A DNA stretch of 64,000 nucleotides from the NCBI GenBank assembly GCA_963751145.1, contig CAVVTJ010000007.1, positions 106,136 to 170,135 of the forward strand, in the 5' to 3' direction. The DNA comes from an uncultured Alphaproteobacteria bacterium (GTDB lineage: Bacteria; Pseudomonadota; Alphaproteobacteria; Sphingomonadales; Sphingomonadaceae). Position numbers and translations under genes: made by a program. The notes beneath the pieces were generated by a model. It saw only the letters and a list, made by a program, of their open reading frames with translations. It was not told the DNA's origin and ran no database searches. Shown here one piece after another: positions 1 through 64,000 of this stretch. How positions within the stretch are numbered: the first letter of the stretch is position 1; each line of letters opens with the position of its first letter.

Positions 1-1713
1 CAGCCCATGGCCTCCAGCGATGGCCGCGCCATGCTGGTGTTCAATGGCGAGATCTACAATTTCCGGGACCTGCGCGCTGAACTGAAAAGCCACGGGGCAG
101 AGTTTCATACCGATGGCGATAGCGAAGTCATTCTGGCCGCCTGGCAGCGCTGGGGTCCGGCCTGCGTATCGCGGCTGCACGGCATGTTCGCTTTTGCGAT
201 CTATGATCTGACAACCCGCCAGCTGTTTCTGGCGCGGGACCGGCTGGGGGTAAAGCCGCTATTCTACGCTCCGCTCAGCGATGGCAGCCTGGCCTTTGCC
301 TCCGAGCTCAAGGGACTGCTCGCCCACCCCTTGCTGCGCCGCGATATCGATCCGCTGGCCGTGGAAGACTATCTTACCTGGGGCTATGTGCCCGATCATC
401 GCAGCTTCGTGGCGGGCGTGCACAAACTGCCAGCGGGCCATACCCTGCTGTTGTCGCACGGAAAGCCGCTGCCGCAGCCGCAGCAGTACTGGGACGTCAG
501 CTTCGCCGATCGCCGTCAGGGCCGCACTGCCGATCTTGAGGCCGAGCTACTGCACTTGCTGCGTCAGGCTGTTACTTCGCGAATGGTGTCGGATGTGCCG
601 CTGGGGGCGTTCCTGTCGGGCGGAGTAGACAGTTCGGCAGTAGTGGCGCTGATGGCTGAGGCCAGCAATTCCCCGGTCAAGACCTGCTCGATCGGGTTCG
701 ATGTCGGCGCTCTCGATGAAAGCTCCTACGCCGAGCAAGTTGCCCGGAAATTCGCCACCGATCACCGCGCGCGGCAGGTTTCGGCTGACGATTTCGAGCA
801 TGTTGATGAGCTGGCGGCGATGTTCGATGAACCCTTTGCCGATGGTTCGGCGCTGCCAACCTGGCGCGTATGCCAATTGGCCCGCGAAACGGTGACGGTG
901 GCTTTATCGGGCGACGGCGCCGACGAAGCCTTCGCCGGATACCGCCGCCATAAGTTTCAGCATGGCGAAGACCGCGCGCGCAGCTTCATGCCGCAGGCGT
1001 TGCGCGGGCCCGTGCTGGGCGGGCTGGGCAGCGTCTATCCCAAAGCCGATTGGGCCCCGCGTCCGCTGCGGGCCAAGACCACGCTGCTCTCGCTCGCCGG
1101 TAGCAGCGAAGCGGGCTATTCGCGCGCAGTGGCGATCCTCCCGCCGGAACTGCGCCAGTCGCTCTATTCGCCGGAATTCCTGCGGCTGCGCGGTGATTAC
1201 CGCGCCGAGCAACCGTTTGAGGCGCTGATGCGCGGCGCTCCGGCGCGTTCAGGGCTGGACCGGGCGCAGTACGCTGACCTCAAATTTTGGCTGCCCGGTG
1301 ATATCCTGACCAAAGTTGATCGCACGAGCATGGCGGTGAGCCTTGAGGCGCGCGAGCCGCTGCTCGATCACCGGCTGATCGAATTTGCTGCCAGCCTGCC
1401 CGAAGGGCTGCGGTTGAAGCGGGGGCAGGGCAAGTGGCTGCTGAAGAAGACCATGCAGCGCTATCTCCCCGAAGAGATCCTTTACCGCCCCAAGCAGGGG
1501 TTTGTGACTCCGATCAGCCAATGGCTGCGCGGGCCGCTGGCGGCAAGCGCGCGGGCGATCGGATCAAGCGCCGCGCTGGCGCGGACCGGCTGGTTCGATA
1601 GCAACACCCTATCTGCCATGGCCGAGGCACATATCGCTGGCCGATCAGACCATGGCCGGATGCTGTGGCAGCTTCTGATGCTGGACAAGGCGATCGCGCG
1701 GCTCTCAGCCTAA
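1..1713 (+). CDS. asnB: Asparagine synthase (glutamine-hydrolysing) family amidotransferase, XrtA/PEP-CTERM exopolysaccharide-associated type; 5' end truncated by the window edge
   Basis: Motifs VFNGEIYNF, ARDRLGVKPL, LSGGVDSS, SGDGADE and ILTKVDRTSMAVSLEAREPLLD; the YPKADWAPRPLRAKTT segment is typical of the exosortase-A-associated subfamily. The N-terminal MCG catalytic start lies before position 1. Confidence 0.9.
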   Translation, partial: QPMASSDGRAMLVFNGEIYNFRDLRAELKSHGAEFHTDGDSEVILAAWQRWGPACVSRLHGMFAFAIYDLTTRQLFLARDRLGVKPLFYAPLSDGSLAFASELKGLLAHPLLRRDIDPLAVEDYLTWGYVPDHRSFVAGVHKLPAGHTLLLSHGKPLPQPQQYWDVSFADRRQGRTADLEAELLHLLRQAVTSRMVSDVPLGAFLSGGVDSSAVVALMAEASNSPVKTCSIGFDVGALDESSYAEQVARKFATDHRARQVSADDFEHVDELAAMFDEPFADGSALPTWRVCQLARETVTVALSGDGADEAFAGYRRHKFQHGEDRARSFMPQALRGPVLGGLGSVYPKADWAPRPLRAKTTLLSLAGSSEAGYSRAVAILPPELRQSLYSPEFLRLRGDYRAEQPFEALMRGAPARSGLDRAQYADLKFWLPGDILTKVDRTSMAVSLEAREPLLDHRLIEFAASLPEGLRLKRGQGKWLLKKTMQRYLPEEILYRPKQGFVTPISQWLRGPLAASARAIGSSAALARTGWFDSNTLSAMAEAHIAGRSDHGRMLWQLLMLDKAIARLSA

Positions 1714-1739
1714 TCCCTCGAGCCAGTTGCTAAGCCCAA

Positions 1740-1771
1740 ACGAAAGCAGCCCCGACTTTCGTCGAGGCCGC
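1740..1771 (-). terminator. Rho-independent terminator of the small peptide gene
   Basis: Minus strand reads GCGGCCTCGAC-GAAA-GTCGGGGCTGC followed by TTTCGTTT: an 11-bp stem (with G-U pairs), a GNRA tetraloop and a U-rich tail, about 20 nt after the stop at 1792. Confidence 0.75.
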
Positions 1772-1791
1772 TGTTCAAATATGGTGATCGC

Positions 1792-1848
1792 TTAGCGGCG
1801 ACCCAAAACGCGTTCCAGGCTGTCCCAGAAATCAAATTCAGTCTGCAT
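1792..1848 (-). CDS. Small peptide, 18 aa, MQTEFDFWDSLERVLGRR (up to 23 aa if an upstream in-frame ATG at 1860 or 1863 is used)
   Basis: GGAGG 5 nt upstream of the ATG at 1848, TAA at 1794-1792, and a dedicated terminator downstream. Absent from the ORF track because it is under 60 aa. Confidence 0.6.
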   Translation of the reverse strand: MQTEFDFWDSLERVLGRR

Positions 1849-1902
1849 GTCGACCTCCATCATCCGCACGAGCCTCGGTTAGACCCGCTTGCCCCGCAGT
1901 TT

Positions 1903-1943
1903 ATAACGAAATCGTAACCATTTGCAATAGGACGATGTTAACC
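1903..1943. promoter_or_regulatory. Degenerate CtrA-like box (ATAA-N7-GTAACC, 1903-1919) plus TTAACC half-site (1938-1943) upstream of the peptide ORF
   Basis: Resembles the alphaproteobacterial CtrA consensus TTAA-N7-TTAAC with two mismatches; lies in an AT-rich intergenic tract. Confidence 0.35.
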
Positions 1944-2197
1944 ACGACCATTCATAGATCTGGCAAATTTACCATTGAAAATCAAATAGGTAGTAGTTGA
2001 ATTGGAGGGGTGCCGAATTACTTTGCTGCGCGCTGACAAGTGACACGACAGCTCGATTCGCTGCGAATCGAACAGAGTCGCGAGGCCGAATCGTAGCAAG
2101 CTGTCGATGCCGGTAGCTATTCAAGCAGTTCGGCGCGGCTTCTATTCGAAGCCACGCGAGTAGGTGTTTACTTGATGATTTTTGAAATCGCGCAGAA

Positions 2198-4507
2198 TTA
2201 GGCAGCGCGGATTCGACTACTTGCGCTGAGCAGCGATTCCAATGCTTCGATCCGCATCGGCTTGGCCAGATAGTACCCTTGGGCAATATCGCAGCCGATC
2301 GCGCGTAACAGTTCAAGCGTTTCGGGATCTTCGATCCCTTCGGCGATCACCCGGCGGCCCAGGCCATGCGCGAGTTCAATCGTGGATTCGACGAGCAACA
2401 TGTCACCGTTGTCCTTGACCAGACTGGTAACGAAACTGCGATCAATCTTGATTTCCTGACACGGAACCGAGCGCAAATATTCCAGCGTGGCATTGCCTGT
2501 ACCGTAATCGTCAATCGACAGATCGATCCCCAAAGCGGCAATGCCGGCAAGGTTGTTTGCCACTGCCTGATTGTCCGCAAAAGGTGCTGATTCGGTTACT
2601 TCCAGTGTCAGGTTGGAAGTCGGAAACTCAACTCGGCCAAGAATATCGACAATCATCGCCGGGAGCTGGGGCTGTTCCATCAGTGTGGCCGAGATATTGA
2701 TGCTGAGCCGGAAGGCAGGGTTCTGCGCAATGATCGGCTTGGCCGCACGCGTTGCTAGTTCCAGCACATGATAGGTCAACCGGCTGATGCGATTGTGTTC
2801 CTCGGCCTGCAAAATGAAGGCCTCTGGCGAAATGGCGCCGCGTACCGGATGTTGCCAGCGCACAAGAGCTTCGGCGCCGATGATCCGGTCTGTCTTCAGT
2901 TCGAACTGCGGTTGATAGGCTATCCAGATGTCGCCGCCATCGACGGCTGCATCCAGCTCGCTCATCAAGGAAAGCTCCCACGCGCCTTCTTCATCGTTAT
3001 CAGATGTGTTGAACATGTAGGGCTGGTGTTTGGACGCAGCCGTATCGGCGGCGAGCAGCGCCCGTCCGATCCGGTTCGCAACAGGCCGGGCGATGTCAAG
3101 GTCAACCCCGAAGGCGACGTGAACATCGATCTTGCGGCCTTGCACCACAAACAGGCTTTCCATCAGCCGGGCCAGACCTGCCAGATGGCCATCAAGTTCG
3201 TGCTGCGGCAGCACTGGACCAAGCCAGTAAAGCACATCTTCGGCCTGGTAAAAATTCGTCGCTTGACCAGGCAGGGTAAGCCTGCGGGCTATTTCGGTTA
3301 TCAGAATGCTATCGACCGATTCAGAGAAACTCGCGCCAACTGCAGCATAGTTGCGGATCCGCATCGCGATAATTGGTTTGCTGGAAGCCAAGGGTTCTTC
3401 GCGCAGTGCGGAAAGATTGGGGAAGAGTGTGGCCGCGTTCTTGAGCCTCGCGTCGTTCAACTCACGCAAGGTATGGCTGCGATAGGCAACGATACCGAAG
3501 AGTAGAAAAGACGATAGCAGATCGACCTTGATAAGCCACGCATCAAGGACGAACGGTACAATAGCAGCGGCAAACAATGCACCAAGCGCTACATAGAATG
3601 CAGTCCGCCGTGACCGCGTCCAAAGCATCAGGGCTGAAAGAGCAATTGCCAATGCCATAGCTGGCTGCCAGCCAAAATCTCTGGGTTTGCCCTCTCGAAG
3701 GGTCTGTGCTCCAACGGCATGTCCGTACACACCGGGAAACCAACCTTGTCCAGGAATTTGGACGAAATCCGGTTCGGAGCTGGCCGTAACCCCGATCAAC
3801 ACGTCTTTGCCATTGATCGCCGCCGGAGGGATTTTGTTCTCAAGAATATCGATCAGACTAAACGTCGGAACTGTCGAAACCTGGATCGCCCAATCGGGTC
3901 GATACAACTTAGTGTCGGTGGGATTGATTCCTGCGATGTCCGATGAAATGGAAGGGACGATCTTGCCGTCGAAGTCGTTCGCATAAAAGAGATCGACCGA
4001 TAGCGAGAACGGAGCGACCTTGGCATACAGCGAGCGCATCTCGGCCGCATTGCGGTATCTTTCGAGTGGGACCAGCTCGAAGCTTCGACCGGGCACTTTG
4101 CTCTTGGACGTACTCACGCCGACAAACGTGCGGCCTTTGTGGCGTCGCAACGAATCTTCGAACGCCTTGTCGCCCGCTTCATCCATCGGGATTGAGAATA
4201 CTTCGTCGAAATAGGCCCGTTTGGCTCCCAATGCGAAAAGCCGGTCGAGCGCCTTGGCATTGAAGCTGCGAGGATAGTAGCTTCCGCCCAGCGCCTTGAT
4301 GGTTTTCTCATCGATGCCTACAACGACCACTTGCCCGTCGGCTGGCCGCGCACGCAAAATGTTGCGGCCACCGCGGTAAAGGTCTTCCAGCGGCACCAGG
4401 AAGTTGACGGACGCCATCCACAGGCAAATCAGCAGCGCGGTCGCAAAAATCCACGTCCGCGAGGCGGGTTTCTTCGATTTGGAGTTGCGACGGAACGGCC
4501 AGATCAT
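2198..4507 (-). CDS. CHASE2 + TM helices + degenerate GGDEF + EAL c-di-GMP phosphodiesterase
   Basis: CHASE2-like VVVVGIDEKTI and GKDVLIG...PGVYGHA, followed by three hydrophobic helices. EAL catalytic motifs are intact (AEALVRW, DDYGTG, EIKIDRS, AEGIE, QGYY); no GG(D/E)EF. Start placed at MIWPF (4507). Confidence 0.9.
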   Translation of the reverse strand: MIWPFRRNSKSKKPASRTWIFATALLICLWMASVNFLVPLEDLYRGGRNILRARPADGQVVVVGIDEKTIKALGGSYYPRSFNAKALDRLFALGAKRAYFDEVFSIPMDEAGDKAFEDSLRRHKGRTFVGVSTSKSKVPGRSFELVPLERYRNAAEMRSLYAKVAPFSLSVDLFYANDFDGKIVPSISSDIAGINPTDTKLYRPDWAIQVSTVPTFSLIDILENKIPPAAINGKDVLIGVTASSEPDFVQIPGQGWFPGVYGHAVGAQTLREGKPRDFGWQPAMALAIALSALMLWTRSRRTAFYVALGALFAAAIVPFVLDAWLIKVDLLSSFLLFGIVAYRSHTLRELNDARLKNAATLFPNLSALREEPLASSKPIIAMRIRNYAAVGASFSESVDSILITEIARRLTLPGQATNFYQAEDVLYWLGPVLPQHELDGHLAGLARLMESLFVVQGRKIDVHVAFGVDLDIARPVANRIGRALLAADTAASKHQPYMFNTSDNDEEGAWELSLMSELDAAVDGGDIWIAYQPQFELKTDRIIGAEALVRWQHPVRGAISPEAFILQAEEHNRISRLTYHVLELATRAAKPIIAQNPAFRLSINISATLMEQPQLPAMIVDILGRVEFPTSNLTLEVTESAPFADNQAVANNLAGIAALGIDLSIDDYGTGNATLEYLRSVPCQEIKIDRSFVTSLVKDNGDMLLVESTIELAHGLGRRVIAEGIEDPETLELLRAIGCDIAQGYYLAKPMRIEALESLLSASSRIRAA

Positions 4508-4646
4508 GTGGCACCGTGTGATCGGCCCGCAGGCGATCCCGAAAATGTGCAGCAATTCAGCGCATTTTCGCAGGTCTGCGAAGCGCCTCTGGTGCTTTCA
4601 AGCGGGATGATCCCGGTCCACATAAGGCCGCACTAGGGGCAAAACG

Positions 4647-4661
4647 GTAACAATTCGTTAT
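4647..4661. promoter_or_regulatory. Degenerate CtrA-like box upstream of the CHASE2-EAL gene
   Basis: Reverse strand ATAACGAATTGTTACC matches the 1903 motif ATAACGAAATCGTAAC at 12 of 16 positions. Confidence 0.3.
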
Positions 4662-4698
4662 CCCTACCATGGGGTAAGGATGCCGGTTCCGCCTGCGC

Positions 4699-5814
4699 TC
4701 ACTCTTCGCCGTGACCGGCCGCAAGGTATTCGCTGCTTTGCATTTCCTTGAGCCGTGAGACGGTACGCTCGAATTCGAAGGCGCCATCGCCGCGGGGATA
4801 GAGCGCTTCGGGTTCGGCTGCGGCTGCGGCGAACAGCTTGACCTTGTTTTCGTACAAGGCATCGATCAGCGTCACAAAGCGCGCGGCTTCGTTGCGGTTT
4901 TCCGGGCCCATCTGCGGAATCCCGACCAGAATCACGGTGTGATAGGTCTGCGCGACTGCCAGGTAATCGGCCGCTCCGCGGGCCTCACCGCACAGCTTCC
5001 TGAAACTGAACACCGCCACACCCTTGAGGCTTTTGGGCACATGCAACACGCGGCCGCCGCCCAGCGCGAGATCGGCTGAGGGCACATGGGCACTGTCTTC
5101 AGGCGGATAGTCGGTCAGTCGAAAAAAGGCTTCGCGCACCTGATCGGTCGCCGCATCGCCTAGCGGGCTGTGCCAGGTGTCGATCCCGGCCAACCGTTCC
5201 AGCCGGTAATCGTGCGGGCCATTGAGCGCCATGACGTCAAGTTTCTGCTCGATCAGGGTGATGAAAGGCAGGAAATGCTCGCGGTTGAGGCCGTCCTTGT
5301 AGAGTTCTGACGGGGCACGGTTGCTGGTGGTGACGATCACCAGACCGTGGCTTTCGATCAGGGCGGTGAACAGCCGGCTCATGATCATCGCGTCGGCGGA
5401 ATTGTTGACCACCATCTCGTCAAAGGCCAGCACGCGCAGGTTCTCGGCGATTGCTGCGGCCACTGCCGGGATCGGATCGCCGCTCTCGCTTTTGCGCGCC
5501 TCACGCAGGCGGGCGTGGACTTCGATCATGAAGGCGTGAAAGTGGGCCCGGCGTTTCTCCGGGATGGCCAGACAGTGATGGAACAGGTCCATCAGCATCG
5601 ACTTACCGCGCCCGACGCCGCCCCATAGATAAAGCCCGCGCAGCGGCTTTGGCTTATGTCGCGCAAGCCGCCACAGCAGCGAACCGCGCGCCGGGATCGC
5701 CTCAAGCGCTTGTTGCAGGGCGTCCAGCCGCTCAGCCGCGGCGCGTTGCTCTGGATCGGCGCGCAGCTCACCCGCAGCGACAAGCGCTTCATACCGGGCC
5801 AGTACTGCAGTCAT
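4699..5814 (-). CDS. zapE: Cell division ATPase ZapE (AFG1/LACE1 family)
   Basis: Walker A GGVGRGKS, Walker B LAFDE, TTSNR and RFVTLIDALY motifs. Start moved to MTAVL (5814), which overlaps the upstream stop. Confidence 0.92.
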   Translation of the reverse strand: MTAVLARYEALVAAGELRADPEQRAAAERLDALQQALEAIPARGSLLWRLARHKPKPLRGLYLWGGVGRGKSMLMDLFHHCLAIPEKRRAHFHAFMIEVHARLREARKSESGDPIPAVAAAIAENLRVLAFDEMVVNNSADAMIMSRLFTALIESHGLVIVTTSNRAPSELYKDGLNREHFLPFITLIEQKLDVMALNGPHDYRLERLAGIDTWHSPLGDAATDQVREAFFRLTDYPPEDSAHVPSADLALGGGRVLHVPKSLKGVAVFSFRKLCGEARGAADYLAVAQTYHTVILVGIPQMGPENRNEAARFVTLIDALYENKVKLFAAAAAEPEALYPRGDGAFEFERTVSRLKEMQSSEYLAAGHGEE

Positions 5815-6272
5815 CTGGGGGAAGTGGGTTTGCGGATAGTGCCAGAAAATGCGGCGATCAAATTGCCTTCGCCTTGCTCCACCACGCCGCGCAGGAACAC
5901 CAGCCGCCGGGTCTCCTTGAGCAGCTCGGTCACCGCATCGCACGGTAGATCGGGCTTTCCCGCGCCGATAAACTGGACCGAGAGATCAAGCGTCACTGCT
6001 GTCCCCGCCTCGATAATCCCCAATTGGCGCGAGCAGGCGAACAGGCCGATATCGATTAGCGCCATCACCGCGGCGCCGTGGATATTGTTGCCCAGATTGG
6101 TGTGGCGGCGTTCAGGAAACATCCGCAGCCGCGCCTTGCCATCGGCGTCGGCGCGGACCAGCAGTTTTGGGAACATCCAGCTGTTGAAGCGCGTCGTGTC
6201 GTTCAGCTGCCAGGTCTGCCAGCCGGGATTGTCCGGATCGGGCTCGCTGCGGAAACCGCGATCGTCGCTCAA
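5811..6272 (-). CDS. PaaI family thioesterase (hotdog fold)
   Basis: [18 protein letters not shown] motif. Probable TTG start at 6272 overlapping the sdhB stop. Confidence 0.85.
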
Positions 6273-7054
6273 ACGTGGCGCTCCGCCTGCATCTTCTTGA
6301 TCTCGGCGATCGCGCGGGCAGGGCTGAGGCCCTTGGGGCAGACGTTGGCGCAATTCATGATCGTGTGGCAGCGATACAGCCGGAAGGGGTCTTCCAGCTC
6401 GTCGAGCCGCTCACCGGTCATTTCATCGCGGCTATCGGCCAGCCAGCGATAGGCCTGAAGCAGGATCGCTGGGCCGAGGAACTTGTCGCTGTTCCACCAG
6501 TAAGAGGGGCAGCTGGTCGAGCAGCAGGCGCACAGTATGCATTCGTACAGCCCATCCAGCTTTTCGCGCTGCTGCGGGCTTTGCAGCCGTTCCTTGCCCG
6601 AAGGCGTGGTGGAAACGGTTTGCAGCCACGGACGAATGCTGGCGTACTGGGCATAAAAGTGGGTGAAATCAGGAACCAGGTCCTTGATCACTTCCATGTG
6701 GGGCAGGGGGGTGATCCGCACATCGCCCGAGAGATCCTCGATCGCGGTGGTGCAGGCCAGACCGTTGCGGCCATTGATATTCATCGCGCAAGACCCGCAG
6801 ATTCCTTCGCGGCACGAACGGCGGAAGGTCAGTGTCGGGTCCATGTCCGACTTCATCTTGATCAGCGCATCGAGCACCATTGGCCCGCACTGGTCGAGAT
6901 CAATGTCAAACCGGTCATACCGCGGGTTCTGGCCCGAATCCGGATCGTAGCGATAGACCGTGAAAGTCTTTACCCGCGAACCCGCATTGGCCGCGCTGTG
7001 CTGCGTGCCGGTTTTCTGGATCTTGCTGTTAGCCGGAAGCGTGAAGGTCGCCAT
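6269..7054 (-). CDS. sdhB: Succinate dehydrogenase iron-sulfur subunit
   Basis: [29 protein letters not shown] and [14 protein letters not shown]e-S motifs. Confidence 0.98.
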
Positions 7055-7133
7055 GATAGTCCCTGATTGCCAGTACGAAGGCCTTGCGCGCCCTCTCTAG
7101 CGATTCAGGGCGTTGTAGCAAGTGCCCCTTCAG

Positions 7134-7670
7134 TCACAATGCGTCAGCAATTCCCCCTGGGCCTAGAAGCTTCGTGATGAGAATTGCGAGAGCAAGCGCG
7201 GCGATGACGATGGCGCCGATCATCATCAGACGCGCCATCGCCATCGGGCGTTCATTGCTGCTCAGCCATAATGGCGTATCAGCCGAAAAAAGAGCGGAAA
7301 GCTGCGACCCATCCAATCCTGCATCACCAAACTTTTGCGACCCGCCGATGATGCCGGCTTGAATACCTTCCGCGCTGGCCCCTTCGCCGCCGGGAGCCTG
7401 GTCTGGAAGGTGAATTTTCTGCCATGTCGGCATTTCGTCGGCTGTTTCTGTAGAAAAATTCAGCCGGTAAAGTCGAGCCAGTTCGCCGCGCGGCAAACCG
7501 CCCAGTCTGGCCCGGACGATTTCGATCCGCTGATTGACGGCACTTTCGGAAATACCAAGCAGGCCCGCAATTTCCTTGCTGGTGCGATTGTCAGCAACCA
7601 GCGCCAGCACTTCGCGCTGCTTTCTGGTTAGCTGCGGCAAGGATCGCTCTGCGTGAGCTCTGCTGTTCAT
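7134..7670 (-). CDS. LuxR-type HTH regulator with C-terminal transmembrane helix (paralog 1)
   Basis: LTRKQREVLALVADNRTSKEIAGLLGISESAVNQRIE is a LuxR/GerE HTH at the N-terminus; hydrophobic LMMIGAIVIAALALAILITKLL at the C-terminus. Start at MNSRA after an AAGAAGG RBS. Confidence 0.8.
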   Translation of the reverse strand: MNSRAHAERSLPQLTRKQREVLALVADNRTSKEIAGLLGISESAVNQRIEIVRARLGGLPRGELARLYRLNFSTETADEMPTWQKIHLPDQAPGGEGASAEGIQAGIIGGSQKFGDAGLDGSQLSALFSADTPLWLSSNERPMAMARLMMIGAIVIAALALAILITKLLGPGGIADAL

Positions 7671-7722
7671 TGTGCACCCTTCTTGCGGCATCATACCTCA
7701 CCGCGCCACTCTCGACAAATAC

Positions 7723-8226
7723 TCAACGCTGGTGCGGCTGATAATCCGGCCCCTTAACGCGAAGCGGCGCCTTTCCTCTGCGCCAATCGAAAAAGATTCC
7801 GGTCCAAAGCGCCACGACAAGCAGGGCGTTGGCCATTGCGGCGATCAGCTGGGAAGCCAGCGCGGCCGGACCAGTGAGCAGAGCCGCGCAGCCAAGAGCA
7901 AGCGCAGCCAGCAGTGCGGCTGCACCCGCAGCCAGCGGATATATTCGCCGCGAGCGTAGAACGATCGGCAATATCAAGCCCAAGCCAACGATTGCGCACA
8001 ACGCGTGAAGCCCGCTGCCCGAACCATAGGCCCACCATGCCAGCCCATGCAGCAATGCCATCGCAAAGGTAGCCGCCGCGAGCGCCTGAGCAGTGGGACG
8101 ACCGCAGCGCCAGGCAAGGATCAGCGTGCCCGCGATCACCAGCATCAAGGTCGATGGCCATTGCATCGTGAGCAGCGATAGCGCCGCTTGTCCGGGCTGG
8201 GTGATGGCGATGGGCGCGGGGTGCAT
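7723..8226 (-). CDS. Polytopic membrane protein of unknown function (about 5 TM)
   Basis: Almost entirely hydrophobic, with short basic loops (AWRCGRP, LRSRRIYPL). ATG overlaps the upstream TGA (TGATG). Confidence 0.7.
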   Translation of the reverse strand: MHPAPIAITQPGQAALSLLTMQWPSTLMLVIAGTLILAWRCGRPTAQALAAATFAMALLHGLAWWAYGSGSGLHALCAIVGLGLILPIVLRSRRIYPLAAGAAALLAALALGCAALLTGPAALASQLIAAMANALLVVALWTGIFFDWRRGKAPLRVKGPDYQPHQR

Positions 8227-8735
8227 CAGTTGGTCATGCGGGCCAATTTTTCGGCAGCATCTAGCAGGAGCACCAGGAGGGCAGCAAAACCCAACGCAAT
8301 GGCAACTATCAGTGCCAACCGGACCAGCACAGTTTCAGAGGCGGTCCGGGCGAAGAAAAAGGTGGAGGGTTGCAACACGCCGTGGCTCTTTGTGAAACCG
8401 GGGTTCTCAAGATCTACGGCACCCTCCGGCGACGAGGGTTGGATCGCCTCTCCCTCAATCTGAAGCTGGATTGGCTTACCTGTAAGTGAATTACTGGTCG
8501 GCAGGGTGATCAGCAAGGTGTTCTGGTGGCGATACAACCTGGCAATTTGAGAACGCGGCAAGCCGCCCAGCCGTTGTCTGATCGTTTCGATTCGCTGGTT
8601 GACAGCGCTTTCAGAAATGTCGATTTTTCGGGCGATTTCCTTGCTTGTCAGCCCTTCAGCCACCATTCGCAGCACTTCGCGCTGCTTCGGAGTGAGGGCG
8701 TCGAGCCGAGCTGACTGGTCTGATATCGCGGCCAT
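8226..8735 (-). CDS. LuxR-type HTH regulator with C-terminal transmembrane helix (paralog 2)
   Basis: LTPKQREVLRMVAEGLTSKEIARKIDISESAVNQRIE HTH; C-terminal LALIVAIALGFAALLVLLL helix. Confidence 0.8.
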   Translation of the reverse strand: MAAISDQSARLDALTPKQREVLRMVAEGLTSKEIARKIDISESAVNQRIETIRQRLGGLPRSQIARLYRHQNTLLITLPTSNSLTGKPIQLQIEGEAIQPSSPEGAVDLENPGFTKSHGVLQPSTFFFARTASETVLVRLALIVAIALGFAALLVLLLDAAEKLARMTN

Positions 8736-8925
8736 TTCGATTCGGTGAGGTAGCGCGCAACAGGGCTGGTACCAAATACATTCGGTTCAACGCCGGCTCT
8801 GCCTCTCGGGCGTGGATCGTTCAGCCTGGGGCGCGATTGGCGAAGCAAGTGCCGCCTAACGCCTGTTTCGCATTGCTCAACGCTGTGCCATTATGGCTGC
8901 GGGGCACTATAGCGAGGGCACGGGA

Positions 8926-9558
8926 ATGGGATTAGCTAGCTGGTATGATGAACATGTGGTGCCGCGCGTGATCAAATGCGCCTGCTCCTCTCCTGCAATA
9001 GCCAAAGCGCGCGGCAAGGTTGTGCCGCTGGCCCGGGGCAAGGTGTTTGAAATCGGTTGCGGAGGCGGGCTCAACCAGCCGTTTTACGATGCCGCTGCAG
9101 TTGAAAGTTTCGCTGGCATGGATCCTTCGGCCAAGGGTCTCGAATTTGCCCGCACTGCTGCCGCACAAATCGGCTGGCCGGCCGATATCCGCGAGGGCGT
9201 GGGCGAGGCGATACCGTTTGAGACAGAGACATTCGATACGGTGGTCTGTACCTTTACGCTCTGTTCAGTGGCCGATCCCGCGCGGACGTTGAGCGAGCTG
9301 CGCCGGATACTCAAGCCTGGCGGACAACTGCTTTTTGCTGAGCATGGCCGCGCGCCCGATGCGGGAGTGCAGGCCTGGCAAGGCCGGATTGAACCAGTGT
9401 GGAAGCGGTTGGCGGGTGGGTGCCATCTGTCGCGGCCGGTGACCACTGCGATTGCGCAGGCCGGGTTCAAACTGGGCCAGACTGAGCAGCGTTATGCGCC
9501 CGGGATGCCGCGCTGGGCGGGATGGATGGAATGGGGCGCGGCGACCAAGGCCACCTAG
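8926..9558 (+). CDS. Class I SAM-dependent methyltransferase
   Basis: VFEIGCGGG motif I, FDTVVCTFTLCSV, LKPGGQLLFAEHG. Start moved to MGLAS. Confidence 0.9.
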   Translation: MGLASWYDEHVVPRVIKCACSSPAIAKARGKVVPLARGKVFEIGCGGGLNQPFYDAAAVESFAGMDPSAKGLEFARTAAAQIGWPADIREGVGEAIPFETETFDTVVCTFTLCSVADPARTLSELRRILKPGGQLLFAEHGRAPDAGVQAWQGRIEPVWKRLAGGCHLSRPVTTAIAQAGFKLGQTEQRYAPGMPRWAGWMEWGAATKAT

Positions 9559-9568
9559 GCAAGCAGGA

Positions 9569-10543
9569 TCAGAAGCCACGCACTTCGCCCACCTGCATGA
9601 TCCAGGCGTTGGCTTCGCCGTATTGCTGATCGCGTGCGGCGTTGCGGAACCGGTCTGGCGCTTCGAAGGGATTTTCGGGCGTGAGCATGATGCTGCCCCA
9701 ATGCATGCCCACTGCAGCACGCGCGCCGATATCGCGGGCGATGGTGATCGCTTCTTCTGGCGTGGCGTGACTGGGTTCCATGATTACGCGCGGCTCGTAT
9801 GCGCCGATGCCGATCAGCGCGAGATCGAACGGCCCGGCCCGCTCACCAATCTCGCGGAAGCAGGCACCGTAGCCGCTATCGCCCCCGAACCAGACTTTTC
9901 GGGCTGGCGAGGTGAGCGCCATGCTGGCCCATAGTGTGCGATTGCGATCAAAGGGGCCGCGTCCGGAGAAATGCACCGCGGGTAAGGCCGTGACGGCCAG
10001 ATCGCCGAAAGCGCGGCTTTCCCACCAGTCCAATTCGTAGATTTCGGCAAAGCCCAGACGGCGCAGCAGGGCACCGACGCCCAAGGGGCAGATCACCGGC
10101 GTTTCGCCGCGCCAGCGATAGGCCTTCAATGCCGCAGTATCGATGTGATCGTAATGGTTGTGGCTGATCACAATCAGATCGAGCTGGGGCAGGTCCTGCG
10201 CTTCGACCGCTGCGGGCAGGAAACGGCGCGGGCCAAGGCCAAATGGACCGGCGACTTTGGCAAGATAGGGATCGGTTAGCACCAGTTTGCCGCCCAGCCG
10301 CATGGCAAAACAGGCGTGGCCCAGCCAGGCAAGTTCGTTCTCGGCCAGCGCGGCGAGATCGGGCGGTGCGGCAGCTGTTAAGCCTTCGGGTAACGGCGGG
10401 AGCTTCGCGCGGCGCATATCCCAGAGCAGGAATTTGAGGAAATCACGCAACCGGGCCCGGTTTTGCGGGCTACCCGGCGGGTTGCGATAGCCGCCACCGC
10501 TGCGGTGATGATAGGGGCGTTCAGGGGTTTGCGGATCGAGCAT
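9569..10543 (-). CDS. MBL-fold metallo-hydrolase (NAPE-PLD/RomA-like)
   Basis: WLGHA, SHNHYDH metal motif, AVHFSGRG, FGGDSGY, IGAYEPR, MHWG. Confidence 0.9.
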   Translation of the reverse strand: MLDPQTPERPYHHRSGGGYRNPPGSPQNRARLRDFLKFLLWDMRRAKLPPLPEGLTAAAPPDLAALAENELAWLGHACFAMRLGGKLVLTDPYLAKVAGPFGLGPRRFLPAAVEAQDLPQLDLIVISHNHYDHIDTAALKAYRWRGETPVICPLGVGALLRRLGFAEIYELDWWESRAFGDLAVTALPAVHFSGRGPFDRNRTLWASMALTSPARKVWFGGDSGYGACFREIGERAGPFDLALIGIGAYEPRVIMEPSHATPEEAITIARDIGARAAVGMHWGSIMLTPENPFEAPDRFRNAARDQQYGEANAWIMQVGEVRGF

Positions 10544-10605
10544 CGGGCCAATCTTGGGTTAGAGGGCGCTTGCAGCAAGGCGCAGGACACTAAAGCTGAA
10601 ACGAA

Positions 10606-10647
10606 GGCGGGGCGATCTTCGCTCGTTAAAGAGAAGATCGCCCCGCC
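10606..10647 (-). terminator. Terminator hairpin downstream of rne
   Basis: Perfect 15-bp inverted repeat GGCGGGGCGATCTTC / GAAGATCGCCCCGCC with a 12-nt loop; TTCGTTT follows on the minus strand. Confidence 0.75.
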
Positions 10648-10667
10648 AGTGTGCAGTGATTTGCGGG

Positions 10668-13373
10668 TTATTCGCCGAAAGTGCGCTGCCACCAGCCGCG
10701 ACGCGGCTGACCCGAACTCTCTTCGTTGGTGCCGGCTTCAGCATCGACCGCTTCAGCGGTGACCGGTTCATTGGCCGGTTCGGCTGCCTTCTTGCGGCTG
10801 CGCTTGGGCTTGGCGGGGGCTTCTTCGGATACCGGTGCTTCGGTAGCTACAGGTGCTGCTTCGACTTCGGCTACGGCTTCAACCTCAGCATCGGCCTTCT
10901 TCTTGCGCACCCGCTTGGGCTTGGCTGGGGCTTCATCGGCCACGACTTCCGGTGCAGGCGCTGCTTCGGGTTCAGCCGGAGCATCCGCCTCGGCTTCAGC
11001 TTCGACATCGACCTTCTTGCGGCGGCTGCGCTTGGGCTTGGTCGGAGCTTCAACGGCAACCTCAACTTCAGCAGGAGCGGCTTCGTCGCCCTGGCTTTCG
11101 CCGTCGGCAGCTTCGCCAGCTTCAGCGTCTTCCGAGGACTGGCCTTCGCCGTCACCGCGGCCCTTGCCGCCGCGCCGCCGCCGGCCGCGCCGCCGCCGCT
11201 TGCGCGGTGCTTCGCCATCTTCGGCCCGCTCGGCTGCGGTGCGATCGTCGTCTTCCTCGCCTTCGCCTTCGCCGTCGTCTTCACCGGCGTCTGCGGTTTC
11301 ATCGTCGTTTTCGGCGCGCGGCGTTTCGTCACGATCACGATCGCGGCCACCACGCCGGCGGCGCTTGCGGCGGGGCTTGCCGCGTTCTTCTTCGCTTTCC
11401 TCGCTCGAACGCTCTTCGCTTTCGAGCTCTTCCTCATCCTCGATCAGATCATCGTCCTCTTCCTCAAGCGCGAGCGGCTCAAACCGGGGGACGAATTCTG
11501 GGCGGGGACCCGATGAACCGACGCGCATCTTGGCGCCTTCGTTCTCACCTTCAGGGAGGACTTCAACGCGCACGCCATAGCGGTGTTCGATTTCGGCGAG
11601 ATCACCGCGCTTGGCATTGAGCAGGTAAACCGCCGCTTCGGTGCTGGCGAACAACGAGATGACCGAGCCGCGGCCCTTGGCGGCTTCCTCTTCGATCAGG
11701 CGCAAGGCGGAAAGCCCGGCGCTAGAGGCGGTGCGGACCAGGCCGGTGCCGTCGCAGTGCGGGCAGCCGCGGGTGGTCGCTTCGAGCACCCCGGTGCGCA
11801 GCCGCTGGCGGCTCATTTCCATCAGCCCGAACGAGCTGATCCGGCCAACCTGGATCCGGGCGCGATCGTTCTTCAACGCATCCTTCATCGCCTTTTCGAC
11901 TTTGCGGATGTTGGAATTGTATTCCATGTCGATGAAATCGATCACCACCAGCCCGGCCATATCGCGCAGACGCAGCTGGCGGGCGATTTCGCGCGCAGCC
12001 TCAAGGTTGGTGTTGAGCGCGGTTGCCTCGATCCCATGTTCCTTGGTCGAACGGCCCGAGTTGATATCGATCGAAACCAGGGCTTCGGTCGGGTTGATGA
12101 CGATATAGCCGCCGCTTTTCAGCTGGACTTCGGGATCGTACATCGCGGTCAACTGATCTTCGGCGCCGTACCGCTGGAACAACGGCACCGGATCGGCATA
12201 TTGCTTCACCCGTTTGGCGTGGCTGGGCATCAGCAGCTTCATGAAGTCACGCGCGGCGCGGTAGCCGTGCTCGCCTTCAACCACCACATCCTCGATCTCG
12301 CGGTTGTAGATGTCGCGGATCGCTCTCTTGATCAGATCGCTGTCCGAATGGATCAGTGCTGGGGCGACGCTGCCCAAAGTCCGTTCGCGGATTTCGTCCC
12401 ACAGCCGCGCCAGGTAATCGAAGTCGCGCTTGATTTCGGTCTTCGTGCGCTGCAGCCCGGCAGTGCGGACGATGCAGCCCATACTTTTGGGCAGGTCCAT
12501 CTCGGCGATGATGGTCTTGAGGCGCTTGCGGTCGGCACCCGAGCTGATCTTGCGGCTGATGCCGCCGCCATGGCTGGAATTGGGCATCAGCACGCAATAG
12601 CGGCCAGCCAGGCTGAGGTATGTGGTCAGCGCTGCGCCCTTGTTGCCGCGTTCTTCCTTGACCACTTGCACCAGAAGTACCTGGCGCCGCTGGATCACGT
12701 CCTGGATCTTGTAACGGCGGCGCAGCGCCATGCGCTTGGCGCGCAGTTCGTCAGCTTCCTTGGCGTGGCCGCGATTACCCGAACCACCCTGACGGCGGCG
12801 GCCCCGACCGCGGCCGCGGCTATCGCCGTTTTCGCCGCCATCTTCGCCTTCGCCTGCTTCTTCGCTGTCATGATCGAAGGCGCCATCGACGTGGCCGTCT
12901 TCGATCGTGGCGACATCGTCCTTCTCGGACGTGTCAACTTCCATCACGCCGCCGAATTCATCGTCGTCGTGATGATCGTGGCTGGTGCCGGCCAAGTCAT
13001 CCGCCAGGCTTTCGCCCAGTTCATCGTCCCCGACGAAGTCTTCCTCACCCTCGGCAATGGCGCGCAGGGCGGCCTCTTCCTCAGCGTGAGCAGCCTCTTC
13101 GGCCAGCAAGGCCTCGCGGTCTTCCTTGGGGATCTGGTAGTAATCGGGGTGGATTTCGCTGAAGGCCAGAAAGCCGTGACGATTGCCGCCAAAATCGACG
13201 AATGCCGCTTGCAGCGATGGTTCTACCCGGGTGACCTTGGCAAGATAGATGTTGCCTTTGATCTGTTTGTGTTCGGCAGATTCGAAATCGAATTCGTCAA
13301 TCCGGTTGCCTTTTAGCACCGCCACCCGGGTTTCTTCCGGGTGGCGCGCATCGATAAGCATGCGCGTTGTCAT
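10668..13373 (-). CDS. rne: Ribonuclease E
   Basis: S1 domain GNIYLAKVTRVEPSLQAAFVDFG, DINSG and IDFIDM catalytic motifs, CPHC Zn-link, long charged disordered C-terminus. Confidence 0.97.
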   Translation of the reverse strand: MTTRMLIDARHPEETRVAVLKGNRIDEFDFESAEHKQIKGNIYLAKVTRVEPSLQAAFVDFGGNRHGFLAFSEIHPDYYQIPKEDREALLAEEAAHAEEEAALRAIAEGEEDFVGDDELGESLADDLAGTSHDHHDDDEFGGVMEVDTSEKDDVATIEDGHVDGAFDHDSEEAGEGEDGGENGDSRGRGRGRRRQGGSGNRGHAKEADELRAKRMALRRRYKIQDVIQRRQVLLVQVVKEERGNKGAALTTYLSLAGRYCVLMPNSSHGGGISRKISSGADRKRLKTIIAEMDLPKSMGCIVRTAGLQRTKTEIKRDFDYLARLWDEIRERTLGSVAPALIHSDSDLIKRAIRDIYNREIEDVVVEGEHGYRAARDFMKLLMPSHAKRVKQYADPVPLFQRYGAEDQLTAMYDPEVQLKSGGYIVINPTEALVSIDINSGRSTKEHGIEATALNTNLEAAREIARQLRLRDMAGLVVIDFIDMEYNSNIRKVEKAMKDALKNDRARIQVGRISSFGLMEMSRQRLRTGVLEATTRGCPHCDGTGLVRTASSAGLSALRLIEEEAAKGRGSVISLFASTEAAVYLLNAKRGDLAEIEHRYGVRVEVLPEGENEGAKMRVGSSGPRPEFVPRFEPLALEEEDDDLIEDEEELESEERSSEESEEERGKPRRKRRRRGGRDRDRDETPRAENDDETADAGEDDGEGEGEEDDDRTAAERAEDGEAPRKRRRRGRRRRGGKGRGDGEGQSSEDAEAGEAADGESQGDEAAPAEVEVAVEAPTKPKRSRRKKVDVEAEAEADAPAEPEAAPAPEVVADEAPAKPKRVRKKKADAEVEAVAEVEAAPVATEAPVSEEAPAKPKRSRKKAAEPANEPVTAEAVDAEAGTNEESSGQPRRGWWQRTFGE

Positions 13374-13816
13374 TATAAATTCTCCGTGCGCGCCGGGCGC
13401 AGTGCAATCCCTGTCGGGTGCGTGCGAATGAGGCGCGGCTATATGCGGTCAGTCCGCGTCCAGCAGGGTAAGATTCCAAGCCGAGCGCAGATTTATCGGT
13501 GATGCCGGGTCCAAAGCGGACACCGGCGGCGATGTGTGTGTCTGCAACAGTGAAAAGGCGCGGCAAACCCGAGCGCGCACGGCCCACCACTCCAAGCGTC
13601 GGCGCCGCAGGGGCTCCGGACGTCTGGGACAGTGCAAGGCTCTTCATTGATGCATCAACCTGTTTGATCCGGAACGAAAAACACCGGATTCTCCCCCGGA
13701 AACGGTCAAGCCGGTTCCGGTCGGGCACATGCCTAGCATCGCTTATCCGCCCCGGCAAGTTGCTTGCCGCAAGGCAGCGATTGCGCGGCGCGGCTTGGCG
13801 CATTAGGCAAGCAGCG

Positions 13817-14689
13817 ATGCGCCGTCTGTTTCTGATCCTTGCAATCCTGGTGATCCCGGTTGCGGTCTTCGCCGCGATGGTGCTGGCCGATCGCAATTTC
13901 GGCCGACCGGGGCGGGGTTATGATTATGTTGTCTCGGTCGATTTGCCCAAGGCGGATGCTGCGCGGCGTCTGCCCAGGATCGAAGGACCGCTTGATGCCA
14001 GCCGTCCGTTGGTGGTGATTGATGCTGGACATGGCGGCAAGGATCCCGGTGCCGGCACTGGCGAGCTGAAGGAAAAGACGCTCACCTTGATGCTGGCCGA
14101 GGCGCTGCGCGATGCCTTGCTCAAGCAGGGCGGAGTGCGCGTGGCCCTGACCCGTAGCGATGACACCTATCTGTTTTTGGGTGAACGCCCCTCGATCGCT
14201 CGGGCCTTGGGAGCCGATCTGTTCATTTCGATCCATGCCGATAGCACCGAAGCGGACAGCGGGGCGTTGGGCGCCACGGTCTACACGCTATCGGCAAAGG
14301 GCAGTAATGAGGCTGCGGAAACGATGGCAGCGCGCGAGAATGCGGCTGACCAGGTCTATGGAGTAACGATCGAGGGGCAGAACGGCGATGTCAGCGCGGT
14401 GCTGATAGATCTGGCCCAGCGCCAGACCCAGGCCCGATCGGAAACCTTTGCCGGGCTGATCCTGCGCGAAGGGCGCGGGGCAATGCCATTCAAGGGAGCC
14501 GAACCGCAATCGGCCGCCTTTGCCGTGCTGAAATCACCCGATGTTCCCTCAGTGCTGTTCGAAACTGGCTATATAAACAACAGTTCCGACGTGGCCCGGT
14601 TGATGTCGCCCGCCGGACGTTTGACTTTCGCGCAGACGATCGCGCGGGCGATCCGCGTGTTTTTCGCGCGGACCGCTACGGCACCGTGA
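13817..14689 (+). CDS. amiC: N-acetylmuramoyl-L-alanine amidase (Amidase_3), N-terminal membrane anchor
   Basis: VVIDAGHGGKDPG, ELKEK, FISIHAD and SVLFETGY motifs; divergent from rne as in other Alphaproteobacteria. Start moved to MRRLF. Confidence 0.92.
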   Translation: MRRLFLILAILVIPVAVFAAMVLADRNFGRPGRGYDYVVSVDLPKADAARRLPRIEGPLDASRPLVVIDAGHGGKDPGAGTGELKEKTLTLMLAEALRDALLKQGGVRVALTRSDDTYLFLGERPSIARALGADLFISIHADSTEADSGALGATVYTLSAKGSNEAAETMAARENAADQVYGVTIEGQNGDVSAVLIDLAQRQTQARSETFAGLILREGRGAMPFKGAEPQSAAFAVLKSPDVPSVLFETGYINNSSDVARLMSPAGRLTFAQTIARAIRVFFARTATAP

Positions 14690-14746
14690 ATTTACCCCGC
14701 TTGACGCTGGCATTCGCCAAGGTGCCCATGCTAGAGGCCGCGGACT

Positions 14747-17353
14747 ATGGCTGAAAGCGACGATCAGGAACCGTCTTCGGTACGCTTGCGAATTCGCCGC
14801 GAGGCGGGCGGTTTGTGGAGCAAAGCCAAGTCCCTGCTGGCGGGCACGTGGCAGCGGGCCAGCGAAAGCGGCTTTGGCGATTGGTACAAGGCGCGCTGGG
14901 CCGATAGCCGCAGGTTTCGCATCTTCAACTATCTGCTGGGCGCCTTCGTCGTCTTCAATCTGGTGTTCTGGGTAGCGGTGACGCGCAATCTGCCATCGGC
15001 AGAATCGCTGCTGACCTATCAGCCGCCGCTGCCCACAATGGTGCTCGGCATCAATGGCGAAATCGTCTATTCCTATGCCCGCGAACGGCGGGTTCAGCTG
15101 CGCTATGTCGATTTTCCCGAAAAGCTGAAAAACGCCTACCTTTCGGCTGAGGACAAGAATTTCTGGACCCACGGCGGGGTCGATTACATCGGCGTTGCCA
15201 GCGCGGTGATCGACAATATCACCAAGATCGGAACCGACGAGCGCGGGCGCGGGGGATCGACGATTACCCAGCAGGTGGCCAAGAACATCCTGGTCGGGAA
15301 CGAACGTTCGCTTGGTCGCAAGTTGCGGGAAATGGTCCTTGCCCGCCGGATCGAGGACGTGCTCACAAAGCAGCAGATTCTTGAACTATACCTCAACGAG
15401 ATTCCGTTGGGGCGACAGAGTTTTGGGGTTGAGGCTGCGGCCCAGGCCTATTTCGGCAAGAGCGTGGCGGATCTGACCCTTGCTGAAGACGCGTTCCTTG
15501 CGATCCTGCCCAAGGCTCCGGAAAAGTATGGCCGTTCCAATCACGCCGCCGAAGCGCTTGAGCGGCGGAATTGGGTGCTCGACCAAATGGTCAAGAACGG
15601 CGCGGTTCCGGCTGCGGAAGCCGCTGCGGCTAAGGCCCAACCCTTGGGGATCATTCCCCGCCGGGGCGACAATTGGGACCCGGCCAACGGCTATTTCGTC
15701 GAAGAGGTCCGCCGGCAACTGATCGAAAAGTATGGCGAGAATGCCGAAGCCGGTCCGAACAGCGTCTATGCTGGCGGACTTTGGGTGCGCACCTCGCTTG
15801 ATCCGCAGATGCAGAAGGCCTCGCAGGATGCCTTGCGTACGGGCCTCGTGAGGTTCGGCGGAGCAGGCAACGGCAAGGCGCTGGATCATGTCGATCTTGA
15901 TCCCGATGCCTGGCAGAGCCAGATTTCGCTGCTCAACAAATCGATCTCCTATTTGGATTGGCGGGTAGGTCTGGTGCTTGACCGTTCAGGCAGTGGTGCA
16001 ACGATCGGTTTTGCCGATGGCACCAAGGGCCCGCTAGGCGGCGCACCGGCTGCAATCAAACCAGGTGATGTCGTCGCAGCTGCGCCTTCGGGCACGCAGG
16101 CCTGGGCGTTTCGATCGGTCCCTGAAATAACCGGCGGGATGCTGCTGGAAGATGCGCACTCGGGCCGGATCATGGCAATCCAGGGCGGGTTCGACGCCGG
16201 GCTGGGCAGCTTCAACCGCGCCACTCAGGCGCAGCGTCAACCCGGATCGACGATCAAGCCCTTCGTCTATGGCACCGGGCTGGATTACGGGATGAGCCCG
16301 TCAAGCGAAGTGCTGGACGGCAAGTTCTGCGTTTATCAGGGCTCGTCGCTTGGCCAGAAATGCTTCCAGAACTTCGGCAATGCCGGCGGCGGCGGAGCGA
16401 CCCACACGATGCGCTGGGGGCTTGAGCAATCCCGCAACCTCATGACAGTTCGGATCGCCAACGACGCTGGGATGGACCACGTCGCGCAGACTTTTGAAAG
16501 GGTAGGGATTGGCAAATACCCGCCCTATCTGGCCTTTGCGCTGGGGGCAGGTGAAACCACCGTACAGCAGATGGTCAACGCCTATGCCGCATTGGCTAAC
16601 AATGGCATGCAATACCAGCCGACCGTGATCGACTATGTTCAGGACCGCAGCGGCAAGGTGATCTGGCGCGCTGATGCGCGCCGCTGCCAGAAGTGCAACA
16701 TGCCGGAATGGGATGGCAAACCGATGCCGCGGTTCGATTCGCGCGGCAAGCAAGTGATGGACCCGCGCACCGCGTTCCAGGTCGTCCACATGCTCGAAGG
16801 CGTGGTGACCCGCGGGACCGCCTATCTGCTGGGCGATATGGGCCTGCCGCTGTTTGGCAAGACTGGCACCACCACCGGGCCAACCAACGTCTGGTTCGTG
16901 GGCGGCAACCAGGACATCGTCGGCGGGGTCTATCTGGGCTATGACCAGCCGCGGCCTCTGGGCGGATGGGCCCAGGGCGGCACCATTGCCGCGCCGATCT
17001 TCAAGCAGCTGGTGCAGGCCACCAAGCCGCGCTGGAGCACGAAGCCGTTTGTTGCTCCAGCTGAAATCCACTGGGTCAAGGTCGATCGGATCAGCGGCAA
17101 ACGCGTATTCAGCGGTGCGCCTGCTGATGGCAAGGATGCCAGCGTGATCTGGGAAGCCTTCAAGGCGGAAAGCGAAGCACGGCCCGGGATCGGCACCGAA
17201 GAGCTTGAAAAGCAGCGCGCCGCTTTGATCAACGCAGCCCGCAAGGGCGCTGGCAGACCCAAAGCGCCCACCGCGTCTACGTCGGCCGGCGATGCCAAGG
17301 AACCGGAAGCCGTGCCGACGATTTCTTCCGACGCAGCAGTAGGCAATCAATAA
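14747..17353 (+). CDS. mrcA: Penicillin-binding protein 1A (transglycosylase/transpeptidase)
   Basis: EDKNFWTHGGVD and GGSTITQQVAKN glycosyltransferase motifs; STIK, SRN and KTGT transpeptidase motifs. Confidence 0.95.
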   Translation: MAESDDQEPSSVRLRIRREAGGLWSKAKSLLAGTWQRASESGFGDWYKARWADSRRFRIFNYLLGAFVVFNLVFWVAVTRNLPSAESLLTYQPPLPTMVLGINGEIVYSYARERRVQLRYVDFPEKLKNAYLSAEDKNFWTHGGVDYIGVASAVIDNITKIGTDERGRGGSTITQQVAKNILVGNERSLGRKLREMVLARRIEDVLTKQQILELYLNEIPLGRQSFGVEAAAQAYFGKSVADLTLAEDAFLAILPKAPEKYGRSNHAAEALERRNWVLDQMVKNGAVPAAEAAAAKAQPLGIIPRRGDNWDPANGYFVEEVRRQLIEKYGENAEAGPNSVYAGGLWVRTSLDPQMQKASQDALRTGLVRFGGAGNGKALDHVDLDPDAWQSQISLLNKSISYLDWRVGLVLDRSGSGATIGFADGTKGPLGGAPAAIKPGDVVAAAPSGTQAWAFRSVPEITGGMLLEDAHSGRIMAIQGGFDAGLGSFNRATQAQRQPGSTIKPFVYGTGLDYGMSPSSEVLDGKFCVYQGSSLGQKCFQNFGNAGGGGATHTMRWGLEQSRNLMTVRIANDAGMDHVAQTFERVGIGKYPPYLAFALGAGETTVQQMVNAYAALANNGMQYQPTVIDYVQDRSGKVIWRADARRCQKCNMPEWDGKPMPRFDSRGKQVMDPRTAFQVVHMLEGVVTRGTAYLLGDMGLPLFGKTGTTTGPTNVWFVGGNQDIVGGVYLGYDQPRPLGGWAQGGTIAAPIFKQLVQATKPRWSTKPFVAPAEIHWVKVDRISGKRVFSGAPADGKDASVIWEAFKAESEARPGIGTEELEKQRAALINAARKGAGRPKAPTASTSAGDAKEPEAVPTISSDAAVGNQ

Positions 17354-17385
17354 TCGGGGCCGGGGGGCACCAAGGAGAAATCAAG

Positions 17386-17937
17386 ATGAAGCGCGTAATT
17401 ATTGGTCTGAGCGTGGCTTTGGCAGCAGCGGCAATCCCCGCAGCCGCTCCTGCCGATTTGCCGACCGGCGCAGGCGCCCCACAGTTCACCACGCAAGGCG
17501 CACTGGGCGGCAAGGTATTCAACTTCAACTTGGCCAGATCGCTGCGCAAAGGCCCGGTCGTGCTCTACTTTTATCCCAAGAGCTTTACCGAGGGCTGCTC
17601 GCTTGAGGCGCGCGCCTTTGCCCAGGCATCGCAAGACTTCAAAGCTGCCGGGGCTACCCTGATCGGGTTGTCCGCCGATACCATCCAGGTACAGCAGGAC
17701 TTCAGCCGCAAGGAATGCGGTAGCAAGTTCCCGGTCGGAGTGGCAACGCCAGCCATAATCGGATCCTACGACGTCCATCTCAAGAAGCCCGATGGCACCC
17801 AGACCGGTCTGTCCAGCCGGACCAGCTATGTCATCGCCCGCAATGGCAAGGTAGTAATGGCCTTTACCGACATGAACCCCAACCAGCATGTCGCGCGTAC
17901 CTTGGCGGCTGTCCGGGCTTTGCGCGCCAAACGTTGA
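17386..17937 (+). CDS. Peroxiredoxin (BCP/PrxQ-like) with N-terminal signal peptide
   Basis: FYPKSFTEGC (PxxxTxxC) peroxidatic motif; MKRVIIGLSVALAAAAIPAAA signal. Confidence 0.88.
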   Translation: MKRVIIGLSVALAAAAIPAAAPADLPTGAGAPQFTTQGALGGKVFNFNLARSLRKGPVVLYFYPKSFTEGCSLEARAFAQASQDFKAAGATLIGLSADTIQVQQDFSRKECGSKFPVGVATPAIIGSYDVHLKKPDGTQTGLSSRTSYVIARNGKVVMAFTDMNPNQHVARTLAAVRALRAKR

Positions 17938-18004
17938 GCGCACGCCCTTTACATTGCAGGCAATCCGGCTAACGGGCCCCTTCTTGATTTCAGGAGTGTG
18001 ATCC

Positions 18005-19132
18005 ATGCGTGCCGAAGGGCAGGCCTATATTGACCGTATCGAGAAGGCGCTGGCCTTGGTTCGCAAGTTCCTTGATTGGGACCGGGCCTTGCGCCGTCTT
18101 GATGAACTGAACGCCCGGGTTGAGGATCCCAAGTTGTGGGACAACCCAAAGGACGCCGAAGCAGTGATGAAGGAACGCCGCCGGCTTGAAGCCGCGATCG
18201 GCACCGTCAAGACGATCAGCGAGCAGATGGCCGATGCGATCGAATATGCCGATCTGGGTGAGGCCGAGGGCGATGAAGCCACGGTCGACGAAGGTATGGC
18301 CACTTTGGCCGCGCTGGCCGACAAGGCTGATGCCGACAAGGTTGAGGCGCTGCTTTCGGGCGAGGTTGACGCCAACGATACCTTCATCGAAATCCACGCG
18401 GGGGCAGGTGGCACGGAAAGCCAGGACTGGGCCGAGATGCTCCTGCGGATGTACAGCCGCTGGGCCGAAAAGCGCGGCTTCAAGGTGGAAACGGTCGAAT
18501 ATCAGGCCGGCGAACAGGCCGGGATCAAATCGGCGACGATCCTGTGCAAAGGCGAGAACGCCTATGGCTATGCCAAGACCGAAAGCGGAGTGCACCGGCT
18601 GGTCCGCATCTCGCCCTATGATAGTTCGGCCCGGCGGCACACCAGCTTTTCGTCGGTCTGGGTCTATCCTGTGATTGATGATAACTTCGCGATCGAGATC
18701 AACCCGGCTGACCTCAAGATCGATACCTACCGCGCCAGCGGCGCGGGCGGGCAGCACGTCAACACCACCAATTCTGCGGTTCGCATGACGCACATTCCCA
18801 GCGGAATCATCGTCGCCAGCCAGATGGATCGCAGCCAGCACAAGAACCGTGACATCTGCATGGGGATGCTCAAAGCCCGGCTCTACGAAGCTGAAATGCA
18901 GAGGCGTGAGGAATCGGCCAGCGCCGAACACGCGGCCAAATCCGACATTGGCTGGGGCCACCAGATCCGGTCCTACGTGTTGCAGCCCTACCAGATGGTC
19001 AAGGATCTGCGAACCGGGGTGACCAGTCCAACCCCGTCAGACGTGCTCGATGGCGCGCTCGATCCGTTCATGGCGGCTGCCCTGGCGCAGCGCGTAAGCG
19101 GTGAAACGGTTGAGGTGGAAGACGTCGATTGA
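18005..19132 (+). CDS. prfB: Peptide chain release factor 2
   Basis: GGTESQDW, GVHRLVRISPYD, GAGGQHVN and IRSYVLQPY motifs; one continuous frame. Confidence 0.97.
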   Translation: MRAEGQAYIDRIEKALALVRKFLDWDRALRRLDELNARVEDPKLWDNPKDAEAVMKERRRLEAAIGTVKTISEQMADAIEYADLGEAEGDEATVDEGMATLAALADKADADKVEALLSGEVDANDTFIEIHAGAGGTESQDWAEMLLRMYSRWAEKRGFKVETVEYQAGEQAGIKSATILCKGENAYGYAKTESGVHRLVRISPYDSSARRHTSFSSVWVYPVIDDNFAIEINPADLKIDTYRASGAGGQHVNTTNSAVRMTHIPSGIIVASQMDRSQHKNRDICMGMLKARLYEAEMQRREESASAEHAAKSDIGWGHQIRSYVLQPYQMVKDLRTGVTSPTPSDVLDGALDPFMAAALAQRVSGETVEVEDVD

Positions 19133-19199
19133 ACGGGCTGGCTCTCCTTCAAGGGCGCTTTTGCCAAGCACCAGCGGCTGGGCTAAGGCGGGCAGCGTG

Positions 19200-19946
19200 A
19201 TGATCCGGGGCCGTCTTGCTTTGCCACTTACCTGCGTTCTTGTCGCGCTGCTAACAGCGTGCAAGCCCAGCGCAGACGATGCCGACCGAGCAGAAGGCGC
19301 GCGCGGATTTCCCCGGGCAGTGCGCCCGGTTTCGGCACTGGCCGGCACCGAATTCTCAAACGAGGATCAGCGCGACAATCTGGGTGAAGCCAAAGTGGTG
19401 ATGGACCTTGCCGCGATCCGTCCCGGCCAAAGCCTGGCCGATATTGGCGCTGGTGAAGGCTATTACACCATTCGCCTGGCCGCGCGTGTGGGCAGCGATG
19501 GCCGGGTCCTGGCGCAGGATATCGATCCCGGCGCGATCCAGCGTCTGGGCCAACGCGTGGAACGAGAACGGCTCGACAACGTTTCTATCCGTACCGGGCT
19601 GCCCGAAGATCCGAAATTGCCGCCCAACAGCTTTGACCGGATATTCATGGTGCACATGTATCACGAGATCGGCGAACCCTATGCGTTTCTGTGGCATTTG
19701 CGCCCGGCGCTGCGCCCCGGCGGGCAGGTGATCGTGGTTGATGTTGACCGCGCGCCCGATCAGCACGGCATCCCGCCGCGGCAATTATTCTGTGAATTTG
19801 GTGCAGTGGGTTTCCGGCTGGTGCAATTTGTGCTTAGGCCAGAGCTGAACGGCTATTATGCCGCGTTTGAGGCGAATGGGGAACGCCCCAAGCCCGAGGA
19901 TATCAAGCCGTGTGACACGGCTATTGGAAAGACAGGGACGCAATGA
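19200..19946 (+). CDS. Class I SAM-dependent methyltransferase with lipoprotein-like signal
   Basis: LADIGAGEGYYT motif I, FDRIFMVHMYHEI, LRPGGQVIVVD; N-terminus has the lipobox-like LTAC. Confidence 0.82.
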   Translation: MIRGRLALPLTCVLVALLTACKPSADDADRAEGARGFPRAVRPVSALAGTEFSNEDQRDNLGEAKVVMDLAAIRPGQSLADIGAGEGYYTIRLAARVGSDGRVLAQDIDPGAIQRLGQRVERERLDNVSIRTGLPEDPKLPPNSFDRIFMVHMYHEIGEPYAFLWHLRPALRPGGQVIVVDVDRAPDQHGIPPRQLFCEFGAVGFRLVQFVLRPELNGYYAAFEANGERPKPEDIKPCDTAIGKTGTQ

Positions 19947-21361
19947 CTGCAGCCACCCAGTTCAAGGGGCTCAAGCCAATCCTCTATGGCGGACGTGAAG
20001 TCTGGCCAATTGTCGAGGGCGGAAAAGGCGTTGCCGTTACCAACCACGCCAGCTCGGGCGCCTGGGCGGCAGCCGGCGGGATCGGCACGGTAAGCGCGGT
20101 CAATGCCGATTTCTATGACGAGCACGGCGAAATTGTCGATCAGGTTTACGAAGGCGCAAGCCGCAAGGATCGCCATGACGAACTGATCGCCTATGGCATC
20201 AAGGGTTCGATCGAGCAGGTGCGCCGCGCTTACGAGGTTTCGGGCGGCCAGGGCGCTATCAATATCAACGTATTGTGGGAAATGGGCGGCGCGCAGGCGG
20301 TGCTTGAAGGCGTGCTGGATCAGACCCGCGGCATGGTAACCGGTGTTACCTGCGGCGCGGGGATGCCCTATAAGCTCTCGGAAATCGCGGCGCGCTATAA
20401 CGTGAATTACCTGCCGATCATTTCATCCGCGCGCGCATTCCGGGCGCTGTGGAAGCGGGCCTACCACAAGGTTTCGGAATTGATGGCTGCAGTGGTCTAT
20501 GAAGACCCGTGGCTGGCAGGCGGGCACAACGGCTTGTCCAACGCCGAAGATCCCTTGCAGCCTCAGGATCCCTATCCCCGCGTCAAGGCGCTGCGCGATA
20601 CGATGCGCGCCGAAGGCATTGCCAATTCAGTGCCAATCGTGATGGCCGGCGGGGTCTGGTATCTGCGCGATTGGGAAAATTGGATCGATAATCCGGAACT
20701 GGGCCAGATCGTGTTCCAGTATGGCACTCGCCCATTGCTGACCCAGGAAAGCCCGATCCCGCAGGCGTGGAAGGATCACCTGCGCACGCTCAACGACGGC
20801 GATATCCTCCTCCACCGATTTTCGCCGACCGGGTTTTACAGCTCTGCCGTGCGCAATTCGTTCATCCGCAACCTTGAAGGGCGGTCCGAGCGGCAGGTGC
20901 CCTATTCAAAGGTTGAAGCTGGTGTCCATACCGCCCGGCTTGATGTCGGGGTGGGCAACAAGAACTTCTGGGTTGCGCCGGCAGATTTGCAGCGCGCGCG
21001 CACCTGGGTTTCGCAGGGCTTTACCGAAGGCCTGCGCACGCCTGACGATACGATCATCTTCGTCACCCCAGAAGAACGCGGCTTGATCCAGACCGATCAG
21101 AAGGAATGCATGGGCTGCCTGTCGCACTGCGGCTTCTCGGCATGGAAAGACCATGACGATTTCACCACCGGCTATCTGGCCGATCCGCGCAGCTTCTGCA
21201 TCCAGAAGACCCTCAAAGCGATCGTCCACGGCGAGGACATCAACCAGAACCTGATGTTCGCCGGACACGCGGCACACAATTTCAAAAGCGACCCGTTCTA
21301 TTCGAACAATTTCACGCCCACGGTGAAGCAACTGGTCGACCGGATTTTGACGGGGGACTGA
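19943..21361 (+). CDS. Nitronate monooxygenase / 2-nitropropane dioxygenase-like flavin oxidoreductase
   Basis: EGGKG, AGGIGTVS, GAGMP, AGGHNG and IVMAGG FMN TIM-barrel motifs; C-terminal CMGCLSHC. Confidence 0.8.
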   Translation: MTAATQFKGLKPILYGGREVWPIVEGGKGVAVTNHASSGAWAAAGGIGTVSAVNADFYDEHGEIVDQVYEGASRKDRHDELIAYGIKGSIEQVRRAYEVSGGQGAININVLWEMGGAQAVLEGVLDQTRGMVTGVTCGAGMPYKLSEIAARYNVNYLPIISSARAFRALWKRAYHKVSELMAAVVYEDPWLAGGHNGLSNAEDPLQPQDPYPRVKALRDTMRAEGIANSVPIVMAGGVWYLRDWENWIDNPELGQIVFQYGTRPLLTQESPIPQAWKDHLRTLNDGDILLHRFSPTGFYSSAVRNSFIRNLEGRSERQVPYSKVEAGVHTARLDVGVGNKNFWVAPADLQRARTWVSQGFTEGLRTPDDTIIFVTPEERGLIQTDQKECMGCLSHCGFSAWKDHDDFTTGYLADPRSFCIQKTLKAIVHGEDINQNLMFAGHAAHNFKSDPFYSNNFTPTVKQLVDRILTGD

Positions 21362-21368
21362 TCGGGTC

Positions 21369-22055
21369 ATGCCCGGACTGGGCCCTTCCTGGCGGCTTTG
21401 GGCGGCCGAAACACTTGAAATTCCAAAGCTGCTGGCCAGTCCGCTGCAGTCTGCCGTGCCGATCCCGCAAGGCAACGGGCAGCCAGTAGTGGTCTATCCC
21501 GGCTATCTGACCAGCAATGTCAGTTCGATCCGCCTGCGCCGCTCGCTAATTGCGGCGGGATATGCAGCCTATGGCTGGGAACTGGGCCAGAATAAGGGTG
21601 CGCGGGCCGATCTGTTGCAGCGGCTTGAACCACAGCTCGAACGGCTGGCCCTGCGGCATGGCCAGCAAGTAACGCTGATCGGCTGGAGCCTTGGCGGCCT
21701 GTTCGCGCGCGAAGTGGCCAAGCACCGGCCTGATCTGGTCAAAATGGTCATCACTTTGGGTAGCCCGTTCTCAGGTGATCCGCGGGCCAACAATGCGTGG
21801 CGCCTATACGAATGGCTGAACGATCATTCAGTCGAAAATCCGCCGATTGGCGGCGATATTGCGGAAAAGCCGCCAGTACGGACCTTGGCGGTCTGGTCAC
21901 CGATAGACGGGATAGTCGCCCCGCTGGCCGCGCGCGGTCAGCCTGGCGAAAGCGATCGGCAAATCGAACTCAAGGTGCGGCATCTTTCATTAGCCCGCGC
22001 CCCGGCGGGAATCCGGTTGATTGGTTCGTTGCTTGACGAAGTATTGTCCGGCTAG
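21369..22055 (+). CDS. Alpha/beta hydrolase (esterase/lipase-like)
   Basis: GWSLGG nucleophile elbow, ITLGSP, DGIV and a C-terminal His. Confidence 0.85.
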   Translation: MPGLGPSWRLWAAETLEIPKLLASPLQSAVPIPQGNGQPVVVYPGYLTSNVSSIRLRRSLIAAGYAAYGWELGQNKGARADLLQRLEPQLERLALRHGQQVTLIGWSLGGLFAREVAKHRPDLVKMVITLGSPFSGDPRANNAWRLYEWLNDHSVENPPIGGDIAEKPPVRTLAVWSPIDGIVAPLAARGQPGESDRQIELKVRHLSLARAPAGIRLIGSLLDEVLSG

Positions 22056-22091
22056 TCCTTGGGGATCAGTATGTAACCTTGATGATACGGT

Positions 22092-23414
22092 TCATTCAAA
22101 CTCCCATGCCCGTTCACCGTGGCTGGCCAGATCCAGGCCTTCGCGTTCATCGTCTTCGCCAATCCGCATCGGGATGACCAGGCTGACCAGAACGGCCAGC
22201 ACCGCGCTGGCAATCGCCGACCAGATCGCGACTGCACCCACGCCCACTGCTTGCGCCGCGAGCTGGCTGATCATCGAATAGCCATCGTCGTAACCCGCGC
22301 CGCCCAGAGTGGGGGAGAGAAACACCGCCAGCAGCAGTGATCCGGTGATGCCGCCGATCCCGTGGACTGCGAAAACATCAAGCGAATCGTCGATTTCCAG
22401 CCGCCCTTTGACGAACTGGATCATCGGGAAACAGGCCAGTGTGGCGACTGCACCGATTACGATTGCCGCCCACGGCGCGACATAACCGGCTGCCGGGGTA
22501 ATCGTTGCCAAGCCTGCAATCGCGCCCGTGGCGAAGCCGACACTGGTTGGCTTGCCGACCTTGATCTTTTCCAACAGCAGCCAGACGAGCGCGGCGGTGC
22601 AGGCGGCCAGATGGGTGTTGATGATCGCGCTGGCCGCACTGTCGTCAGCGGTGATCGCCGAGCCGCCGTTAAAGCCGAACCAGCCGACCCACAGCAGCGC
22701 TGCACCAACCATAGTCAAGGCCGGGCTGTGCGGCAGCATCAACTGCCGAGGAAAACCCAGTCGTTTGCCCATCAGCACCGCAGTGATCAGCGCCGAAACC
22801 CCGGCGGTGGTGTGGACCACGATCCCGCCGGCATAGTCCATCACGTGCATCCGCGTGGCCAGCCAGCCACCGCCCCATACCCAGTGCGCCACCGGTGCGT
22901 AGACCACCAAGCCCCACAGCGCGCAAAAGCCAACCACCCAGCCAAACCGCGCACGATCGACCCAGGCGCCAACCATCAGTGCGGGCGTGATTGCCGCAAA
23001 GGTCATCTGGAACAGGGCATAGGTGTTTTCGCTGACTGCATAGTCGCCGCGCAGCAGACCGTCTGTGCCCGACAGGAACCACATGTCACCTCCGCCGAAA
23101 TAGCCATTGCCAGCCTCGCCAAACCCGATCCGGTATCCGGCAATCATCCACAGCACCGATGCGACGGCGGCGATTGCGCCGGTCTGCACGGCCACTGAAA
23201 GAAAGTTTTTGGCCCGAACCAGCCCGCCATAAAACAGCGTCAGCCCCGGCATGCACATCATCAGCACCAAGGCCGAAGAGACCAGCAGCCAGGCATTATC
23301 GCCGCTGTTCAGCGCATCGCTGGCCGTATCCAAAGGCACTGTATCCTGCGCAAAGGCTATGCCGGGTGCGGCCAGACTGGTCATGACCACCAAAAACTTC
23401 GCCACAGCGCGCAT
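22092..23414 (-). CDS. amtB: Ammonium transporter
   Basis: FQMTFAAIT, DYAGGIVVH, WFGFNGGS, DDSLDVFAVHG. Start moved to MRAVA after a GGGAGA RBS. Confidence 0.95.
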   Translation of the reverse strand: MRAVAKFLVVMTSLAAPGIAFAQDTVPLDTASDALNSGDNAWLLVSSALVLMMCMPGLTLFYGGLVRAKNFLSVAVQTGAIAAVASVLWMIAGYRIGFGEAGNGYFGGGDMWFLSGTDGLLRGDYAVSENTYALFQMTFAAITPALMVGAWVDRARFGWVVGFCALWGLVVYAPVAHWVWGGGWLATRMHVMDYAGGIVVHTTAGVSALITAVLMGKRLGFPRQLMLPHSPALTMVGAALLWVGWFGFNGGSAITADDSAASAIINTHLAACTAALVWLLLEKIKVGKPTSVGFATGAIAGLATITPAAGYVAPWAAIVIGAVATLACFPMIQFVKGRLEIDDSLDVFAVHGIGGITGSLLLAVFLSPTLGGAGYDDGYSMISQLAAQAVGVGAVAIWSAIASAVLAVLVSLVIPMRIGEDDEREGLDLASHGERAWEFE

Positions 23415-23528
23415 AGTTGTCTCCCTTGCGACGCGCCGACTTATCGCGCGATTCTCTTGCCGGGGGCTTAAAGCAACGATTGCAGCGCGATCAAGCGGCA
23501 AGGCGAACAGTTGTTGCGCGCGGCCGGG

Positions 23529-24548
23529 TTATGCCCACCCTTGCAGCACCTGATCAGGCGGCCGGTGGCCATCCGACCAGAAGCGGATGTTGGCGATGAC
23601 CTTTTCCCCGGCATGTTCGCGCCCTTCGATCGTGGCGCTGCCAAGGTGCGGCAGGGTGATGACATTGGGCAGCGCAATCAGCCGCGGATCGATTTGCGGC
23701 TCCCGCGCGAAGACATCAAGACCGGCCCCGGCGAGATGGCCATTGGATAGAGCCGCAATCAGCGCCTCTTCATCAATCAGATCACCGCGTGCGGTGTTGA
23801 TCAGATAGGCGCCGGGCTTCATCTCGGACAGCCGCTGGGCATTGATCAGGTGGTGAGTATCTTCGCCCGCCGGGCAGTGCAGGGTGATGATATCGCTGCT
23901 GGCAATCAGCTGCTCGAGATCTGGCTCATATCGCGCGCCGAACATCGATTCGATGCTTGCGGGCAGACGGTGGCGGTTGTGATAGACCACTTCCATGCCA
24001 AAGGCCCGGGCCCGGAACGCCACCGCCTGGCCGATCCGCCCCATTCCGATGATCCCCAGCCGTTTGCCGCCGATGCAGCGCCCCAGCATCGCGGTGGGGG
24101 CCCAACCGGTCCATTGTCCATCACGCACCAGCCGGCTGCCTTCGCCCAGACGGCGCGGCACTGACAGGATCAGCATCATCGCCAGATCGGCGGTATCATC
24201 GGTGAACACGCCCGGCGTGTTGGTGACGATCACCTTGCGGGCCCGCGCCGCAGCAAGATCGATATGTTCGATCCCGGCGCCGAAGTTGGCGATGAGCCCC
24301 AGCCGGTCCCCGGCCGCCTCCAGCATTTCGGCATCAATCCGGTCGGTTACGGTGGGGACAATGGCGTCGCAGGTCCGCATCGCGTCGATCAATTCAGCGC
24401 GCGATAGCGGCCGGTCTTCGGCATTCAGCGCAACGTCGAACAGTTCGGCCATCCGCGCTTCGACGGACGGGAGCAGGCGGCGTGTCACGTGGACGCGCGG
24501 CTTTCCTGCGACGCGGCGGGCGGCGGGCGGATCGGAGACGATAGTCAT
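23529..24548 (-). CDS. D-isomer-specific 2-hydroxyacid dehydrogenase (glyoxylate/hydroxypyruvate reductase-like)
   Basis: VTNTPG, GIIGMGRIG, INTARG, LDVFAREP, PHLGSAT. Confidence 0.9.
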   Translation of the reverse strand: MTIVSDPPAARRVAGKPRVHVTRRLLPSVEARMAELFDVALNAEDRPLSRAELIDAMRTCDAIVPTVTDRIDAEMLEAAGDRLGLIANFGAGIEHIDLAAARARKVIVTNTPGVFTDDTADLAMMLILSVPRRLGEGSRLVRDGQWTGWAPTAMLGRCIGGKRLGIIGMGRIGQAVAFRARAFGMEVVYHNRHRLPASIESMFGARYEPDLEQLIASSDIITLHCPAGEDTHHLINAQRLSEMKPGAYLINTARGDLIDEEALIAALSNGHLAGAGLDVFAREPQIDPRLIALPNVITLPHLGSATIEGREHAGEKVIANIRFWSDGHRPPDQVLQGWA

Positions 24549-24626
24549 AAGGCAAGTCGCTAGGCCGCAGGGTGGCAGCTGGTCAAGCGGGTTGAAGATG
24601 AGGGGGGTGAAGGGCTATCAGGGGCC

Positions 24627-25097
24627 ATGTTCTTTACCCGCCGATTCCTTGTTGCCGCTGCGCTGTCCTGCTGCGCCGTTCCTGCCGTGGCTGACGACGC
24701 CAAGACCCCTTATTGGGCATCGGTCAGGGCCGGCGAAGTGAACATGCGGGTCGGGCCGGGGGAGGACTACCGGATCCTGTGGGTCTACCACCGTCCGCAC
24801 CTGCCGTTCAAAGTGCTGCGGATCAAGGAAGGCTGGCGCTTTGTCGAGGATCCCGATGGGGCCAAGGGCTGGGTGCTGGCCCGGTTTCTGAAGCGTGAGC
24901 GGGCCGCGTTTGTAACCGGCAAGGTTCCAGCCGACATGCGCGAAAGCGGCGCTGCGGATGCCCGGTTGAAGTGGCGGTTGGCTCCGGGTGTGGTCGGCTT
25001 GCTCGGTGATTGCGGGCAGGGTTGGTGCCAGTTCAACGTCGGCGAACGCAAAGGCTACGTCGCGCAAGATCGCCTGTGGGGGGCAGGGGAGCCCTAA
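24627..25097 (+). CDS. Bacterial SH3 domain-containing protein (two SH3-like repeats, signal peptide)
   Basis: VNMRVGPG..Y.ILWVY and GWC...GYV repeats; usual divergent neighbour of the hydroxyacid dehydrogenase. Confidence 0.82.
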   Translation: MFFTRRFLVAAALSCCAVPAVADDAKTPYWASVRAGEVNMRVGPGEDYRILWVYHRPHLPFKVLRIKEGWRFVEDPDGAKGWVLARFLKRERAAFVTGKVPADMRESGAADARLKWRLAPGVVGLLGDCGQGWCQFNVGERKGYVAQDRLWGAGEP

Positions 25098-25128
25098 GGT
25101 CCCCCGGCCCCCCACGGGCTGTTTCAGA

Positions 25129-25383
25129 CTACTTACCGCGGTGATGCTGACGCCGGAAGGCGCGCTTGTCCTTGTGCAGATCGCGCTTGGCGTCGCGCAG
25201 TTCGCGGTGCTCGTGGCGCGCGCCGCGCCAATCATGCTGGCGCACATCCTGACGCAGATCGCGGCGTTCCTGCCGGACTTCGCGGTGATCGCCGCGCAGT
25301 TCATTGCGGGTGACCTTGGCTTCAGCCAGGCTTGGCACGGCCACAGCCGCCAGGACCAGAGCGGCAATAATCGAACGGTTCAT
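25129..25383 (-). CDS. Small secreted Arg/Asp/His-rich helical repeat protein (84 aa)
   Basis: Signal peptide MNRSIIAALVLAAVAVPSLAEA followed by RxDxRExR-like heptads; GAGGA RBS upstream. Confidence 0.75.
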   Translation of the reverse strand: MNRSIIAALVLAAVAVPSLAEAKVTRNELRGDHREVRQERRDLRQDVRQHDWRGARHEHRELRDAKRDLHKDKRAFRRQHHRGK

Positions 25384-25523
25384 GGACGAGTTCCTCATTC
25401 GGGAGTGACCGAACCCACCGGGTTGCGGCCACCAGGTTTGTGCCCCGAACGAGTGTCTGCTCCCGAACTGCGTCAGGTATCCAGTCACAGATTGTCTCGA
25501 TTTGTCGCCGGACCCAAAGGCGC

Positions 25524-26720
25524 TCAGATCAGCTCCACCGCCAGTGCCGTCGCCTCGCCCCCGCCGATGCACAGGCTGGCCACGCCCTTGGTCTTGCCGT
25601 GACGTTGCAGCGCGGCGACCAGGGTGGTGATGATCCGCGCGCCCGATGCTCCGATCGGATGGCCCAAAGCAGTGGCGCCGCCGTGGACGTTGATCTTGTC
25701 ATGCGCGATGCCAAGATCGTGCATCGCGAACATGGCGACGCAGGCAAAGGCTTCGTTGACTTCAAACAGATCGACATCGGCGAGCGACCAGCCCGCTTTC
25801 TCAAGCACCTTGGTGATCGCACCAACCGGGGCCGTGGTGAAGTCCTTCGGGGCCTGCGCATGGGCGGCCGCGGCCACCACTGTCGCCACCGGCTTCAACC
25901 CCTTGGCCGCAGCAACGCTAGCGCGGGTCAGCACCAAGGCCGCAGCGCCATCGGAAATCGAGCTTGAGGTGGCGGCGGTGATCGTGCCGTCCTTGGCGAA
26001 TGCCGGTTTGAGGCCGGGAATCTTGTCGGGGCGACCCTTGCCGGGTTGTTCATCGGTATCGACCACGCTTTCACCCGCGCGGCTGACCACCGTGACCGGA
26101 GCAATTTCGCCCACAAACGCGCCATCAGCAATTGCGGCCTGCGCGCGGCGCAGCGATTCGATCGAATAGGCGTCCTGCGCCTCGCGGGTCAGCTGGTAGT
26201 CATTCGCAGTGTCCTGCGCAAACGTACCCATCGCCCGGCCCGCATCGTAGGCATCTTCAAGCCCATCGAGGAACATGTGATCATAGGCCATATCATGCCC
26301 GATCCGCGCGCCCGAACGGTGCTTCTTGAGCAGGTATGGGGCATTGGTCATGCTTTCCATGCCGCCTGCCACCACCAGATCGATCGTCCCGGCGGCCAGC
26401 GCCTCGGCACCCATGATCACCGTCTGCATGCCCGATCCGCAGACCTTGTTGACCGTGGTGGCCTGGACCGATGCGGGCAGACCGGCCTTGATCGTGGCCT
26501 GGCGGGCCGGGGCCTGGCCCAGCCCGGCGGGCAGCACGCAGCCCATATAGACCCGCTCGACATCGCTGCCTTCAACCCCGGCGCGAGCAACCGCAGCGCG
26601 GATCGCGGTGGCTCCCAGATCGGTTGCCGAAACATCGGCGAGCGCGCCTTGCATGCCGCCCATCGGGGTGCGGGCATAGGACAGGATGACGATCGGATCG
26701 GCGGCGGAAAGCTGGGCCAT
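25524..26720 (-). CDS. Acetyl-CoA C-acyltransferase (thiolase)
   Basis: NKVCGSG, NEAFA, GHPIGASG and CIGGG motifs. Start moved to MAQLS. Confidence 0.95.
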   Translation of the reverse strand: MAQLSAADPIVILSYARTPMGGMQGALADVSATDLGATAIRAAVARAGVEGSDVERVYMGCVLPAGLGQAPARQATIKAGLPASVQATTVNKVCGSGMQTVIMGAEALAAGTIDLVVAGGMESMTNAPYLLKKHRSGARIGHDMAYDHMFLDGLEDAYDAGRAMGTFAQDTANDYQLTREAQDAYSIESLRRAQAAIADGAFVGEIAPVTVVSRAGESVVDTDEQPGKGRPDKIPGLKPAFAKDGTITAATSSSISDGAAALVLTRASVAAAKGLKPVATVVAAAAHAQAPKDFTTAPVGAITKVLEKAGWSLADVDLFEVNEAFACVAMFAMHDLGIAHDKINVHGGATALGHPIGASGARIITTLVAALQRHGKTKGVASLCIGGGEATALAVELI

Positions 26721-26857
26721 GGTGGTGGGCCTTTCTGGATGAAATGAGTTTGCGGTGTATCTAATGCTGCGACGCAGCAGTGGCAATCGCGCATCGAAGC
26801 TTGCCATTCGGGCGCGGCTGCGGGAAAAGGTGGCAAATGAAAACCGGGGAGCCGAAA

Positions 26858-28288
26858 ATGAGCGCCGAACTGAACCGTCTGTCTGATGTCCTGGCCCGCC
26901 AGCGCGCCGCCTTTACTGCCGCCTTGCCCGAACCGCTCTCGGTTCGGCGCGACCGGATCGACCGCGCGATTGCGCTGCTGGTCGATCACAAGGACGCCTT
27001 CGCCAAAGCGGTCAGCGCCGATTTCGGCCATCGCAGCACCGAACAGACCCTGATGACCGATATCATGCCCTCGGTCGGCGCGCTCAAACATGCCAAGAAG
27101 CATTTCGAAGCCTGGAGCCGCAATGAAAAGCGCAAGGCGATGTTCCCGCTGGGTCTACTCGGGGCCAAGGCCGAAGTGGTCTATCAGCCCAAGGGTGTGG
27201 TCGGGGTGATTGCGCCGTGGAATTTCCCGGTCGGCATGGTGATGGTGCCGATGGCCGGGATCCTGGCGGCCGGTAACCGCGCGATGATCAAACCCAGCGA
27301 GTTCACCGAACGCGTCGCCGATCTGTTCGCCGAAGTGGTGCCGCAGTATTTCGCCGAAGAGGAAATGGCTGTGTTCACCGGCGGGGTCGACATTGGCACC
27401 GCGTTCAGCAAGCTCGCCTTTGATCACATGATCTTCACCGGCGCGACCAGCGTGGGCAAGCACATCATGCGCGCCGCTGCGGAAAATCTGGTCCCGGTCA
27501 CGCTGGAACTTGGCGGCAAAAGTCCGACTTTCGTCGGCCGCAGCGCCGACAAGACCAAAGCCGGCCAACGCATCGCCCTGGGCAAGATGATGAACGCCGG
27601 GCAGATTTGCCTCGCCCCCGATTACTTGCTGGTGGCCAAGGATCAGGAAGCCGACGTGATCGCCAGCGTCAAAAGCGGTGTCGAAGCGATGTATCCGACC
27701 CTGCTGGCCAACGATGATTACACCTCTGTGGTCAACGGCCGCAATTTCGAACGGCTGCAGGGTTATCTGGCGGATGCCAAGGAAAAGGGCGCCGAACTGA
27801 TCGAGGTCAACCCGGCGGGCGAGGATTTCAAAAGCTCCAACGGCAACAAGATGCCGCTCACCATTGTCCGAGGCGCTACCGATGACATGAAAGTGATGCA
27901 GGAAGAAATCTTCGGCCCGATCCTGCCGGTGATGACCTACGATTCGATCGATGGCGCGATCGATTACGTTAATGCGCACGATCGCCCGCTGGGGCTGTAT
28001 TACTTCGGCAATGACAAGGCCGAAGAGCAAAAGGTCCTCTCGCGCACGATCTCGGGCGGGGTCACGGTCAACGACGTGTTGTTCCACAACGCGATGGAAG
28101 ACCTGCCGTTTGGCGGGGTCGGGCCATCGGGCATGGGCAATTATCACGGCGCAGACGGGTTCAAGACCTTCAGCCACGCCCGCGCGGTCTATCGCCAATC
28201 GGGTATGGATATCGCCAGTCTGTCAGGCTTCAAACCGCCCTATGGCAAGTCAACGCAATCGACTTTGGCGCGCGAACTGAAAAAGTAG
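26858..28288 (+). CDS. calB: Coniferyl-aldehyde dehydrogenase-like NAD(P)-dependent aldehyde dehydrogenase
   Basis: PWNFP, FTGATSVG, ELGGKSP, NAGQICLAPDY, EEIFGP, PFGGVGPSGMG. Confidence 0.82.
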   Translation: MSAELNRLSDVLARQRAAFTAALPEPLSVRRDRIDRAIALLVDHKDAFAKAVSADFGHRSTEQTLMTDIMPSVGALKHAKKHFEAWSRNEKRKAMFPLGLLGAKAEVVYQPKGVVGVIAPWNFPVGMVMVPMAGILAAGNRAMIKPSEFTERVADLFAEVVPQYFAEEEMAVFTGGVDIGTAFSKLAFDHMIFTGATSVGKHIMRAAAENLVPVTLELGGKSPTFVGRSADKTKAGQRIALGKMMNAGQICLAPDYLLVAKDQEADVIASVKSGVEAMYPTLLANDDYTSVVNGRNFERLQGYLADAKEKGAELIEVNPAGEDFKSSNGNKMPLTIVRGATDDMKVMQEEIFGPILPVMTYDSIDGAIDYVNAHDRPLGLYYFGNDKAEEQKVLSRTISGGVTVNDVLFHNAMEDLPFGGVGPSGMGNYHGADGFKTFSHARAVYRQSGMDIASLSGFKPPYGKSTQSTLARELKK

Positions 28289-28340
28289 ACTTTTCTCCGG
28301 CATATTCACCGGGATCAGGCATGTTTTTTCGGGAAATGTA

Positions 28341-28371
28341 GGCGCTGTCCCCCTTGCGCGGGGACAGCGCC
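28341..28371. promoter_or_regulatory. 12-bp inverted repeat centred on a TTGCGC (-35-like) hexamer upstream of nuoA
   Basis: GGCGCTGTCCCC-cttgcgc-GGGGACAGCGCC. It could instead be the calB terminator. Confidence 0.4.
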
Positions 28372-28415
28372 GGGACTAGGGCGCGGGCTAACATTCAGCA
28401 AGGCGAGTCAGCCCT

Positions 28416-28790
28416 TTGATCGACCTGTCGCAATACCTGGCCGTCCTGATCTTTCTGGGGATTGCCTTCGCGCTTTCGGCGCTGTTCGTGTTCCTGCCGA
28501 TGGGCGTTGCCCGGCTGACCGGGACGCATCAGCCCAATGCCGACAAGCTCAGCGAATATGAATGCGGCTTTCCCGCCTTCGAAGAACCGCGCAGTCAGTT
28601 TGACGTGCGCTTTTATCTGGTCGCGATCCTGTTCATCGTGTTCGATCTTGAAGCTGCGTTCCTGTTCCCCTGGGCAGTGACCTTCCTCAAGCTCGGCTGG
28701 TCGGCGTGGATTACGATGATGGTGTTCATTGCCGAACTGGTGTTCGGGCTGATTTATGCATGGAAAATGGGGGCTTTGGATTGGGAATGA
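28416..28790 (+). CDS. nuoA: NADH-quinone oxidoreductase subunit A
   Basis: [25 protein letters not shown]. Confidence 0.97.
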
Positions 28791-29341
28791 GCGTTCCGGT
28801 TGATGCCCTTGGCCGCCCGCTGTGGAATGGCCCGGTAACCGCGCCCGACGCGGACTTTTTCACTGGTCTCAATGCCGAGGTCAACGACAAGGGCTTCCTC
28901 GTCGTCGGCACCGAGGAGCTGTTCCAGTGGGCCCGCACCGGCTCGCTGTGGTGGATGACCTTTGGCCTGGCTTGCTGCGCGGTCGAGATGATCCACGTCA
29001 ACATGCCGCGTTACGATATGGAACGTTTCGGCGTCGCCCCGCGTGCCTCTCCGCGCCAGAGCGACGTGATGATCGTGGCCGGCACGCTGTGCAACAAGAT
29101 GGCCCCGGCGCTGCGCAAGGTCTATGACCAGATGAGCGAGCCGAAATACGTCATCAGCATGGGCAGCTGCGCCAATGGTGGCGGCTATTACCACTACAGC
29201 TACTCGGTCGTGCGCGGGTGTGACCGGATTGTGCCGGTGGACATCTATGTGCCCGGCTGCCCCCCGACTGCTGAGGCGTTGCTCTATGGGGTGATGCAGT
29301 TGCAACGCAAAATCCGTCGGGTGGGGACGATCGAGCGATGA
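28787..29341 (+). CDS. nuoB: NADH-quinone oxidoreductase subunit B
   Basis: [24 protein letters not shown]. Start at the ATGA overlap (28787). Confidence 0.97.
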
Positions 29342-29844
29342 AGAAACTGATCACTGTTGCAGCGCTTGCAGCTGCGAGCCAGGTCCTTGCCAGCGCGCCC
29401 GCCACCTGGGAGCGCTCGGCTTCACCTGACGCGGCAGTTTCGGTGATGACCCCGTGCAGCAAGGCTGAATTTCAAACCGATGTTGAAGGCGCCGGGTTTC
29501 GACTCGTTTGCCGCAAAGGCGGCATGATTTTTGTCGCGACCAGCGGAATGGCTGGAGGAAGTGGCAAGGTAGCGACGTTTGATGATCAGCTTGCCGGTGC
29601 GCGTGAAAAACTGCCATCGAGCGAAGTTGATGAAACGCCGATGTTCGGGCATCGCGCGTTCAAGATCGTGTGCGGGGGCCGAGACGGCGTGGCATGCGTT
29701 GAGATCATCGATTGGCGCCCCGGCAGCCCGCTGATGGTGGCTGCAATCGAGGAAGGCGGTCCCGGCACTGCAACCGCGGCAGAGCTGCCTGGCGTCCTGA
29801 CGCAAGCGCGAAATTTTTACGATTCGCTTGAGGTTGCCAGGTGA
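29338..29844 (+). CDS. Hypothetical exported protein inserted between nuoB and nuoC
   Basis: Signal peptide [22 protein letters not shown] overlap with nuoB and GTGA overlap with nuoC; 4 Cys. Confidence 0.72.
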
Positions 29845-30467
29845 CCGTTTTCCACTCAGCTCCGCGTATTGCCTCAAACGAAGGCGTGCTTTCGGCACTG
29901 TCATTGGCGCTCGGCACCAAGCTGATTGGCGCCAAGGAAGAGCATGGCGAGATCGTGCTCAGCGTGGCGCGGGATCAGATCGTTCCGACGCTCAAGCTGC
30001 TGCGTGACGAGCACGAATACCAGCAGATGATGGAAATGGCCGGGGCCGATTATCCCGATCGGGCCGAGCGCTTCGAAGTTGTCTACATGCTGCTTTCGGT
30101 GACCAAGAACCACCGCATCATGGTCAAGGTTTCGGCCGCCGAGGACACCCCGGTGCCCAGCATTACCGGGCTGTGGCCCAACGCCGGCTGGCTCGAGCGC
30201 GAAGTGTTCGACATGTACGGGGTGGTGTTCGATGGCAATCCGGACCTGCGCCGGATCCTGACCGATTATGGCTTTGAAGGCCACCCGTTCCGCAAGGATT
30301 TCCCGCTGACCGGCTATGTAGAGCTGCGCTATTCGATCGAAGAGCAGCGCGTGGTTTATGAACCGGTGCAGCTGGCGCAGGACCTGCGCCAGTTCGATTT
30401 CATGAGCCCGTGGGAAGGCGCGGACTATGTCCTGCCTGGCGATGAGAAGGCGGAGGAAAAGAAGTGA
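29841..30467 (+). CDS. nuoC: NADH-quinone oxidoreductase subunit C
   Basis: [35 protein letters not shown]. Confidence 0.97.
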
Positions 30468-30487
30468 ACCGCACGCTCACCTATCTT

Positions 30488-30569
30488 CCCGCTCAGGCTG
30501 AGCCTGTCGAAGCCCCCGCGTTTGGAGCTGCCGCTGCGTGCGGGCTTCGACAGGCTCAGCCTGAGCGGG
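30488..30569. repeat. REP-like palindromic element, copy 1 (CCCGCTCAGGCTGAGCCTGTCGAAGCCC family)
   Basis: Perfect 28-bp inverted repeat with a 26-nt spacer between nuoC and nuoD; the same unit recurs near 48.7 kb and 62.9 kb. Confidence 0.9.
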
Positions 30570-30606
30570 CATTGGGTTGTGCCGCCCACCAAATGGGAGG
30601 CGGAGC

Positions 30607-31818
30607 ATGACCATGCAAATGGAACAATCGCCCACCACCGGCGACGAGGTCATCACCAATTACACGATCAACTTTGGCCCCCAGCACCCGGCTGCGCACG
30701 GTGTGCTGCGGATGGTGATGGAGTTGGACGGCGAAATTATCGAGCGGATCGATTGCCATGTCGGGCTGCTCCACCGCGGCACCGAAAAGCTGATCGAGAA
30801 CAAGACCTACCTGCAGGCGCTGCCGTACTTTGACCGACTCGACTATTGCAGCCCGCTGGCCATGGAGCACTCCTATGTGCTGGCGATCGAAAAGCTGCTC
30901 AACCTTGAGGTGCCGCTTCGCGGGCAATACCTGCGGGTGCTGTTCGCCGAGCTGACCCGGATCTGCAACCACATGCTCAACATGGGGTCGCACGTGATGG
31001 ATGTGGGCGCGATGACGCCCAACCTGTGGCTGTTCGAAGTGCGCGAGGATTGCCTCAACTTCTTTGAACGCGCCTCGGGCGCGCGCATGCACAGCGCCTG
31101 GTTCCGCCCCGGCGGGGTCCATCAGGACGTGCCGCAGGACCTGCTCGATGATCTGGGCGTGTGGCTCGATGATCGCCTGCCGCGCCTGTTCGAAGACGCG
31201 ATGAGCCTGGTGGTCGACAATCGCATTTTCAAACAGCGCAACGTCGATATCGCCGTGGTCAGCAAGGAAGATGCGCTGGCTTGGGGCTTTTCCGGCCCGA
31301 TGATCCGCGCCGCCGGGGTGGCGTGGGATCTGCGCAAGAGCCAGCCCTATGACGTTTACGACCGGATGGAGTTCGAAATCCCGGTCGGCACGCGCTCAGA
31401 TTGCTATGACCGTTTCATGGTCCGGGTTGAGGAAGTGCGCCAGTCGGCCAAGATCATGAAGCAGTGCCTGCGCGATATGCCGCAAGGTCCGGTTTCCAGC
31501 AATGATGGCAAAGTCGTCCCACCCAAGCGCGGCGAGATGAAGCAGTCGATGGAATCATTGATCCACCACTTCAAGCTCTACACCGAAGGCTTCCACGTGC
31601 CCGCCGGTGAAGTTTACGTGGCGACCGAAAGCCCCAAGGGCGAATTCGGCGTCTATCTCGTCTCGGACGGCAGCAACAAACCTTACCGCTGCAAAATCCG
31701 CCCGACCGCTTTCAGCCACCTTCAGGCGATGGATATGATGTGCAAAGGCCACATGCTGCCCGACGCGACCGCGATTCTCGGCGCGATTGATGTAGTGTTT
31801 GGGGAGTGTGACCGGTGA
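30607..31818 (+). CDS. nuoD: NADH-quinone oxidoreductase subunit D
   Basis: [38 protein letters not shown]. Start moved to 30607. Confidence 0.97.
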
Positions 31819-32243
31819 AGCGCCTAGTTCTTGCTTCGGCTTTGGCTTGCGCGATCATTGCACCGGTGGCCGCACAAGTCCCAGTCGGGGGCGTGTTGCA
31901 GATGCCAATCAATGCACGCTTAGGGTTCGCATTTATGAATCCCAAGGCCCCAGGCATTCTTGACAGCGTTTTTGCTGACAGCGCGAAGGTCATCGTGGTT
32001 GATTTCACGAAAGAAGGTCAGCCTAGGTCCCGCTTAGGTTCTGGCGCAAAGCAATCGGCTGAATTAGTTGAATATTCGGTAGCGGTCACGGGCTCGCTTG
32101 ATGAAATAGGATGCATCGATCCCGTTCCGGAGCGTTTGGTTTGCACCATGACTAACAAGTCTAAATCTGTGGAAATCGTTGCCCATCTCCAAAACGATCG
32201 GGTCGACGATGCCGTTGTCATTATCAAGAGGAAGGCCTCATAA
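31815..32243 (+). CDS. Hypothetical exported protein inserted between nuoD and nuoE
   Basis: Signal peptide [24 protein letters not shown] overlap with nuoD; stop abuts the nuoE ATG; more A/T-ending codons than the nuo genes. Confidence 0.7.
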
Positions 32244-32912
32244 ATGGCTGACCGTCATCTCGAACCCGATACCCCAGACCTGCGCGCGCGGTGGGGCTCT
32301 TTTGCGTGGTCCAAGGACAACGCCAAGCAGGCCAAAGTGATTGTCGCGCGCTATCCGGCCGGGCGGCAGCGCAGCGCGGTGATGCCGCTGCTCGATCTGG
32401 CGCAGCGTCAGGTTGGGGCGGAAACCAATACGCAGGGCTGGCTGCCGATCCCGGTGATGGAATATATCGCGGCCTATCTCGACATGCCGGTGATCCGGGT
32501 GGTCGAAGTGGCGACCTTCTATTTCCTGTACAATCTGGTGCCAGTCGGCAAATTCCACGTTCAGGTCTGCGGCACCACGCCGTGCATGCTGCGCGGGTCT
32601 GACCACATCATGGCCGCCTGCAAAAAGCGCGGGATGCAGATCGGCCACGTCAGCGACGACGGGCTATGGACGCTGACCGAAGTCGAATGCATGGGCAATT
32701 GCGCCAGCGCCCCGATGGTCCAGATCAACGACGACAATTACGAAGACCTGACGCCCGAGCGGCTCGACTCCGTGCTCGATGCGCTGGCTGCGGGCAAGGC
32801 GCCCAAGGCCGGGACGCAGGAACCGGGGCGGCACACGGTTGAGCCGCTTGGCGGGCCGACCACGCTGAAGGACATGGTCAAGGCCAACCACGATTACCGG
32901 GGGGATTGGTAA
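32244..32912 (+). CDS. nuoE: NADH-quinone oxidoreductase subunit E
   Basis: CGTTPC and VECMGNC 2Fe-2S motifs. Confidence 0.97.
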   Translation: MADRHLEPDTPDLRARWGSFAWSKDNAKQAKVIVARYPAGRQRSAVMPLLDLAQRQVGAETNTQGWLPIPVMEYIAAYLDMPVIRVVEVATFYFLYNLVPVGKFHVQVCGTTPCMLRGSDHIMAACKKRGMQIGHVSDDGLWTLTEVECMGNCASAPMVQINDDNYEDLTPERLDSVLDALAAGKAPKAGTQEPGRHTVEPLGGPTTLKDMVKANHDYRGDW

Positions 32913-32915
32913 GCC

Positions 32916-34202
32916 ATGTCACTGCAGGACAAGGACCGCATCTTCACCAACCTCTACGGCTACCAGCCGTGGACCTTGGCCGCAGCGCGCAAGCGCGGTG
33001 ACTGGGACAACACCAAGGCGCTGCTCACTAAAGGCCGCGATGGGATCATCGAGGAGATGAAGGCATCGGGGCTGCGCGGGCGCGGCGGGGCAGGGTTCCC
33101 GACCGGTCTCAAGTGGTCGTTCATGCCCAAGGAGCCGAACCCGGCGCGGCCCAGCTTCCTCGTCATTAACGCCGACGAATCTGAACCCGGTTCATGCAAG
33201 GACCGCGAAATCATCCGCCACGATCCGCACAAGCTGATCGAAGGCGCGCTGGTCGCGGGCTTCGCGATGGGCGCGCGCGCCGCCTATATCTACATCCGTG
33301 GCGAATATATCCGCGAAGCCGAGGTGCTGTTTGCGGCCGTGCAGGAGGCCTATGATGCCGGCCTGATCGGCAAGAACGCTTGCAAATCGGGCTACGACTT
33401 TGACGTGTTCGTCCACCGCGGCGCGGGCGCCTATATCTGCGGCGAAGAAACCGCGATGATCGAAAGCCTGGAAGGCAAGAAGGGCCAGCCGCGCCTCAAA
33501 CCGCCGTTTCCGGCCGGTGCAGGGCTCTATGGCTGCCCAACCACAGTTAACAACGTCGAATCAATCGCGGTGGCCCCGACCATTTTGCGGCGCGGGGCCA
33601 GCTGGTTCAGCTCGTTCGGGCGCGAGGGCAACAAGGGCACCAAGCTGTTCCAGATTTCGGGGCACGTAAACAAGCCCTGCGTCGTCGAAGAAGCGATGAG
33701 CATCCCGTTTTCGGAGCTGATCGAAAAGCACTGCGGCGGCATCACTGGCGGGAAGGACAACCTGCTGGCGGTGATCCCGGGCGGCAGTTCGGTGCCATTG
33801 GTTCCGGCTGCGGAAATCTGGGACGCACCGATGGATTTCGACGGCCTGAAAGCGGTCGGCTCAGGCCTCGGCACCGCCGCGGTGATCGTGATGGACAAGA
33901 GCACCGACATCGTCCGCGCGATCAGCCGCCTGTCCTACTTCTACAAGCACGAAAGCTGCGGCCAGTGTACCCCCTGCCGCGAAGGCACCGGGTGGATGTG
34001 GCGCGTGATGGAACGCCTGCGCACCGGCGATGCCGATGTCGAGGAAATCGACATGCTGCTCAACGTCACCAAGCAAGTCGAAGGCCACACCATCTGCGCG
34101 CTGGGTGACGCGGCGGCCTGGCCGATACAGGGCCTGATCCGGCATTTCCGGCCTGAGATCGAGCGGCGGATCGGTGAGCGCGTGCGGGAGGCGGCGGAGT
34201 GA
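32916..34202 (+). CDS. nuoF: NADH-quinone oxidoreductase subunit F
   Basis: [35 protein letters not shown]. Confidence 0.98.
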
Positions 34203-34945
34203 GGTTCGCGCTTGCATCTGCAATGGCACTGGCGACGCTCTCCACCGCCGCCAGCGCGCAGTATGAAGCGCGTTCGGGCTCGGTGGCTGAACTGCGCGAA
34301 AATACCCGTGAATATGCGCGGTGCATGGTGCTGTATCAGCATGTTGAGGCGCGCAATCTGGTGCTGTCGAACACGCCCAATGACCGGTTGGAGCGCGAAT
34401 TCGGCTCGATCTACACCACCAAGCCGCTGGCCAAGGTGATGGGCTGTGACAGGCTGGTGATCCGCGATGGCCACGCAATCATCTTGCAGCCCGATCTGCT
34501 GCGCGGCTCGCTGGCGCAGGAGCTGGTGATTGCGGACCTGAAGGTGGCGGAAGCAGACAATTTCGCAACCCGTGCGCCGCTGTCGCACTGGCAGCCCGGT
34601 ACCATGGCGGACTATGCAGCAAAGCGGCCGCTGCAAGCGGGCCCGGTCCGGCACATCACGGTCGAACAGGCCTATGCCGAAGAACTGGGCCGGGCCTGGC
34701 TCTCGCGCTATGGCGAATGCGTGGTGCGCGGCAATTCTGCGGCGTCCTATGGCTGGATCACCGCCAAGCCGGGCACCGAGGCGGAGAAAGCAGAGATCAC
34801 CGCGCTTCAACCGGTGTTCGCCTCGTGTCTGGCGCAAGGCGAGACCTTGACCTTTGGCAAGGCGGTTCTGCAAGGCGCGGTTGCAATCAATTATTACCGT
34901 TTGGCCATGGCAGCCCCGGTATCGGCAAGCGGAGTGGCGAAGTAA
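34199..34945 (+). CDS. Hypothetical exported protein with two internal Cys-pair repeats, inserted between nuoF and nuoG
   Basis: Signal peptide; YARCMV..C..LRGSLA and YGECVV..CL..LQGAVA halves; GTGA and TAATG overlaps. Confidence 0.75.
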
Positions 34946-36948
34946 TGCCCAAACTAACCGTAGACGGCGTTGAACTCGAAGTGCCGCAGGGCGCCACCGT
35001 CCTGCAGGCGTGCGAGCTGGCGGGCAAAGAAATCCCGCGGTTCTGCTACCATGAGCGCCTGTCCATCGCTGGCAATTGCCGGATGTGTCTGGTTGAAGTA
35101 GCGCCCGGGCCGCCCAAGCCGCAGGCCAGCTGCGCGCTGCCGGCCGCCGAAGGTCAGGTGATCAAGACCGACAGCGAAATGGTCAAGAAGGCGCGCGAAG
35201 GGGTGATGGAGTTTCTGCTCATCAATCACCCGCTCGATTGCCCGATCTGCGATCAAGGCGGCGAGTGTGATCTGCAGGATCAGGCGGTGGCCTATGGCCG
35301 CGGCCGCTCGCGCTATGACGAGAACAAGCGCGCGGTCACCGAAAAGTACATGGGCCCGCTGATCAAGACGATCATGACCCGCTGCATCCACTGCACCCGC
35401 TGCGTGCGGTTCAGCGAGGAAGTGGCCGGGGTGGACGAAATCGGCGCGCTCTATCGCGGCGAGAACATGCAGATCACCACCTATCTCGAAAAGGCCGCCG
35501 CCCACGAGATGAGCGCCAATGTGATCGACCTGTGCCCGGTCGGCGCGCTGACATCGCGGCCTTATGCCTTTGAAGCGCGGCCGTGGGAGCTGAAGAAGAC
35601 GCTGTCGATCGACGTGTCTGACGCTTGCGGGGCAAACATCCGGATCGACAGCCGCGGCACCGAACTGATGCGGGTGCTGCCGCGCGTCAACGATGATGTG
35701 AACGAGGAATGGATTTCCGACAAGGCGCGCTATCAGATAGATGGTCTCAGCCGCCGCCGGCTTGATAAGCCGTGGCTGCGCGTGGACGGCAAGCTGCAGG
35801 CCGCCAGCTGGGCGGAAGCTTTTGCCGCGATTGCCAAGATCAATCCGGGCAAGTCGGTCGCGGTGGTCGCGGGCGATTTGACCGACTGCGAGACGATGTT
35901 CGCGGCCAAGGCCTTGGCCGGGGCGCTGGGATCGGATCTGCTCGAAGGCCGCCAGACGGGGCTCGATTACGATTGTTCGAACCTGGCTGCGGTCAATTTC
36001 AATTCGGGCCTGGCCGGGATCGAAGAAGCTGACGCGATCCTGATCGTGGGCAGCAATGTCCGCTGGGAAGCGCCGCTGGTGCAAAGCCGCCTTCGCAAGG
36101 CAGCGCGGCGCGGGGCGAAGGTGTTTGTGGTCGGGGCGGAGTGGGACACGACCTATCCGGCCACCTTCCTTGGCACTGACCTCGCGGTGATCGACAAGCT
36201 TCCGGCCGAAGCTGACGCGGCGTTCAAAGCGGCGCAGCGTCCGGCGCTGATCCTCGGCGGGGCCGGGCTGGGCAAGGGCGCTCTCTCGGCCTGTCTGGCG
36301 CTGGCGACCAAATACAAGCTGGTGCGGGACGAGTGGAACGGATTCAACGTGCTGCACATGGCCGCTGCCCGCATGGGCGGACTGATGCTGGGCTATGCGC
36401 AAAAGGGCGGCATCGCCGATCTGGTCGCCGCCAAGCCCAAGATGCTGATTTCGCTGGGCGCGGATGAGGTGGATTACGCCAAGTTTGCGGGCTCGATGAT
36501 CGTCTATATCGGCCACCACGGTGACAAGGGCGCGCATGCCGCCGATGTGATCCTGCCGTCCGCGGCCTACAGCGAAAAGCCGGGCACTTACGTCAACACC
36601 GAAGGCCGGGTGCAGTGGGCTGACAAGGCCGTGTTCGCCCCGGGCGACGCACGTGAGGACTGGACCATCCTGCGGGCGATGGCCGATGCCCTGAAGGTTT
36701 CGGTCGGGTTCGACAGCTTCGATGCGCTCCGCTCGGAAATGGCGAAGTCAGTTCCGGCACTGGGCCGCGAAGGTCTGGCCGATTACGGCGCGCTGCCAAA
36801 AGGCAAGGCCGGGGCCAAGGGTTCAATCGAAGCCTACCCGATCAAGGATTTCTACCTCACCAACCCGATCGCCCGCGCCAGCGTGACGATGCAGCGCTGC
36901 TCGGCGGAATTGCTGCACGGTGAGAGCTTCGCGGAGGCTGCGGAATGA
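34945..36948 (+). CDS. nuoG: NADH-quinone oxidoreductase subunit G
   Basis: CYHERLSIAGNCRMC, HPLDCPICDQGGEC, CIHCTRC. Start moved to MPKLT (34945). Confidence 0.97.
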   Translation: MPKLTVDGVELEVPQGATVLQACELAGKEIPRFCYHERLSIAGNCRMCLVEVAPGPPKPQASCALPAAEGQVIKTDSEMVKKAREGVMEFLLINHPLDCPICDQGGECDLQDQAVAYGRGRSRYDENKRAVTEKYMGPLIKTIMTRCIHCTRCVRFSEEVAGVDEIGALYRGENMQITTYLEKAAAHEMSANVIDLCPVGALTSRPYAFEARPWELKKTLSIDVSDACGANIRIDSRGTELMRVLPRVNDDVNEEWISDKARYQIDGLSRRRLDKPWLRVDGKLQAASWAEAFAAIAKINPGKSVAVVAGDLTDCETMFAAKALAGALGSDLLEGRQTGLDYDCSNLAAVNFNSGLAGIEEADAILIVGSNVRWEAPLVQSRLRKAARRGAKVFVVGAEWDTTYPATFLGTDLAVIDKLPAEADAAFKAAQRPALILGGAGLGKGALSACLALATKYKLVRDEWNGFNVLHMAAARMGGLMLGYAQKGGIADLVAAKPKMLISLGADEVDYAKFAGSMIVYIGHHGDKGAHAADVILPSAAYSEKPGTYVNTEGRVQWADKAVFAPGDAREDWTILRAMADALKVSVGFDSFDALRSEMAKSVPALGREGLADYGALPKGKAGAKGSIEAYPIKDFYLTNPIARASVTMQRCSAELLHGESFAEAAE

Positions 36949-36951
36949 GCC

Positions 36952-37083
36952 ATGGATCAGATTTTCACATCGCTGTTCGAGACGCTTGTAACGATGCTGC
37001 CGAGGCCATGGAATTGGCTCGTAGGGGCGTTTTTGGTCGTTGCGCTAGTTTGCGCAATAGTTTGGGTGTTGGGATGGCTCTGA
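36952..37083 (+). CDS. Putative 43-aa single-pass membrane microprotein between nuoG and nuoH (MDQIFTSLFETLVTMLPRPWNWLVGAFLVVALVCAIVWVLGWL)
   Basis: Fills the 136-bp nuoG-nuoH gap and has a strongly hydrophobic C-terminal helix. An alternative 47-aa frame runs 36945-37088. Confidence 0.5.
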   Translation: MDQIFTSLFETLVTMLPRPWNWLVGAFLVVALVCAIVWVLGWL

Positions 37084-37084
37084 A

Positions 37085-38131
37085 ATGACCGACTTCTTCC
37101 AATCCAGCCTCGGCCTGTCCTACGAATGGTCGTGGTTCATTGCCACGATCTGCGGGATCCTGCTGATCGCGCTGCCGCTGATGCTCAGCGTGGCGATGAT
37201 CATCTATGCTGACCGCAAGATCTGGGCGGCGATGGCGCTGCGGCGCGGGCCGAACGTGGTGGGCCCGTGGGGGCTGCTGCAAAGTTTCGCGGACGGCCTG
37301 AAGGTGTTCCTGCAGGAAACCATCGTCCCCAGTGCCTCGAACAAAGTGCTGTTCCTGCTCGCACCGATCATCACCTTTACCGTGGCCTTGATGGCCTGGG
37401 CGGTGATCCCGTTCAATGGCCGCGCGATCCTCGCCGATATCAACGTCGGGCTACTCTATGTCCTCGCGATCTCATCGCTGGGGGTTTACGGCACGGTGAT
37501 CGCGGGCTGGTCAAGCAATTCGAAGTATCCGTTCTTCTCGGCGATGCGCGCTTCGGCGCAGATGATTTCGTACGAAGTGTCGATCGGGTTCATCGTGATC
37601 TGCGTGGTGATGTACGCCGGCACGTTCAACATGAACGGCATCGTTCTGGCGCAGCGCGGGCATGGCTTCGGGATCGTCAACGCCTTCGGGTTCAACCTGC
37701 TGCTGTTCCCGATGGCGGTGATGTTCCTGATTTCGGGCATGGCCGAAACCGGCCGCGCGCCGTTCGATCTGACCGAGGCGGAGAGCGAGCTCGTCGCTGG
37801 GTACCAGACCGAATATTCGAGCATGAGCTTCGCGCTCTACTGGCTCGGCGAATATGCCAACGTGCTCTTGATGTGCGCGCTAAACGCCACGCTGTTCTGG
37901 GGCGGCTGGCTGCCGCCGATCGAATGGGCACCGCTCTACTGGATCCCGGGCTGGATCTGGCTGTTCGCCAAGATCTTTTTCTTCTTCTTCGTGTTCAGCT
38001 GGGTCAAGGCGACCGTCCCGCGCTACCGCTATGACCAGCTGATGCGGCTGGGCTGGAAGGTGTTCCTGCCGGTTTCGCTGGGGTTTGTGGTGCTGGTGAG
38101 TGGTTGGTTGATGTGGAGGCAGGGAGCATGA
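37085..38131 (+). CDS. nuoH: NADH-quinone oxidoreductase subunit H
   Basis: RRGPNVVG, ADGLK, RAPFDLTEAESELVAGY, PRYRYDQLM. Confidence 0.97.
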   Translation: MTDFFQSSLGLSYEWSWFIATICGILLIALPLMLSVAMIIYADRKIWAAMALRRGPNVVGPWGLLQSFADGLKVFLQETIVPSASNKVLFLLAPIITFTVALMAWAVIPFNGRAILADINVGLLYVLAISSLGVYGTVIAGWSSNSKYPFFSAMRASAQMISYEVSIGFIVICVVMYAGTFNMNGIVLAQRGHGFGIVNAFGFNLLLFPMAVMFLISGMAETGRAPFDLTEAESELVAGYQTEYSSMSFALYWLGEYANVLLMCALNATLFWGGWLPPIEWAPLYWIPGWIWLFAKIFFFFFVFSWVKATVPRYRYDQLMRLGWKVFLPVSLGFVVLVSGWLMWRQGA

Positions 38132-38658
38132 AGCGATTTGCCACTTTTCTAAGTGTAGGATTGGCGCTGGCGGCGCCTTCAACTATGCAAGCGAAAAATT
38201 CACCATCCAAGCCTGTCGTTGAGCATATTGATTTAGATAAGCTTGATGTCGAATTTGAGCTAGTTTGCTACAAGCAAGATACAGATCCGCCGGGTCCTGC
38301 TATAACATCATTTTTTGTTCACCATATAGTGGGCGAAACTTCGACAAAGCGGTTTGTAGAACTTAGCTTCTACAATAAGGATCTACCACCCAACTTCGTT
38401 TTGACTAACCCGATTCAGCGTGCAGACCACATACTTGGAAGTGGTTTGGGGACATATGTACTCGTTGGAAGGGGCCCAGCTAATAGTCTGGATCGCAAGC
38501 TCGTTTCTGAGAAAGTGTCGTTCAAACTCGTGATTTCATACACGCCGGAGAATTATCTTCGGGCTGACCTCACAGTTACCAGCAAGGAGGTCTCGTTGAA
38601 GCGCAAGGGCTGTCATAAAGCACCACCGCGACCGATCTCAATGGAACCCAAACAATGA
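38128..38658 (+). CDS. Hypothetical exported protein, low GC, inserted between nuoH and nuoI
   Basis: Signal peptide [26 protein letters not shown] overlaps at both ends; visibly AT-rich; 2 Cys. Confidence 0.72.
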
Positions 38659-39140
38659 CCGCCGCACAGCTCATCAAATCGTTTACCCTGTGGGAGTTCG
38701 TCAAGGCGCATTGGCTGACCTTGCAGTACTTCTTCAAGCCCAAGGCCACGATCAACTATCCGTTCGAGAAAAACCCGCTGAGCCCGCGGTTTCGCGGCGA
38801 GCATGCGCTGCGGCGCTATGCCAATGGCGAAGAACGTTGCATTGCCTGCAAGCTGTGCGAAGCGGTCTGCCCGGCGCAGGCGATCACGATCGAGGCCGAG
38901 CCGCGCGACGATGGCAGCCGCCGGACCACACGCTATGACATCGACATGACCAAATGCATCTTCTGCGGCTTTTGTCAGGAAGCTTGCCCGGTCGATGCGA
39001 TCGTCGAAGGGCCGAACTTCGAATACGCGACCGAAACGCGCGAAGAACTGCTTTACGACAAGGCCAAACTGCTGGCGAACGGGGACAAGTGGGAGCGGGC
39101 ACTGGCCGCGAACCTTGAAGCCGATGCGCCGTATCGTTAG
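38655..39140 (+). CDS. nuoI: NADH-quinone oxidoreductase subunit I
   Basis: [12 protein letters not shown] and [12 protein letters not shown]. Confidence 0.98.
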
Positions 39141-39169
39141 GGGCCCGGGGATGAACGCGATGCTCGGTA

Positions 39170-39293
39170 AAATACCTCCCCGGAACGGGGAGGGGGACCG
39201 CTCCGAAGGAGTGGTGGAGGGGTCAGTGATCGGTGGGTATCACCCCTCCGTCAGCGCTGCGCGCTGCCACCTCCCCGTTACGGGGAGGTATTT
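39170..39293. repeat. MITE/REP-like multi-hairpin element between nuoI and nuoJ
   Basis: 12-bp terminal inverted repeat AAATACCTCCCC/GGGGAGGTATTT; CCTCCCC-N5-GGGGAGG hairpins at both ends; internal GGAGGGGT/ACCCCTCC pairing and two further small hairpins. Confidence 0.8.
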
Positions 39294-39299
39294 GGTGTC

Positions 39300-39917
39300 A
39301 TGATCACGGCTCTCGCCTTTTACCTGTTCGCGGCCTTCACCGTCATTTCCGGCGCAGTGGCGATCCTGGCCCGCAACCCGGTCCATTCGGTGCTGTGGCT
39401 GATCCTGGCGTTCTTCAACGCGGCCGGGCTGATGGTGCTGCTTGGCACCGAGTTCATCGCGATGCTGCTGGTGATCGTTTACGTCGGCGCGGTGGCGGTG
39501 TTGTTCCTGTTCGTGGTGATGATGCTCAACGTCGATTTCGCGCAGGTGCGTACTGGGCTGATCCGCAATTTTCCGCTTGGCTTGGTGCTCGCGGCGGTCT
39601 TGCTGGGTGAAATCGTGATCGGGCTTGGCGCGGTGGGCCAGGGCGGGATCAAGCTGGGCGTGGCCGATGGCAGCGCCGCGCCGGTGGCCGGGCAGAGCAA
39701 TATCGAGGCGATCGGGATGCTGCTGTACGGCAAGTATCTGTTTCTGTTCGAAGCGGCGGGGATCCTGCTGCTGGTCGCCATGGTTGGCGCGATCGTGCTG
39801 ACTCACCGCAAGCGCGAGGGCGTGCGCGGCCAATCGGTCCCGCGCCAGAACGCGCGCAGGCCGGACGAGGCGACGGTCAATGTGTCGCCCGAAGTGGGCA
39901 AGGGGGTTGAGCTGTGA
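39300..39917 (+). CDS. nuoJ: NADH-quinone oxidoreductase subunit J
   Basis: [27 protein letters not shown]. Confidence 0.97.
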
Positions 39918-40222
39918 CCATCGGCATCGAACATTACGTCACGGTCAGCTCGATCCTGTTCGTGCTGGGCGTGCTGGGGATCTTCCTCAACCGCAAGAAC
40001 GTGATCACCATCCTGATCTCGATCGAGCTGATCCTGCTGGCGGTGAACATCAATATGGTCGCCTTCAGCGCCTTTCTGCATGACCTGACCGGGCAGATTT
40101 TCGCGATGTTCGTGCTGACCGTGGCGGCGGGCGAGGCGGCGATTGGCCTCGCCATTCTGGTGCTCTATTTCCGTGACCGCGGCACCATCGCGGTTGACGA
40201 TGTCAGCCATCTGAAGGGGTGA
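39914..40222 (+). CDS. nuoK: NADH-quinone oxidoreductase subunit K
   Basis: [20 protein letters not shown]. Confidence 0.97.
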
Positions 40223-40229
40223 GCAGCCA

Positions 40230-42248
40230 GTGACTTCGATCCACTTCATAGTATTTCTGCCGCTGCTGGCCGCGATTGTTGGCGGGCTGGGCAACCGTGC
40301 GCTGGGCAACACCGTGGTCAAGGCGATCACCACCGGCGCGCTGTTCATTGCCGCTGCGCTGAGCTGGCCGATTTTCTTCTCGTTCCTGGGCGGACATGCC
40401 GAAGCCTCCGTGGTGCCAGTGCTGCATTGGGTTCAATCCGGCAGCCTGGCGTTTGACTGGGCCTTGCGGGTTGATACGCTGACGGCAGTGATGCTGGTGG
40501 TGGTCACCACAGTGTCCGCGCTGGTTCACCTCTACTCGTGGGGGTACATGGACGAAGACCCCGATCAGCCGCGGTTTTTCGCTTACCTGAGCCTGTTCAC
40601 GTTCGCGATGCTGATGCTGGTGACCGCCGACAACCTGGTCCAGATGTTCTTTGGCTGGGAAGGGGTGGGGCTCGCCTCATACCTGCTGATCGGGTTCTGG
40701 TTCCGCAAGCCTTCGGCCAGCGCCGCTGCGATCAAGGCCTTCGTGGTCAACCGGGTCGGCGATCTGGGCTTCATGCTGGGTATTTTCGGCGTGTTCCTGG
40801 TGTTCAACACCGTTTCGATCCCGGAAATTCTGGTCCGCGCGCCATCTATGGCCGGATCGACGATTCACTTCATGGGCCTGCAATGGGATACGATGACGAT
40901 CCTGTGCGTGCTGCTGTTCATCGGCGCGATGGGCAAATCGGCGCAGCTGGGGCTGCACACCTGGTTGCCGGATGCGATGGAGGGGCCCACGCCCGTCTCG
41001 GCGCTGATCCACGCCGCCACCATGGTCACCGCGGGCGTGTTCATGGTCTGCCGCCTCTCGCCGCTGTTCGCGGTTAGCCCGGACGCGATGGCGGTGGTGA
41101 CTTACGTCGGCGCAGCAACGCTGTTCTTCGCCGCGACGATCGGCACGACGCAGTGGGATATCAAGCGGGTGATCGCCTACTCCACCTGCTCGCAGCTGGG
41201 CTACATGTTCGTCGCGGCGGGCGTTGGCGCACCGGGTGCGGCGATGTTCCACCTGTTCACCCACGCCTTCTTCAAGGCGCTGCTGTTCCTGGGCGCGGGT
41301 TCTGTGATCCATGCGATGCACCATGAGCAGGACATGCGGTTCTATGGCGGCCTCAGAAAACACATCCCGCTGACCTTCTGGGCGATGATGGCCGGAACCT
41401 TGGCGATCACCGGCATTGGCATTGTCGATGTGTTCGGCTTTGCCGGGTTCTATTCCAAGGATTCGATCCTTGAAGCCGCATATGGCGCGCATAGCGCCAG
41501 CGGCTCGATGGGTTTCTGGCTAGGGATTACCGCCGCACTGCTGACCAGCTTCTATTCGTGGCGGCTGATGTTCCTGACGTTTTACGGAAAGCCGCGCTGG
41601 GAGCAGTCCGAGCACATCCAGCATGCGGTGCACGATGATCATCACGGCCACGCGCACGGTCATTCCAGCGATGGGACCGCCGGGTATCACCCCCACGAAA
41701 GCCCGCTGTCGATGCTGATCCCGCTCGGCTTGCTGAGCCTCGGCGCGGTGTTTGCCGGGTTCGCGTTCCATCACGAATTTATCAGCGAAGGCGGCGGTGA
41801 ATTCTGGCGCGGCTCGGTGGCCTTCAGCGAAGAGCTGATCCACCACATGCACGAGGTGCCGCTGTGGGTGAAATGGGCCCCGTTCGCGGTGATGCTGACC
41901 GGATTTGCGGTCGCCTGGTACGCCTATATCAAGAACCCCGGCCTGCCGGCCAAGTTCGCCGGCGCGATCAAGCCGCTCTACACTTTCGTCTACAACAAGT
42001 GGTACTTCGACGAGCTCTACGACCGGATCTTCGTGCGGCCGGCCTTCTGGCTGGGCAACGCGTTCTGGAAGCTCGGCGATGTGGGCCTGATCGATCGGTT
42101 CGGCCCCAACGGCTCTGCCTGGGCGGTGCTGCAGGGCAGCCGCGCGGCGGCCAGGCTGCAGACGGGTTACCTCTATTCCTACGCTCTGGTCATGCTGCTG
42201 GGGCTTACCGGCGCGATCAGCTGGGTCTTCTGGCAGGCGGTGCATTGA
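40230..42248 (+). CDS. nuoL: NADH-quinone oxidoreductase subunit L
   Basis: [46 protein letters not shown]. Confidence 0.97.
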
Positions 42249-42249
42249 G

Positions 42250-43779
42250 ATGAATGGCTTTCCGATCCTTTCCTTGATGCTGGCCGTGCCGCTGGTGGCG
42301 GCGCTGGCTTGCCTGGTGGTCGATGCCAAGGTGGCGCGCACGCTGGCGCTGGCTGCGACGCTGATCGATTTTGTGCTGGGCGCGGTGCTGTGGCTCAATT
42401 TCGATGTCGGCGGCGCGCAGTGGCAGTTCCAGGAGAGCAAGCAGTTGTTCGCCGGGTTTGACTGGAAGCTTGGGATCGATGGCATCGCGCTCGTGCTGAT
42501 CGAACTGTCGGTGTTCCTGATGCCGATCTGCATCCTTGCCAGCAATGTGATCGACAAGCGCGTCGGTGAATATATGGCGGCGTTCCTGCTGATGGAAACG
42601 CTGATGATTGGCGTGTTCGCGGCGCAGGATCTGTTCCTGTTCTACATCATGTTCGAAGCCGGGCTGATTCCGATGTACCTGATCATCGGGGTGTGGGGCG
42701 GGGCGAACCGGATTTACGCCAGCTACAAATTCTTCCTCTACACCCTGCTCGGCTCGGTGCTGATGCTCATCGCGATGATCTGGATGGCCAAGGAAGCCGG
42801 TACCACTGACATCCCGACGCTGATGGCCTATGATTTCCCGGCGGCAGCGCAAAAGTGGCTGTGGCTGGCATTCTTCGCCAGCTTTGCGGTGAAGATGCCG
42901 ATGTGGCCGGTCCACACCTGGCTGCCCGATGCCCACGTGCAGGCGCCCACCGCAGGTTCGGTGATCCTGGCGGGCGTCTTGCTCAAGATGGGCGGCTATG
43001 GCTTCATCCGCTTTTCACTGCCGATGTTCCCGGCGGCAAGCGCCGACTTTGCCTGGCTGGTGTTCGCACTGTCGATGGTGGCGGTGGTCTATACCAGTCT
43101 GGTCGCGCTGGTGCAGGACGACATGAAGAAGCTGATCGCTTATTCGAGCGTGGCGCACATGGCGATCGTGACAGCGGGGATGTTTGCGTTCAACACCCAG
43201 GGGCTCGAAGGTTCGATCGTGGTTATGCTCAGCCATGGTCTGGTCTCGGCCGCGCTGTTCCTGTGCGTCGGCGTGATTTATGACCGGCTGCACACGCGCG
43301 AGATCAACCGCTACGGCGGGCTGTCGATCAACATGCCGAAGTACGCGCTGTTCTTCATGCTGTTCACCATGGCTTCGGTCGGTTTGCCCGGCACCAGCGG
43401 TTTCGTGGGTGAATTCCTCAGCATGGCGGGGGCCTATCAGGCGTCCAGCTGGCTGGCCTTCGTTACCGGCACCGGAATTATCCTCGGCGCGGGCTACATG
43501 CTCTACCTCTACCGCCGGATCGCATTTGGCGAGCAGAAGAATGCCGATGCCGCCGCCATGCCCGATCTCAACCTACGCGAATGGGTGATGCTCGCGCCGA
43601 TCGCTGCGGCGGTGCTGTGGATGGGGATCTACCCCGAAAGCTTCCTCGCTCCGATCCACAGTGACGTCCGCTTCATCGAAGCGCGATTGGCGGCAACCCT
43701 GCCACCGGGCGACGCCAATCTGACTATCGATCAACGCAAGATCACGACAACCGACGTACAGCAACAGGGAGCGCACTGA
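42250..43779 (+). CDS. nuoM: NADH-quinone oxidoreductase subunit M
   Basis: VKMPMWPVHTWLPDAHVQAPT, KKLIAYSSVAHM, LPGTSGFVGE. Confidence 0.97.
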   Translation: MNGFPILSLMLAVPLVAALACLVVDAKVARTLALAATLIDFVLGAVLWLNFDVGGAQWQFQESKQLFAGFDWKLGIDGIALVLIELSVFLMPICILASNVIDKRVGEYMAAFLLMETLMIGVFAAQDLFLFYIMFEAGLIPMYLIIGVWGGANRIYASYKFFLYTLLGSVLMLIAMIWMAKEAGTTDIPTLMAYDFPAAAQKWLWLAFFASFAVKMPMWPVHTWLPDAHVQAPTAGSVILAGVLLKMGGYGFIRFSLPMFPAASADFAWLVFALSMVAVVYTSLVALVQDDMKKLIAYSSVAHMAIVTAGMFAFNTQGLEGSIVVMLSHGLVSAALFLCVGVIYDRLHTREINRYGGLSINMPKYALFFMLFTMASVGLPGTSGFVGEFLSMAGAYQASSWLAFVTGTGIILGAGYMLYLYRRIAFGEQKNADAAAMPDLNLREWVMLAPIAAAVLWMGIYPESFLAPIHSDVRFIEARLAATLPPGDANLTIDQRKITTTDVQQQGAH

Positions 43780-45245
43780 TGGACTGGGCACAGTCACTGC
43801 GCATCGTTGCGCCCGAGGAATTGCTGAGCACGGTCGGCATAATTCTGCTGGTCATCTCAGCCTGGGGGCAGGGCCGCAAGGACGCGCGCGGGATCACCTG
43901 GGTCGCGGTCCTGACGCTGTTCATCGCCGCACTGATGACCGCCCCGGCGCTGTGCAACGGGGTAAGCGGGGAAGCGGCTTTGGCCTTTGGCGGGCTGTTT
44001 TCGGGCGATGCCTTTGCCGCCTTCACCAAGCTGCTGATCTATATCTCGGCCGGCGCAGCCTTGCTCATCGCCCCCGCGTTCTTCGAACGCTACGGCGCAT
44101 ACCGCAGCGAATATCCGGTGCTGGTGCTGTTCGCGGTGCTGGGCATGGGGATCATGGTTTCGGCGACTAACCTGTTGACGCTCTACGTCGGGCTCGAGCT
44201 TAACTCGCTATCGGCCTATGTCCTCGCCGCCTTCCTGAAGCCGGATGAACGCTCGGCCGAAGCCGGGCTCAAGTATTTCGTTCTCGGCGCGCTGGCCAGC
44301 GGGATCCTGCTGTTCGGGATGAGCCTGACTTACGGGTTCACCGGCTCAATCAATTTCGCCGCAATCTCTATCGCGCTGCAGGGCGGGGTGACCACGGGCG
44401 CGCTGTTCGGGATCACTTTTGTGCTGGCCGGTCTGGCGTTCAAGATCAGCGCCGTGCCGTTCCATATGTGGACCCCCGACGTTTACGAAGGCGCGCCCAC
44501 TCCGGTGACCACGCTGTTCGCCTCTGCGCCCAAGGTTGCGGCGCTGGCGCTGACCGTGCGGGTGGCGATCGAAGCGTTTGGCAGCCAGACCGAAATGTGG
44601 CGGCCGATCGTGATCGTCGCTTCGCTGGCCTCGGTTCTGGTCGGGGCGTTGGGAGCAATCGGGCAAAGCAATATCAAACGGCTGCTGGCCTATTCCTCGA
44701 TCAACAATGTCGGCTTCATTCTGCTCGGCCTCGCCGCCGCGACGCGTGAGGGGGTCAGCGCGATGCTGGTTTACCTGGCGATCTATGTGCCGATGACGAT
44801 TGGCGGGTTTGTCGCCGTGCTGATGCTCAAGGACAAGGATGGGCGGCATCTCGAAGGGATTTCAGACCTGGCAGGTCTGTCGCGCCATCGCCCGATGCTG
44901 GCACTTGGGCTGGGCTCGATCATGTTCTCGATGGCCGGGATCCCGTTCCTGTTCGGGTTCTGGGGCAAATTCGTGGTGTTCCAGGCCGCGGTTGGCGCGG
45001 GGCTGGTCTGGGTTGCCGCAGTGGCCGCAGTGGGCAGCGTGATCGGGGCATTCTACTACCTCAAGGTGGTCAAGGTGATGTATTTCGATGAGCCCGCTGG
45101 CACCGTGCAGGGCAAGAGCGACATGGTCCACGAATGGCTGCTTGCAGCGTGCGCGGTGTTCGTATCGCCGCTGGGCTATCTGGCCACCAAGGCGCTGGCG
45201 GCCTTCACCCTGACGGCTGCCATGGTGCTGTTCCCGCCGGTTTGA
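43779..45245 (+). CDS. nuoN: NADH-quinone oxidoreductase subunit N
   Basis: EAGLKYFVLG, FKISAVPFHMWTPDVYEGAP, KRLLAYSSI. Confidence 0.97.
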   Translation: MDWAQSLRIVAPEELLSTVGIILLVISAWGQGRKDARGITWVAVLTLFIAALMTAPALCNGVSGEAALAFGGLFSGDAFAAFTKLLIYISAGAALLIAPAFFERYGAYRSEYPVLVLFAVLGMGIMVSATNLLTLYVGLELNSLSAYVLAAFLKPDERSAEAGLKYFVLGALASGILLFGMSLTYGFTGSINFAAISIALQGGVTTGALFGITFVLAGLAFKISAVPFHMWTPDVYEGAPTPVTTLFASAPKVAALALTVRVAIEAFGSQTEMWRPIVIVASLASVLVGALGAIGQSNIKRLLAYSSINNVGFILLGLAAATREGVSAMLVYLAIYVPMTIGGFVAVLMLKDKDGRHLEGISDLAGLSRHRPMLALGLGSIMFSMAGIPFLFGFWGKFVVFQAAVGAGLVWVAAVAAVGSVIGAFYYLKVVKVMYFDEPAGTVQGKSDMVHEWLLAACAVFVSPLGYLATKALAAFTLTAAMVLFPPV

Positions 45246-45958
45246 TCCACACGGTCGCCATTACCGGTTCGACCAACGCCGATCTTGCCGCGCGGCTTGC
45301 CGCTGGCGAGGCGGTGCCGGAGGGCGATTGGCTGGTGACCGATCGCCAAAGCGCTGGGCGCGGCCGCCAGGGCCGGGCCTGGAGCGACGGTGCGGGCAAC
45401 TTCATGGGCTCAACCGTGGTGCATCCAGGCGCGGGCGATCCGCCGCCCGCCACGTTGGCCTTGCTGGCCGGAATTGCCGTTCAGGAAGCCGTTTCGCCGC
45501 TTATCCCGCCGCCGGCAATGACGCGGCTGAAATGGCCCAATGACCTGCTGATCGGACCGGCCAAACTCTGCGGCATTTTGCTGGAAGCGGTGGGCAAGGC
45601 GGTGGTGGTCGGGATCGGAGTGAACCTGGCCCAGGCACCTGCGGTTCCCGGCCGGGAGACCATCGCACTGTCGCACTTTGGCCCGGCACCCAGCCGCGAT
45701 TTGTTTGCCGCCAGTCTGGCGCGCCAATTCGCGCTTGAACTTGAACGGTGGCGCAGTTTCGGGCTCGAGCCCATGCTACGCCGCTGGCAAGCTGCAGCGC
45801 ATCCCCGCGGCACCGAACTTGTGGTTGGTGAGCCGGGAGAAGAGCCACTGCGCGGAACATTTGCGGGTCTGAGCGCAGATGGAGCCTTGCAACTGACGCT
45901 AACAGACGGCACGACGCGGACAATTCACGCTGGCGAGGTTCGCCTGGCGCAAAGCTGA
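45242..45958 (+). CDS. birA: Biotin-[acetyl-CoA carboxylase] ligase (type I, no HTH)
   Basis: [33 protein letters not shown] start overlapping the nuoN stop. Confidence 0.93.
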
Positions 45959-45971
45959 GGAGTGCGCAGCC

Positions 45972-46757
45972 ATGCTGCTCGCGATTGATAACGGCAATAC
46001 CAACGTCAAATTCGCGCTGGTCGATGATTCTGGTGAAATCGTCTGCCGTTGGCGGATCGCCACCGATGCCCGCCGCACGGCGGACGAATATGCGGTCTGG
46101 CTGAACCAGCTGGCCGAAATGGAAGGCTATTCGCGCAAAGACGTGACCGCAGTAGTGATCGCCACGGTGGTCCCGCGTGCGCTCCACAACTTGCAGGTTC
46201 TCGCCACCAAGTACTTTGGCGTTGAAGCATTGATTGCCGGCCGCGCACCGGTTGAATGGGGCATCGCTCTCAAAGTGGATGAGCCGCGCGCGCTGGGGGC
46301 AGACCGCGCGGTCAACGCCATTTCCGCGCAGGCGCTTGAAGCGGGCGACAAGATCGTTATCAGCTTTGGCACCGCCACCACTTTCGATCACATCGATGCC
46401 GAAGGCGCCTATCGCGGCGGTTCGATCGCCACCGGCGTGTCGCTCTCGCTCGATGCGCTCTATGAAGCGGCGGCGATGCTGCCGCGCATCGCGATCGAGC
46501 CGCCGCCAACCGCCAGCGTGATCGGCCGTGACACTGTTGGACAGATGCAGATCGGGATCTACTGGGGCTATGTCAGCATGATCGAAGGTATGCTGGCCCG
46601 GATGAAGGCCGAAATTGGCCGCCCGGTGAAAGTTATTGCTACCGGCGGCCTCGCCGCGCTGTTCCAGCAGCATGCTCATTTGTTTGACCGGGTCGAACCG
46701 GACCTGACCCTGAAGGGGATTGCCTTGCTTTATTCCAACCGCAGGCCCGAGGCGTGA
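45972..46757 (+). CDS. coaX: Type III pantothenate kinase
   Basis: [23 protein letters not shown]. Confidence 0.95.
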
Positions 46758-48388
46758 AGCCGGGCAAGGAACTCCTCTTCTGCGCGCTGGGCGGATCGGG
46801 CGAGATTGGCATGAACGTCAATCTCTATGGCACCGAAGGCAAGTGGCTGATGGTCGATCTGGGGATGACTTTCGGCGCGAACGAATACCCCGGCACCGAA
46901 CTGGTCTTTGCCGATCTTGATTTCATCGAAGAGCGGCGCAAGGATCTGGTCGGCGTGGTGCTGACCCACGCCCACGAAGACCACATCGGCGCGGTCCCTT
47001 ATTTTGCCGCAGAGCTGGGCGTGCCGCTTTATGCCACCCCGTTCACCGCGCGTCTGGTGGCAGAGAAGCTGGAAGAAGCCGGGCTTCTGGGCAAGGTCAC
47101 GCTCAACGTGATCGATCACTTGGATCAGTTCGATCTGGGCCCGTTCGGGATCCGCTACGTGCCGCTGGCTCACTCGATCGCCGAAGGCAACGCGCTGGTG
47201 ATCGAGACGCCCTATGGCCGGATTTTCCACACCGGCGATTGGAAACTGGATGACGATCCGCTGGTCGGGGTGCCGGCCACCCCGGCTGAACTGACCGCGA
47301 TCGGCGATAGCGGGGTTCTGGCACTGGTCTGCGATTCGACCAATGTGTTCAATCCCAAAGCCTCAGGCTCGGAAGGCGCGGTGCGCGCGGCCTTGCTTGA
47401 AGAAGTGGCCAAACATCAGGGCCGCCGCGTGCTGGTCACCACCTTTGCCTCCAACGTCGCGCGGCTTGAAACGCTGGGCGAAGTGGCGCGGGCATCGAAC
47501 CGCAAGCTTTGCGTGGCCGGACGCTCGCTCGACCGGATCATCCGCGTCGCCAAATCGAGCGGCTATCTCAAGGACCTGCCGCAGGTCATCGATTTCGATA
47601 CCGCGATGGCGCTCCCGCGCGGAGAAGTGCTGATCATGGCGACTGGCGGGCAGGGTGAACCGCGGGCGGCGCTTGGCCGGATTACCGACAACAACCACCA
47701 GATCGCGCTCGAGGCAGGCGATGTCGTGCTGTTCTCCAGCCGCCAGATCCCGGGCAACGAGATTGCGATCGGCCGGATCCAGAACAAGCTGGCCTTGCGC
47801 GATGTGGTTATCGTCACCGATCGGCAAAGCGAGATTCACGTTTCCGGTCACCCCGGCCGGCCTGAACTGGAAGCGCTGTATGGCTGGATCAGGCCCGAAG
47901 TTTTGGTCCCGGTGCACGGCGAAATGCGCCACATGAAGGAGCAGGGGCGGCTCGGCAAAACCCGCGGCATCCCCAAGGTGGTTGTGCAAGGTAATGGCGA
48001 TATGGTCCGCCTGGCCCCGGGCAAACCGGGCAAAATCAGCGAAGTGCGCGCCGGCCGCCTGGTGCTGGACGGTGATCTGATCACCCCGGCTGACGGCGAA
48101 GCGATCGTTATGCGCCGCCGCCTGGCGCAGAGCGGGCTGGTGATCGTGGTGCTCGACGGCAAGGGCAAGGTCCACGTCGAAGGGATCGGCTTGCCGCTGG
48201 ACGAGGACTATGACGATTTCACCGCCGAAGCGCGCGAAGATGTCGCGGCGGCAATCGCCAAACTCAAAGGCGGGCAGCGCCATGACCGCGATGTGGTGAC
48301 CGAAGCGGCCCGTCTTGCCGGCCGCCGCGCGGCACAGCGCTGGTCGGGCAAAAAGCCGCAAGTCAAAGTGATCATGGCGGAGCAATAG
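46754..48388 (+). CDS. rnj: Ribonuclease J
   Basis: [34 protein letters not shown]. Confidence 0.95.
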
Positions 48389-48392
48389 GGCG

Positions 48393-48662
48393 ATGAAATG
48401 GACTTCGATCCTGGCGATCTATTTGCTGTTCTGGGTGATGAGCGCGTTCTTCGTGATGCCGTTCGGCCTGCGCACGCATGACGACACCAAGGCTGAACTG
48501 GTCCCCGGCCAGGTCAGCAGCGCCCCGGTAAACTTCCGGCCCGGCCTGGTCGCCAAACGCGCCACGGTTTTGGCCGTGGTTCTGTTCGGGCTCTATTACG
48601 CCAACTATGTCTACGGCTGGCTGGGGCCCGAAAGCCTCGATCTGACGCGGTTGTTCAAGTAG
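48393..48662 (+). CDS. Small two-TM membrane protein, DUF1467-like
   Basis: AIYLLFW...PFG.RT....VPGQ..SAP pattern; usual position after rnj in Alphaproteobacteria. Confidence 0.7.
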   Translation: MKWTSILAIYLLFWVMSAFFVMPFGLRTHDDTKAELVPGQVSSAPVNFRPGLVAKRATVLAVVLFGLYYANYVYGWLGPESLDLTRLFK

Positions 48663-48733
48663 AGCGGAAAGGGGGCTGACCCTAGGTTCCGCCAACTTTA
48701 GCCAATCACAAACCCCGGCTCAAAACGAGGGTG

Positions 48734-48836
48734 CTTCGACAGGCTCAGCATGAGCGGACAAACCAGGGAAGGCTAAATTTCCTCGCAGGCAACCTTACGC
48801 CACCTCTAAATCCCGCTCAGCCTGAGCCTGTCGAAG
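48734..48836. repeat. REP-like palindromic element, copy 2
   Basis: CTTCGACAGGCTCAGCATGAGCGG ... CCGCTCAGCCTGAGCCTGTCGAAG: 24-bp arms with two mismatches, opposite arm order to copy 1, between convergent genes. Confidence 0.85.
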
Positions 48837-48873
48837 GCCCCTCGGTTTACGGTTAGGGCGCTTAAGCAAAGCC

Positions 48874-51501
48874 CTAACTCCGCAGCCGCTCGATCGCCTG
48901 GGCGAGCGCGACATAAAGCTTGCCCATATCCGAAGACAGCAGCGTAACCCCAAGCGAATGGCCATCGCGCGTTGACAGCAGTTCACGCAGCATGGCTTCG
49001 AAATCATGGATATAGCGGCTGACGTGGTCGCGGAAATCGCGGTCGCCCTGATAGAGCTGGGTGATCGCCTTGGCCTCGGGTGCGTCCAGCAGCCGCACGG
49101 CACGGCGGGTAAAGATGCCGCGATCACCTTTCAGATAGGCTGCCCAGGCGGTATCGCTGACTTCATGATCCATCGACCGCGCGATATCGATCGCGTTCGA
49201 ATTGAGGCTTTCGGTGATCAGCGCCACGCGGCGGGCGAAATCGTTGTCGACCTGCTCTTCGGCGCGGCTGCGGGCGTGGGCTACGCGCCGTTCAAGGTTG
49301 CCGGCCAGTTCGTTGACCTTGCCCAGCTGATCGCGCAGCTGCACCGCCGCCTCACGGCTCGCGCCACTGGCCTTGGCGGCGGTTTGCTCCAGTTCGGCAA
49401 TCACCTCGGTTGCCCGCTCGCGCAGGGCGGCTTCCATCGCCGCACCGCCTTCGCTGCCTAGCCTTGCCGCAAGCGCGGTAATCGCCTCTGCGCTGATCGT
49501 TTCGATCCCGGCGACGGCATCGCGTGCCGCGGTGTTCAGGGCTTCAATCGCGGCGGTCAGTTCACCTTGCGTGTGCTGCGCGGTGGCCTGGCTTTCAGCG
49601 CGCAGCTTTTCAACCGAGCCTTGCAGCACCTCAACCCGCGCCGATTGCGCAGTCTGGTCCGTGGCCAGCGTTTCGCGCAGTTCGGCCGCCATGCCCATTG
49701 CGGCGACGATGCTGGAGCGGCTCGCCTCGGCATGACCGGCCAACACTTCGCTCTGGGCCACGGCATCGCCGGTGCTTTGGGTCAGTGTGGCGAATCGGCT
49801 TTCGATCCCGGCCAGCCGCTGTTCGCCCTGCGTCAGCGCTTTCGGCAGGCTTTCGCTCGAATGCTGGACACTGGCCTGGATCAGCTCGAGCAACCGCACT
49901 GAATTGTCAGTCAGCCCGGAAATCGCACTATCGGCATCGCGCAGCGCAGCCTGGCTGGTGCCCAGCCGGGTCTCTACTTCGGCCAGACTGGCAGCAAGCT
50001 TCGTCTGCGCCAGATCGCCGTGGCCGGCCAATGTGTCGAGCTGCTGGGCAAAGGCGCCCAGCTGTGTCTCAAGCTTTTCAGCGTGTCCTGCAAGCTGGTC
50101 GAAATGCAATTCCTGGACGCTGCGATGCTGCGCCGAAGCCGCTTCGAACTGTTCCATCTGGCCAGCCAGCCGATCGACGAATTCGCCATGGCGAGCATCG
50201 AAATCGGCCTGTCGTTTGTCCAGTTCGGCGGCGAACAAGGCGTCGCGTTCGCTCAGCCGGCGATCGACCTCTTCTGCTTCGGTGCGTAGAGCTTCAAGGC
50301 GGGTGCGGGCGCTTTCCATCGCCTTGCGGTCAACCTCGGCAACTTCTTCGATCGCGGTGCGAAGATCCTCTTCAAGCACCACGATCGCCTTTTTCCAGCT
50401 TTCGAGTGCCCCTAGCTCGGCATCGCGCAACGACCGGGCCAGGGCGCTGCTTTCATCGCGGACGCTGGCGAGCCGGGCGCGCAGCGATGTCAGGCTTTCA
50501 GCCTCATGCTCGTCCAGTGTGGACCGTGCAGCGACAAGTTCCTGATCCAGCGCGGCGGCGCGGCTGCGGATCGCGGCCAGTGCTTCGATCTCGCGCAGAT
50601 CAAGTTCGGCGCGCTGCTGTTCGCTGCTGTTATTGAGCGCGGCAAAGCGTTGCTGGGCAATTTCGCCCAGCTTGTCGGCTTGCTGGGTGAATTCGCCGAT
50701 CGTCTCATCGACCAGCGCCTTGAGGCCGCTGACCTGACGTTCACTCGCCTGACCGAACTGGTTGAGCTTATTGAACCCGCTCACCAGTTCCTCGATCTGG
50801 CCGTGCGCAGTGCGTCCGGCGGCGCCGATGTTGTTGGTCACGTCCTTGGCCGAACTGGCGATCACCGGCAGCTGGTTGCGCAGCTTTTCCATATTGTCGA
50901 GCGCGGCACTGCTGACATCGGCGATTGCATCAATCCGGTTGCCATTGTCATGGATCAGCGACGCCAAATTGGCTGCGTGTTGCGACAGCCGCTCCACCGC
51001 AACACGGCCCAGCGCATCGATATCGCGGGCCTGCGCGCCAATGAATTCGCGCGCCAGGCTAAGCTCACGGTTGACCGTGGAGAGGCGGGTTTCAAGCCGG
51101 GTGGATTCGTCGCCCAACAACCGCGCGGTCTCGCCAAAACGCTGCGCTTCGCGGCGGCTGTTGCGCATTGCGATCAGCCAGACAATCGCAATCAGCAGTA
51201 CCGGAACCGACCAGTCACGGACCCAGGCGGTCCACTGCGGCAAATCGGTGCTGGTGCGCATCGCCGGCAGATTGCTGGCCACAAACAGCGCCGTCCAGCC
51301 AAGCAGCAATGCCGCCGTAACCGCTGCACCCAGCATAAACGGCCAGTTTCGCGCCTTGGCAGCGGGCGCTTCCCACCAATCATCCGCCTCAGCCGGATTG
51401 TCCGGCGGCAGGACCTGATCCAGCACGTATTCGTCTGACGCGCCATCGGCAGCGGCAAGCGTTTCGACAGCGGAGATGCGCGATCCTTTGCTCATTCGCA
51501 C
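48874..51501 (-). CDS. TipN-like polar landmark protein (2 TM + long coiled coil + conserved C-terminal helical domain)
   Basis: Two N-terminal hydrophobic helices and a long heptad region; the C-terminus WAAYLKGDRGIFTRR...FRDHVSRYIHDFE...SSDMGKLYVALA resembles TipN/RgsE-type C-termini. Confidence 0.65.
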   Translation of the reverse strand: MRMSKGSRISAVETLAAADGASDEYVLDQVLPPDNPAEADDWWEAPAAKARNWPFMLGAAVTAALLLGWTALFVASNLPAMRTSTDLPQWTAWVRDWSVPVLLIAIVWLIAMRNSRREAQRFGETARLLGDESTRLETRLSTVNRELSLAREFIGAQARDIDALGRVAVERLSQHAANLASLIHDNGNRIDAIADVSSAALDNMEKLRNQLPVIASSAKDVTNNIGAAGRTAHGQIEELVSGFNKLNQFGQASERQVSGLKALVDETIGEFTQQADKLGEIAQQRFAALNNSSEQQRAELDLREIEALAAIRSRAAALDQELVAARSTLDEHEAESLTSLRARLASVRDESSALARSLRDAELGALESWKKAIVVLEEDLRTAIEEVAEVDRKAMESARTRLEALRTEAEEVDRRLSERDALFAAELDKRQADFDARHGEFVDRLAGQMEQFEAASAQHRSVQELHFDQLAGHAEKLETQLGAFAQQLDTLAGHGDLAQTKLAASLAEVETRLGTSQAALRDADSAISGLTDNSVRLLELIQASVQHSSESLPKALTQGEQRLAGIESRFATLTQSTGDAVAQSEVLAGHAEASRSSIVAAMGMAAELRETLATDQTAQSARVEVLQGSVEKLRAESQATAQHTQGELTAAIEALNTAARDAVAGIETISAEAITALAARLGSEGGAAMEAALRERATEVIAELEQTAAKASGASREAAVQLRDQLGKVNELAGNLERRVAHARSRAEEQVDNDFARRVALITESLNSNAIDIARSMDHEVSDTAWAAYLKGDRGIFTRRAVRLLDAPEAKAITQLYQGDRDFRDHVSRYIHDFEAMLRELLSTRDGHSLGVTLLSSDMGKLYVALAQAIERLRS

Positions 51502-51525
51502 TGTTTACCATGTTTGGGCGGCGGA

Positions 51526-51555
51526 TAAACCCCGGTTTAACCACTCGCGGGTTAT
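51526..51555. promoter_or_regulatory. CtrA-like box TAAA-N7-TTAACC followed by GGTTAT in the divergent tipN-like/Hpt promoter
   Basis: One mismatch to TTAA-N7-TTAAC; the same architecture recurs at 53156. Confidence 0.6.
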
Positions 51556-51563
51556 GCAGCATC

Positions 51564-51866
51564 ATGGCCTATGAAGCAGGAGCCCTTGACGCCACCCTTT
51601 CCGCCGCAGCAGGAGCGGATGCCGCGCTGTTTTCCGAGCTGCGCCAGGTCTTTGCCGAAAGCGTCGCGCGCCAGCTAGATCTGCTGCGCCGGTCGCGCTG
51701 CGACGGAAACTGGGAAATGGCCGCGCTCCGGCTCAAGGGGCTTGCTGCCAGCTTTCATGCCGAAAACCTGATCGAACTGGCAGAGGATGCTTTGGCCGGT
51801 GCTCCGGGCGATCCGGTGGTGCTGCGCCAGCTCCAAGCTTTTCTCGACGATTTTTCAGCGGCTTGA
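51564..51866 (+). CDS. Hpt-fold protein lacking the canonical His
   Basis: LRQVF...L..L.....W..AALRLKGLAASFHA matches the Hpt AHxLKGxA pattern with Leu at the His position. Start moved to MAYEA. Confidence 0.7.
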   Translation: MAYEAGALDATLSAAAGADAALFSELRQVFAESVARQLDLLRRSRCDGNWEMAALRLKGLAASFHAENLIELAEDALAGAPGDPVVLRQLQAFLDDFSAA

Positions 51867-51898
51867 TTGAACCTGCCAGAGTGTAATCGCCAATAGAC

Positions 51899-53170
51899 TT
51901 GGCACCGCGACTTTGCGCGCCTAAATCGGCCTCCCATTCCCGATTGGTGCGGAGAAAGACACTGCGGGTCGCGCTTTTGCCGATGCTGGAAATTGCTGTT
52001 GAAAGTGGCGGAGTGCCGCGGGCATTTCTGCGCGTTGGCGGGTCAAGCGTGGCCGGTCAGCAATTGGCAATTGCGCTGGGTTTGGGGTGTGAGCGGATTG
52101 TCTGCCTCGCTCTCTCGCTTACCAAAGATATCGTTGCGCTGCAGCATCAGGCGGAAAAGGCCGGAGCGCAGTTTCACGTGATCCCGGGCGCACGACCGCT
52201 GTTGGGGCTGGTCACCGCCACCGACGATGTGATTGCTTTTGCCGATGGGCTGTTTGCAGCCCGCCAGACGGCGCAGGATCTTCTTTCGGCGCAGCAGGCG
52301 GTGCTGGTTCAACCAGTTGAGCAGGGCCTTGCCGCTGGGTTTGAACGGATCGACATCAATCACGCTGCGGCAGGCGCGATGCGCATTCCGGGGCGATTGG
52401 TCGAACGGTTGGGTGAATTGCCGGCCGATTGCGATGTCGTATCTTCACTGCAGCGGATTGCGCTGCAGGCCGGGGTTCGGCAGCAGCCGCTGGGGCAGAT
52501 CGGGCCGGGCGCCGCGATCTGGTTTCTGGCCCGCAGCGAGCGCGAAGCCCACCAGATCGAACCGCTGTGGATCCGTCAGCACACTGGCGATTCGCTGCCG
52601 AACAATCCTTCGGGTGCAATTGCATCGATGGCGGTTCGTGCTTTCGGGCCGGCCATGCTCCACGCCGGAAGCGGATCGGGCGTGCTGGTGGTTGCAGCCG
52701 GCGTGGCGGCTTTGCTGGCGGTCATCGCCGGAGTTTTTGGATTTGTTGCAGCGGGCTTTGGTCTGTGTGTGATTGGCTGGGTCTTGCACGAATTTGCCGC
52801 GCTGCTGTCGCGGATTGAATCCGAGAATGCACCGCATCGGGTCATTGCGGGCGGGCTGTTTGCTTATGGCTGGTCGATCGACGCGCTGCTGGTGGTTTTA
52901 TTGGGACTCGCGGCAAGGCCGGAGCATCAGATGCATGCTGCCGAGCGGTTCTTTCCGGCGCTGATGCTGATAGCACTGCTGCGGATTCTGGCCGAAGTTT
53001 ACAGCGGCCGCTGGAGCCGGTGGATTGGCGATCGCGGAGTAGTGGCGGTCTTGCTGCTGGGCGCGGTAGCGGGCCGGGTGGCTGATGAAACCGCTCATCT
53101 TGGCGCGATCGCCGCGGCAGTGCTTGCGCTGTTGGCGCTGGGCAATAAATCGCGGCTAACCGGGCCTTAA
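51899..53170 (+). CDS. Hypothetical membrane protein: soluble N-terminal domain (weakly nucleotidyltransferase-like) plus several C-terminal TM helices; start uncertain
   Basis: PRAFLRVGGSSVAGQQL resembles the K-x-L-x-x-x-G-G-x-x-x-L start of GT-A nucleotidyltransferases; hydrophobic C-terminal third. Confidence 0.6.
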   Translation: MAPRLCAPKSASHSRLVRRKTLRVALLPMLEIAVESGGVPRAFLRVGGSSVAGQQLAIALGLGCERIVCLALSLTKDIVALQHQAEKAGAQFHVIPGARPLLGLVTATDDVIAFADGLFAARQTAQDLLSAQQAVLVQPVEQGLAAGFERIDINHAAAGAMRIPGRLVERLGELPADCDVVSSLQRIALQAGVRQQPLGQIGPGAAIWFLARSEREAHQIEPLWIRQHTGDSLPNNPSGAIASMAVRAFGPAMLHAGSGSGVLVVAAGVAALLAVIAGVFGFVAAGFGLCVIGWVLHEFAALLSRIESENAPHRVIAGGLFAYGWSIDALLVVLLGLAARPEHQMHAAERFFPALMLIALLRILAEVYSGRWSRWIGDRGVVAVLLLGAVAGRVADETAHLGAIAAAVLALLALGNKSRLTGP

Positions 53171-53184
53171 CCAAACCGGGTTAT
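53156..53184. promoter_or_regulatory. CtrA-like box CTAA-N7-TTAACC followed by GGTTAT
   Basis: One mismatch to consensus; overlaps the upstream stop and the downstream ATG. Confidence 0.55.
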
Positions 53185-54163
53185 GGCGCTGAGCATGACC
53201 GAATTTTCTGCCCCATCTGCAGGCCCTGGTGCGATCGACGCTGTGTTGCGTCAGGAATTGGCGCAAGGCGACGCGCAAATTGCATCGATTGCGCCGATCC
53301 TGCGTCACTTGCTGGCCAATGACGAACATTCTGTGTTCGGTGACGAGGTGATCGCCCGGGTGCGCGGCATGCTTGCCGATGTGGCCCGGCAATTGCTCGA
53401 TGCCCTGGTTGCGGCGCGCGGCGAAGGCGATGATCTGGATCATCCCAGCGCCGAAGTGGATACGCTGGTGACGGCTTTGGCTGGGATCGCCGGGTTTTTG
53501 ACCCATGTCCATGCGCTGGCGCTGGAATGGCAGCTAACTGAACGCCTGCAGGCCAGATTGGCGCTGGACCCGGTGGTTTCCCCGCTGCTGCAGGCGCTGA
53601 TTGCATCAATCGAGCCGCCCACGGCCGCAGCTGCAATGGCCTTGCTAGCGCAGCAGGCGCGCTTTGCTCAGAACCAGCGCCGGATGCAGTTGCCCTTGGC
53701 CGAGCTGCCGGGCGACCTGTTCCACGGCGCACTGATTACGCTGCAGAACCACGCCCATACCGATCCTGCGGCTTTGGCTGCGGTGGATCAGGCGGTGGCC
53801 CATATTCGCAAGGAATTTGATGAAAGCCGCAATCGGCTTGGCCTGATATCTCGTCTGGTTGCCGGAATGGGCGGCGGGGCCAGCGCCGCTCTTAGCATCA
53901 CCCACGCGGGGACGGCGATCTTCCTCAGTGCACTGGCGCTGGCTTCGGGCCATGACCGCGATCTGGCGGTACTCTCAACCAACGAAAGCCAGGTCGCGCG
54001 GTTCGCGCTGGCCTTGCGCGCGGCGGGGCTCAAGCCGCAATCGATCGACGAGCAATTTGCAGCGCTGCATCCTGAAGTGACGCTGCCGGGCGGTTTTGAG
54101 ACTTTGGGGACCGATCGCGCTGCAGCCTTGCTGGCCCATTCTCCGGCCTATTTGGCCCGTTGA
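53183..54163 (+). CDS. All-helical hypothetical protein, possibly DUF2336-like
   Basis: Host-like codon usage, Ala/Leu-rich helical pattern, TTGA overlap with the kinase gene. The family assignment is weak. Confidence 0.55.
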   Translation: MALSMTEFSAPSAGPGAIDAVLRQELAQGDAQIASIAPILRHLLANDEHSVFGDEVIARVRGMLADVARQLLDALVAARGEGDDLDHPSAEVDTLVTALAGIAGFLTHVHALALEWQLTERLQARLALDPVVSPLLQALIASIEPPTAAAAMALLAQQARFAQNQRRMQLPLAELPGDLFHGALITLQNHAHTDPAALAAVDQAVAHIRKEFDESRNRLGLISRLVAGMGGGASAALSITHAGTAIFLSALALASGHDRDLAVLSTNESQVARFALALRAAGLKPQSIDEQFAALHPEVTLPGGFETLGTDRAAALLAHSPAYLAR

Positions 54164-55587
54164 TCACCGTGACCACATCCCCCCAAGACGCACCATCGGG
54201 CCGCAGTGACGCAGCTGACCGGCTGATCGCGGCCAACGAGCCGCTGGCAGGCCTGCAGCGGGCCTGCGGCGGAGAGATTCCAGGCGATATCGCCATCCCG
54301 GCCTTGCGCGAACTGGTTGGCAAGGCGCGCAAGTTCGGGCTCAAACTGGCCCGCGCGATCAAGGCTACTGATGGCCGCGATACGATCTCTGCGTGGATCG
54401 AAGTTGCACCAGATAGCGATGGCTGCGCAATCCGGATTGTCTCGTGGAGCACCAGCCAGCTCGCACCCGAAGATCCGCACGAGGTCGCCGCGCACCGCGC
54501 CGCCATCGAGCGTACTCTGGCTGAATTGACCGCCACGCTCGATGCCCGGCAGTGCGTGCTCAGTGTCACCGCAACCGCTGCCGATCTTTCCGAATTGCAG
54601 CAGGCGATGGCGCAGGGGCTACACCGCCCATGGACCGATTTCGTCCAGATCGAAGGCGCGGTGCACGAACAGCCGATGCATTGGCGCCTGCTTGATGGCG
54701 CAGCGATCAAGGTTGCCGGATCAAGCCGGAACTGGCGCGCGGCGCTGTTGCCGAGCGACCGGCCGGGTAGCGATCCCGTCGGGTTCGATCTGTGCCTGAC
54801 TGCCGATAGCCCGCTGCCCGAACCCGAACCGAAGCCATCCCCGGCGCACTCGTCCTCGATCATGCCCAGCAACGAGCCCGGCCTGGTCGGGCGCGATATT
54901 GCCCCGGTGCTGCGGCAACCGATCGCTCGGATCATTGCCAATGCCGAGACGATCCGCAATCGAATGGCCGGACCCTTGGCCGAGGAATACAGCCAGTATG
55001 CCGCTGATATCGCCGCCGCCGGGCAACACCTGCTCGCGCTGGTTGAAGATCTGACTGATCTTGAGGTGGTCGAGGCTGAAGAGTTCAACACCGCGCCCGA
55101 CCGGATTGACCTGGCCGATGTGGCGCGCCGCGCCAGCGGCATTCTGGGGGTGCGCGCGCAGGAACGCGGGATCACCATCGATGCACCCAGGCACGGTGAA
55201 ACCTTGCCTGCGATTGCTGAATTTCGCCGCGTGCTGCAGATTCTGCTCAATCTTGTGGGCAATGCGATCCGCTATGCGCCGGATAATTCGCAGGTCTGGA
55301 TCAGGCTTGAGGATGCTGGCGTCCGCGCCCGGCTGATCGTTGCCGATCAGGGCCCGGGTCTGGATGACGCGCAGCAAAGCAAGGTGTTCGAAAAGTTCGA
55401 GCGTCTTGGCCGCAGCGGCGAGGACGGCGGCTCGGGCCTGGGTCTTTACATCTCGCGCCGTTTGGCCCGCGCCATGGGCGGTGATCTGGAAATCGAAAGT
55501 GCAATGGGGCAGGGCGCGCGGTTTATCCTCGACCTGCCGGCCGATCTGCTGGCCTCAGCTCCGACGACCGCGCAGGATCCAGATTAA
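54160..55587 (+). CDS. Cytoplasmic PAS-like + HisKA-like + HATPase protein lacking the phospho-His (pseudo-histidine kinase)
   Basis: N box QILLNLVGNAIRY, G1 DQGPG, F box FEKFER and G2 GSGLGL are intact; the H box reads IAPVLRQP instead of SHELRTP. Confidence 0.85.
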   Translation: MITVTTSPQDAPSGRSDAADRLIAANEPLAGLQRACGGEIPGDIAIPALRELVGKARKFGLKLARAIKATDGRDTISAWIEVAPDSDGCAIRIVSWSTSQLAPEDPHEVAAHRAAIERTLAELTATLDARQCVLSVTATAADLSELQQAMAQGLHRPWTDFVQIEGAVHEQPMHWRLLDGAAIKVAGSSRNWRAALLPSDRPGSDPVGFDLCLTADSPLPEPEPKPSPAHSSSIMPSNEPGLVGRDIAPVLRQPIARIIANAETIRNRMAGPLAEEYSQYAADIAAAGQHLLALVEDLTDLEVVEAEEFNTAPDRIDLADVARRASGILGVRAQERGITIDAPRHGETLPAIAEFRRVLQILLNLVGNAIRYAPDNSQVWIRLEDAGVRARLIVADQGPGLDDAQQSKVFEKFERLGRSGEDGGSGLGLYISRRLARAMGGDLEIESAMGQGARFILDLPADLLASAPTTAQDPD

Positions 55588-55770
55588 CCCAGCCCAGCCA
55601 AGCGCCCACAGAATGCCGTAAAGCGTCCAGCGGCGGTCAGCCAGCATGAAGCTTTCAGGCGGCCACATGATAATGCCCAGCCCTTGCAGCGCCCAGAACA
55701 GCCCCGAAAAAACCATCAGTGCCGCGATGATCATATAGATCACGCTGAGCGGACCTCGCAGAGATTCCAT
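55555..55770 (-). CDS. Small two-TM membrane protein (71 aa)
   Basis: GGGGAG RBS; GLFWALQGLG..MWP.ESFM pattern; downstream of gltA; its 3' end overlaps the kinase 3' end by 33 nt. Confidence 0.65.
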   Translation of the reverse strand: MESLRGPLSVIYMIIAALMVFSGLFWALQGLGIIMWPPESFMLADRRWTLYGILWALGWAGLIWILRGRRS

Positions 55771-55810
55771 CGTCAAATTCTCCCCATAAAGGACGGGTAT
55801 TGACCGCAAT

Positions 55811-57094
55811 TCAGCGCTTGTCCACCGCCACGTAATCGCGCGCGACCGGGCCGGTGTAGAGCTGACGCGGCCTTCCGATCTTCTGGTTGGGATCGCTGAT
55901 CATTTCGTTCCATTGCGCCACCCAGCCTACCGTCCGCGCGAGCGCGAACAGCACGGTGAACATGGTGGTCGGGAAACCGATCGCCGAGAGGATCACGCCG
56001 GAATAGAAATCCACATTGGGGAACAGCTTCTTCTCGATGAAATAGGGATCGTTGAGCGCCATTTCTTCAAGTTGCAGCGCAACTTCGAACACCGGATCGG
56101 TGACCTTGAGTGCTGCGAACACTTCGCGCACGGTCTGCTGCATCACGGTCGCACGGGGATCGTAGTTCTTATAGACGCGGTGGCCAAAGCCCATCAGGCG
56201 GAACGGATCGTTCTTGTCCTTGGCCCGCTCGATGTAATGGGGGATACGGTCGGGCGTGCCGATTTCGTGCAGCATGTTGAGCGCGGCTTCGTTGGCCCCG
56301 CCGTGCGCAGGCCCCCACAGGCAGGCGATGCCCGCCGCGATGCAGGCAAACGGGTTCGCGCCCGATGACCCGGCCAAACGGACTGTGCTGGTCGAGGCGT
56401 TCTGTTCGTGATCGGCGTGGAGGATGAAAATCCGGTCCAGGGCCTTTTCGACCACCGGATTGACCTCATATTTCTCGGCCGGGACGCCAAAGGTCATGCG
56501 CAGGAAGTTGCCGGTGTAGGACAGCGAGTTGTCCGGATAGACGAACGGCTGGCCGACCGAATACTTGTAGGCCATCGCCGCGATCGTTGGCATCTTGGCG
56601 ATCAGGCGGTGCGAGCTGATCTTGCGGTGTTCAGGATCGGCAATGTCGGTCGAATCGTGATAGAATGCCGATAGCGCTCCCACCACGCCGCACATGATTG
56701 CCATCGGGTGCGCATCGCGGCGGAACCCGCGGTAGAACGTGGCGAGCTGCTCGTGCAGCATGGTGTGGCGGGTGATGGTGGTTTCGAATTTGGCCAGCTC
56801 GGCTGCGCTCGGCAATTCGCCGTTGAGCAGCAGATGGCTGACTTCCATGAAGCTGGAATGTTCGGCCAGCTGACCGATTGGATAACCGCGGTGCAGCAGC
56901 ACGCCTTCATCACCGTCGATATAGGTCAGCGCGCTTTCACATGAAGCGGTGGAAGTGAACCCCGGATCGAACGTAAACTGGCCGGTCTGGGCATAGAGTT
57001 TGCGAATATCGATGACATCAGGGCCAACGCTGCCCGAAACCACCGGATAGGTGAATTCGGCGCCCGCCGTGTTCAATTTTGCTTCCTTGCCCAC
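55811..57094 (-). CDS. gltA: Citrate synthase (type II)
   Basis: [35 protein letters not shown]. Confidence 0.98.
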
Positions 57095-57288
57095 TTTCCC
57101 AAACTCCTTGGCCAGAACGCCGGACGATTGCCTGGATTGTTGCCGATAGCCTATCCGCTTTTGGCCACCTATCCGGTTATTACCGGGCTAGGGGCCTTTG
57201 CTGGGAAATTGCCGAACGCCCGGAAACAGCAGGACAAATCGAAGCGCGCGCTTGCCAAGCGCAGTGCCATCGGGTCTCTTGCTCCTCC

Positions 57289-59565
57289 ATGGCCAGCGAC
57301 AATTCGCCCTTGGTGCCAATCGGCAGCGATCCGCCGCTTGGCGCTGCACTGCAGCAAAAGCATTGGCGCAAGCCGTTGGACTTGTCCAGCGCCCTTGTGC
57401 GCGTCGCTGCGCGGGTCGAAAAATTCCTAGAAAGCGCCGGATACGATCTTGGCCCCTGGCCCGTTGCCGGGCTGGCGGTGGGCATCGCAGCGTGGTTTGC
57501 CGGCGGCAATTCGTGGCAGTGGGTGGCAGCAATTGCGCTGGGCCTGGGTGCGGCACTGGGCGCCAGCGCGGCGATGGGATCAGAGGGCCGTTTCACGCTG
57601 CTGCGCCGCGCGGTGCAGGTGATGGGGATTGCCTTTGCAGGTGGCTGCGCGCTGGTCTGGGCCAAGGCCGCGCTGATCGGCACGCCGCCGATCGAACGGC
57701 CGATGGTGGTCAGGATCGATGCCCGGGTGCTTTCGCGGGAAGAATTGCCTGCCGACGAAAAGGTCAGGCTGATCGTGGCAACGCGCGATCCCGAAAGCGG
57801 CCGCGCCATTGCCGTTCGGGTGTCGTTAAATAGCACAGCCGATAGCGCCGGGATTACCGAGGGTTCGCTGCTGCGGCTGCGGGCGCGCCTGGTCCCGCCA
57901 GCGCCGCCGATGTTGCCCGGTGGATGTGATTTTGCCCGCAGTGCGTGGTTTTCGGGGCTGGCAGCAACCGGGAGCGTGCTGGGGCCGATCGAAGTGCTGC
58001 AGCCGGGCAAGGAAGGCGGCTTGATCCAGTCGGCCCAGCGCAGCCTTTCGCATCACGTCCGCTCGCAACTGAGCGGTTCGCCCGGGACGCTGGCGGCGGC
58101 CTTTGCCAGCGGGGATCGCGGGGCGATCGCGCCTGACGATGAAGACGCGATGCGCGATGCCGGCCTCACGCATTTGCTGTCGATCAGCGGACTGCATGTG
58201 AGCGCGGTTATTGCTGCGGCCTATGTCATTGTCTTGCGGCTGCTGGCGCTGATCCCGTGGCTGGCCTTGCGGCTGCGGCTGCCAATCGTTGCTGCAGGGG
58301 CCGGGGCGGCAGCCGGGATTGGCTACACGCTGCTGACCGGCGCGCAGGTGCCGACCATCCGATCCTGCATAGGGGCAGTGTTGGTGATGCTGGCGCTGGT
58401 GCTGGGGCGCGAGGCCTTGTCGATGCGAATGGTGGCGGTTGCGGCGCTGGTGGTGCTGGTGATCTGGCCGGAAGCCCTGGTTGGGCCGGGCTTCCAGATG
58501 AGCTTTGCCTCGGTGATTGCGATCGTTGCGCTACACGGCTCGGCACCGATGCGCGCTTTTCTGGCTCCCCGCGAAGAGCCAATCTGGCAGCGCTGGTTGC
58601 GGCAGCTAACGGCGATCCTGGCCACCGGTGTGGTGATCGAACTGGCGTTGATGCCGATCGGTCTGTTCCACTTTCACCGCGCCGGGGTTTACGGCGCGCT
58701 GGCCAATGTGATCGCGATTCCTTTGACCACTTTAGCCTCGATGCCGCTGATTGCGCTGGCCTTGCTGTTTGACAGTTTCGGCGCGGGCGCGCCGTTCTGG
58801 TGGCTGGCGGGCAAGTCGCTCGAACTGCTGCTCGCGCTGGCGCATTGGACCGCGGCCTTGCCCGGCGCGGTGACGATGATGCCAGCAATGGGGCAGGGCG
58901 CGTTTGCCTTGTTTGTTGGCGGCGGGCTGTGGCTGGCGTTGTGGCGGGGGCGGGTGCGGCTGTACGGGCTGGCTCCGGCGATGCTGGGGCTGCTGCTGCT
59001 GGGCAGGATTACCCCACCAGACCTGCTAATCTCGGGCGATGGCCGCCATGTCGGGATAACCGGGGAAAGCGCCAGCGAACTTCTGGTGCTGCGCGAAACC
59101 CGAAGTGAATATACCCGCGACAATCTGCTTGAACAGGCCGGGATGGATGGGGAGATCCGGCTGCTTGATGATTGGCCGGGCGCGCGTTGCACCCCAGGGT
59201 TTTGCGCGATCCGGATTGAGCGCGGCGGCCGGACTTGGCAGCTGCTGCTGGCACGCGGCACTGCCATGGTTGAGGAGCGCGCGCTGGCGGCGGCGTGCGA
59301 GCGGGCCGACATCGTAGTTGCGGCGCGCTATCTCCCCTATTCGTGCCAGCCGCGCTGGATCAAGGCGGATCGGCGGATGCTGGATACCACCGGCGGGTTG
59401 ACGATCGATCTGAACCGACAGCGGCTTGATACGGTGGCGCAGCACGAAGGCGAACATGGCTGGTGGAGCCCACCCGCAGCCCGGCAGCGGCGGCCCTGGC
59501 CCGCGCCGACTGCCAGCGGCGATGCCGACGCTGCCAGTGCCAACGTGTCAGCCAAGACGCCTTAG
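57289..59565 (+). CDS. comEC: ComEC/Rec2 family competence membrane protein
   Basis: [37 protein letters not shown]. Start moved to MASDN. Confidence 0.92.
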
Positions 59566-60245
59566 TGGTAGCGGCGCAGCAGACCGGCGAGCTTGCCCTG
59601 AACCACCACTTCAGACGGATCATAGAGCTGCGGTTCGTATGCCGCATTGGCCGGATCAAGCCGCACCCGGCCGCTTTCGCGCCGCAGGTACTTGAGCGTT
59701 GCTTCCTCTCCGCGAACCAGTGCAACCACAATTTCGCCATCGCGGGCGGTATCGGTGCGGCGGATCAGGGCGTAATCGCCATCGAGAATGCCGGCATCGA
59801 TCATCGAATCGCCTGATACTTCAAGCGCATAGTGTTCGCCCGATCCCAGCAAGGCTGCGGGCACCGGCAGCATCGCGGCGGTTTCCATCGCTTCGATCGG
59901 AACACCTGCCGCAATCCGGCCGTGCAGCGGAATGTGAATCACATCGTTGGCCGGGGATGGCCGCGCCGGTTCGGGCCGCTTGAGTTCAACCACATTGTCA
60001 GACTTGGCGAACGGTGCCTTGCTCGACACGTCTTCAGGCTGCTTGAGCACCTCGAGCGCACGCGCCCGGTTGGGCAAACGGCGGATAAAGCCGCGTTCTT
60101 CCAGTGCCGAGATCAGCCGGTGCACCCCCGACTTCGATTTGAGATCGAGCGCTTCCTTCATTTCCTCAAACGAAGGGGAAACCCCGGTTTCCTCCAGCTT
60201 GGCCTGGATATAACGGATCAGTTCGTGCTGCTTGCGGGTTAGCAT
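59562..60245 (-). CDS. lexA: SOS repressor LexA
   Basis: [18 protein letters not shown] autocleavage site, GDSM Ser, EATLK Lys. Confidence 0.98.
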
Positions 60246-60283
60246 GCGCGCGGGCTCCCAAAAAGAGCGGCCAGGGGATGAAT

Positions 60284-60316
60284 GTTCCTGCGCCGTTCAG
60301 TGAACGAATGCGGAAC
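60284..60316. promoter_or_regulatory. Two alphaproteobacterial LexA (SOS) boxes in opposite orientation
   Basis: GTTC-CTGCGCC-GTTC (60284-60298) and GAAC-GAATGCG-GAAC (60302-60316), both exact N7, directly upstream of lexA. Confidence 0.9.
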
Positions 60317-60340
60317 AATTAAGCAACAGATTCGCTGCCG

Positions 60341-61564
60341 TCAAGCAATACCGCCATTTTCGAGCAGATAGGCCCGGACCATGCTGTTTGCCGCTGCCGG
60401 CGGGGCCGATGCCGGCCGTTCGATCAGGGCATTGCTCGCCCCCAATGCGGCCAGCGCGCCGCTATCCTGATTGACCGCGGTGGTCAGGCTTGTGCCGTCC
60501 CAGTGCGCGCGCAGGAATTCCTGCCGATCGCCGCCCTGAGGCAAGGCATGTGCCAGCGCGGCCATAAATGCGCGCGGCAGCGGCGCGGCAGCACCCAGCA
60601 TTGCGCGCAGCAAAGGCAGCAGGAACAGGAATGCGGTGACGTGGCTGGAAACGGGATTGCCGGGCAGTCCCAGCACGATCTGGCTGCCCTTACGTGCGAC
60701 CAGCAACGGCTTGCCCGGCTTGATCGCCACTTTCCAGAAATCGATCTCAGCGCCCCAGGCCGCAAGCGCGGGGCGGACCAGATCGTGATCACCCACCGAA
60801 GCACCGCCGCTGGTGACGATCAGATCGGCTTCGGCGCATTGGTCGAGCGCGGCCACAAGTGCTTCGATCCGGTCTGCTACCGGGCCGATCCGCGTTATTG
60901 TGCAGGGCACCGCGCAGCGGGCCTGCGCGGCCAACATCGCGCCGTTGCTGGCGGGGATCTGATGAACCGCGCAATTCTCGGGATCGCCCGCCAATTCATC
61001 GCCGCTATCGATCACGGCCAGCCGCGGCAGGCGGCGCACCGCAACCAGTCGCTGGCCCGCCGAGAGCGTAAGCGCGACCTGGGCCGGTCCGATCCTGGCC
61101 CCTTTGGCGAGCAGTTCGGCGCCTTCGGCAAAATCCATGCCCCGGCGGCGGATGTGGCGGTTGAGAGGTGCGGGCGGAGTGCCGGTCAGCTTTAGGGCTG
61201 AACCTTCGCGCGCGGCATCTTCTTGCATCAGCACCATGTCGGCGTTGTCTGGCAGCAGCGCGCCAGTAGCAATCCGCACCGCTTGACCCGGCTCCAGTCG
61301 GCCCGCAAAGGGGTGCCCGCAAGCGCTTTCACCCACCACTTGCCACGGCCCCGGCAAATCAGCGGCCCGCAGCGCATAGCCGTCCATTGCAGACAAATCC
61401 GCCGGAGGCTGCGTCCGGCGGGCCACGAGCGGTTCGGCCAGGTAGCGCCCCAGCGCTTCATCGGGCGGCACGCGTTCGATCGGCAAAAGTGCTGCCAGCT
61501 CAAGCAGCCGCCTTTGCGCCTGGTCTAGTGGCAGCGGCGCGGCCATTATTCGCTCGCCCGCCAA
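60341..61564 (-). CDS. moeA: Molybdopterin molybdotransferase MoeA
   Basis: [36 protein letters not shown]. Confidence 0.95.
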
Positions 61565-62019
61565 TGGCCAGACTTGCCGCCGCGCTTTTCGATCAGGCGT
61601 AGATCGCTGATGACCATGCCTTTGTCGATTGCCTTGGCCATGTCATAAATTGTCAAAAGTGCGATGGAGGTGGCTGTCAATGCTTCCATTTCAACGCCAG
61701 TTCGTCCGGTGAGCGCGGCGCTTGCCGTAACCAGCACGGCGTCGTCCTCAATTGCAAAATCGACCGTTACCGAAGTCAGCGCGAGCGGATGGCACAGCGG
61801 AATAAGGTCTGCGGTCTTTTTCGCTGCCATAATCCCAGCGATCCTAGCCGCGGCAAGGACGTCGCCCTTGGGCACCGAGCCATCGCGAATAGCTGCCAAG
61901 GCGGCCTGGTTCACCCGGATCCGGCCTGAAGCGATGGCCACGCGCTGCGTTTCGGCCTTGCCGCCGACATCGACCATGCGGGCCTTGCCCTGGGCGTCGA
62001 GGTGGGTGAGTTCAGCCAT
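61546..62019 (-). CDS. moaC: Cyclic pyranopterin monophosphate synthase
   Basis: LTHLD..G.ARMVDV, LIPLCHP, GVEMEAL, KRGGKSG. Start moved to MAELT. Confidence 0.96.
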
Positions 62020-62800
62020 GCAGTAGCCCCCGCGTAGCTGCAGCCACATCTTGCTGCCGCATCAGGCTCTCTCCAACCAGGAAGGTTCGGATCCCGGCTT
62101 GCTCGAGCCGCAGCAGATCGGCGTGGTGGTTGATCCCGCTTTCGCTAACCAGCAGGGTGCCTGCCGGCACCAGCGAAACCAGACGCTCGCTGGTCGCCAG
62201 ATCGGTTACGAACTGTTTCAGATCGCGGTTATTGACCCCGATCAGCCGTGATTTCAATGCATTTGCCCGCGCCATTTCAGTTTCGTTGTGAACTTCGACC
62301 AGCACGTCCATCCCGCGTTCAAGCGCGGCCGCTTCGATCTCAGCCATCTCGGTATCGCCCAGCGCGGCGACGATAATCAGGATCGCGTCGGCGCCGATCG
62401 CCCGGGCCTCGGCCACTTGCCAGGTATCGACCATGAAGTCCTTGCGCAGCACCGGCAGATCGCAGGCGGCGCGGGCGGCGATCAGGTAGTCCTCGTGCCC
62501 TTGGAAATAGGGTGCATCAGTCAGGACCGAAAGGCACGTCGCGCCGCCGGCCTGATAAGCGCGGGCGTGGTCGGCGGGATCGAAGTCTGCCCGGATCAGA
62601 CCTTTTGACGGGCTGGCCTTCTTGATTTCGGCAATCAGGGCATAGCCGCAGGCTGCCTTGGCGCGCAGAGCCGCCTCAAACCCGCGCGGCGCGCTTTGCG
62701 ATGCGGCATGGGCATCAAGATCGGCCAGCGAAGCCAGCGCCTTGCGCGCGGCTACTTCTTCGCGCTTGGTGGCCCAGATTTCGGCGAGTTTGTCGGTCAT
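62012..62800 (-). CDS. trpC: Indole-3-glycerol phosphate synthase
   Basis: [39 protein letters not shown]. Confidence 0.97.
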
Positions 62801-62849
62801 TGCCTGTGCCCTAGCCACTGGGTGAAGGCTAGTCGAGAGCTTTGCGCGG

Positions 62850-62932
62850 GGGCTTCGATAGGCTCAGCCCGAGCGGAGGTTTGTTCAATGCGCTAACATG
62901 AATTCCCGCTCAGGCTGAGCCTGTCGAAGCCC
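62850..62932. repeat. REP-like palindromic element, copy 3 (degenerate extra arm at about 62814-62840)
   Basis: GGGCTTCGATAGGCTCAGCCCGAGCGG ... CCCGCTCAGGCTGAGCCTGTCGAAGCCC between trpD and trpC. Confidence 0.88.
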
Positions 62933-62946
62933 ACAGCGTGAGAACG

Positions 62947-63912
62947 CTACTTCACCGTTTCGATCCAGCAATCAAGCAGTGCCTTTGGCAATCCCTTGTC
63001 GATTGCTTCGGCAGCTTCCTCGGTGCCTTCGAACCAATCCCCGGCTTGCCCGACTACGACCAAAGCTGCGGCGGCGTTGAGCACAACCGCATCACGGTAG
63101 GCCCCCGGTTCTCCGTCCAGCAGGCGGCGAAGCGCCGCCGCGTTGAAAGCCGCATCGCCGCCGCGCAGATCGTCCAGGCTATGCGGCATCAGCCCGGCGT
63201 CGCCCGGGATCAGCTGTGTCGGGCAATTGGGCAGGCCGATCGCGGCAAGATAGCTGGGCCCGGCGATCGAAAGCTCGTCCAGCCCTTCCTCGCCCGAGAC
63301 GATCAGCGCGGTTTCGCTGCCGAGCAACTGCATCGCATCGCGGTAGAGCGCGATCAGGTTGGGGTGGGAAACGCCGACCAGCTGGCGGGTCACTCCGGCG
63401 GGATTGGCGAGCGGTCCGGTGAGGTTGAAAATTGTCCGCCGGCCCAGGCTTTTGCGGATCGGCGCGACCCGGGCCAAAGCCGGATGGTGGGCCTGCGCAA
63501 ACAGGAAGGCGATGCCCAGATCGGGCAGGGTCGCCTCGGCCATTTCGCTGGCGCGTTGCAGGTTGAGCCCCAGTGCTTCGAGCGTATCGGCGCCGCCAGC
63601 CAAACTGGAGGCGGCGCGGTTGCCGTGTTTGGCCACCGGCACATCGCAAGCCGCCACTACCAGCGCCACAGCGGTTGAGACATTGAGCGAATGCTGGCCA
63701 TCGCCGCCAGTGCCGCAGACGTCGATCGCATTATCAGGCGCTGCGATGCGCCGCATCCGCGCGCGCATGGCCAGCACCGCGCCGGCGATTTCATGCGCGC
63801 TTTCTCCGCGATCGGCCAACTGGGTCAGGGTATTGGCAATCTCATGGTCTGACAGTTCACCATCAAGCATCTGCCCGAACAGGGCCTCAGCCTCAGCCAG
63901 AGACAGGCTCAT
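62947..63912 (-). CDS. trpD: Anthranilate phosphoribosyltransferase
   Basis: DVCGTGGDG..SLNVST, KHGNR, RTIFNLTGPLANP, GLDE. Confidence 0.97.
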   Translation of the reverse strand: MSLSLAEAEALFGQMLDGELSDHEIANTLTQLADRGESAHEIAGAVLAMRARMRRIAAPDNAIDVCGTGGDGQHSLNVSTAVALVVAACDVPVAKHGNRAASSLAGGADTLEALGLNLQRASEMAEATLPDLGIAFLFAQAHHPALARVAPIRKSLGRRTIFNLTGPLANPAGVTRQLVGVSHPNLIALYRDAMQLLGSETALIVSGEEGLDELSIAGPSYLAAIGLPNCPTQLIPGDAGLMPHSLDDLRGGDAAFNAAALRRLLDGEPGAYRDAVVLNAAAALVVVGQAGDWFEGTEEAAEAIDKGLPKALLDCWIETVK

Positions 63913-64000
63913 GCCAGTTCCTTGACCGCAATTCCGCAGATCCGCAGGTAATTGGCCAGCATCGCGTGGCCGTGTTCGGTGGCGATGCTTTCGGGGTGGA
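63909..64000 (-). CDS. trpG: Anthranilate synthase component II, C-terminal fragment
   Basis: Reads HPESIATEHGHAMLANYLRICGIAVKELA*; HPES is the class I glutamine amidotransferase motif; ATGA overlap with trpD. Confidence 0.9.
   Translation of the reverse strand, partial: HPESIATEHGHAMLANYLRICGIAVKELA

Follow-up and report, generated by a model that had tools for sequence, protein, structure and literature searches.

The window (the whole stretch of DNA analysed, 64,000 nucleotides) contains a low-GC cassette of ~3 kb (1714-4698), made up of a gene for a CHASE2-EAL c-di-GMP phosphodiesterase and a micro-ORF located 3' of it. The GC content of the cassette is 0.55 compared to 0.63-0.64 for the flanks, and a GC offset is seen in 9 genomes. 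It fills a slot between the genes for an AFG1-like ATPase (4699..5811, minus strand; assigned by Pfam; 370 aa, same in relatives) and an asnB-like amidotransferase of the XrtA/PEP-CTERM system (7..1713, plus strand, 5' end cut by the window), with the latter convergent with the cassette. The amidotransferase scores 858 bits against TIGR03108 (cutoff 816.9), and in relatives exosortase EpsH/EpsI and glycosyltransferase genes are located downstream of asnB. At locus L018 the AFG1 and asnB stop codons abut, and the slot is hence empty.

The micro-ORF (1792..1848, minus strand) consists of 18 codons followed by TAA (ATG 1848-1846, stop 1794-1792) and translates to MQTEFDFWDSLERVLGRR. A GGAGG Shine-Dalgarno (SD) sequence is located at 1854..1858 (minus strand) with the ATG 5 nt downstream, and the region upstream of the micro-ORF has a GC content of 0.45 compared to a window mean of 0.62. 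An intrinsic terminator (1735..1772, minus strand) follows, with a 12-bp stem (1772..1745), a GAAA loop and the tail TTCGTTT. All components of the minimal expression unit recognised by the first-pass annotation (ORF, GGAGG, AT-rich upstream region and GNRA-loop terminator) were confirmed in place. The terminator stem displays compensatory changes in 6 of 11 predicted pairs across 12 loci, with the U-tract conserved. An A-tract lies opposite the U-tract, and the terminator is possibly bidirectional and shared with asnB; at L008 the same hairpin was scored on the asnB strand. The stretch that separates the EAL gene from the micro-ORF has no canonical terminator, whether in the window or at L005, L008, L009 and L011. 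A GC-rich hairpin ~35-55 nt past the EAL stop (2141..2164, minus strand; GTGGCTTC-GAATA-GAAGCCGC) lacks a U-tract in the EAL orientation, and its conservation is limited to close relatives. The best Rfam match, BjrC68, reached 18.2 bits, well below its gathering score (39), and covered the terminator only, hence no known sRNA family was recognised.

In-frame ATG/GTG codons upstream of the micro-ORF ATG could give a product of 22-25 aa; these starts overlap the SD sequence and show no conservation among relatives. Extended forms (20-30 aa) of four clade-A micro-ORFs (see below) had no match in a collection of 15 billion proteins, and four peptide-fragment strings from the family were not found in the relevant literature searched. 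A single low-depth metatranscriptome contig of 151 nt spans a micro-ORF of the N. fuchskuhlense type together with its terminator. This contig extends ~45 nt beyond the terminator, and a DNA origin is possible.

Alignments revealed a promoter/operator block at 1900..1944 (minus strand) with the arrangement TGGTTAAC-N9-TTGCAA-A-TGGTTAC-N6-GTTATAAA. We propose TTGCAA (1927..1922) as the -35 and TATAAA (1905..1900) as the -10 element. The box TGTTAACCA is read on the plus strand at 1936-1944, with a second TGGTTAC at 1920..1914. Both a PWM and an nhmmer profile of the block matched at micro-ORF loci only. A single copy of the 9-mer TGTTAACCA is present in the window; a set of 129 loci contains 11 copies, 9 of which fall in micro-ORF promoters. 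Exact TGTTAACCA is present at 11/20 micro-ORF promoters, while the others have the TTAACC core, in most cases alone, or a degenerate version. The CtrA motif has been defined as TTAA-N7-TTAA(C) or as TTAACCAT (PMC6847485, PMC6180460), with the ungapped TTAACCAT-type motif being CtrA-type (PMC6180460), and TGTTAACCA includes every base of TTAACCAT except the last. Full TTAACCAT is found in a subset of the TGTTAACCA promoters and in some others. The window promoter contains TGGTTAAC, TGGTTAC and TTAC-N7-TTAT (6/8), with no exact TTAACCAT and no full box. We infer that the TTAACCA(T) box of the micro-ORF promoters resembles the ungapped CtrA motif, this being a motif resemblance only.

The phosphodiesterase gene (2198..4507, minus strand) encodes a protein of 769 aa, with CHASE2 and EAL domains assigned by Pfam and a conserved middle region between them. 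CHASE2 (PF05226) scores 73 bits against a cutoff of 26.3 for residues 50-289, and EAL (PF00563) scores 219 bits. The AF2 model displays pLDDT values of ~90 for CHASE2, ~70 for EAL and <50 for residues 357-512, with helices 17-33 and 281-358 on either side of the confident CHASE2 domain. This fits a membrane-bound CHASE2 sensor, in which an N-terminal TM segment and a periplasmic domain precede a cluster of TM helices. No Pfam match to GGDEF was obtained for the middle region (residues ~360-510) even at E=10. When aligned by phmmer to 5m3c and 4rnh, two structures of GGDEF-EAL proteins, the match reaches query residues 387 and 452, and the low-confidence middle region is strongly conserved among orthologues. 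More than 120 homologues (59-89% identity) are nearly all 765-772 aa long, a uniformity that fixes the CHASE2-EAL start codon. The motifs EALVRW, NIS, LEVTES, IDDYGTG, KIDRSF, AEGIE and QGY can be aligned to those of active EAL domains of solved structure (e.g. 8arv, MorA, MucR), and the signature motifs are invariant across 15 orthologues, bearing out the earlier view that the EAL motifs look intact. Profile and signature motifs (EAL, N, ExxE, DDxGTG, K, EGxE, QG) place the domain in the predicted catalytically competent type. A block ~150 nt 5' of the EAL start (4628..4675, minus strand; containing GTAGGGATAACGAATTGTTACCGTTTTGCCCCTAGT) is conserved in 12/12 orthologous loci aligned, irrespective of the upstream gene, and is a candidate promoter/operator for the EAL gene.

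Every one of the 15 distinct loci carrying a CHASE2-EAL orthologue (clade A) has an SD+ATG micro-ORF at this position, with a stop-to-hairpin distance of 20-25 nt in each. In shuffled sequences, an SD+ATG ORF of ≥12 codons ending ≤35 nt from the hairpin arises by chance at 1.6-3.3% per locus. Of 14 clade-A loci examined with a strict SD/ORF criterion, 13 passed. At L125 the ORF is retained but its SD sequence is weaker (GGGGA); L114, which also keeps the ORF, was left out of this test. Substitutions between close relatives are distributed 14:3:30 over codon positions 1:2:3, and indels are in frame, with one 12-nt deletion among close relatives. The amino-acid sequence of the peptide is, judged by these alignments, under purifying selection within clade A. 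Across all 20 family members described below, TGG triplets number 31 in frame compared to 9 and 1 in the other frames, Trp accounts for 12% of the residues (P ~2e-15 against a 2% background), and an SD-like motif is located 5-9 nt 5' of the ATG in every case. The first-pass annotation had proposed a gene missed by annotation, to be discarded if the frame or ribosome binding site were not kept in relatives; both are kept, and the clade-A conservation and codon bias uphold the proposal. Hence, comparative data indicate that the micro-ORF is a real gene absent from annotation, encoding an 18-residue tryptophan-rich peptide. The region 1944-1735 (minus strand) is, on the same evidence, a self-contained gene with conserved promoter/operator, SD sequence, 18-codon ORF and intrinsic terminator, and the feature under selection appears to be translation of a short peptide of Trp/aromatic plus basic residues.

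The micro-ORF family comprises 20 loci, all from Sphingomonadales: 15 in clade A, 4 in clade B and 1 in clade C. Clade B corresponds to four other Novosphingobium (L013, L015, L016, L017) and clade C to a Qipengyuania plasmid (L126); in both, the micro-ORF is located directly 3' of its own CHASE2-EAL stop codon. CHASE2-EAL proteins of the three clades share a mutual identity of 28-34% only, and the occurrence of the pairing in all three lineages suggests it is old. No recognisable micro-ORF was found with the Blastomonas CHASE2-EAL gene (L022, 30-37% identical). These co-occurrences do not represent 20 independent events, as they derive from few lineages (15+4+1) within Sphingomonadales alone, and the family looks taxonomically narrow.

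Peptide length ranges from 8-18 aa over the family, with 8-12 residues in clades B and C (e.g. MWYILFRRFL and MWRWWNELFGSR). The peptides are hydrophilic (GRAVY -0.2 to -1.4 for the 13 computed), and throughout the family they lack Cys, Pro, a signal sequence and a double-glycine leader. The amphipathic helix proposed at first pass is moderately backed by a helical hydrophobic moment of 0.44. The C-terminal GRR, earlier likened to an amidation/dibasic processing signature, occurs in 9/20 peptides only, with the remainder ending in GR, GRS, GER, GNR, GSR, GGKK, FR, FK, FL or VH. Clade-B peptides have no C-terminal Gly, and no modifying enzyme accompanies the pair; the processing idea is thus unsupported. 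Between clades the peptide sequence diverges, while composition, SD sequence, ATG and position are kept. Such retention is equally expected of a cis-acting translated element.

Clades A and B carry the cassette in opposite orientations in one and the same asnB/AFG1 slot, and after inversion the micro-ORF is still located 3' of the EAL gene and not beside asnB. At L127 the pair is retained with a changed downstream neighbour, different exosortase-A genes (TIGR03099/TIGR03098) adjoining it, and the clade-A pair is always found at an exosortase-A locus. On the Qipengyuania plasmid, the 4 kb on either side of the pair are free of XrtA genes. A six-frame motif scan of ~70 XrtA loci without CHASE2-EAL (~20 from Sphingomonadales) revealed no clade-A-type micro-ORF. 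In none of the three genomic contexts is the pair accompanied by a conserved gene for an exporter/transporter, a protease or a modifying enzyme. The co-occurrence with CHASE2-EAL genes in Sphingomonadales that the first-pass annotation had asked about is thus seen in three lineages and persists through inversion, neighbour change and transfer to a plasmid. Enzyme gene and micro-ORF move as one cassette, and gene order supports a genetic tie of the micro-ORF to the CHASE2-EAL gene and not to other neighbours.

The explanation we favour, which we regard as having about an even chance of being correct, is that this micro-protein from outside the annotation is functionally coupled to the CHASE2-EAL phosphodiesterase in the manner of an accessory subunit. 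The recurrence of the enzyme-plus-peptide pairing in distantly related sphingomonads makes joint action of peptide and enzyme probable. Transcription of the micro-ORF would start at its own promoter, with a probable further contribution from EAL transcripts that read through, given that both genes share the sole canonical terminator. The peptide would remain cytoplasmic or at the inner-membrane interface, which suits its Trp/Arg composition, and could modulate the phosphodiesterase via the juxtamembrane or conserved middle region, or via the EAL dimer, to tune c-di-GMP. For the clade containing the window, the change in c-di-GMP would then modulate the neighbouring exosortase-A polysaccharide locus. 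The peptide would thus resemble small proteins that serve sensor enzymes as accessory subunits, and not an extracellular ligand. The earlier proposal of a ligand-sensor or regulator-target pair survives in part: the genetic tie to CHASE2-EAL in three lineages makes a cytoplasmic regulator-target relation plausible, while the notion of a ligand for CHASE2 finds neither leader nor exporter. That an 8-18-aa cytoplasmic peptide might serve as a dedicated c-di-GMP phosphodiesterase regulatory subunit under CtrA-type control is a more tentative proposal, which we hold at somewhat less than even.

Selection may instead act on the act of translating the micro-ORF, or on the short RNA itself, rather than on the peptide, a possibility we rate as unlikely if deserving of weight. 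This could take the form of an arrest-type or regulatory mini-ORF (Trp-sensing or other) or a dual-function 3'-UTR-derived sRNA with its own promoter, affecting EAL mRNA 3'-end stability or terminator read-through into the convergent gene (antisense). The ORFs of clades B and C are indeed very short (8-12 codons), with a promoter that begins 3-18 nt past the EAL stop and makes use of the EAL terminator, a layout typical of internal-promoter 3'-UTR sRNAs. Furthermore, the peptides diverge fast while SD sequence, ATG, Trp codons and position are retained, the stop-to-hairpin spacing is constant, and an aromatic/acidic stretch followed by Arg-stop is loosely like TnaC and SpeFL. However, the hairpin 20-25 nt away is beyond reach of a ribosome at the stop codon and is the only one, with no conserved anti-terminator alternative. 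The gene that follows in clades A and B is convergent and not co-directional, 5'-UTR and spacer nucleotides are unconserved with no sRNA seed evident, no Rfam family matches at gathering score, and purifying selection appears to act on the clade-A amino acids. An attenuation leader or arrest peptide is disfavoured by the convergent downstream gene (clades A and B) and the single hairpin. It is improbable that the micro-protein serves the exosortase-A (XrtA/PEP-CTERM) locus, e.g. in EPS/floc regulation, and adjoins the phosphodiesterase as both are accessories. The cassette abuts exosortase-A genes in all clade-A/B loci (asnB TIGR03108; TIGR03099/TIGR03098 at L127), but the plasmid pair, the XrtA loci devoid of CHASE2-EAL and the position of the micro-ORF after inversion all argue against such a role.

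The ligand-sensor pair raised in the first-pass annotation would amount to a secreted signal: the peptide would be exported, possibly processed at G-R-R, and act on the periplasmic CHASE2 domain in autocrine or quorum signalling. Tight linkage to a CHASE2 receptor without known ligand speaks for this, and short Trp/Arg-rich peptides are in general membrane-active. If true, peptide signal and receptor would form one self-contained module by which a Gram-negative bacterium sets its c-di-GMP. The peptides are however too short for a Sec, Tat or double-glycine leader, hydrophilic and free of Cys or Pro; no gene for transport, proteolysis or modification accompanies the pair in the three contexts, and GRR is not conserved family-wide. 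In addition, asnB is no lasso cyclase and is absent at the plasmid copy. Hence, we consider a secreted signal very doubtful, and exit by an unlinked or non-classical route to act as periplasmic CHASE2 ligand equally so. A lasso peptide or other RiPP precursor was also rejected: asnB scores 217 bits against the NF033535 cutoff of 525, the 8-18-aa peptide is leaderless, XrtA loci of many phyla have the amidotransferase without the ORF, and the plasmid copy has no amidotransferase. Chances are slim, too, that the peptide is a c-di-GMP-binding element (sponge or substrate-presenting cofactor) like the CleD arginine-rich peptide. Its aromatic, acidic and Arg-rich composition and location beside a c-di-GMP enzyme would fit, and a 19-aa linear peptide provides the precedent, binding c-di-GMP at 177 nM via Arg, Asp and aromatic contacts (PMC7382256). 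In contrast, the 15-aa truncation of that peptide does not bind (PMC7382256), and clade-B peptides lack Asp and contain 0-2 Arg. A CleD-type peptide was rejected, with the DRR and [R/K]RxxD motifs (~11 residues apart) absent from 20/20 peptides. Comparison across loci effectively refutes a chance ORF in the spacer upstream of the terminator: although ~3% of shuffles yield one 18-codon ORF with an SD sequence, here 20 loci conserve it with a coding signature.

Genes of 8-18 codons escape annotation. That the pair is kept through ~70% protein divergence, inversion and a plasmid move makes the micro-ORF a strong candidate for a new second-messenger accessory regulator. To our knowledge, CHASE2 receptors have no established input, and small-protein partners known for c-di-GMP enzymes are few. 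The common TTAACCA(T) box suggests a CtrA cell-cycle/motility link to c-di-GMP and polysaccharide control in sphingomonads, while the apparently narrow taxonomic range of the family limits its general impact.

The closest analogues are MgrB-PhoQ and SafA-PhoQ, likewise tiny ORFs associated with a membrane signalling enzyme, with their own regulated promoter and a presumed modulator role. MgrB and SafA are single-pass membrane proteins of 47-65 aa acting on histidine kinases, whereas the 8-18-aa micro-ORF peptide is Trp/Arg-rich, too hydrophilic to span the membrane and has a c-di-GMP phosphodiesterase as its proposed partner. The TnaC, SpeFL and Erm/Cat leaders resemble the micro-ORF in being 8-24 codons long and SD-driven, with Trp/aromatic residues (functionally important in the leaders) and fast sequence turnover. 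The leaders are located upstream of the regulated gene; the micro-ORF, in contrast, is downstream of its partner and followed by a strong terminator and a convergent gene, with no alternative RNA structure. The layout in clades B and C is that of DapZ/MicL-type 3'-UTR sRNAs, with a promoter at or after the parent stop and use of the parent's terminator, but the micro-gene conserves an SD sequence and a translated frame with in-frame TGG codons and not a seed. CleD-derived CSP4 (PMC7382256) is also short, linear, alphaproteobacterial, Arg/aromatic-rich and c-di-GMP-relevant; however, the micro-ORF peptides lack DRR and [R/K]RxxD, and CSP is the tail of a CheY-like protein rather than a stand-alone gene. 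Lastly, SpfP is a 15-aa protein from the Spot 42 RNA that binds CRP (PMC8916003). It shares no sequence similarity with the micro-ORF peptides, and while a base-pairing seed is conserved in Spot 42, conservation in the non-coding part of the micro-gene is confined to promoter, SD sequence and terminator. SpfP nonetheless sets a precedent for a ~15-aa soluble bacterial peptide from a short terminator-ended transcript acting as a regulator (PMC8916003), and by analogy with Spot 42/SpfP a dual RNA/protein function of the micro-gene is possible.

The micro-ORF runs on the minus strand from an ATG at 1848 to a TAA at 1792 and encodes MQTEFDFWDSLERVLGRR. A GGAGG Shine-Dalgarno (SD) motif (1858..1854) is located 5 nt ahead of the ATG, the stretch 5′ of the ORF is AT-rich (GC 0.45 vs 0.62 window-wide), and a terminator with a 12 bp stem (1772..1745), a GAAA loop and a TTCGTTT tail is found past the stop codon. 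Hence, all elements described in the first-pass annotation are present. The unit lies between the gene for the 769 aa CHASE2-EAL protein (4507..2198, minus strand) and asnB (7..1713, plus strand), which encodes an XrtA/PEP-CTERM-system amidotransferase (TIGR03108, 858 bits vs a cutoff of 816.9). Versions of 22–25 aa are possible from upstream ATG/GTG codons; these codons overlap the SD and are absent from relatives. The extended forms looked up had no exact counterpart in the protein databases, and the 25-aa form had no match in Pfam or NCBIfam. An Rfam scan of 1600–4800 gave a sole, sub-threshold match on the terminator, while a peptide-motif scan of the 64-kb window revealed no second micro-ORF of this type. 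Elsewhere, several small HTH proteins of the LuxR/GerE type and a membrane protein are encoded in a row next to sdhB (7134–7694, minus strand); the arrangement is syntenic in several relatives (upstream genes in loci L001 and L007), and its members are possible local regulators.

Homologues of the enzyme at 59–89% identity are all of the Novosphingobium type. The orthologous loci (clade A) comprise the DNA around 12 homologues, one locus recovered by scanning species genomes with asnB as the anchor (L012), one from a metagenome pattern scan (L114) and the window itself. An ATG ORF preceded by an SD-like motif is found in the same place at all 15 distinct loci (the SD of locus L125 is weaker, GGGGA), with a hairpin 20–25 nt past the stop; a comparable SD, ATG-ORF and hairpin unit arises in 1.6–3.3% of shuffles per locus. 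The encoded peptides include MEFWDSLTRLLGRR, MWDWLLDRFTGRR, MWDWREVLRGRR, MELWDWLTTGRGGKK, MTWSIYESLRSWFGRS, MIWSWFARNFGNR (L125), MYDYFYRFFGRR and MGQGWMAWFFGGAGKDK. Among the four closest relatives, differences at codon positions 1:2:3 are distributed 14:3:30, and the sole length change is a 12-nt deletion that is in frame. The terminator stem displays compensatory changes at 6 of 11 pairs. Neither the 5′-UTR nor the post-stop spacer is conserved in the clade-A alignment. The conservation of promoter, SD, reading frame and terminator therefore identifies a protein-coding micro-gene, and together with the coding signature upholds the earlier suggestion of a hidden peptide gene. JGI metagenome contigs were also scanned with an unbiased degenerate pattern, [FM]-W-D-[SW]-x … G-R-R-stop plus GGCC, which cannot detect clades B and C. 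Only one of the 31 matches, a number close to chance expectation, was genuine (L114), suggesting this micro-ORF sub-type is rare in these contigs.

When all fetched DNA was searched generically for units of SD, ATG mini-ORF and terminator and the results were inspected, the micro-ORF was also placed beside two further enzyme clades. Four further Novosphingobium, among them N. fuchskuhlense FNE08-7, constitute clade B, with the micro-ORF directly 3′ of the EAL stop on the same strand (peptides MFSRLWAYLVH, MLWHWLFK, MIQIWRIIFR and MWYILFRRFL). The only clade-C member is carried by a mobilizable plasmid from Qipengyuania sp. HL-TH1 (Erythrobacteraceae), on which MWRWWNELFGSR is encoded 63 nt past the CHASE2-EAL gene and is followed by a terminator. 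This plasmid was the sole match when a plasmid collection was searched by protein, and a search of the collection by DNA gave none. There are no exosortase or AFG1 genes nearby, and the presence of the pair on a plasmid without asnB indicates asnB is dispensable for the pairing. Full-length identity between the three enzyme clades is only 28–34%.

An SD-like motif is located 5–9 nt ahead of the ORF in 20/20 cases. Trp accounts for 31 of 256 residues (12%; P about 2e-15 vs a 2% background) over the 20 peptides, which derive from one order and few independent events. Aromatic residues account for 24% in total and Arg and Lys together for 19%, with Pro and Cys absent, and TGG triplets occur 31 times in frame compared to 9 and 1 in the other frames of the 20 ORFs. 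The association with a CHASE2-EAL receptor is thus better supported than the first-pass annotation led us to expect, as it recurs in three enzyme clades. One counter-example is provided by L022, a Blastomonas sp. MAG, where a CHASE2-EAL gene (30–37% identical) lies downstream of asnB and convergent to it, with no recognisable micro-ORF or TTAACCA box beside it. Hence, either CHASE2-EAL genes beside XrtA loci have a wider distribution than the micro-ORF, or the latter has been lost at L022. On comparative grounds, these loci establish a micro-gene of translated type with an ancient physical coupling to the CHASE2-EAL phosphodiesterase.

The gene order in clade A is AFG1, EAL and micro-ORF followed by asnB in reverse, while that of clade B is asnB, EAL and micro-ORF followed by AFG1 in reverse. 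The enzyme and micro-ORF therefore fill the same slot in opposite orientations, with the micro-ORF remaining 3′ of the enzyme gene in both. At locus L018 the AFG1 and asnB stops abut, so the slot is empty, and at L127 the pair is intact although a different exosortase-A gene is located downstream (TIGR03099 and TIGR03098). The cassette (1714–4698) is ~8 GC points below the asnB/AFG1 flanks, with the same offset in 8 relatives, and has a GC3 of 0.63 compared to 0.75 in the flanks. Either the cassette is an old foreign insert that was never ameliorated, or its composition is kept for function. In the window, L005, L008, L009 and L011, the enzyme gene and the micro-ORF are not separated by a canonical terminator, making read-through co-transcription plausible. 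A GC hairpin without a U-tract (2141–2164) is located ~35–55 nt past the EAL stop and is also found in close relatives. The interval from the EAL stop to the micro-ORF promoter furthermore contains a palindrome, CGATTCG-CTG-CGAATCG (about 2058–2074), and the word CGAATC is kept there in nearly all clade-A loci. The region could serve as an RNA 3′-end or processing site, or as a protein-binding site.

A 45-nt block (1944..1900) upstream of the micro-ORF is kept in all clade-A loci. It consists of TGGTTAAC, TTGCAA (proposed -35, 1927..1922) and TGGTTAC-N6-GTTATAAA, with TATAAA (1905..1900) as the proposed -10. These hexamers are putative assignments; a generic sigma-70 scanner made no call on the block. 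Searched for both as a PWM and with an nhmmer profile, the clade-A block had no further copy in the window or the other loci. The exact 9-mer TGTTAACCA is present in 11 of 20 promoters (the window, L001–L004, of which L001 and L002 are one locus, and each of the five loci of clades B and C). Most other clade-A promoters retain only a GGTTAA/TTAACC core, and those of L005, L007 and L011 are degenerate. In clades B and C the 9-mer reads in the micro-ORF direction at the -35 position, 3–18 nt past the EAL stop and 39–51 nt ahead of the ATG. The clade-A copy is reversed and farther upstream (1936–1944 in the window), and the spacer there contains a second TGGTTAC. One copy of the 9-mer is present in the 64-kb window and 11 copies in 129 loci (about 1.1 Mb), 9 of these at micro-ORF promoters.

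The CtrA binding motif has an ungapped variant TTAACCAT and a full site TTAA-N7-TTAA (PMC6180460, PMC6847485), and a title cited in PMC7200025 places motility and biofilm formation of Sphingomonas melonis under CtrA control. Exact TTAACCAT and TTAA-N7-TTAAC had 0 matches in the window. We regard CtrA-type control of the micro-ORF promoter as a lead. TGGTTAA is not enriched over the window, with three copies being no more than chance; the two other heptamers are at 51537–51543 and 53167–53173. An AT-rich near-palindrome lies ~35 nt 5′ of the TGGTTAAC box (TGGTAAATTTGCCA in the window, about 1955–1968; TGGCAAATTTGCCA in L003). It is kept in closer relatives only, and could be an UP-element or second operator.

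A conserved block, GTAGGGATAACGAATTGTTACCGTTTTGCCCCTAGT (4628–4675, minus strand), is located ~150 nt 5′ of the CHASE2-EAL start. It is kept in 12/12 orthologous loci irrespective of whether the upstream gene encodes AFG1, a TonB receptor or a pirin, and is followed by a conserved ATG (about 4621–4623) that opens a short non-conserved frame. The block resembles aTAA-N7-TTAcC and TTGTTACC, a site of CtrA type that differs from the micro-ORF box by one base. Possibly it constitutes the promoter/operator of the enzyme gene, which would imply co-regulation with the micro-ORF. Boxes of the TTAACCA type, such as CTTAACCATTGGG and GGGTTAACCACGCC of L013, also occur in the clade-B enzyme promoter regions (L013, L015, L016 and L017; asnB stop to EAL start, about 5700–5930); enzyme and micro-ORF may therefore share a regulator there.

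The EAL signature residues of the enzyme align with those of solved active phosphodiesterases and are invariant among orthologues. AlphaFold models of the whole enzyme are confident for the CHASE2 domain and moderately confident for the EAL domain, while the conserved middle region (residues 357–512) has no confident AF2 structure and no Pfam match. The N-terminus MIWPFRRKSxxKK (4468–4507) is kept across clade A. Some micro-ORF peptides, such as MIWSWFARNFGNR of L125 (L125:5426–5467), resemble the start of this sequence. The likeness is possibly due to chance; alternatively, it might reflect mimicry of the cytoplasmic juxtamembrane tail of the receptor by the peptide.

With respect to expression, the predicted short transcript would measure about 150 nt in the window and roughly 120 nt for the N. 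fuchskuhlense copy. No RNA run contained the window sequence. At the N. fuchskuhlense-type locus, a 151-nt contig (depth 3) from one freshwater metatranscriptome spans L017:8104–8254, which covers the micro-ORF (8116–8148), the terminator and about 45 nt more; other contigs of the same metatranscriptome fall on the enzyme gene. This is a weak sign of micro-ORF expression, with DNA carry-over possible.

We propose that the peptide would act intracellularly, on or together with the CHASE2-EAL enzyme. A cytoplasmic or inner-leaflet location is favoured by several features: 8–18 residues leave no space for a leader, GRAVY values are negative, and the three genomic contexts have no exporter, protease or modifying enzyme in common. 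Furthermore, the Trp/Arg-rich composition is typical of membrane-interface binders, and the N-terminal tail of the enzyme, MIWPFRRK, is of the same character. Nothing points to export, and the initial view of the peptide as a ligand of the extracytoplasmic CHASE2 domain thus finds no support. Similarly, the G-R-R end, initially seen as an amidation/dibasic processing signature, is present in only 9/20 members, and amidation was not adopted. A lasso/RiPP assignment was likewise set aside, given that the asnB-like neighbour is an XrtA-system amidotransferase and not a lasso cyclase.

According to the main rival explanation, what matters is translation or the RNA itself and not the peptide; the fast turnover of the peptide sequence and members as short as 8 codons speak for it. 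However, there is no gene downstream to regulate and no conserved alternative structure, observations that also led us to reject an attenuator, and purifying selection acts on the amino-acid sequence within clade A.

None of the family libraries or papers searched contains the peptides or the pairing: a literature string search for the peptides gave nothing relevant, and no paper was found connecting CHASE2-EAL, exosortase and small ORFs. A bacterial regulator of similar size is known, the 15 aa SpfP (PMC8916003), and so is a c-di-GMP-binding peptide of 19 aa (PMC7382256). The micro-ORF peptides lack the motifs of this c-di-GMP-binding peptide, and a role as c-di-GMP sponge was hence not adopted. 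A micro-protein beside a signalling enzyme is already known as a kind; what is new here, as judged from the predicted product and its setting, is a very short, soluble, Trp-rich peptide encoded 3′ of a c-di-GMP phosphodiesterase and preceded by a CtrA-like box.

Follow-up and report, generated by a model that had tools for sequence, protein, structure and literature searches.

Organization of the locus

In the window, by which we mean the whole 64,000-nucleotide stretch of DNA analysed, four genes lie on the minus strand in the order B, M, A and sdhB, with short gaps (Table 1). The start of M overlaps the stop of B by one base (TGATG); this overlap and the pairing of the two genes in other genomes uphold the translational coupling of M to the upstream regulator that an earlier note on this DNA had proposed. 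sdhB is the conserved downstream neighbour, with 87–100% identity across loci, and is treated here as a neighbour by gene order only. A most likely starts with the ATG of position 7670, which gives a protein of 178 aa and agrees with the ortholog calls. An alternative ATG at 7694 would give a protein of 186 aa, and the start at 7670 is favoured because a conserved −10-like TATGAT (7695–7690) covers the ATG at 7694. The 18 identical nucleotides in A and B to which the earlier note had pointed are indeed present in exactly two copies (7605–7622 and 8670–8687; 0 expected from 100 shuffles).

Table 1 Features of the B–M–A–sdhB region, with positions in the window.
Feature	Position	Strand	Description	Basis
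B promoter-like element	8751–8783	minus	GAATGTATTTGGTACCAG-N11-GCTA	conserved in 46 aligned upstream regions
B gene	8226–8735	minus	169 aa; LuxR/GerE-HTH regulator with predicted C-terminal membrane anchor, M-paired type	ORF list
B HTH domain	8538–8699	minus	residues 13–66; invariant SKEI...SAVNQRIE recognition helix	Pfam GerE envelope
B conserved linker motif	8460–8519	minus	TLLITLPTSNSLTGKPIQLQ; residues 73–92	
B transmembrane helix (predicted)	8262–8318	minus	residues 140–158, followed by an 11-aa tail	hydropathy, AF2, family conservation
M gene	7723–8226	minus	167 aa; predicted 5-TM membrane protein of an unannotated family, candidate partner of B	ORF list
M loop motif	7936–7956	minus	RSRRIYP; residues 91–97	family consensus LR(S/A)xRxYP
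A promoter-like element	7690–7718	minus	TTGTCG-17-TATGAT	consensus scan
A gene	7134–7670	minus	178 aa; LuxR/GerE-HTH regulator with predicted C-terminal anchor, sdhB-adjacent type	ORF list
A transmembrane helix (predicted)	7173–7229	minus	LMMIGAIVIAALALAILIT, followed by tail KLLGPGGIADAL	conserved in A orthologs
sdhB promoter-like element	7094–7122	minus	CTTGCT-N15-GCTAGAGA; in the A–sdhB spacer	near-invariant, 46 loci
sdhB gene	6269–7054	minus	succinate dehydrogenase iron-sulfur subunit	Pfam Fer2_3 and Fer4_8 on orthologs

A conserved promoter-like element of its own precedes each of the genes B, A and sdhB. Judged by its sequence, the element of B may act as a promoter, and no second copy of the conserved motif was found within the window at ≤3 mismatches. 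Upstream of A, the pattern GATTG(T/C)...-N17-TAnnnT is conserved alike in genomes that carry the B–M–A triad and in those with a solo A. The sdhB element is similar to the alphaproteobacterial sigma-70 consensus, TTGACGS-N10-14-GCTANAWC. An Rfam scan of positions 6000–9600 gave one sub-threshold miRNA match, which we put down to chance. All runs that contained the locus sequence were metagenome DNA from sediment or freshwater; it was present in no RNA run. Additionally, a link to defence systems was considered and rejected, as PADLOC gave only HTH-level matches to CARF/CasR regulators.

A and B are predicted membrane-anchored LuxR-type regulators

As the earlier note had claimed, both regulators have an N-terminal LuxR-type HTH. 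The Pfam GerE model (PF00196) matched B with 47.3 bits, over residues 13–66, and A with 30.5 bits, against a cutoff of 23.5. A profile of B searched against the PDB found the DNA-binding domains of NarL, GerE and DosR (E 2.5e-7 to 4e-5), the matches covering residues 11–65 only, and the AlphaFold2 (AF2) model of B displayed four helices in this region (16–26, 31–38, 42–55 and 61–72; pLDDT about 90). The profile matches of both proteins and the fold of B place A and B in the LuxR/FixJ/NarL (GerE, PF00196) HTH superfamily. In B, the HTH is followed by a linker of ~60 aa (residues 73–131) modelled with low confidence (pLDDT 50–65) and by a C-terminal helix (132–168; pLDDT about 97). The 19-residue Kyte–Doolittle maximum is 3.12 for B and 2.82 for A, with one strong C-terminal segment in each protein and tails of 11–12 residues beyond it. 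Based on hydropathy, AlphaFold2 and conservation, on which our transmembrane (TM) assignments rest, A and B are predicted to be inserted in the membrane by this single C-terminal helix, in line with the earlier reading. With a DNA-binding domain and a predicted TM region, both are transmembrane transcription regulators in the sense of Demey et al. 2023.

Neither a receiver nor an autoinducer-binding domain had been recognized in the two regulators, and Pfam and NCBIfam searches bore this out. No receiver domain (Response_reg) was matched in A or B; matches to the NarL, ErdR and FixJ models were confined to the C-terminal HTH of those models and lay far below cutoff. The autoinducer-binding domain PF03472 gave no Pfam match in A or B at E ≤ 1, and the NCBIfam SdiA and PA1136-type models covered only the HTH, again far below cutoff. 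We therefore assign A and B neither to the quorum-sensing LuxR receptors, which are defined by PF03472, nor to the NarL-type response regulators, which are defined by a REC domain with its phospho-acceptor Asp. The OmpR-type winged helix (Trans_reg_C) was not matched in either protein, their DNA-binding domain being GerE. An ECF sigma or anti-sigma identity was likewise rejected: TIGR02937 scored 33.2 for B and 22.8 for A against a cutoff of 42.9, over profile positions 113–161 only, which amounts to region-4-like similarity with no region 2.

Alignment of A with B is confined to the HTH (69% identity over 59 aa, E = 6e-24). The two represent distinct groups, with 67% identity in the HTH versus 17% in the linker and TM region. 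The recognition helix ISESAVNQRIE is found in both, and because these helices are near-identical A may bind the same operators as B. The earlier note had also described a conserved linker motif in the two proteins (TGKPIQL / TWQKIHL). The motif is real and recurs in the wider family, but beyond the HTH the identity between the two regulators falls to about 17%. Across 101 sequences, residues T77, P79, T80, S81, N82, L84, T85, G86, I89 and L91 of the B motif are near-invariant. The region is predicted by AF2 to be unstructured, and the motif is probably a short linear docking motif. M-paired regulators have a common TM signature, (I/V)AIAxG(L/M), a post-hoc pattern that is absent from A.

The family to which these regulators belong is broad. 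A word-indexed search with B returned 608 homologs; most of the best 120 of them are about 170 aa long and align with B over most or all of its length. The regulator family comprises 458 representatives at E ≤ 1e-10. Of 102 mid-length ones, 96 end in a TM helix followed by no more than a short tail (0–30 aa). In a census of transmembrane regulators, GerE ranks third among the DNA-binding domains (4,943 proteins, 9.8%), and the GerE-only, single-TM Sphingomonadales proteins of 146–191 aa include Sala_2486, Sala_2898, Swit_0394, Swit_2814, SJA_C1-26270 and Saro_1238 of N. aromaticivorans, which has 167 aa, GerE and a single TM (PMC10269533). A and B are like these entries, by the listed description, in combining a DNA-binding domain with at least one TM region in one polypeptide; the census is purely computational and gives no subfamily, partner gene or function. 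Of the proposed LuxR-HTH version of a ToxR-type architecture, the GerE-HTH with its predicted anchor thus stands; as an architecture it has precedents, GerE transmembrane regulators having already been catalogued (PMC10269533). The subfamily nevertheless appears uncharacterised so far; our literature search on Saro_1238 found no paper. LuxR402 of Novosphingobium sp. HR1a, also considered, is an unrelated 291-aa LuxR solo.

M is a predicted five-helix membrane protein

The AF2 model of M (pLDDT 70) contains five predicted TM helices (26–41, 44–67, 72–91, 95–116 and 120–152), in agreement with the roughly five-TM gene described before. The density of Lys and Arg is 1.4 in loop 1, 2.1 in loop 3 and 5.0 in the C-terminal tail, versus 0.9, 0.7 and 0.1 on the other side, a distribution that fits a 5-TM, N-out/C-in topology. 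In this topology, the predicted outward-facing parts are an N-terminus of about 17 aa and loops of about 10 and 5 aa. With so little exposed in M, and tails of about 11 residues in A and B, ToxR-like transmembrane sensing as suggested earlier finds no support here; as B and M both lack a periplasmic domain, sensing would have to take place within the membrane or on the cytoplasmic side.

The M family evolves fast (about 25% identity) yet retains one cytoplasmic loop motif. This loop, RSRRIYP in M, is among the few conserved stretches across the family and carries the highest Lys and Arg density of the M loops, consistent with a position on the cytoplasmic side. Apart from this Arg-rich loop and its Tyr-Pro, the conserved positions of the family are Leu and Gly. 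A word-indexed homology search found 10 matches with the single M sequence and 21 with a profile, few because its candidate list is saturated by hydrophobic words; a local profile run on fetched loci served to establish how M is distributed.

The earlier note had considered M as a release factor for regulated proteolysis; M itself, as protease or release factor, would then set the HTH domain of B free by cleavage within the membrane. Such a role would suit a polytopic protein co-translated with B, and B itself is a predicted type II single-pass protein with the very short external tail typical of intramembrane-protease substrates. However, the M family conserves none of the residues (His, Asp, Glu, Ser or Cys) from which a catalytic site could be built, no His, Asp, Glu or Ser being invariant among 27–40 aligned sequences, and M had no match in Pfam, NCBIfam or PADLOC. 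Nor did the receptor- or protease-like fold envisaged for the 167-aa protein emerge: Foldseek of the M model, at a pLDDT of only 70, against the PDB gave nothing at E ≤ 1e-3 (query-normalised TM-score, TMq, ≤ 0.44) and returned only generic helical bundles such as rhodopsins and designed proteins (E > 0.5). Neither the HExxH...D, Ser-His or EExxxR...H residues nor the folds of S2P M50, rhomboid and CAAX/Abi intramembrane proteases were recovered in these comparisons. With no Pfam match, fold match or conserved catalytic-type residue, nothing points to M as a protease, and we consider this role very unlikely.

B and M form a conserved gene pair

We surveyed about 90 related loci, almost all from Novosphingobium, so part of the synteny reflects shared ancestry and not independent selection. 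Where an M homolog is present, it always lies directly downstream of an HTH–TM regulator: an M-family ORF follows immediately and on the same strand in 44 of the 44 loci containing one, contexts other than sdhB included (L068, L072, L073, L081, L082 and L083). Look-ups centred on M found a GerE gene directly upstream in 5/5 cases. The stop of the regulator and the start of M overlap in 23 of 41 loci and are ≤20 nt apart in 10 more (33/41 in total). B-like genes before sdhB occur without M at L029, L037, L041, L043 and L044, which shows that the regulator can also be present with no M beside it.

In about 50 loci A immediately precedes sdhB, whether B–M is present or not. The full order B–M–A–sdhB was found in about 22 genomes, A–sdhB without B–M in about 30, and B–M–sdhB without A in about 17. 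Within the surveyed loci, M was never found next to an A-type regulator, solo A included. The conserved gene pair is B and M only, and A is an independent gene before sdhB throughout Novosphingobium. Mirror-tree partial correlations were about 0.8 for each of B–M, A–M and A–B and, being equal, are uninformative on partnership.

These distributions bear on an obligate form of the signalling triad that the earlier note had put forward, in which A and B would form a heterodimeric membrane-bound regulator and M would be the common sensor for both. The adjacency of the three genes on one strand with short gaps, the near-identity of A and B in their recognition and dimerisation helices, and the recurrence of the full order are what such a system would predict. 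However, A and B–M each occur without the other, M never adjoins solo A, the conserved promoter-like element of A is its own and is identical in triad and solo genomes, and the TM helix and linker of A are unlike those of all M-paired regulators. We therefore regard an obligate triad as distinctly improbable. Of the co-occurrence anticipated for the gene neighbourhood, that of the regulator with M was recovered, but A proved separable from B–M.

Alternatively, M may be no partner of B but just one of its targets, transcribed along with it: a membrane protein with a separate function (for example in stress or the envelope) expressed from an autoregulating B–M operon. Regulators are often encoded beside their own targets, M has no domain suggesting sensing, and the conserved B-promoter element, whose ~17 nt exceed the length of a −35 box, would suit an operator for autoregulation. 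Against this stand the strict pairing across divergent subfamilies and genomic contexts, the conserved stop/start overlap, which is the usual companion of stoichiometric complexes, the loop motif kept in an otherwise fast-evolving M, and the TM signature common to M-paired regulators. On balance, we hold a separate function of M to be unlikely.

The position of A beside a gene for a membrane-complex subunit in about 50 genomes, and its lack of a sensory domain, would also suit constitutive tethering: A and B would attach DNA loci to the membrane, for instance the sdhB region for co-translational insertion or assembly, and would not respond to signals. But SdhB is a peripheral iron-sulfur subunit and not an integral membrane protein, regulator–M pairs also occur away from sdhB, and A and sdhB may be neighbours merely through synteny inherited within a single genus. 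Tethering is, in our view, highly improbable.

Relation to known membrane-bound regulators

Proteins associated with transmembrane regulators inhibit proteolysis or promote heterodimers (PMC10269533). In ToxR/ToxS, TcpP/TcpH and VtrA/VtrC, the partner modulates the stability or dimerisation of the regulator (PMC10269533; PMC9214523). B–M is like these systems in its cytoplasmic N-terminal DNA-binding domain, its one predicted TM helix and a candidate partner encoded directly downstream in the operon. ToxR, TcpP and VtrA join an OmpR-type winged helix to a folded periplasmic sensor, and their single-pass partners carry a lipocalin-like domain in the periplasm. B instead has a LuxR/GerE HTH and a tail of ~11 residues, and M, with its five predicted TM helices, lacks a periplasmic domain. 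Of the features tested, B–M therefore shares with ToxR-like systems the downstream partner gene, but neither the winged helix nor the periplasmic sensor domain.

A second comparison is offered by CadC, for which the polytopic LysP is listed as partner (PMC10269533 Table 1). CadC is a membrane-bound one-component regulator under the control of a polytopic membrane protein, as B would be in our reading. Contact between CadC and LysP runs through TM helices. LysP differs from M in being a 12-TM amino-acid transporter encoded elsewhere, M being a 5-TM protein of no known family coupled to its regulator gene, and CadC has a large periplasmic pH-sensing domain that B lacks.

Substrates of S2P/RseP are generally type II single-pass proteins, the PDZ domains of the protease keep out substrates with large periplasmic regions, and a short periplasmic part is a condition for RseP access (PMC10470546). 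B resembles RseA of the sigma-E system as a predicted type II (N-in) single-pass protein with a transcription-controlling cytoplasmic domain. RseA, however, is an anti-sigma factor and does not bind DNA. B and A are candidate substrates only, and their cleavage would need no site-1 step. Finally, NarL/FixJ/LuxR regulators have a four-helix GerE-type DNA-binding domain homologous to that of A and B. In those regulators the HTH is C-terminal, whereas in A and B it is N-terminal and a membrane anchor takes the place of the regulatory domain.

Discussion

We favour, with a probability of roughly 55%, a reading in which B and M make up a co-component-like module, the tail-anchored LuxR-type regulator being under the control of M, and in which A is a related stand-alone paralog. 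The region would thus hold two related, separable units, the B–M operon and A. B would be tethered to the inner membrane, N-in and tail-anchored, with its DNA-binding domain on a ~60-residue flexible linker in the cytoplasm. M would be its dedicated 5-TM partner, N-out and C-in, with almost no periplasmic exposure. We infer a physical interaction between the two, with regulatory consequences at the targets of B: M may bind the TM helix and juxtamembrane linker of B, probably via the cytoplasmic loop LRxxRxYP, and would set the amount of active B by holding it within, or away from, a dimer competent to bind DNA. Alternatively, M may shield the TM helix of B from intramembrane proteolysis. The logic of either arrangement would resemble that of ToxS, TcpH and VtrC with their regulators, or of LysP with CadC. 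A would be an older stand-alone paralog with a promoter of its own, fixed directly before sdhB across Novosphingobium and needing no M.

A more speculative version, which we think distinctly improbable, makes B–M a site-1-independent intramembrane switch. B, with ~11 external residues, would be a constitutive substrate of a housekeeping S2P unless M shielded its TM helix. M would sense a change in the bilayer, whether in the state of its lipids, in membrane potential or in a ligand such as a quinone-like compound, upon which the LuxR domain of B would be freed into the cytoplasm. Freed B might then compete or heterodimerise with permanently tethered A at shared operators, possibly around the respiratory gene sdhB. 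If true, this would be a previously undescribed coupling of membrane state to transcription via a new 5-TM family.

Only a few of the numerous membrane-bound one-component regulators have been studied, for the most part ToxR-like proteins of enteric bacteria and vibrios. The locus described here defines a large subfamily, with a LuxR-type HTH, a flexible linker and a tail anchor, that comprises at least about 100 clusters at 50% identity. The practical gain is modest, consisting of annotation in the Sphingomonadales and a hypothesis testable in cultivable Novosphingobium. One branch of the regulators always travels with a dedicated, unannotated 5-TM protein, and with M as its candidate partner B would be a compact test case for the perception of signals by a transcription factor within the membrane or at its cytoplasmic face. 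For the M family, now labelled "hypothetical", control of such a regulator would be a function to look for.

Locus organization

Five genes with short or absent gaps occupy positions 8735–5811 on the reverse strand of the window, with a sixth, AFG1, downstream and a divergently transcribed methyltransferase gene upstream of B. B and A are small regulators with a LuxR/GerE-type helix-turn-helix (HTH) and a predicted C-terminal membrane anchor, and M is the membrane protein between them. An earlier note had joined the three into one candidate transmembrane signalling triad; its three-gene observation was confirmed, with a corrected A start and with all topology predicted. The finding holds up and exceeds what chance would give, but its reading is to be re-cut as a B–M pair beside an independent paralog, A, fixed upstream of sdhB. 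The latter lies away from sdhCDA and heads a conserved run of sdhB, 4HBT thioesterase and AFG1/ZapE genes that overlap or abut. Close relatives of the locus are all Novosphingobium genomes or metagenome-assembled genomes, and the window sequence (G+C ~62%) occurs in sediment and freshwater metagenomes only.

Genes of the regulator–sdhB locus in the window
Feature	Position	Strand	Remarks
B	8226–8735	-	169 aa
M	7723–8226	-	167 aa; M ATG and B TGA have one base in common
A	7134–7670	-	178 aa; alternative upstream ATG at 7694 gives 186 aa
sdhB	6269–7054	-	
4HBT thioesterase, then AFG1/ZapE ATPase	downstream of sdhB	-	

In one relative (loci L001:3673–4334 and L002:2757–3418), BLAST splits the divergent methyltransferase gene upstream of B into two overlapping pieces that lie in different frames, and the gene call is only 146 aa long, which suggests a frameshift. 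Elsewhere in the window, the RNase E gene (10668–13373, reverse strand) encodes a long C-terminal region with many low-complexity repeats of acidic and basic residues, giving rise to several long spurious opposite-strand ORFs (10656–11620).

Regulators A and B

Both regulators matched Pfam GerE above its cutoff of 23.5 bits (B, 47.3; A, 30.5), and domain-profile searches found no receiver or autoinducer-binding domain in either, as the earlier note had read them. The 18-nt string that it had seen in both genes occurs in exactly two copies, where none would be expected by chance. In PDB, a 101-sequence B-type profile matched nothing but the DNA-binding domains of NarL, GerE, DosR, RhlR and EL222, over residues 11–65. 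Alignment of A with B was confined to the HTH (69% identity over 59 residues, E = 6e-24); between the two groups, identity is 67% in the HTH and only 17% in the linker and transmembrane (TM) region, and by sequence comparison A and B are separate orthologous groups. Since their recognition helices (ISESAVNQRIE) are almost identical, the two may still act on common operators or form heterodimers.

The single C-terminal helix proposed for each regulator was borne out at the level of prediction: both have one strong hydropathy segment followed by 11–12 residues, and AlphaFold2 placed a very confident helix at residues 132–168 of B. The B HTH was modelled confidently as four helices (pLDDT about 90) and the linker (73–131) with low confidence (pLDDT 50–65); this region, predicted to be disordered, carries the nearly invariant short motifs TIPTSNSLTGKPIQLQ, EGA and LQPST. 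As modelled, B would carry its LuxR-type HTH on a long, flexible linker that leads to a type II membrane anchor. In three genomes the B gene stops early (L046:1892–2140, L047:3890–4210 and L034:527–607), leaving 26–106 aa without the TM helix, and two of these (L034 and L047) keep an intact M ORF; the shortened genes could be pseudogenes, sequencing errors or a naturally soluble HTH variant.

HMMER, run exhaustively against 1.84 billion representatives, returned 458 family matches at E <= 1e-10. Within the best 150, a C-terminal hydrophobic helix with a 0–30-residue tail was present in 96 of the 102 matches of 140–260 aa. The same search returned giant predicted proteins (P0148, P0150, P0152, P0157 and P0158; 2,854–7,703 aa) with 9–19 separate LuxR-HTH-like stretches. 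The A/B architecture is an already catalogued, uncharacterised class of GerE-type transmembrane transcription regulators (TTRs). Demey et al. (2023) counted 4,943 such TTRs, GerE being the third commonest DNA-binding domain, and listed GerE-only single-TM proteins of 146–191 aa in N. aromaticivorans (Saro_1238), Sphingopyxis alaskensis, Sphingomonas wittichii and Sphingobium japonicum (PMC10269533). Our literature search found no paper on Saro_1238 and no characterised member of the family.

B and M form the conserved unit

Window proteins were mapped onto 78 genome loci collected with the regulator profile. The order B-M-A-sdhB, on which the triad rested, was found in about 22 loci; against it, A precedes sdhB without B or M in about 30 (including cultured N. 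arvoryzae and strain APW14), and B-M-sdhB lacks A in about 17. In 5 further loci a B-like gene adjoins sdhB upstream without M. In most genomes BLAST could not identify the highly divergent ORF after B, and a local iterative profile recovered M there in 39 loci (E 1e-23 to 1e-54). A scan of all ORFs of 90 aa or more, covering both strands of each locus, placed M homologs exclusively in the position directly after a regulator and in the same orientation; none adjoined an A-type gene. The pairing extends to a third, more distant regulator type outside the sdhB context (L068, L072, L073, L081, L082 and L083), and look-ups begun at M instead of the regulator recovered it in 5/5 cases. The translational coupling that the earlier note had assigned to one paralog belongs to B: besides the 1-nt overlap in the window, regulator stop and M start overlap in 23 of 41 loci (4 nt in 19, 1 nt in 4) and lie at most 20 nt apart in 10 more. 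M is thus a strictly co-occurring, translationally coupled companion of B. Taken with the separate A and B groups and three separate promoter-like elements, the four arrangements and the regulator-only pairing of M show that the conserved unit is the B–M pair; A is an independent gene, next downstream by happenstance in one sublineage.

Some non-sdhB loci carry additional features. An extra soluble ORF of ~111 aa without a Pfam match separates regulator and M in L082 (4600–4935), and a ~460-nt gap occupies the same position in L068, L073 and L081. In L083, where sdhB is 3.6 kb downstream, M is followed by a 190-aa gene (5167–5739) whose MarR match stays below threshold (23.7 vs 24.6 bits).

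Upstream elements

Aligned upstream regions revealed a conserved promoter-like element before B, GAATGTATTTG(G/T)TACCAG...GCTA, and another before A, GATTG(T/C)-N17-TAnnnT, identical in genomes with the triad and in those with solo A (A before sdhB without B-M). The third, CTTGC(C/T)CC-N14-GCTAGAGA, precedes sdhB directly after the A stop codon (window 7094–7122, reverse strand) and is nearly invariant in the A-sdhB spacer of 46 loci.

The sdhB leader contains a short hairpin (window 7078–7090, reverse strand), weak in the window itself and clearer in L049, L052, L057, L058, L064, L079 and L080. Its stem differs by species with pairing kept (GCGGC/GCCGC, GCGGTC/GACCGC, GCGATT/GATCGC), and it has no Rfam match. 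In solo-A genomes (L049, L052, L057–L059, L064, L071, L079 and L080), an inverted repeat, GCAATC-N9-GATTGC, lies about 60–30 nt ahead of the A start, where it overlaps the -35-like box of that gene's promoter; it is a candidate autoregulatory operator. The A promoter of the window shows no clear copy of this repeat, and no target operator of A or B was identified in the window.

Topology and identity of M

M is predicted to have five TM helices. Among 39 members of the family, Lys and Arg are concentrated on one face (density 1.4 in loop 1, 2.1 in loop 3 and 5.0 in the C-tail, vs 0.9, 0.7 and 0.1 on the other), consistent with an N-out/C-in topology that exposes very little of M to the periplasm. 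Named only "hypothetical protein" in the sources, M had no match in Pfam, NCBIfam or PADLOC. The family is very divergent (about 25% identity), conserving only a Leu, a Gly and an Arg-rich loop, LR(S/A)xRxYP, between TM3 and TM4, which is predicted to face the cytoplasm. The protease role that had been considered for M found no backing: its AlphaFold2 model (pLDDT 70) had no PDB neighbour at E <= 1e-3 in a Foldseek search, and a protease or other enzymatic function is unlikely because none of His, Asp, Glu, Ser and Cys is conserved in the aligned family.

A putative mechanism for the B–M pair

M-paired regulators have a common TM signature, (I/V)AIAxG(L/M), a pattern chosen post hoc and absent from the A type. 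Together with the nearly invariant B linker motifs and the conserved cytoplasmic stretch of M, it suggests that M may touch the TM helix and juxtamembrane linker of B and thereby set its availability. S2P proteases generally act on single-pass proteins of type II topology, and RseP has a PDZ filter that keeps out substrates with large periplasmic regions (PMC10470546), so a tail-anchored regulator would need no site-1 cleavage. This makes it an attractive idea, by analogy, that M shields B from S2P-type cleavage.

The pair is predicted to work like co-component transmembrane regulators. Partner proteins of ToxR, TcpP and VtrA inhibit proteolysis or drive heterodimerisation, and the polytopic LysP is listed as a CadC partner (PMC10269533). 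The ToxR-like signalling previously envisaged is not supported at this locus, where neither the regulators nor M have a periplasmic domain. Given this, a different DNA-binding fold and a polytopic partner, B–M falls outside the ToxR-like family and belongs to the GerE-type TTR class. With no periplasmic domain in either protein, any signal would have to be received within the membrane or in the cytoplasm. What is new here is a dedicated 5-TM partner family and an all-cytoplasmic/intramembrane layout.

Follow-up and report, generated by a model that had tools for sequence, protein, structure and literature searches.

Exported-protein genes and repeats at the nuo junctions of a sphingomonad and a putative ribosome relay across them

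Core genes, coding inserts and short spacers

We analysed a window of 64,000 nucleotides, i.e. the whole stretch of DNA to which all positions refer; its organism is known from a sediment metagenome only. The window, from a Novosphingobium-like sphingomonad, contains a nuoA-N operon of 14 genes, with all its genes and ORFs on the + strand. The translations identify nuoA (28416-28790) and nuoB (28787-29341), which overlap in an ATGA and correspond to the Pfam Oxidored_q4 or Oxidored_q6 pair of the close relative L088 with 95-97% identity, nuoC (29841-30467; 88% identity to NuoC of L088), nuoE (32244-32912), nuoF (32916-34202), nuoH (37085-38131), nuoI (38655-39140), nuoJ (39300-39917), nuoK (39914-40222), nuoL (40230-42248), nuoM (42250-43779) and nuoN (43779-45245), while nuoD (30607-31818) encodes 403 aa and nuoG (34945-36948) 667 aa, counted from the ATG at 34945. 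Gaps are compact at A/B (-4 nt), at E/F, where nuoF follows nuoE after 3 nt and no insert, at J/K (-4 nt) and K/L (7 nt), as are all junctions from nuoJ to nuoN. The coordinates and junction sequences confirm an earlier, sequence-only reading according to which seven junctions are expanded by coupled inserts: B/C (499 nt), C/D (139 nt), D/E (425 nt), F/G (742 nt), G/H (136 nt), H/I (523 nt) and I/J (159 nt). Four of the inserts are genes for small exported proteins and the other three are short spacers, including mobile repeats; the earlier description had to be corrected for C/D, which is a REP-like palindrome, and for I/J, a MITE-like repeat.

The coding inserts are ins1 at B/C (29338-29844; 168 aa, four Cys), ins2 at D/E (31815-32243; 142 aa), ins3 at F/G (34199-34945; 248 aa, all-helical) and ins4 at H/I (38128-38658; 176 aa, Cys at 47 and 162). 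All are predicted to be exported, their N-termini being consistent with the previously proposed Sec leaders according to a simple heuristic, not a trained predictor, and counting reproduces the even Cys numbers of 4, 2, 4 and 2 in the mature parts of ins1 to ins4. Sequence comparison found no pairwise similarity among the four, in agreement with the view of them as mutually unrelated, and the predicted folds of ins1 and ins3, the two inserts modelled, differ. At least two inserts had been thought to be lower in GC: the GC3, computed per gene, is 0.61 for ins1, 0.545 for ins2, 0.74 for ins3 and 0.454 for ins4, compared to 0.74-0.87 for the nuo genes and a mean of 0.735 (sd 0.067) for 51 genes of the window, which makes ins2 and ins4 clear outliers and ins1 a marginal case, with ins3 being host-like. 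An assembly artefact was ruled out, as a Logan contig of independent origin covers nuoH-ins4-nuoI without a mismatch and the arrangement recurs in four further metagenome contigs.

The C/D spacer carries a 48-codon bridging ORF (30464-30610) running from a GTGA on the nuoC stop to an ATGA on the nuoD start. Its REP-like palindrome (30488-30569) comprises a 33-nt inverted repeat, 94% complementary, with two further copies in the window at 48718-48848 and 62845-62935; the spacer has a fold energy of -0.70 kcal per nt and gave a below-threshold match only in Rfam. The 136-nt G/H spacer contains a 47-codon ORF (36945-37088) with ATGA at both ends and an alternative hydrophobic ORF of 43 aa (36952-37083); the spacer ORF has no homologue among the surveyed nuo loci. 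The I/J spacer (39141-39299), to which no strand is assigned, holds the MITE-like inverted repeat (39170-39293) with 27-nt arms at 39170-39196 and 39267-39293, and a CCTCCCCG...CGGGGAGG hairpin within each arm. It is spanned by an ORF (39115-39303) that starts 26 nt inside nuoI, not on the nuoI stop, and ends with an ATGA on the nuoJ start. The hairpin motif also occurs in loci L011, L024, L027, L047, L076 and L087; the L087 copy was confirmed in the G/H spacer, the others being placed by coordinates. A REP-type spacer of 184-199 nt, absent from the window, is found at E/F in three close relatives (L087, L088 and L005).

Junction families and slot turnover across the Sphingomonadales

Across 80 Sphingomonadales operons, with denominators varying by junction, gaps of at least 300 nt are frequent at D/E (44/76), F/G (44/79), E/F (18/79) and H/I (14/69), rarer at C/D (8/71), B/C (2/71) and G/H (2/72), and occur in none of the operons at A/B, I/J, J/K or K/L. 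The ORFs of at least 100 aa fall into 17 families at D/E and 16 at H/I, without detectable mutual similarity. Ordinary cytoplasmic families identified by Pfam, namely SnoaL_2, cupin and DUF1643, are found in the junctions, the coupling of the cupin ORFs not always being tight, and one cupin family is present at both C/D and D/E. The nuo junctions thus act as permissive slots with turnover. The suggestion that only exported proteins are carried does not hold for the order, as the junctions also hold cytoplasmic and membrane proteins, and comparison of the operons reveals turnover at D/E and H/I and fixed positions for the ins1 and ins3 families.

Both of the latter families occur at their own junction across the Sphingomonadales, which makes them old residents, with many losses across the order. 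The ins1 family has 33 representatives among 1.84 billion proteins, lies between nuoB and nuoC in 6/6 contexts examined and shows invariant Cys40 and Cys58. Its AF2 model (pLDDT 90.8) has an alpha+beta fold, for which the top PDB match is PsbP, a weak one (prob 0.99, TM 0.44, E 6e-3), the periplasmic DcrB being matched as well. The ins3 family accounts for 57 F/G ORFs in the 80 loci and for 47 of the 55 F/G ORFs of at least 100 aa. It has 65 database matches with 87-28% identity, no Pfam match, invariant C42, C174 and C210, and one member outside nuo; the AF2 model (pLDDT 86.7) found no fold match in the PDB. The dN/dS of ins3 is 0.135-0.154, and its identity to the L087 protein is 86%.

In contrast to these two, ins2 and ins4 occupy the two slots with the most change; both are orphans of low GC3 that evolve fast and are under purifying selection (dN/dS about 0.1). 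Only three relatives of ins2 were found among 5.8 billion proteins, and the two that were located (L085 and L087) are both in the D/E slot; the comparison with L087 gives 87% identity and a dN/dS of 0.085. For ins4, with a GC of 0.47, the same 5.8 billion proteins yielded one relative (61% identity), located in the H/I slot. Its dN/dS is 0.115 and its dS 2.6, which is saturated, compared to 0.48 for the flanks; such a high dS is expected from foreign origin, from weak codon bias and from old alleles alike.

At H/I, the nearest relative, L087 (NuoH 97% identical), carries a gene without detectable similarity to ins4, and the nucleotide identity between window and L087 is lost precisely at the stop of nuoH and the start of nuoI, with 93% in nuoH and 86-90% elsewhere in a mosaic. 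L088 has a cytoplasmic DUF1643 gene in this slot, overlapping each neighbour by 4 nt. A common architecture, comprising a leader and two Cys 101-120 residues apart, the second being 6-14 residues from the C-terminus, is found in 15 of 17 H/I ORFs and in five more from metagenomes. The class measures about 140-180 aa, and versions of 248 and 257 aa contain four Cys, as tandem duplication predicts. GC3 is below that of the nuo genes of the same locus in 15/15 loci (median 0.29 lower). With phmmer, the H/I proteins show no mutual similarity even at E<10. Sampling at higher density linked L012 to L151. A common leader and Cys spacing without sequence similarity suggest one hyper-divergent family rather than random cargo, the putative common ancestry being read from the architecture alone. 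Exchange of its versions among lineages probably proceeds by homologous recombination within the conserved flanks, nuoH and nuoI, and an unrelated gene such as DUF1643 occasionally occupies the slot.

Predicted translational coupling across the inserts

All four coding inserts start on the upstream stop and end on or abutting the next start, as had been described. Starts lie in ATGA at 29338 (ins1), GTGA at 31815 (ins2), GTGA at 34199 (ins3) and ATGA at 38128 (ins4). At the downstream ends, the ins1 stop overlaps the nuoC GTG (GTGA, 29841), the ins2 stop is followed by the nuoE start on the very next base (TAA-ATG, 32241-32246), the ins3 TAA and the nuoG ATG have one base in common (TAATG, 34943-34947) and ins4 ends in ATGA at 38655 and so overlaps both neighbours by ATGA. 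In the window, a frame connecting the stop before the insert with the start after it is provided by six of the seven inserts, the exception being I/J, whose frame begins inside nuoI. The H/I gap is -4 in 45/69 loci.

We compared 295 gaps of at least 40 nt from 81 operons with shuffled sequence, a null that ignores kinship among the loci, so that the counts are not independent events. A single ORF connects the upstream xTGA with the start that follows in 69 of 125 gaps in the 40-200 nt class, where the shuffles give a mean of 17 and a maximum of 23, and in 61 of 148 in the 200-800 nt class, with a shuffle mean of 1.1. The test for chains of coupled ORFs is lenient and has a high null; such chains span 117/125 and 143/148 of these gaps and 20/22 of the remaining ones, with shuffle means of 53, 32 and 0.4, respectively. 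Two or more ORFs often cover the spacers at D/E, E/F and F/G. REP-like spacers with strong folding are bridged in 38 of 57 cases (shuffle mean 11.6). One ORF ending on the next start is found at C/D in 10/11, G/H in 27/28, H/I in 14/15, J/K in 6/6 and K/L in 9/9 cases, with lower rates at B/C (8/11) and I/J (13/21). At E/F, many of the short bridged spacers are not repeats but conserved genes encoding small membrane proteins, and a copy of the REP family lying between trpD and trpC has no bridge. Coupled ORFs cover nearly all inserts of the 81 operons, also the REP-like ones, and do so far more often than in the shuffles.

From these data we infer selection for an unbroken ribosome relay across the nuo junctions. 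The ATGA overlap at compact junctions implies that a ribosome ending one gene begins anew on the following one. Inserted DNA would sever this link unless a frame leads right through it, beginning on the stop of the gene before and reaching the start of the gene after, and with essential genes lying downstream, selection would purge any insert breaking the relay. The relay would hold regardless of the type of insert, REP- and MITE-like repeats included, the short bridge frames of which probably matter as frames only. We consider it fairly probable that the junctions accept inserted DNA provided that translation of the core genes stays linked, and that the four long inserts are real genes under purifying selection that do not form one kind of recent foreign cargo.

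Origin and role of the inserts and comparison with known systems

The sequence-only reading had the operon capturing foreign exported genes at overlap junctions by microhomology or REP-linked nucleases, with strongly expressed immunity or inhibitor proteins as cargo. Turnover of the slots supports the foreign-capture part of this reading, as do the differing slot content of close relatives, the outlying GC3 and near lack of relatives of ins2 and ins4, the three Pfam-matched cytoplasmic families together with VOC- and retropepsin-like proteins recognised by reading of the sequences, the cupin family shared by two junctions, and frequent REP/MITE elements in nuo junctions; the ins3-family member outside nuo makes a free-standing source possible. 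This part fails for the ins1 and ins3 families, bound to one junction across the order, with ins3 also host-like in GC3. No donor context emerged for ins2 and ins4, every located relative being in the same slot, and the single H/I architecture is unexpected for independent captures. As to the mechanism, neither an integrase nor an attC site was found, as already noted earlier; the coding inserts lack non-coding ends that could hold an attC, REP or scar, empty and occupied H/I junctions differ by no duplication beyond the ATGA, and no evidence was found for REP-linked nucleases or for further microhomology. The proposed cargo is not borne out by PADLOC, PHROGs and a plasmid search of the inserts, all without significant match, or by the surveyed loci, none of which has a toxin gene adjacent to the inserts, and the order-wide cytoplasmic and membrane proteins do not fit it. 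We therefore regard capture in this form as doubtful.

The insert proteins may serve complex I as periplasmic accessory factors, being predicted to be made in step with the complex and sent to the periplasm. The inserts being lineage-specific accessory subunits or assembly factors on the periplasmic face of the sphingomonad complex is consistent with their fixed positions, tight coupling and purifying selection, and with the resemblance of the ins1 model to PsbP, an extrinsic lumenal protein of photosystem II, and to DcrB; this match is weak and the fold is common among periplasmic proteins. Paracoccus complex I has a lineage-specific, methyltransferase-like supernumerary subunit, but its solved structure is without a periplasmic accessory subunit (PMC11522691). 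The distribution is patchy, with ins1-type genes in about 2/71 species and H/I genes in 14/69, the non-synonymous rate is about 3-4x that of the flanking core subunits, the H/I slot can carry the cytoplasmic DUF1643 gene and one ins3-family member lies outside nuo, which renders this explanation unlikely. That the long inserts encode no functional proteins and stay open solely for ribosome passage, as very young genes or relay frames, would suit the short REP and spacer ORFs and the orphan status and low GC3 of ins2 and ins4. It is highly improbable for the long inserts, as dN/dS values of 0.085-0.154 indicate amino-acid selection and largely refute it for ins2, ins3 and ins4, the ins1 and ins3 families have invariant Cys and motifs, ins1 and ins3 give confident AF2 models, and an open frame of 176 codons at 47% GC is unlikely by chance.

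Our preferred reading, that of junctions accepting relay-compatible inserts, relates to several known systems. Like integron platforms, the nuo slots offer a fixed site for varied promoterless genes behind an upstream promoter, with content differing between relatives; unlike integrons they have no integrase, attI or attC, their coding inserts have no non-coding ends and two of the four families are bound to their own junction. REP- and MITE-type palindromic repeats can insert in frame, as the Rickettsia palindromic elements do, and the C/D and I/J spacers are likewise palindromic, recurrent and compatible with translation; the Rickettsia elements lie within genes, whereas the nuo repeats lie between genes in a separate ORF overlapping the neighbours. 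The compact nuo junctions resemble termination-reinitiation coupling by ATGA as found elsewhere, and the coding inserts recreate the overlap or abutment at both ends, the difference being that the predicted coupling in nuo is relayed through ORFs seemingly unrelated in function. In chloroplasts, NDH has a PsbP-like protein as a lumenal subunit, and disulfide-bonded subunits are present on the equivalent side of mitochondrial complex I, i.e. in the intermembrane space. The inserts share predicted export and paired Cys with these extrinsic outer-face subunits, as with PsbP, the best PDB match of ins1, and differ in the weakness of this match, in their patchy distribution and fast evolution and in being known from genes alone.

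The closest precedent are the extra reading frames reported to "intermix" with canonical nuo genes in alphaproteobacteria (PMC4758237), an example being urf7 (PMC9036352). The URFs of the Paracoccus denitrificans nqo cluster and of Rhodobacter capsulatus nuo are, as in the window, same-strand non-core ORFs between nuo genes, their likeness to ins1-ins4 being drawn from published descriptions and position, not from sequence. In the open-access literature we did not find an order-wide census, junction-specific families with turning-over slots or a bridging rule. Our analysis refines this known trait of alphaproteobacterial nuo operons, the new elements beyond the URF reports being the census of 81 operons, the junction families alongside turnover slots, and the statistical bridging of inserts, repeats included.

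Layout of the nuo operon and its long inserts

The complete nuoA-N operon lies on the + strand at 28416-45245 (gene calls and translations), preceded by genes for a thiolase and an aldehyde dehydrogenase and followed by birA, coaX and RNase J, and its NuoF is 94% identical to NuoF of Novosphingobium MAGs. The gaps between consecutive genes measure -4 nt (A/B), 499 nt (B/C), 139 nt (C/D), 425 nt (D/E), 3 nt (E/F), 742 nt (F/G), 136 nt (G/H), 523 nt (H/I), 159 nt (I/J), -4 nt (J/K) and 7 nt (K/L). Because of these measured gaps the seven expanded junctions listed in the sequence-only reading are real, and a search for unaccounted ORFs within 28416-45245 returned none. Four junctions carry long coding inserts, all on the + strand between nuo genes and unrelated to the 14 core subunits, i.e. 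ins1 at B/C (29338-29844, 168 aa), ins2 at D/E (31815-32243, 142 aa), ins3 at F/G (34199-34945, 248 aa) and ins4 at H/I (38128-38658, 176 aa). In all four an ATG or GTG overlaps the TGA of the upstream gene, and in all four the end overlaps or touches the next start codon, the junction sequences thereby bearing out the layout first noticed at both ends. Since the genes overlap by 4 nt, the inserts are very likely co-transcribed with the nuo genes. The sequence words of the window were near-completely present in only one run, a sediment metagenome DNA run; no RNA run containing the organism was found, and a consensus scan gave no excess of promoter- or terminator-like sites over shuffled sequence.

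A simple heuristic, not a trained predictor, finds a basic and then a hydrophobic stretch followed by an Ala-X-Ala-like site at the N-terminus of all four inserts and no further hydrophobic segments beyond it. The mature parts hold 4, 2, 4 and 2 Cys residues (ins1 to ins4), the same even counts as first noticed. None of them had an above-threshold match in Pfam, NCBIfam, PADLOC or PHROGs. GC3 is 0.61 for ins1, 0.545 for ins2, 0.74 for ins3 and 0.454 for ins4, compared to 0.74-0.87 for the nuo genes and a mean of 0.735 (sd 0.067) for 51 window genes, so that the low GC pointed out for part of the inserts holds for ins2 and ins4, with ins3 lying at the window mean. The dN/dS values (ins2 0.085; ins3 0.135-0.154; ins4 0.115) show purifying selection on these three, which are all the inserts with a relative's DNA at hand.

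The inserts differ in their distribution. An exhaustive search places ins1 in a family of 33 cluster representatives, all 99-190 aa long and having leaders and two invariant Cys residues; exact look-ups place all six members with visible context in the nuoB/nuoC junction, where they share 4 nt with each neighbour, and a metagenome scan with P0076 for more ins1 contexts gave no match. The AF2 model of ins1 (pLDDT 90.8) has PsbP as its best PDB match (8z9d_P, E 6.1e-3, prob 0.99, TM 0.44/0.41) and also matches DcrB (6e8a, E 0.068, TM 0.35-0.39) and LpqN (6e5d). Because the TM values span 0.30-0.44, compared to the value above about 0.5 sought for a PsbP/DcrB/LpqN-type alpha-beta sandwich, a Mog1/PsbP-like fold is a lead rather than a result. 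For ins3 we found 65 database relatives, all unnamed and 87% to 28% identical, with three invariant Cys residues; two similar Y-x-x-C-V-V motifs hint at an internal duplication. Its predicted structure is a confident, all-helical model for which Foldseek returned no PDB fold match (E 0.68 at best, TM no higher than 0.2), and profiles of the ins1 and ins3 families, searched against the sequences in the PDB, gave nothing meaningful. ins2 has three relatives among 5.8 billion proteins; the two that could be placed, in the related loci L085 and L087, both sit in the same slot, and the identity of ins2 is 70%, compared to about 90% for NuoD and NuoE. Its assignment to the group of exported D/E proteins of loci L005, L016 and L052 was dropped at an hhalign probability of 2%. 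For ins4 a single relative was found, in the same slot and 61% identical, NuoH being 89% and NuoI 92-94% identical there.

Elsewhere in the window, a gene on the - strand (10668-13373) encodes a 901-aa RNase E/G-family protein, whose 3' part contains three diverged direct repeats of about 72 nt spaced about 111-117 nt apart, with repeats at 10757-11056 and 11074-11289 and short acidic-type repeats as well, and the C-terminal region of the protein looks, judged from these repeats, repetitive and probably disordered.

Junction contents across Sphingomonadales

We compared the operon with 80 Sphingomonadales operons and closer relatives found via the inserts. Gaps of at least 300 nt are present at D/E in 44/76 loci, at F/G in 44/79, at E/F in 18/79, at H/I in 14/69, at C/D in 8/71, at B/C in 2/71, at G/H in 2/72 and at A/B, I/J, J/K and K/L in none, showing that expansion characterises the order and favours certain junctions. 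The usual resident of D/E is a well-conserved cytoplasmic SnoaL_2 protein (27-28 loci); further content of this slot includes a cupin, a coiled-coil protein of 76 aa and a membrane protein with two helices, alongside at least 14 singletons. E/F contains, in 43 loci, members of two families of predicted two-helix membrane peptides, typically 48-64 aa long (e.g. L046:9822-10004 and L037:9852-10004), conserved across Sphingomonadales and in most listed loci tightly coupled at both ends, possibly small membrane proteins with a link to complex I; the junction is usually filled either by a membrane peptide of 50-60 aa or by REP sequence, and the window, with its 3-nt gap, has no E/F peptide. At F/G, 47 of the 55 ORFs of at least 100 aa belong to the ins3 family, which occupies this junction in L087, L088, L095 and all 57 locus copies. 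A distant member of the same family (L094:3001-3804, 28% identity) is a solitary gene that belongs to no nuo operon and is surrounded by unnamed genes, with a transposase-like fragment (DUF772) close by, which shows the family being capable of free-standing existence. A 133-aa retropepsin-like aspartic protease gene lies at G/H in two distant sphingomonads (L095:5729-6130 and L076:14335-14736), overlapping both neighbours in the former.

The closest genomes reveal how quickly single junctions change. In the closest one, L087, NuoD is 96%, NuoE 95% and NuoH 97% identical, ins2 87% and ins3 86%, and H/I holds a predicted exported protein of 159 aa without similarity to ins4; nucleotide identity with the window ends at 38133, the nuoH stop, and returns at 38654, the nuoI start. 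L088 (NuoB 97%, NuoD 96%) lacks ins1, keeps ins3 at 74%, and has a different exported protein at D/E and a cytoplasmic DUF1643 gene with 4-nt overlaps to both neighbours at H/I. In L005 (NuoH 93%) the proteins at D/E and H/I differ again, ins3 identity drops to only 43%, and C/D and G/H hold an ORF of 168 aa and a membrane protein of 89 aa, respectively. All three have a REP-type spacer of 184-199 nt at E/F compared to the 3 nt of the window. Thus D/E and H/I are replaced while core genes change by a few per cent, and F/G is stable. In L088 a 401-aa gene that matches no Pfam family (L088:3259-4464) also separates nuoA from the aldehyde dehydrogenase gene, where the window has a mere 127-nt spacer (28289-28415), so that the upstream edge of the operon is variable as well.

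The H/I proteins are extremely diverse. Their 17 ORFs represent 16 sequence families, and 15 of the 17 ORFs of at least 100 aa (the DUF1643 gene, an 18th row of our architecture table, stands outside them) begin with a hydrophobic leader, the first Cys falling at residue 21-47 and the last one 6-14 residues before the C-terminus. The two Cys are spaced by 101-120 residues; usually an aromatic or hydrophobic residue precedes the first Cys by two positions and the second lies in G-x-C. In two double-length proteins (L048:8120-8866 and L055:14375-15148, 248 and 257 aa) four Cys repeat the usual two-Cys module twice, suggesting a tandem duplication of the cassette, and five further H/I cassettes from metagenomes fit the same Cys pattern, one of them tying a former singleton into a pair (L012-L151, E 2e-21). 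In 15/15 loci the H/I gene has a lower GC3 than the nuo genes of its own locus (median difference 0.29). Linking the ORFs by multiple sequence alignment failed at 10-21% identity, and an all-versus-all phmmer search of the mature parts (E<10) paired only the window with L081 and later L012 with L151. From the shared architecture we infer one ancient, extremely divergent family, versions of which would be exchanged through the conserved nuoH/nuoI flanks; the nucleotide identity of nuoH between the window and L087, 93% compared to 86-90% elsewhere, fits a recombination mosaic.

Repeats, bridging ORFs and a proposed translational relay

The C/D spacer contains a palindrome (30488-30569) with 33-nt arms that are 94% complementary, identified by repeat search, and is crossed by an ORF running on the + strand from a GTGA to an ATGA (30464-30610). 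The repeat family, with the core CCGCTCAGGCTGAGCCTGTCGAAGCCC, has two further copies in the window (48718-48848 and 62845-62935), one after RNase J between convergent genes and the other on the - strand between trpD-like and trpC-like genes. The I/J spacer shows an inverted repeat with 27-nt arms that are 93% complementary and themselves hairpins, and an ORF (39115-39303) whose start lies 26 nt within nuoI and which reaches nuoJ with an ATGA; the hairpin motif occurs twice in the window compared to 0.06 expected and in six further loci of the comparison, among them the closest relative, which has it at G/H. Being palindromic or inverted, dispersed and intergenic, the C/D and I/J spacers are REP/MITE-type repeats. 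In Rfam the spacers had only a sub-threshold match, the C/D palindrome reaching 40 bits with an sRNA family whose gathering score is 97. The 136-nt G/H spacer has no recognisable repeat and is bridged from ATGA to ATGA on the + strand (36945-37088). A 43-aa ORF in a different frame of this spacer (36952-37083) ends 1 nt before nuoH and encodes a hydrophobic, helix-like peptide (MDQIFTSLFETLVTMLPRPWNWLVGAFLVVALVCAIVWVLGWL), no homologue of which was found in the compared loci.

Bridging was assessed for 295 gaps of at least 40 nt in 81 nuo operons with 100 shuffles per spacer. The counts concern nuo operons only and related loci, hence not independent events: a single ORF runs from the upstream xTGA to the next start in 69/125 gaps of 40-200 nt (shuffle mean 17.1, maximum 23), 61/148 gaps of 200-800 nt (mean 1.1) and 0/22 gaps of 800-4000 nt (mean 0.0), and a chain of coupled ORFs does so in 117/125 (mean 53), 143/148 (mean 32) and 20/22 (mean 0.4), respectively, many of the short E/F bridges being the conserved small-membrane-protein genes. 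Strongly folded REP-like spacers are bridged in 38/57 cases compared to 11.6 expected. One ORF covering the spacer and ending on the next start was found at C/D in 10/11, G/H in 27/28, H/I in 14/15, J/K in 6/6, K/L in 9/9, B/C in 8/11 and I/J in 13/21 loci, far above shuffles at all seven junctions. The C/D-family repeat between trpD and trpC, a single case, is unbridged.

The simplest reading of the bridging is that inserts are filtered by survival: an essential operon dependent on termination-reinitiation would retain only those across which ribosomes continue to flow. Selection for an unbroken translational relay is the best-supported mechanism for the inserts of this operon, and it would act on a mix of old residents (ins1, ins3), fast-evolving slot genes (ins2, ins4) and mobile repeats (C/D, I/J). 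If true, any DNA, even a selfish repeat, could persist in an essential coupled operon given an open frame across it, which would account for recurring "hypothetical proteins" of translated REP sequence in such operons and would offer a simple genetic test of coupling. D/E and H/I encode some of the fastest-evolving exported proteins beside some of the most conserved genes of the genome, providing a convenient natural system to study orphan-gene evolution and allele swapping via conserved flanks.

Proposed capture, possible accessory subunits and known systems

The sequence-only reading took the operon for a gene-capture platform loaded with foreign, exported, immunity- or inhibitor-like genes. 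Permissive junctions, retained coupling and the turnover at D/E and H/I stand; the stable F/G does not share this turnover, and the view of all four inserts as recent foreign cargo of this kind is wrong or unsupported. Empty H/I junctions overlap by ATGA in 45/69 loci, occupied ones keep ATGA/GTGA at the left and recreate it at the right in nearly all cases, and comparing the two reveals no duplication or scar at the H/I boundaries beyond this ATGA, which leaves the suggested capture by microhomology or REP-linked nucleases unsupported. An immunity or inhibitor identity finds no backing in the domain searches, which had no significant match, or in the fold searches for ins1 and ins3, which returned no inhibitor fold, and the expected toxin genes do not flank the inserts, both neighbours being nuo genes in all contexts examined. 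For the low-GC ins4, an assembly chimera was ruled out by an independent contig spanning it and is contradicted by four other metagenome contigs with the same arrangement, and a plasmid origin gained no match in a tblastn search against 72,556 plasmids.

Mitochondrial complex I and chloroplast NDH have subunits on their outer face. It is conceivable, and in our estimate rather improbable, that sphingomonad complex I carries periplasmic, disulfide-bonded accessory proteins encoded at fixed nuo junctions, PsbP-like from B/C, helical from F/G and hyper-variable with two Cys from H/I, as an independent parallel to these subunits, the extreme diversity at H/I then stemming from diversifying selection where the respiratory machinery is exposed. 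Should any insert protein bind complex I, it would to our knowledge be the first periplasmic accessory subunit of a bacterial complex I. The solved Paracoccus complex I contains three eukaryote-type accessory subunits and a methyltransferase-like accessory subunit, and has no accessory subunit on the periplasmic side (PMC11522691).

Compared with known systems, the operon differs from integron arrays, which have intI and attI beside the array, in being neighboured by thiolase, aldehyde dehydrogenase, birA, coaX and RNase J genes, and its coding inserts have no non-coding 3' end like that in which integron cassettes carry attC. The coding inserts stop at or directly next to the following start codon, which leaves no room for attC, and a repeat search detected no shared element at the insert ends, which agrees with the lack of integrase and attC remarked on at first sight. 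Immunity loci have the cognate toxin adjacent, a feature absent from the window inserts and from their relatives in all contexts examined. The inserts resemble the URF-type ORFs of alphaproteobacterial nuo/nqo operons in lying between nuo genes on the same strand, and as such interspersed ORFs have long been known in Rhodobacter capsulatus and Paracoccus denitrificans (PMC4758237; PMC9036352), the kind of phenomenon is known. The order-wide junction-specific families, the two fast-turnover slots and the bridging rule appear to be new relative to the open-access papers searched.
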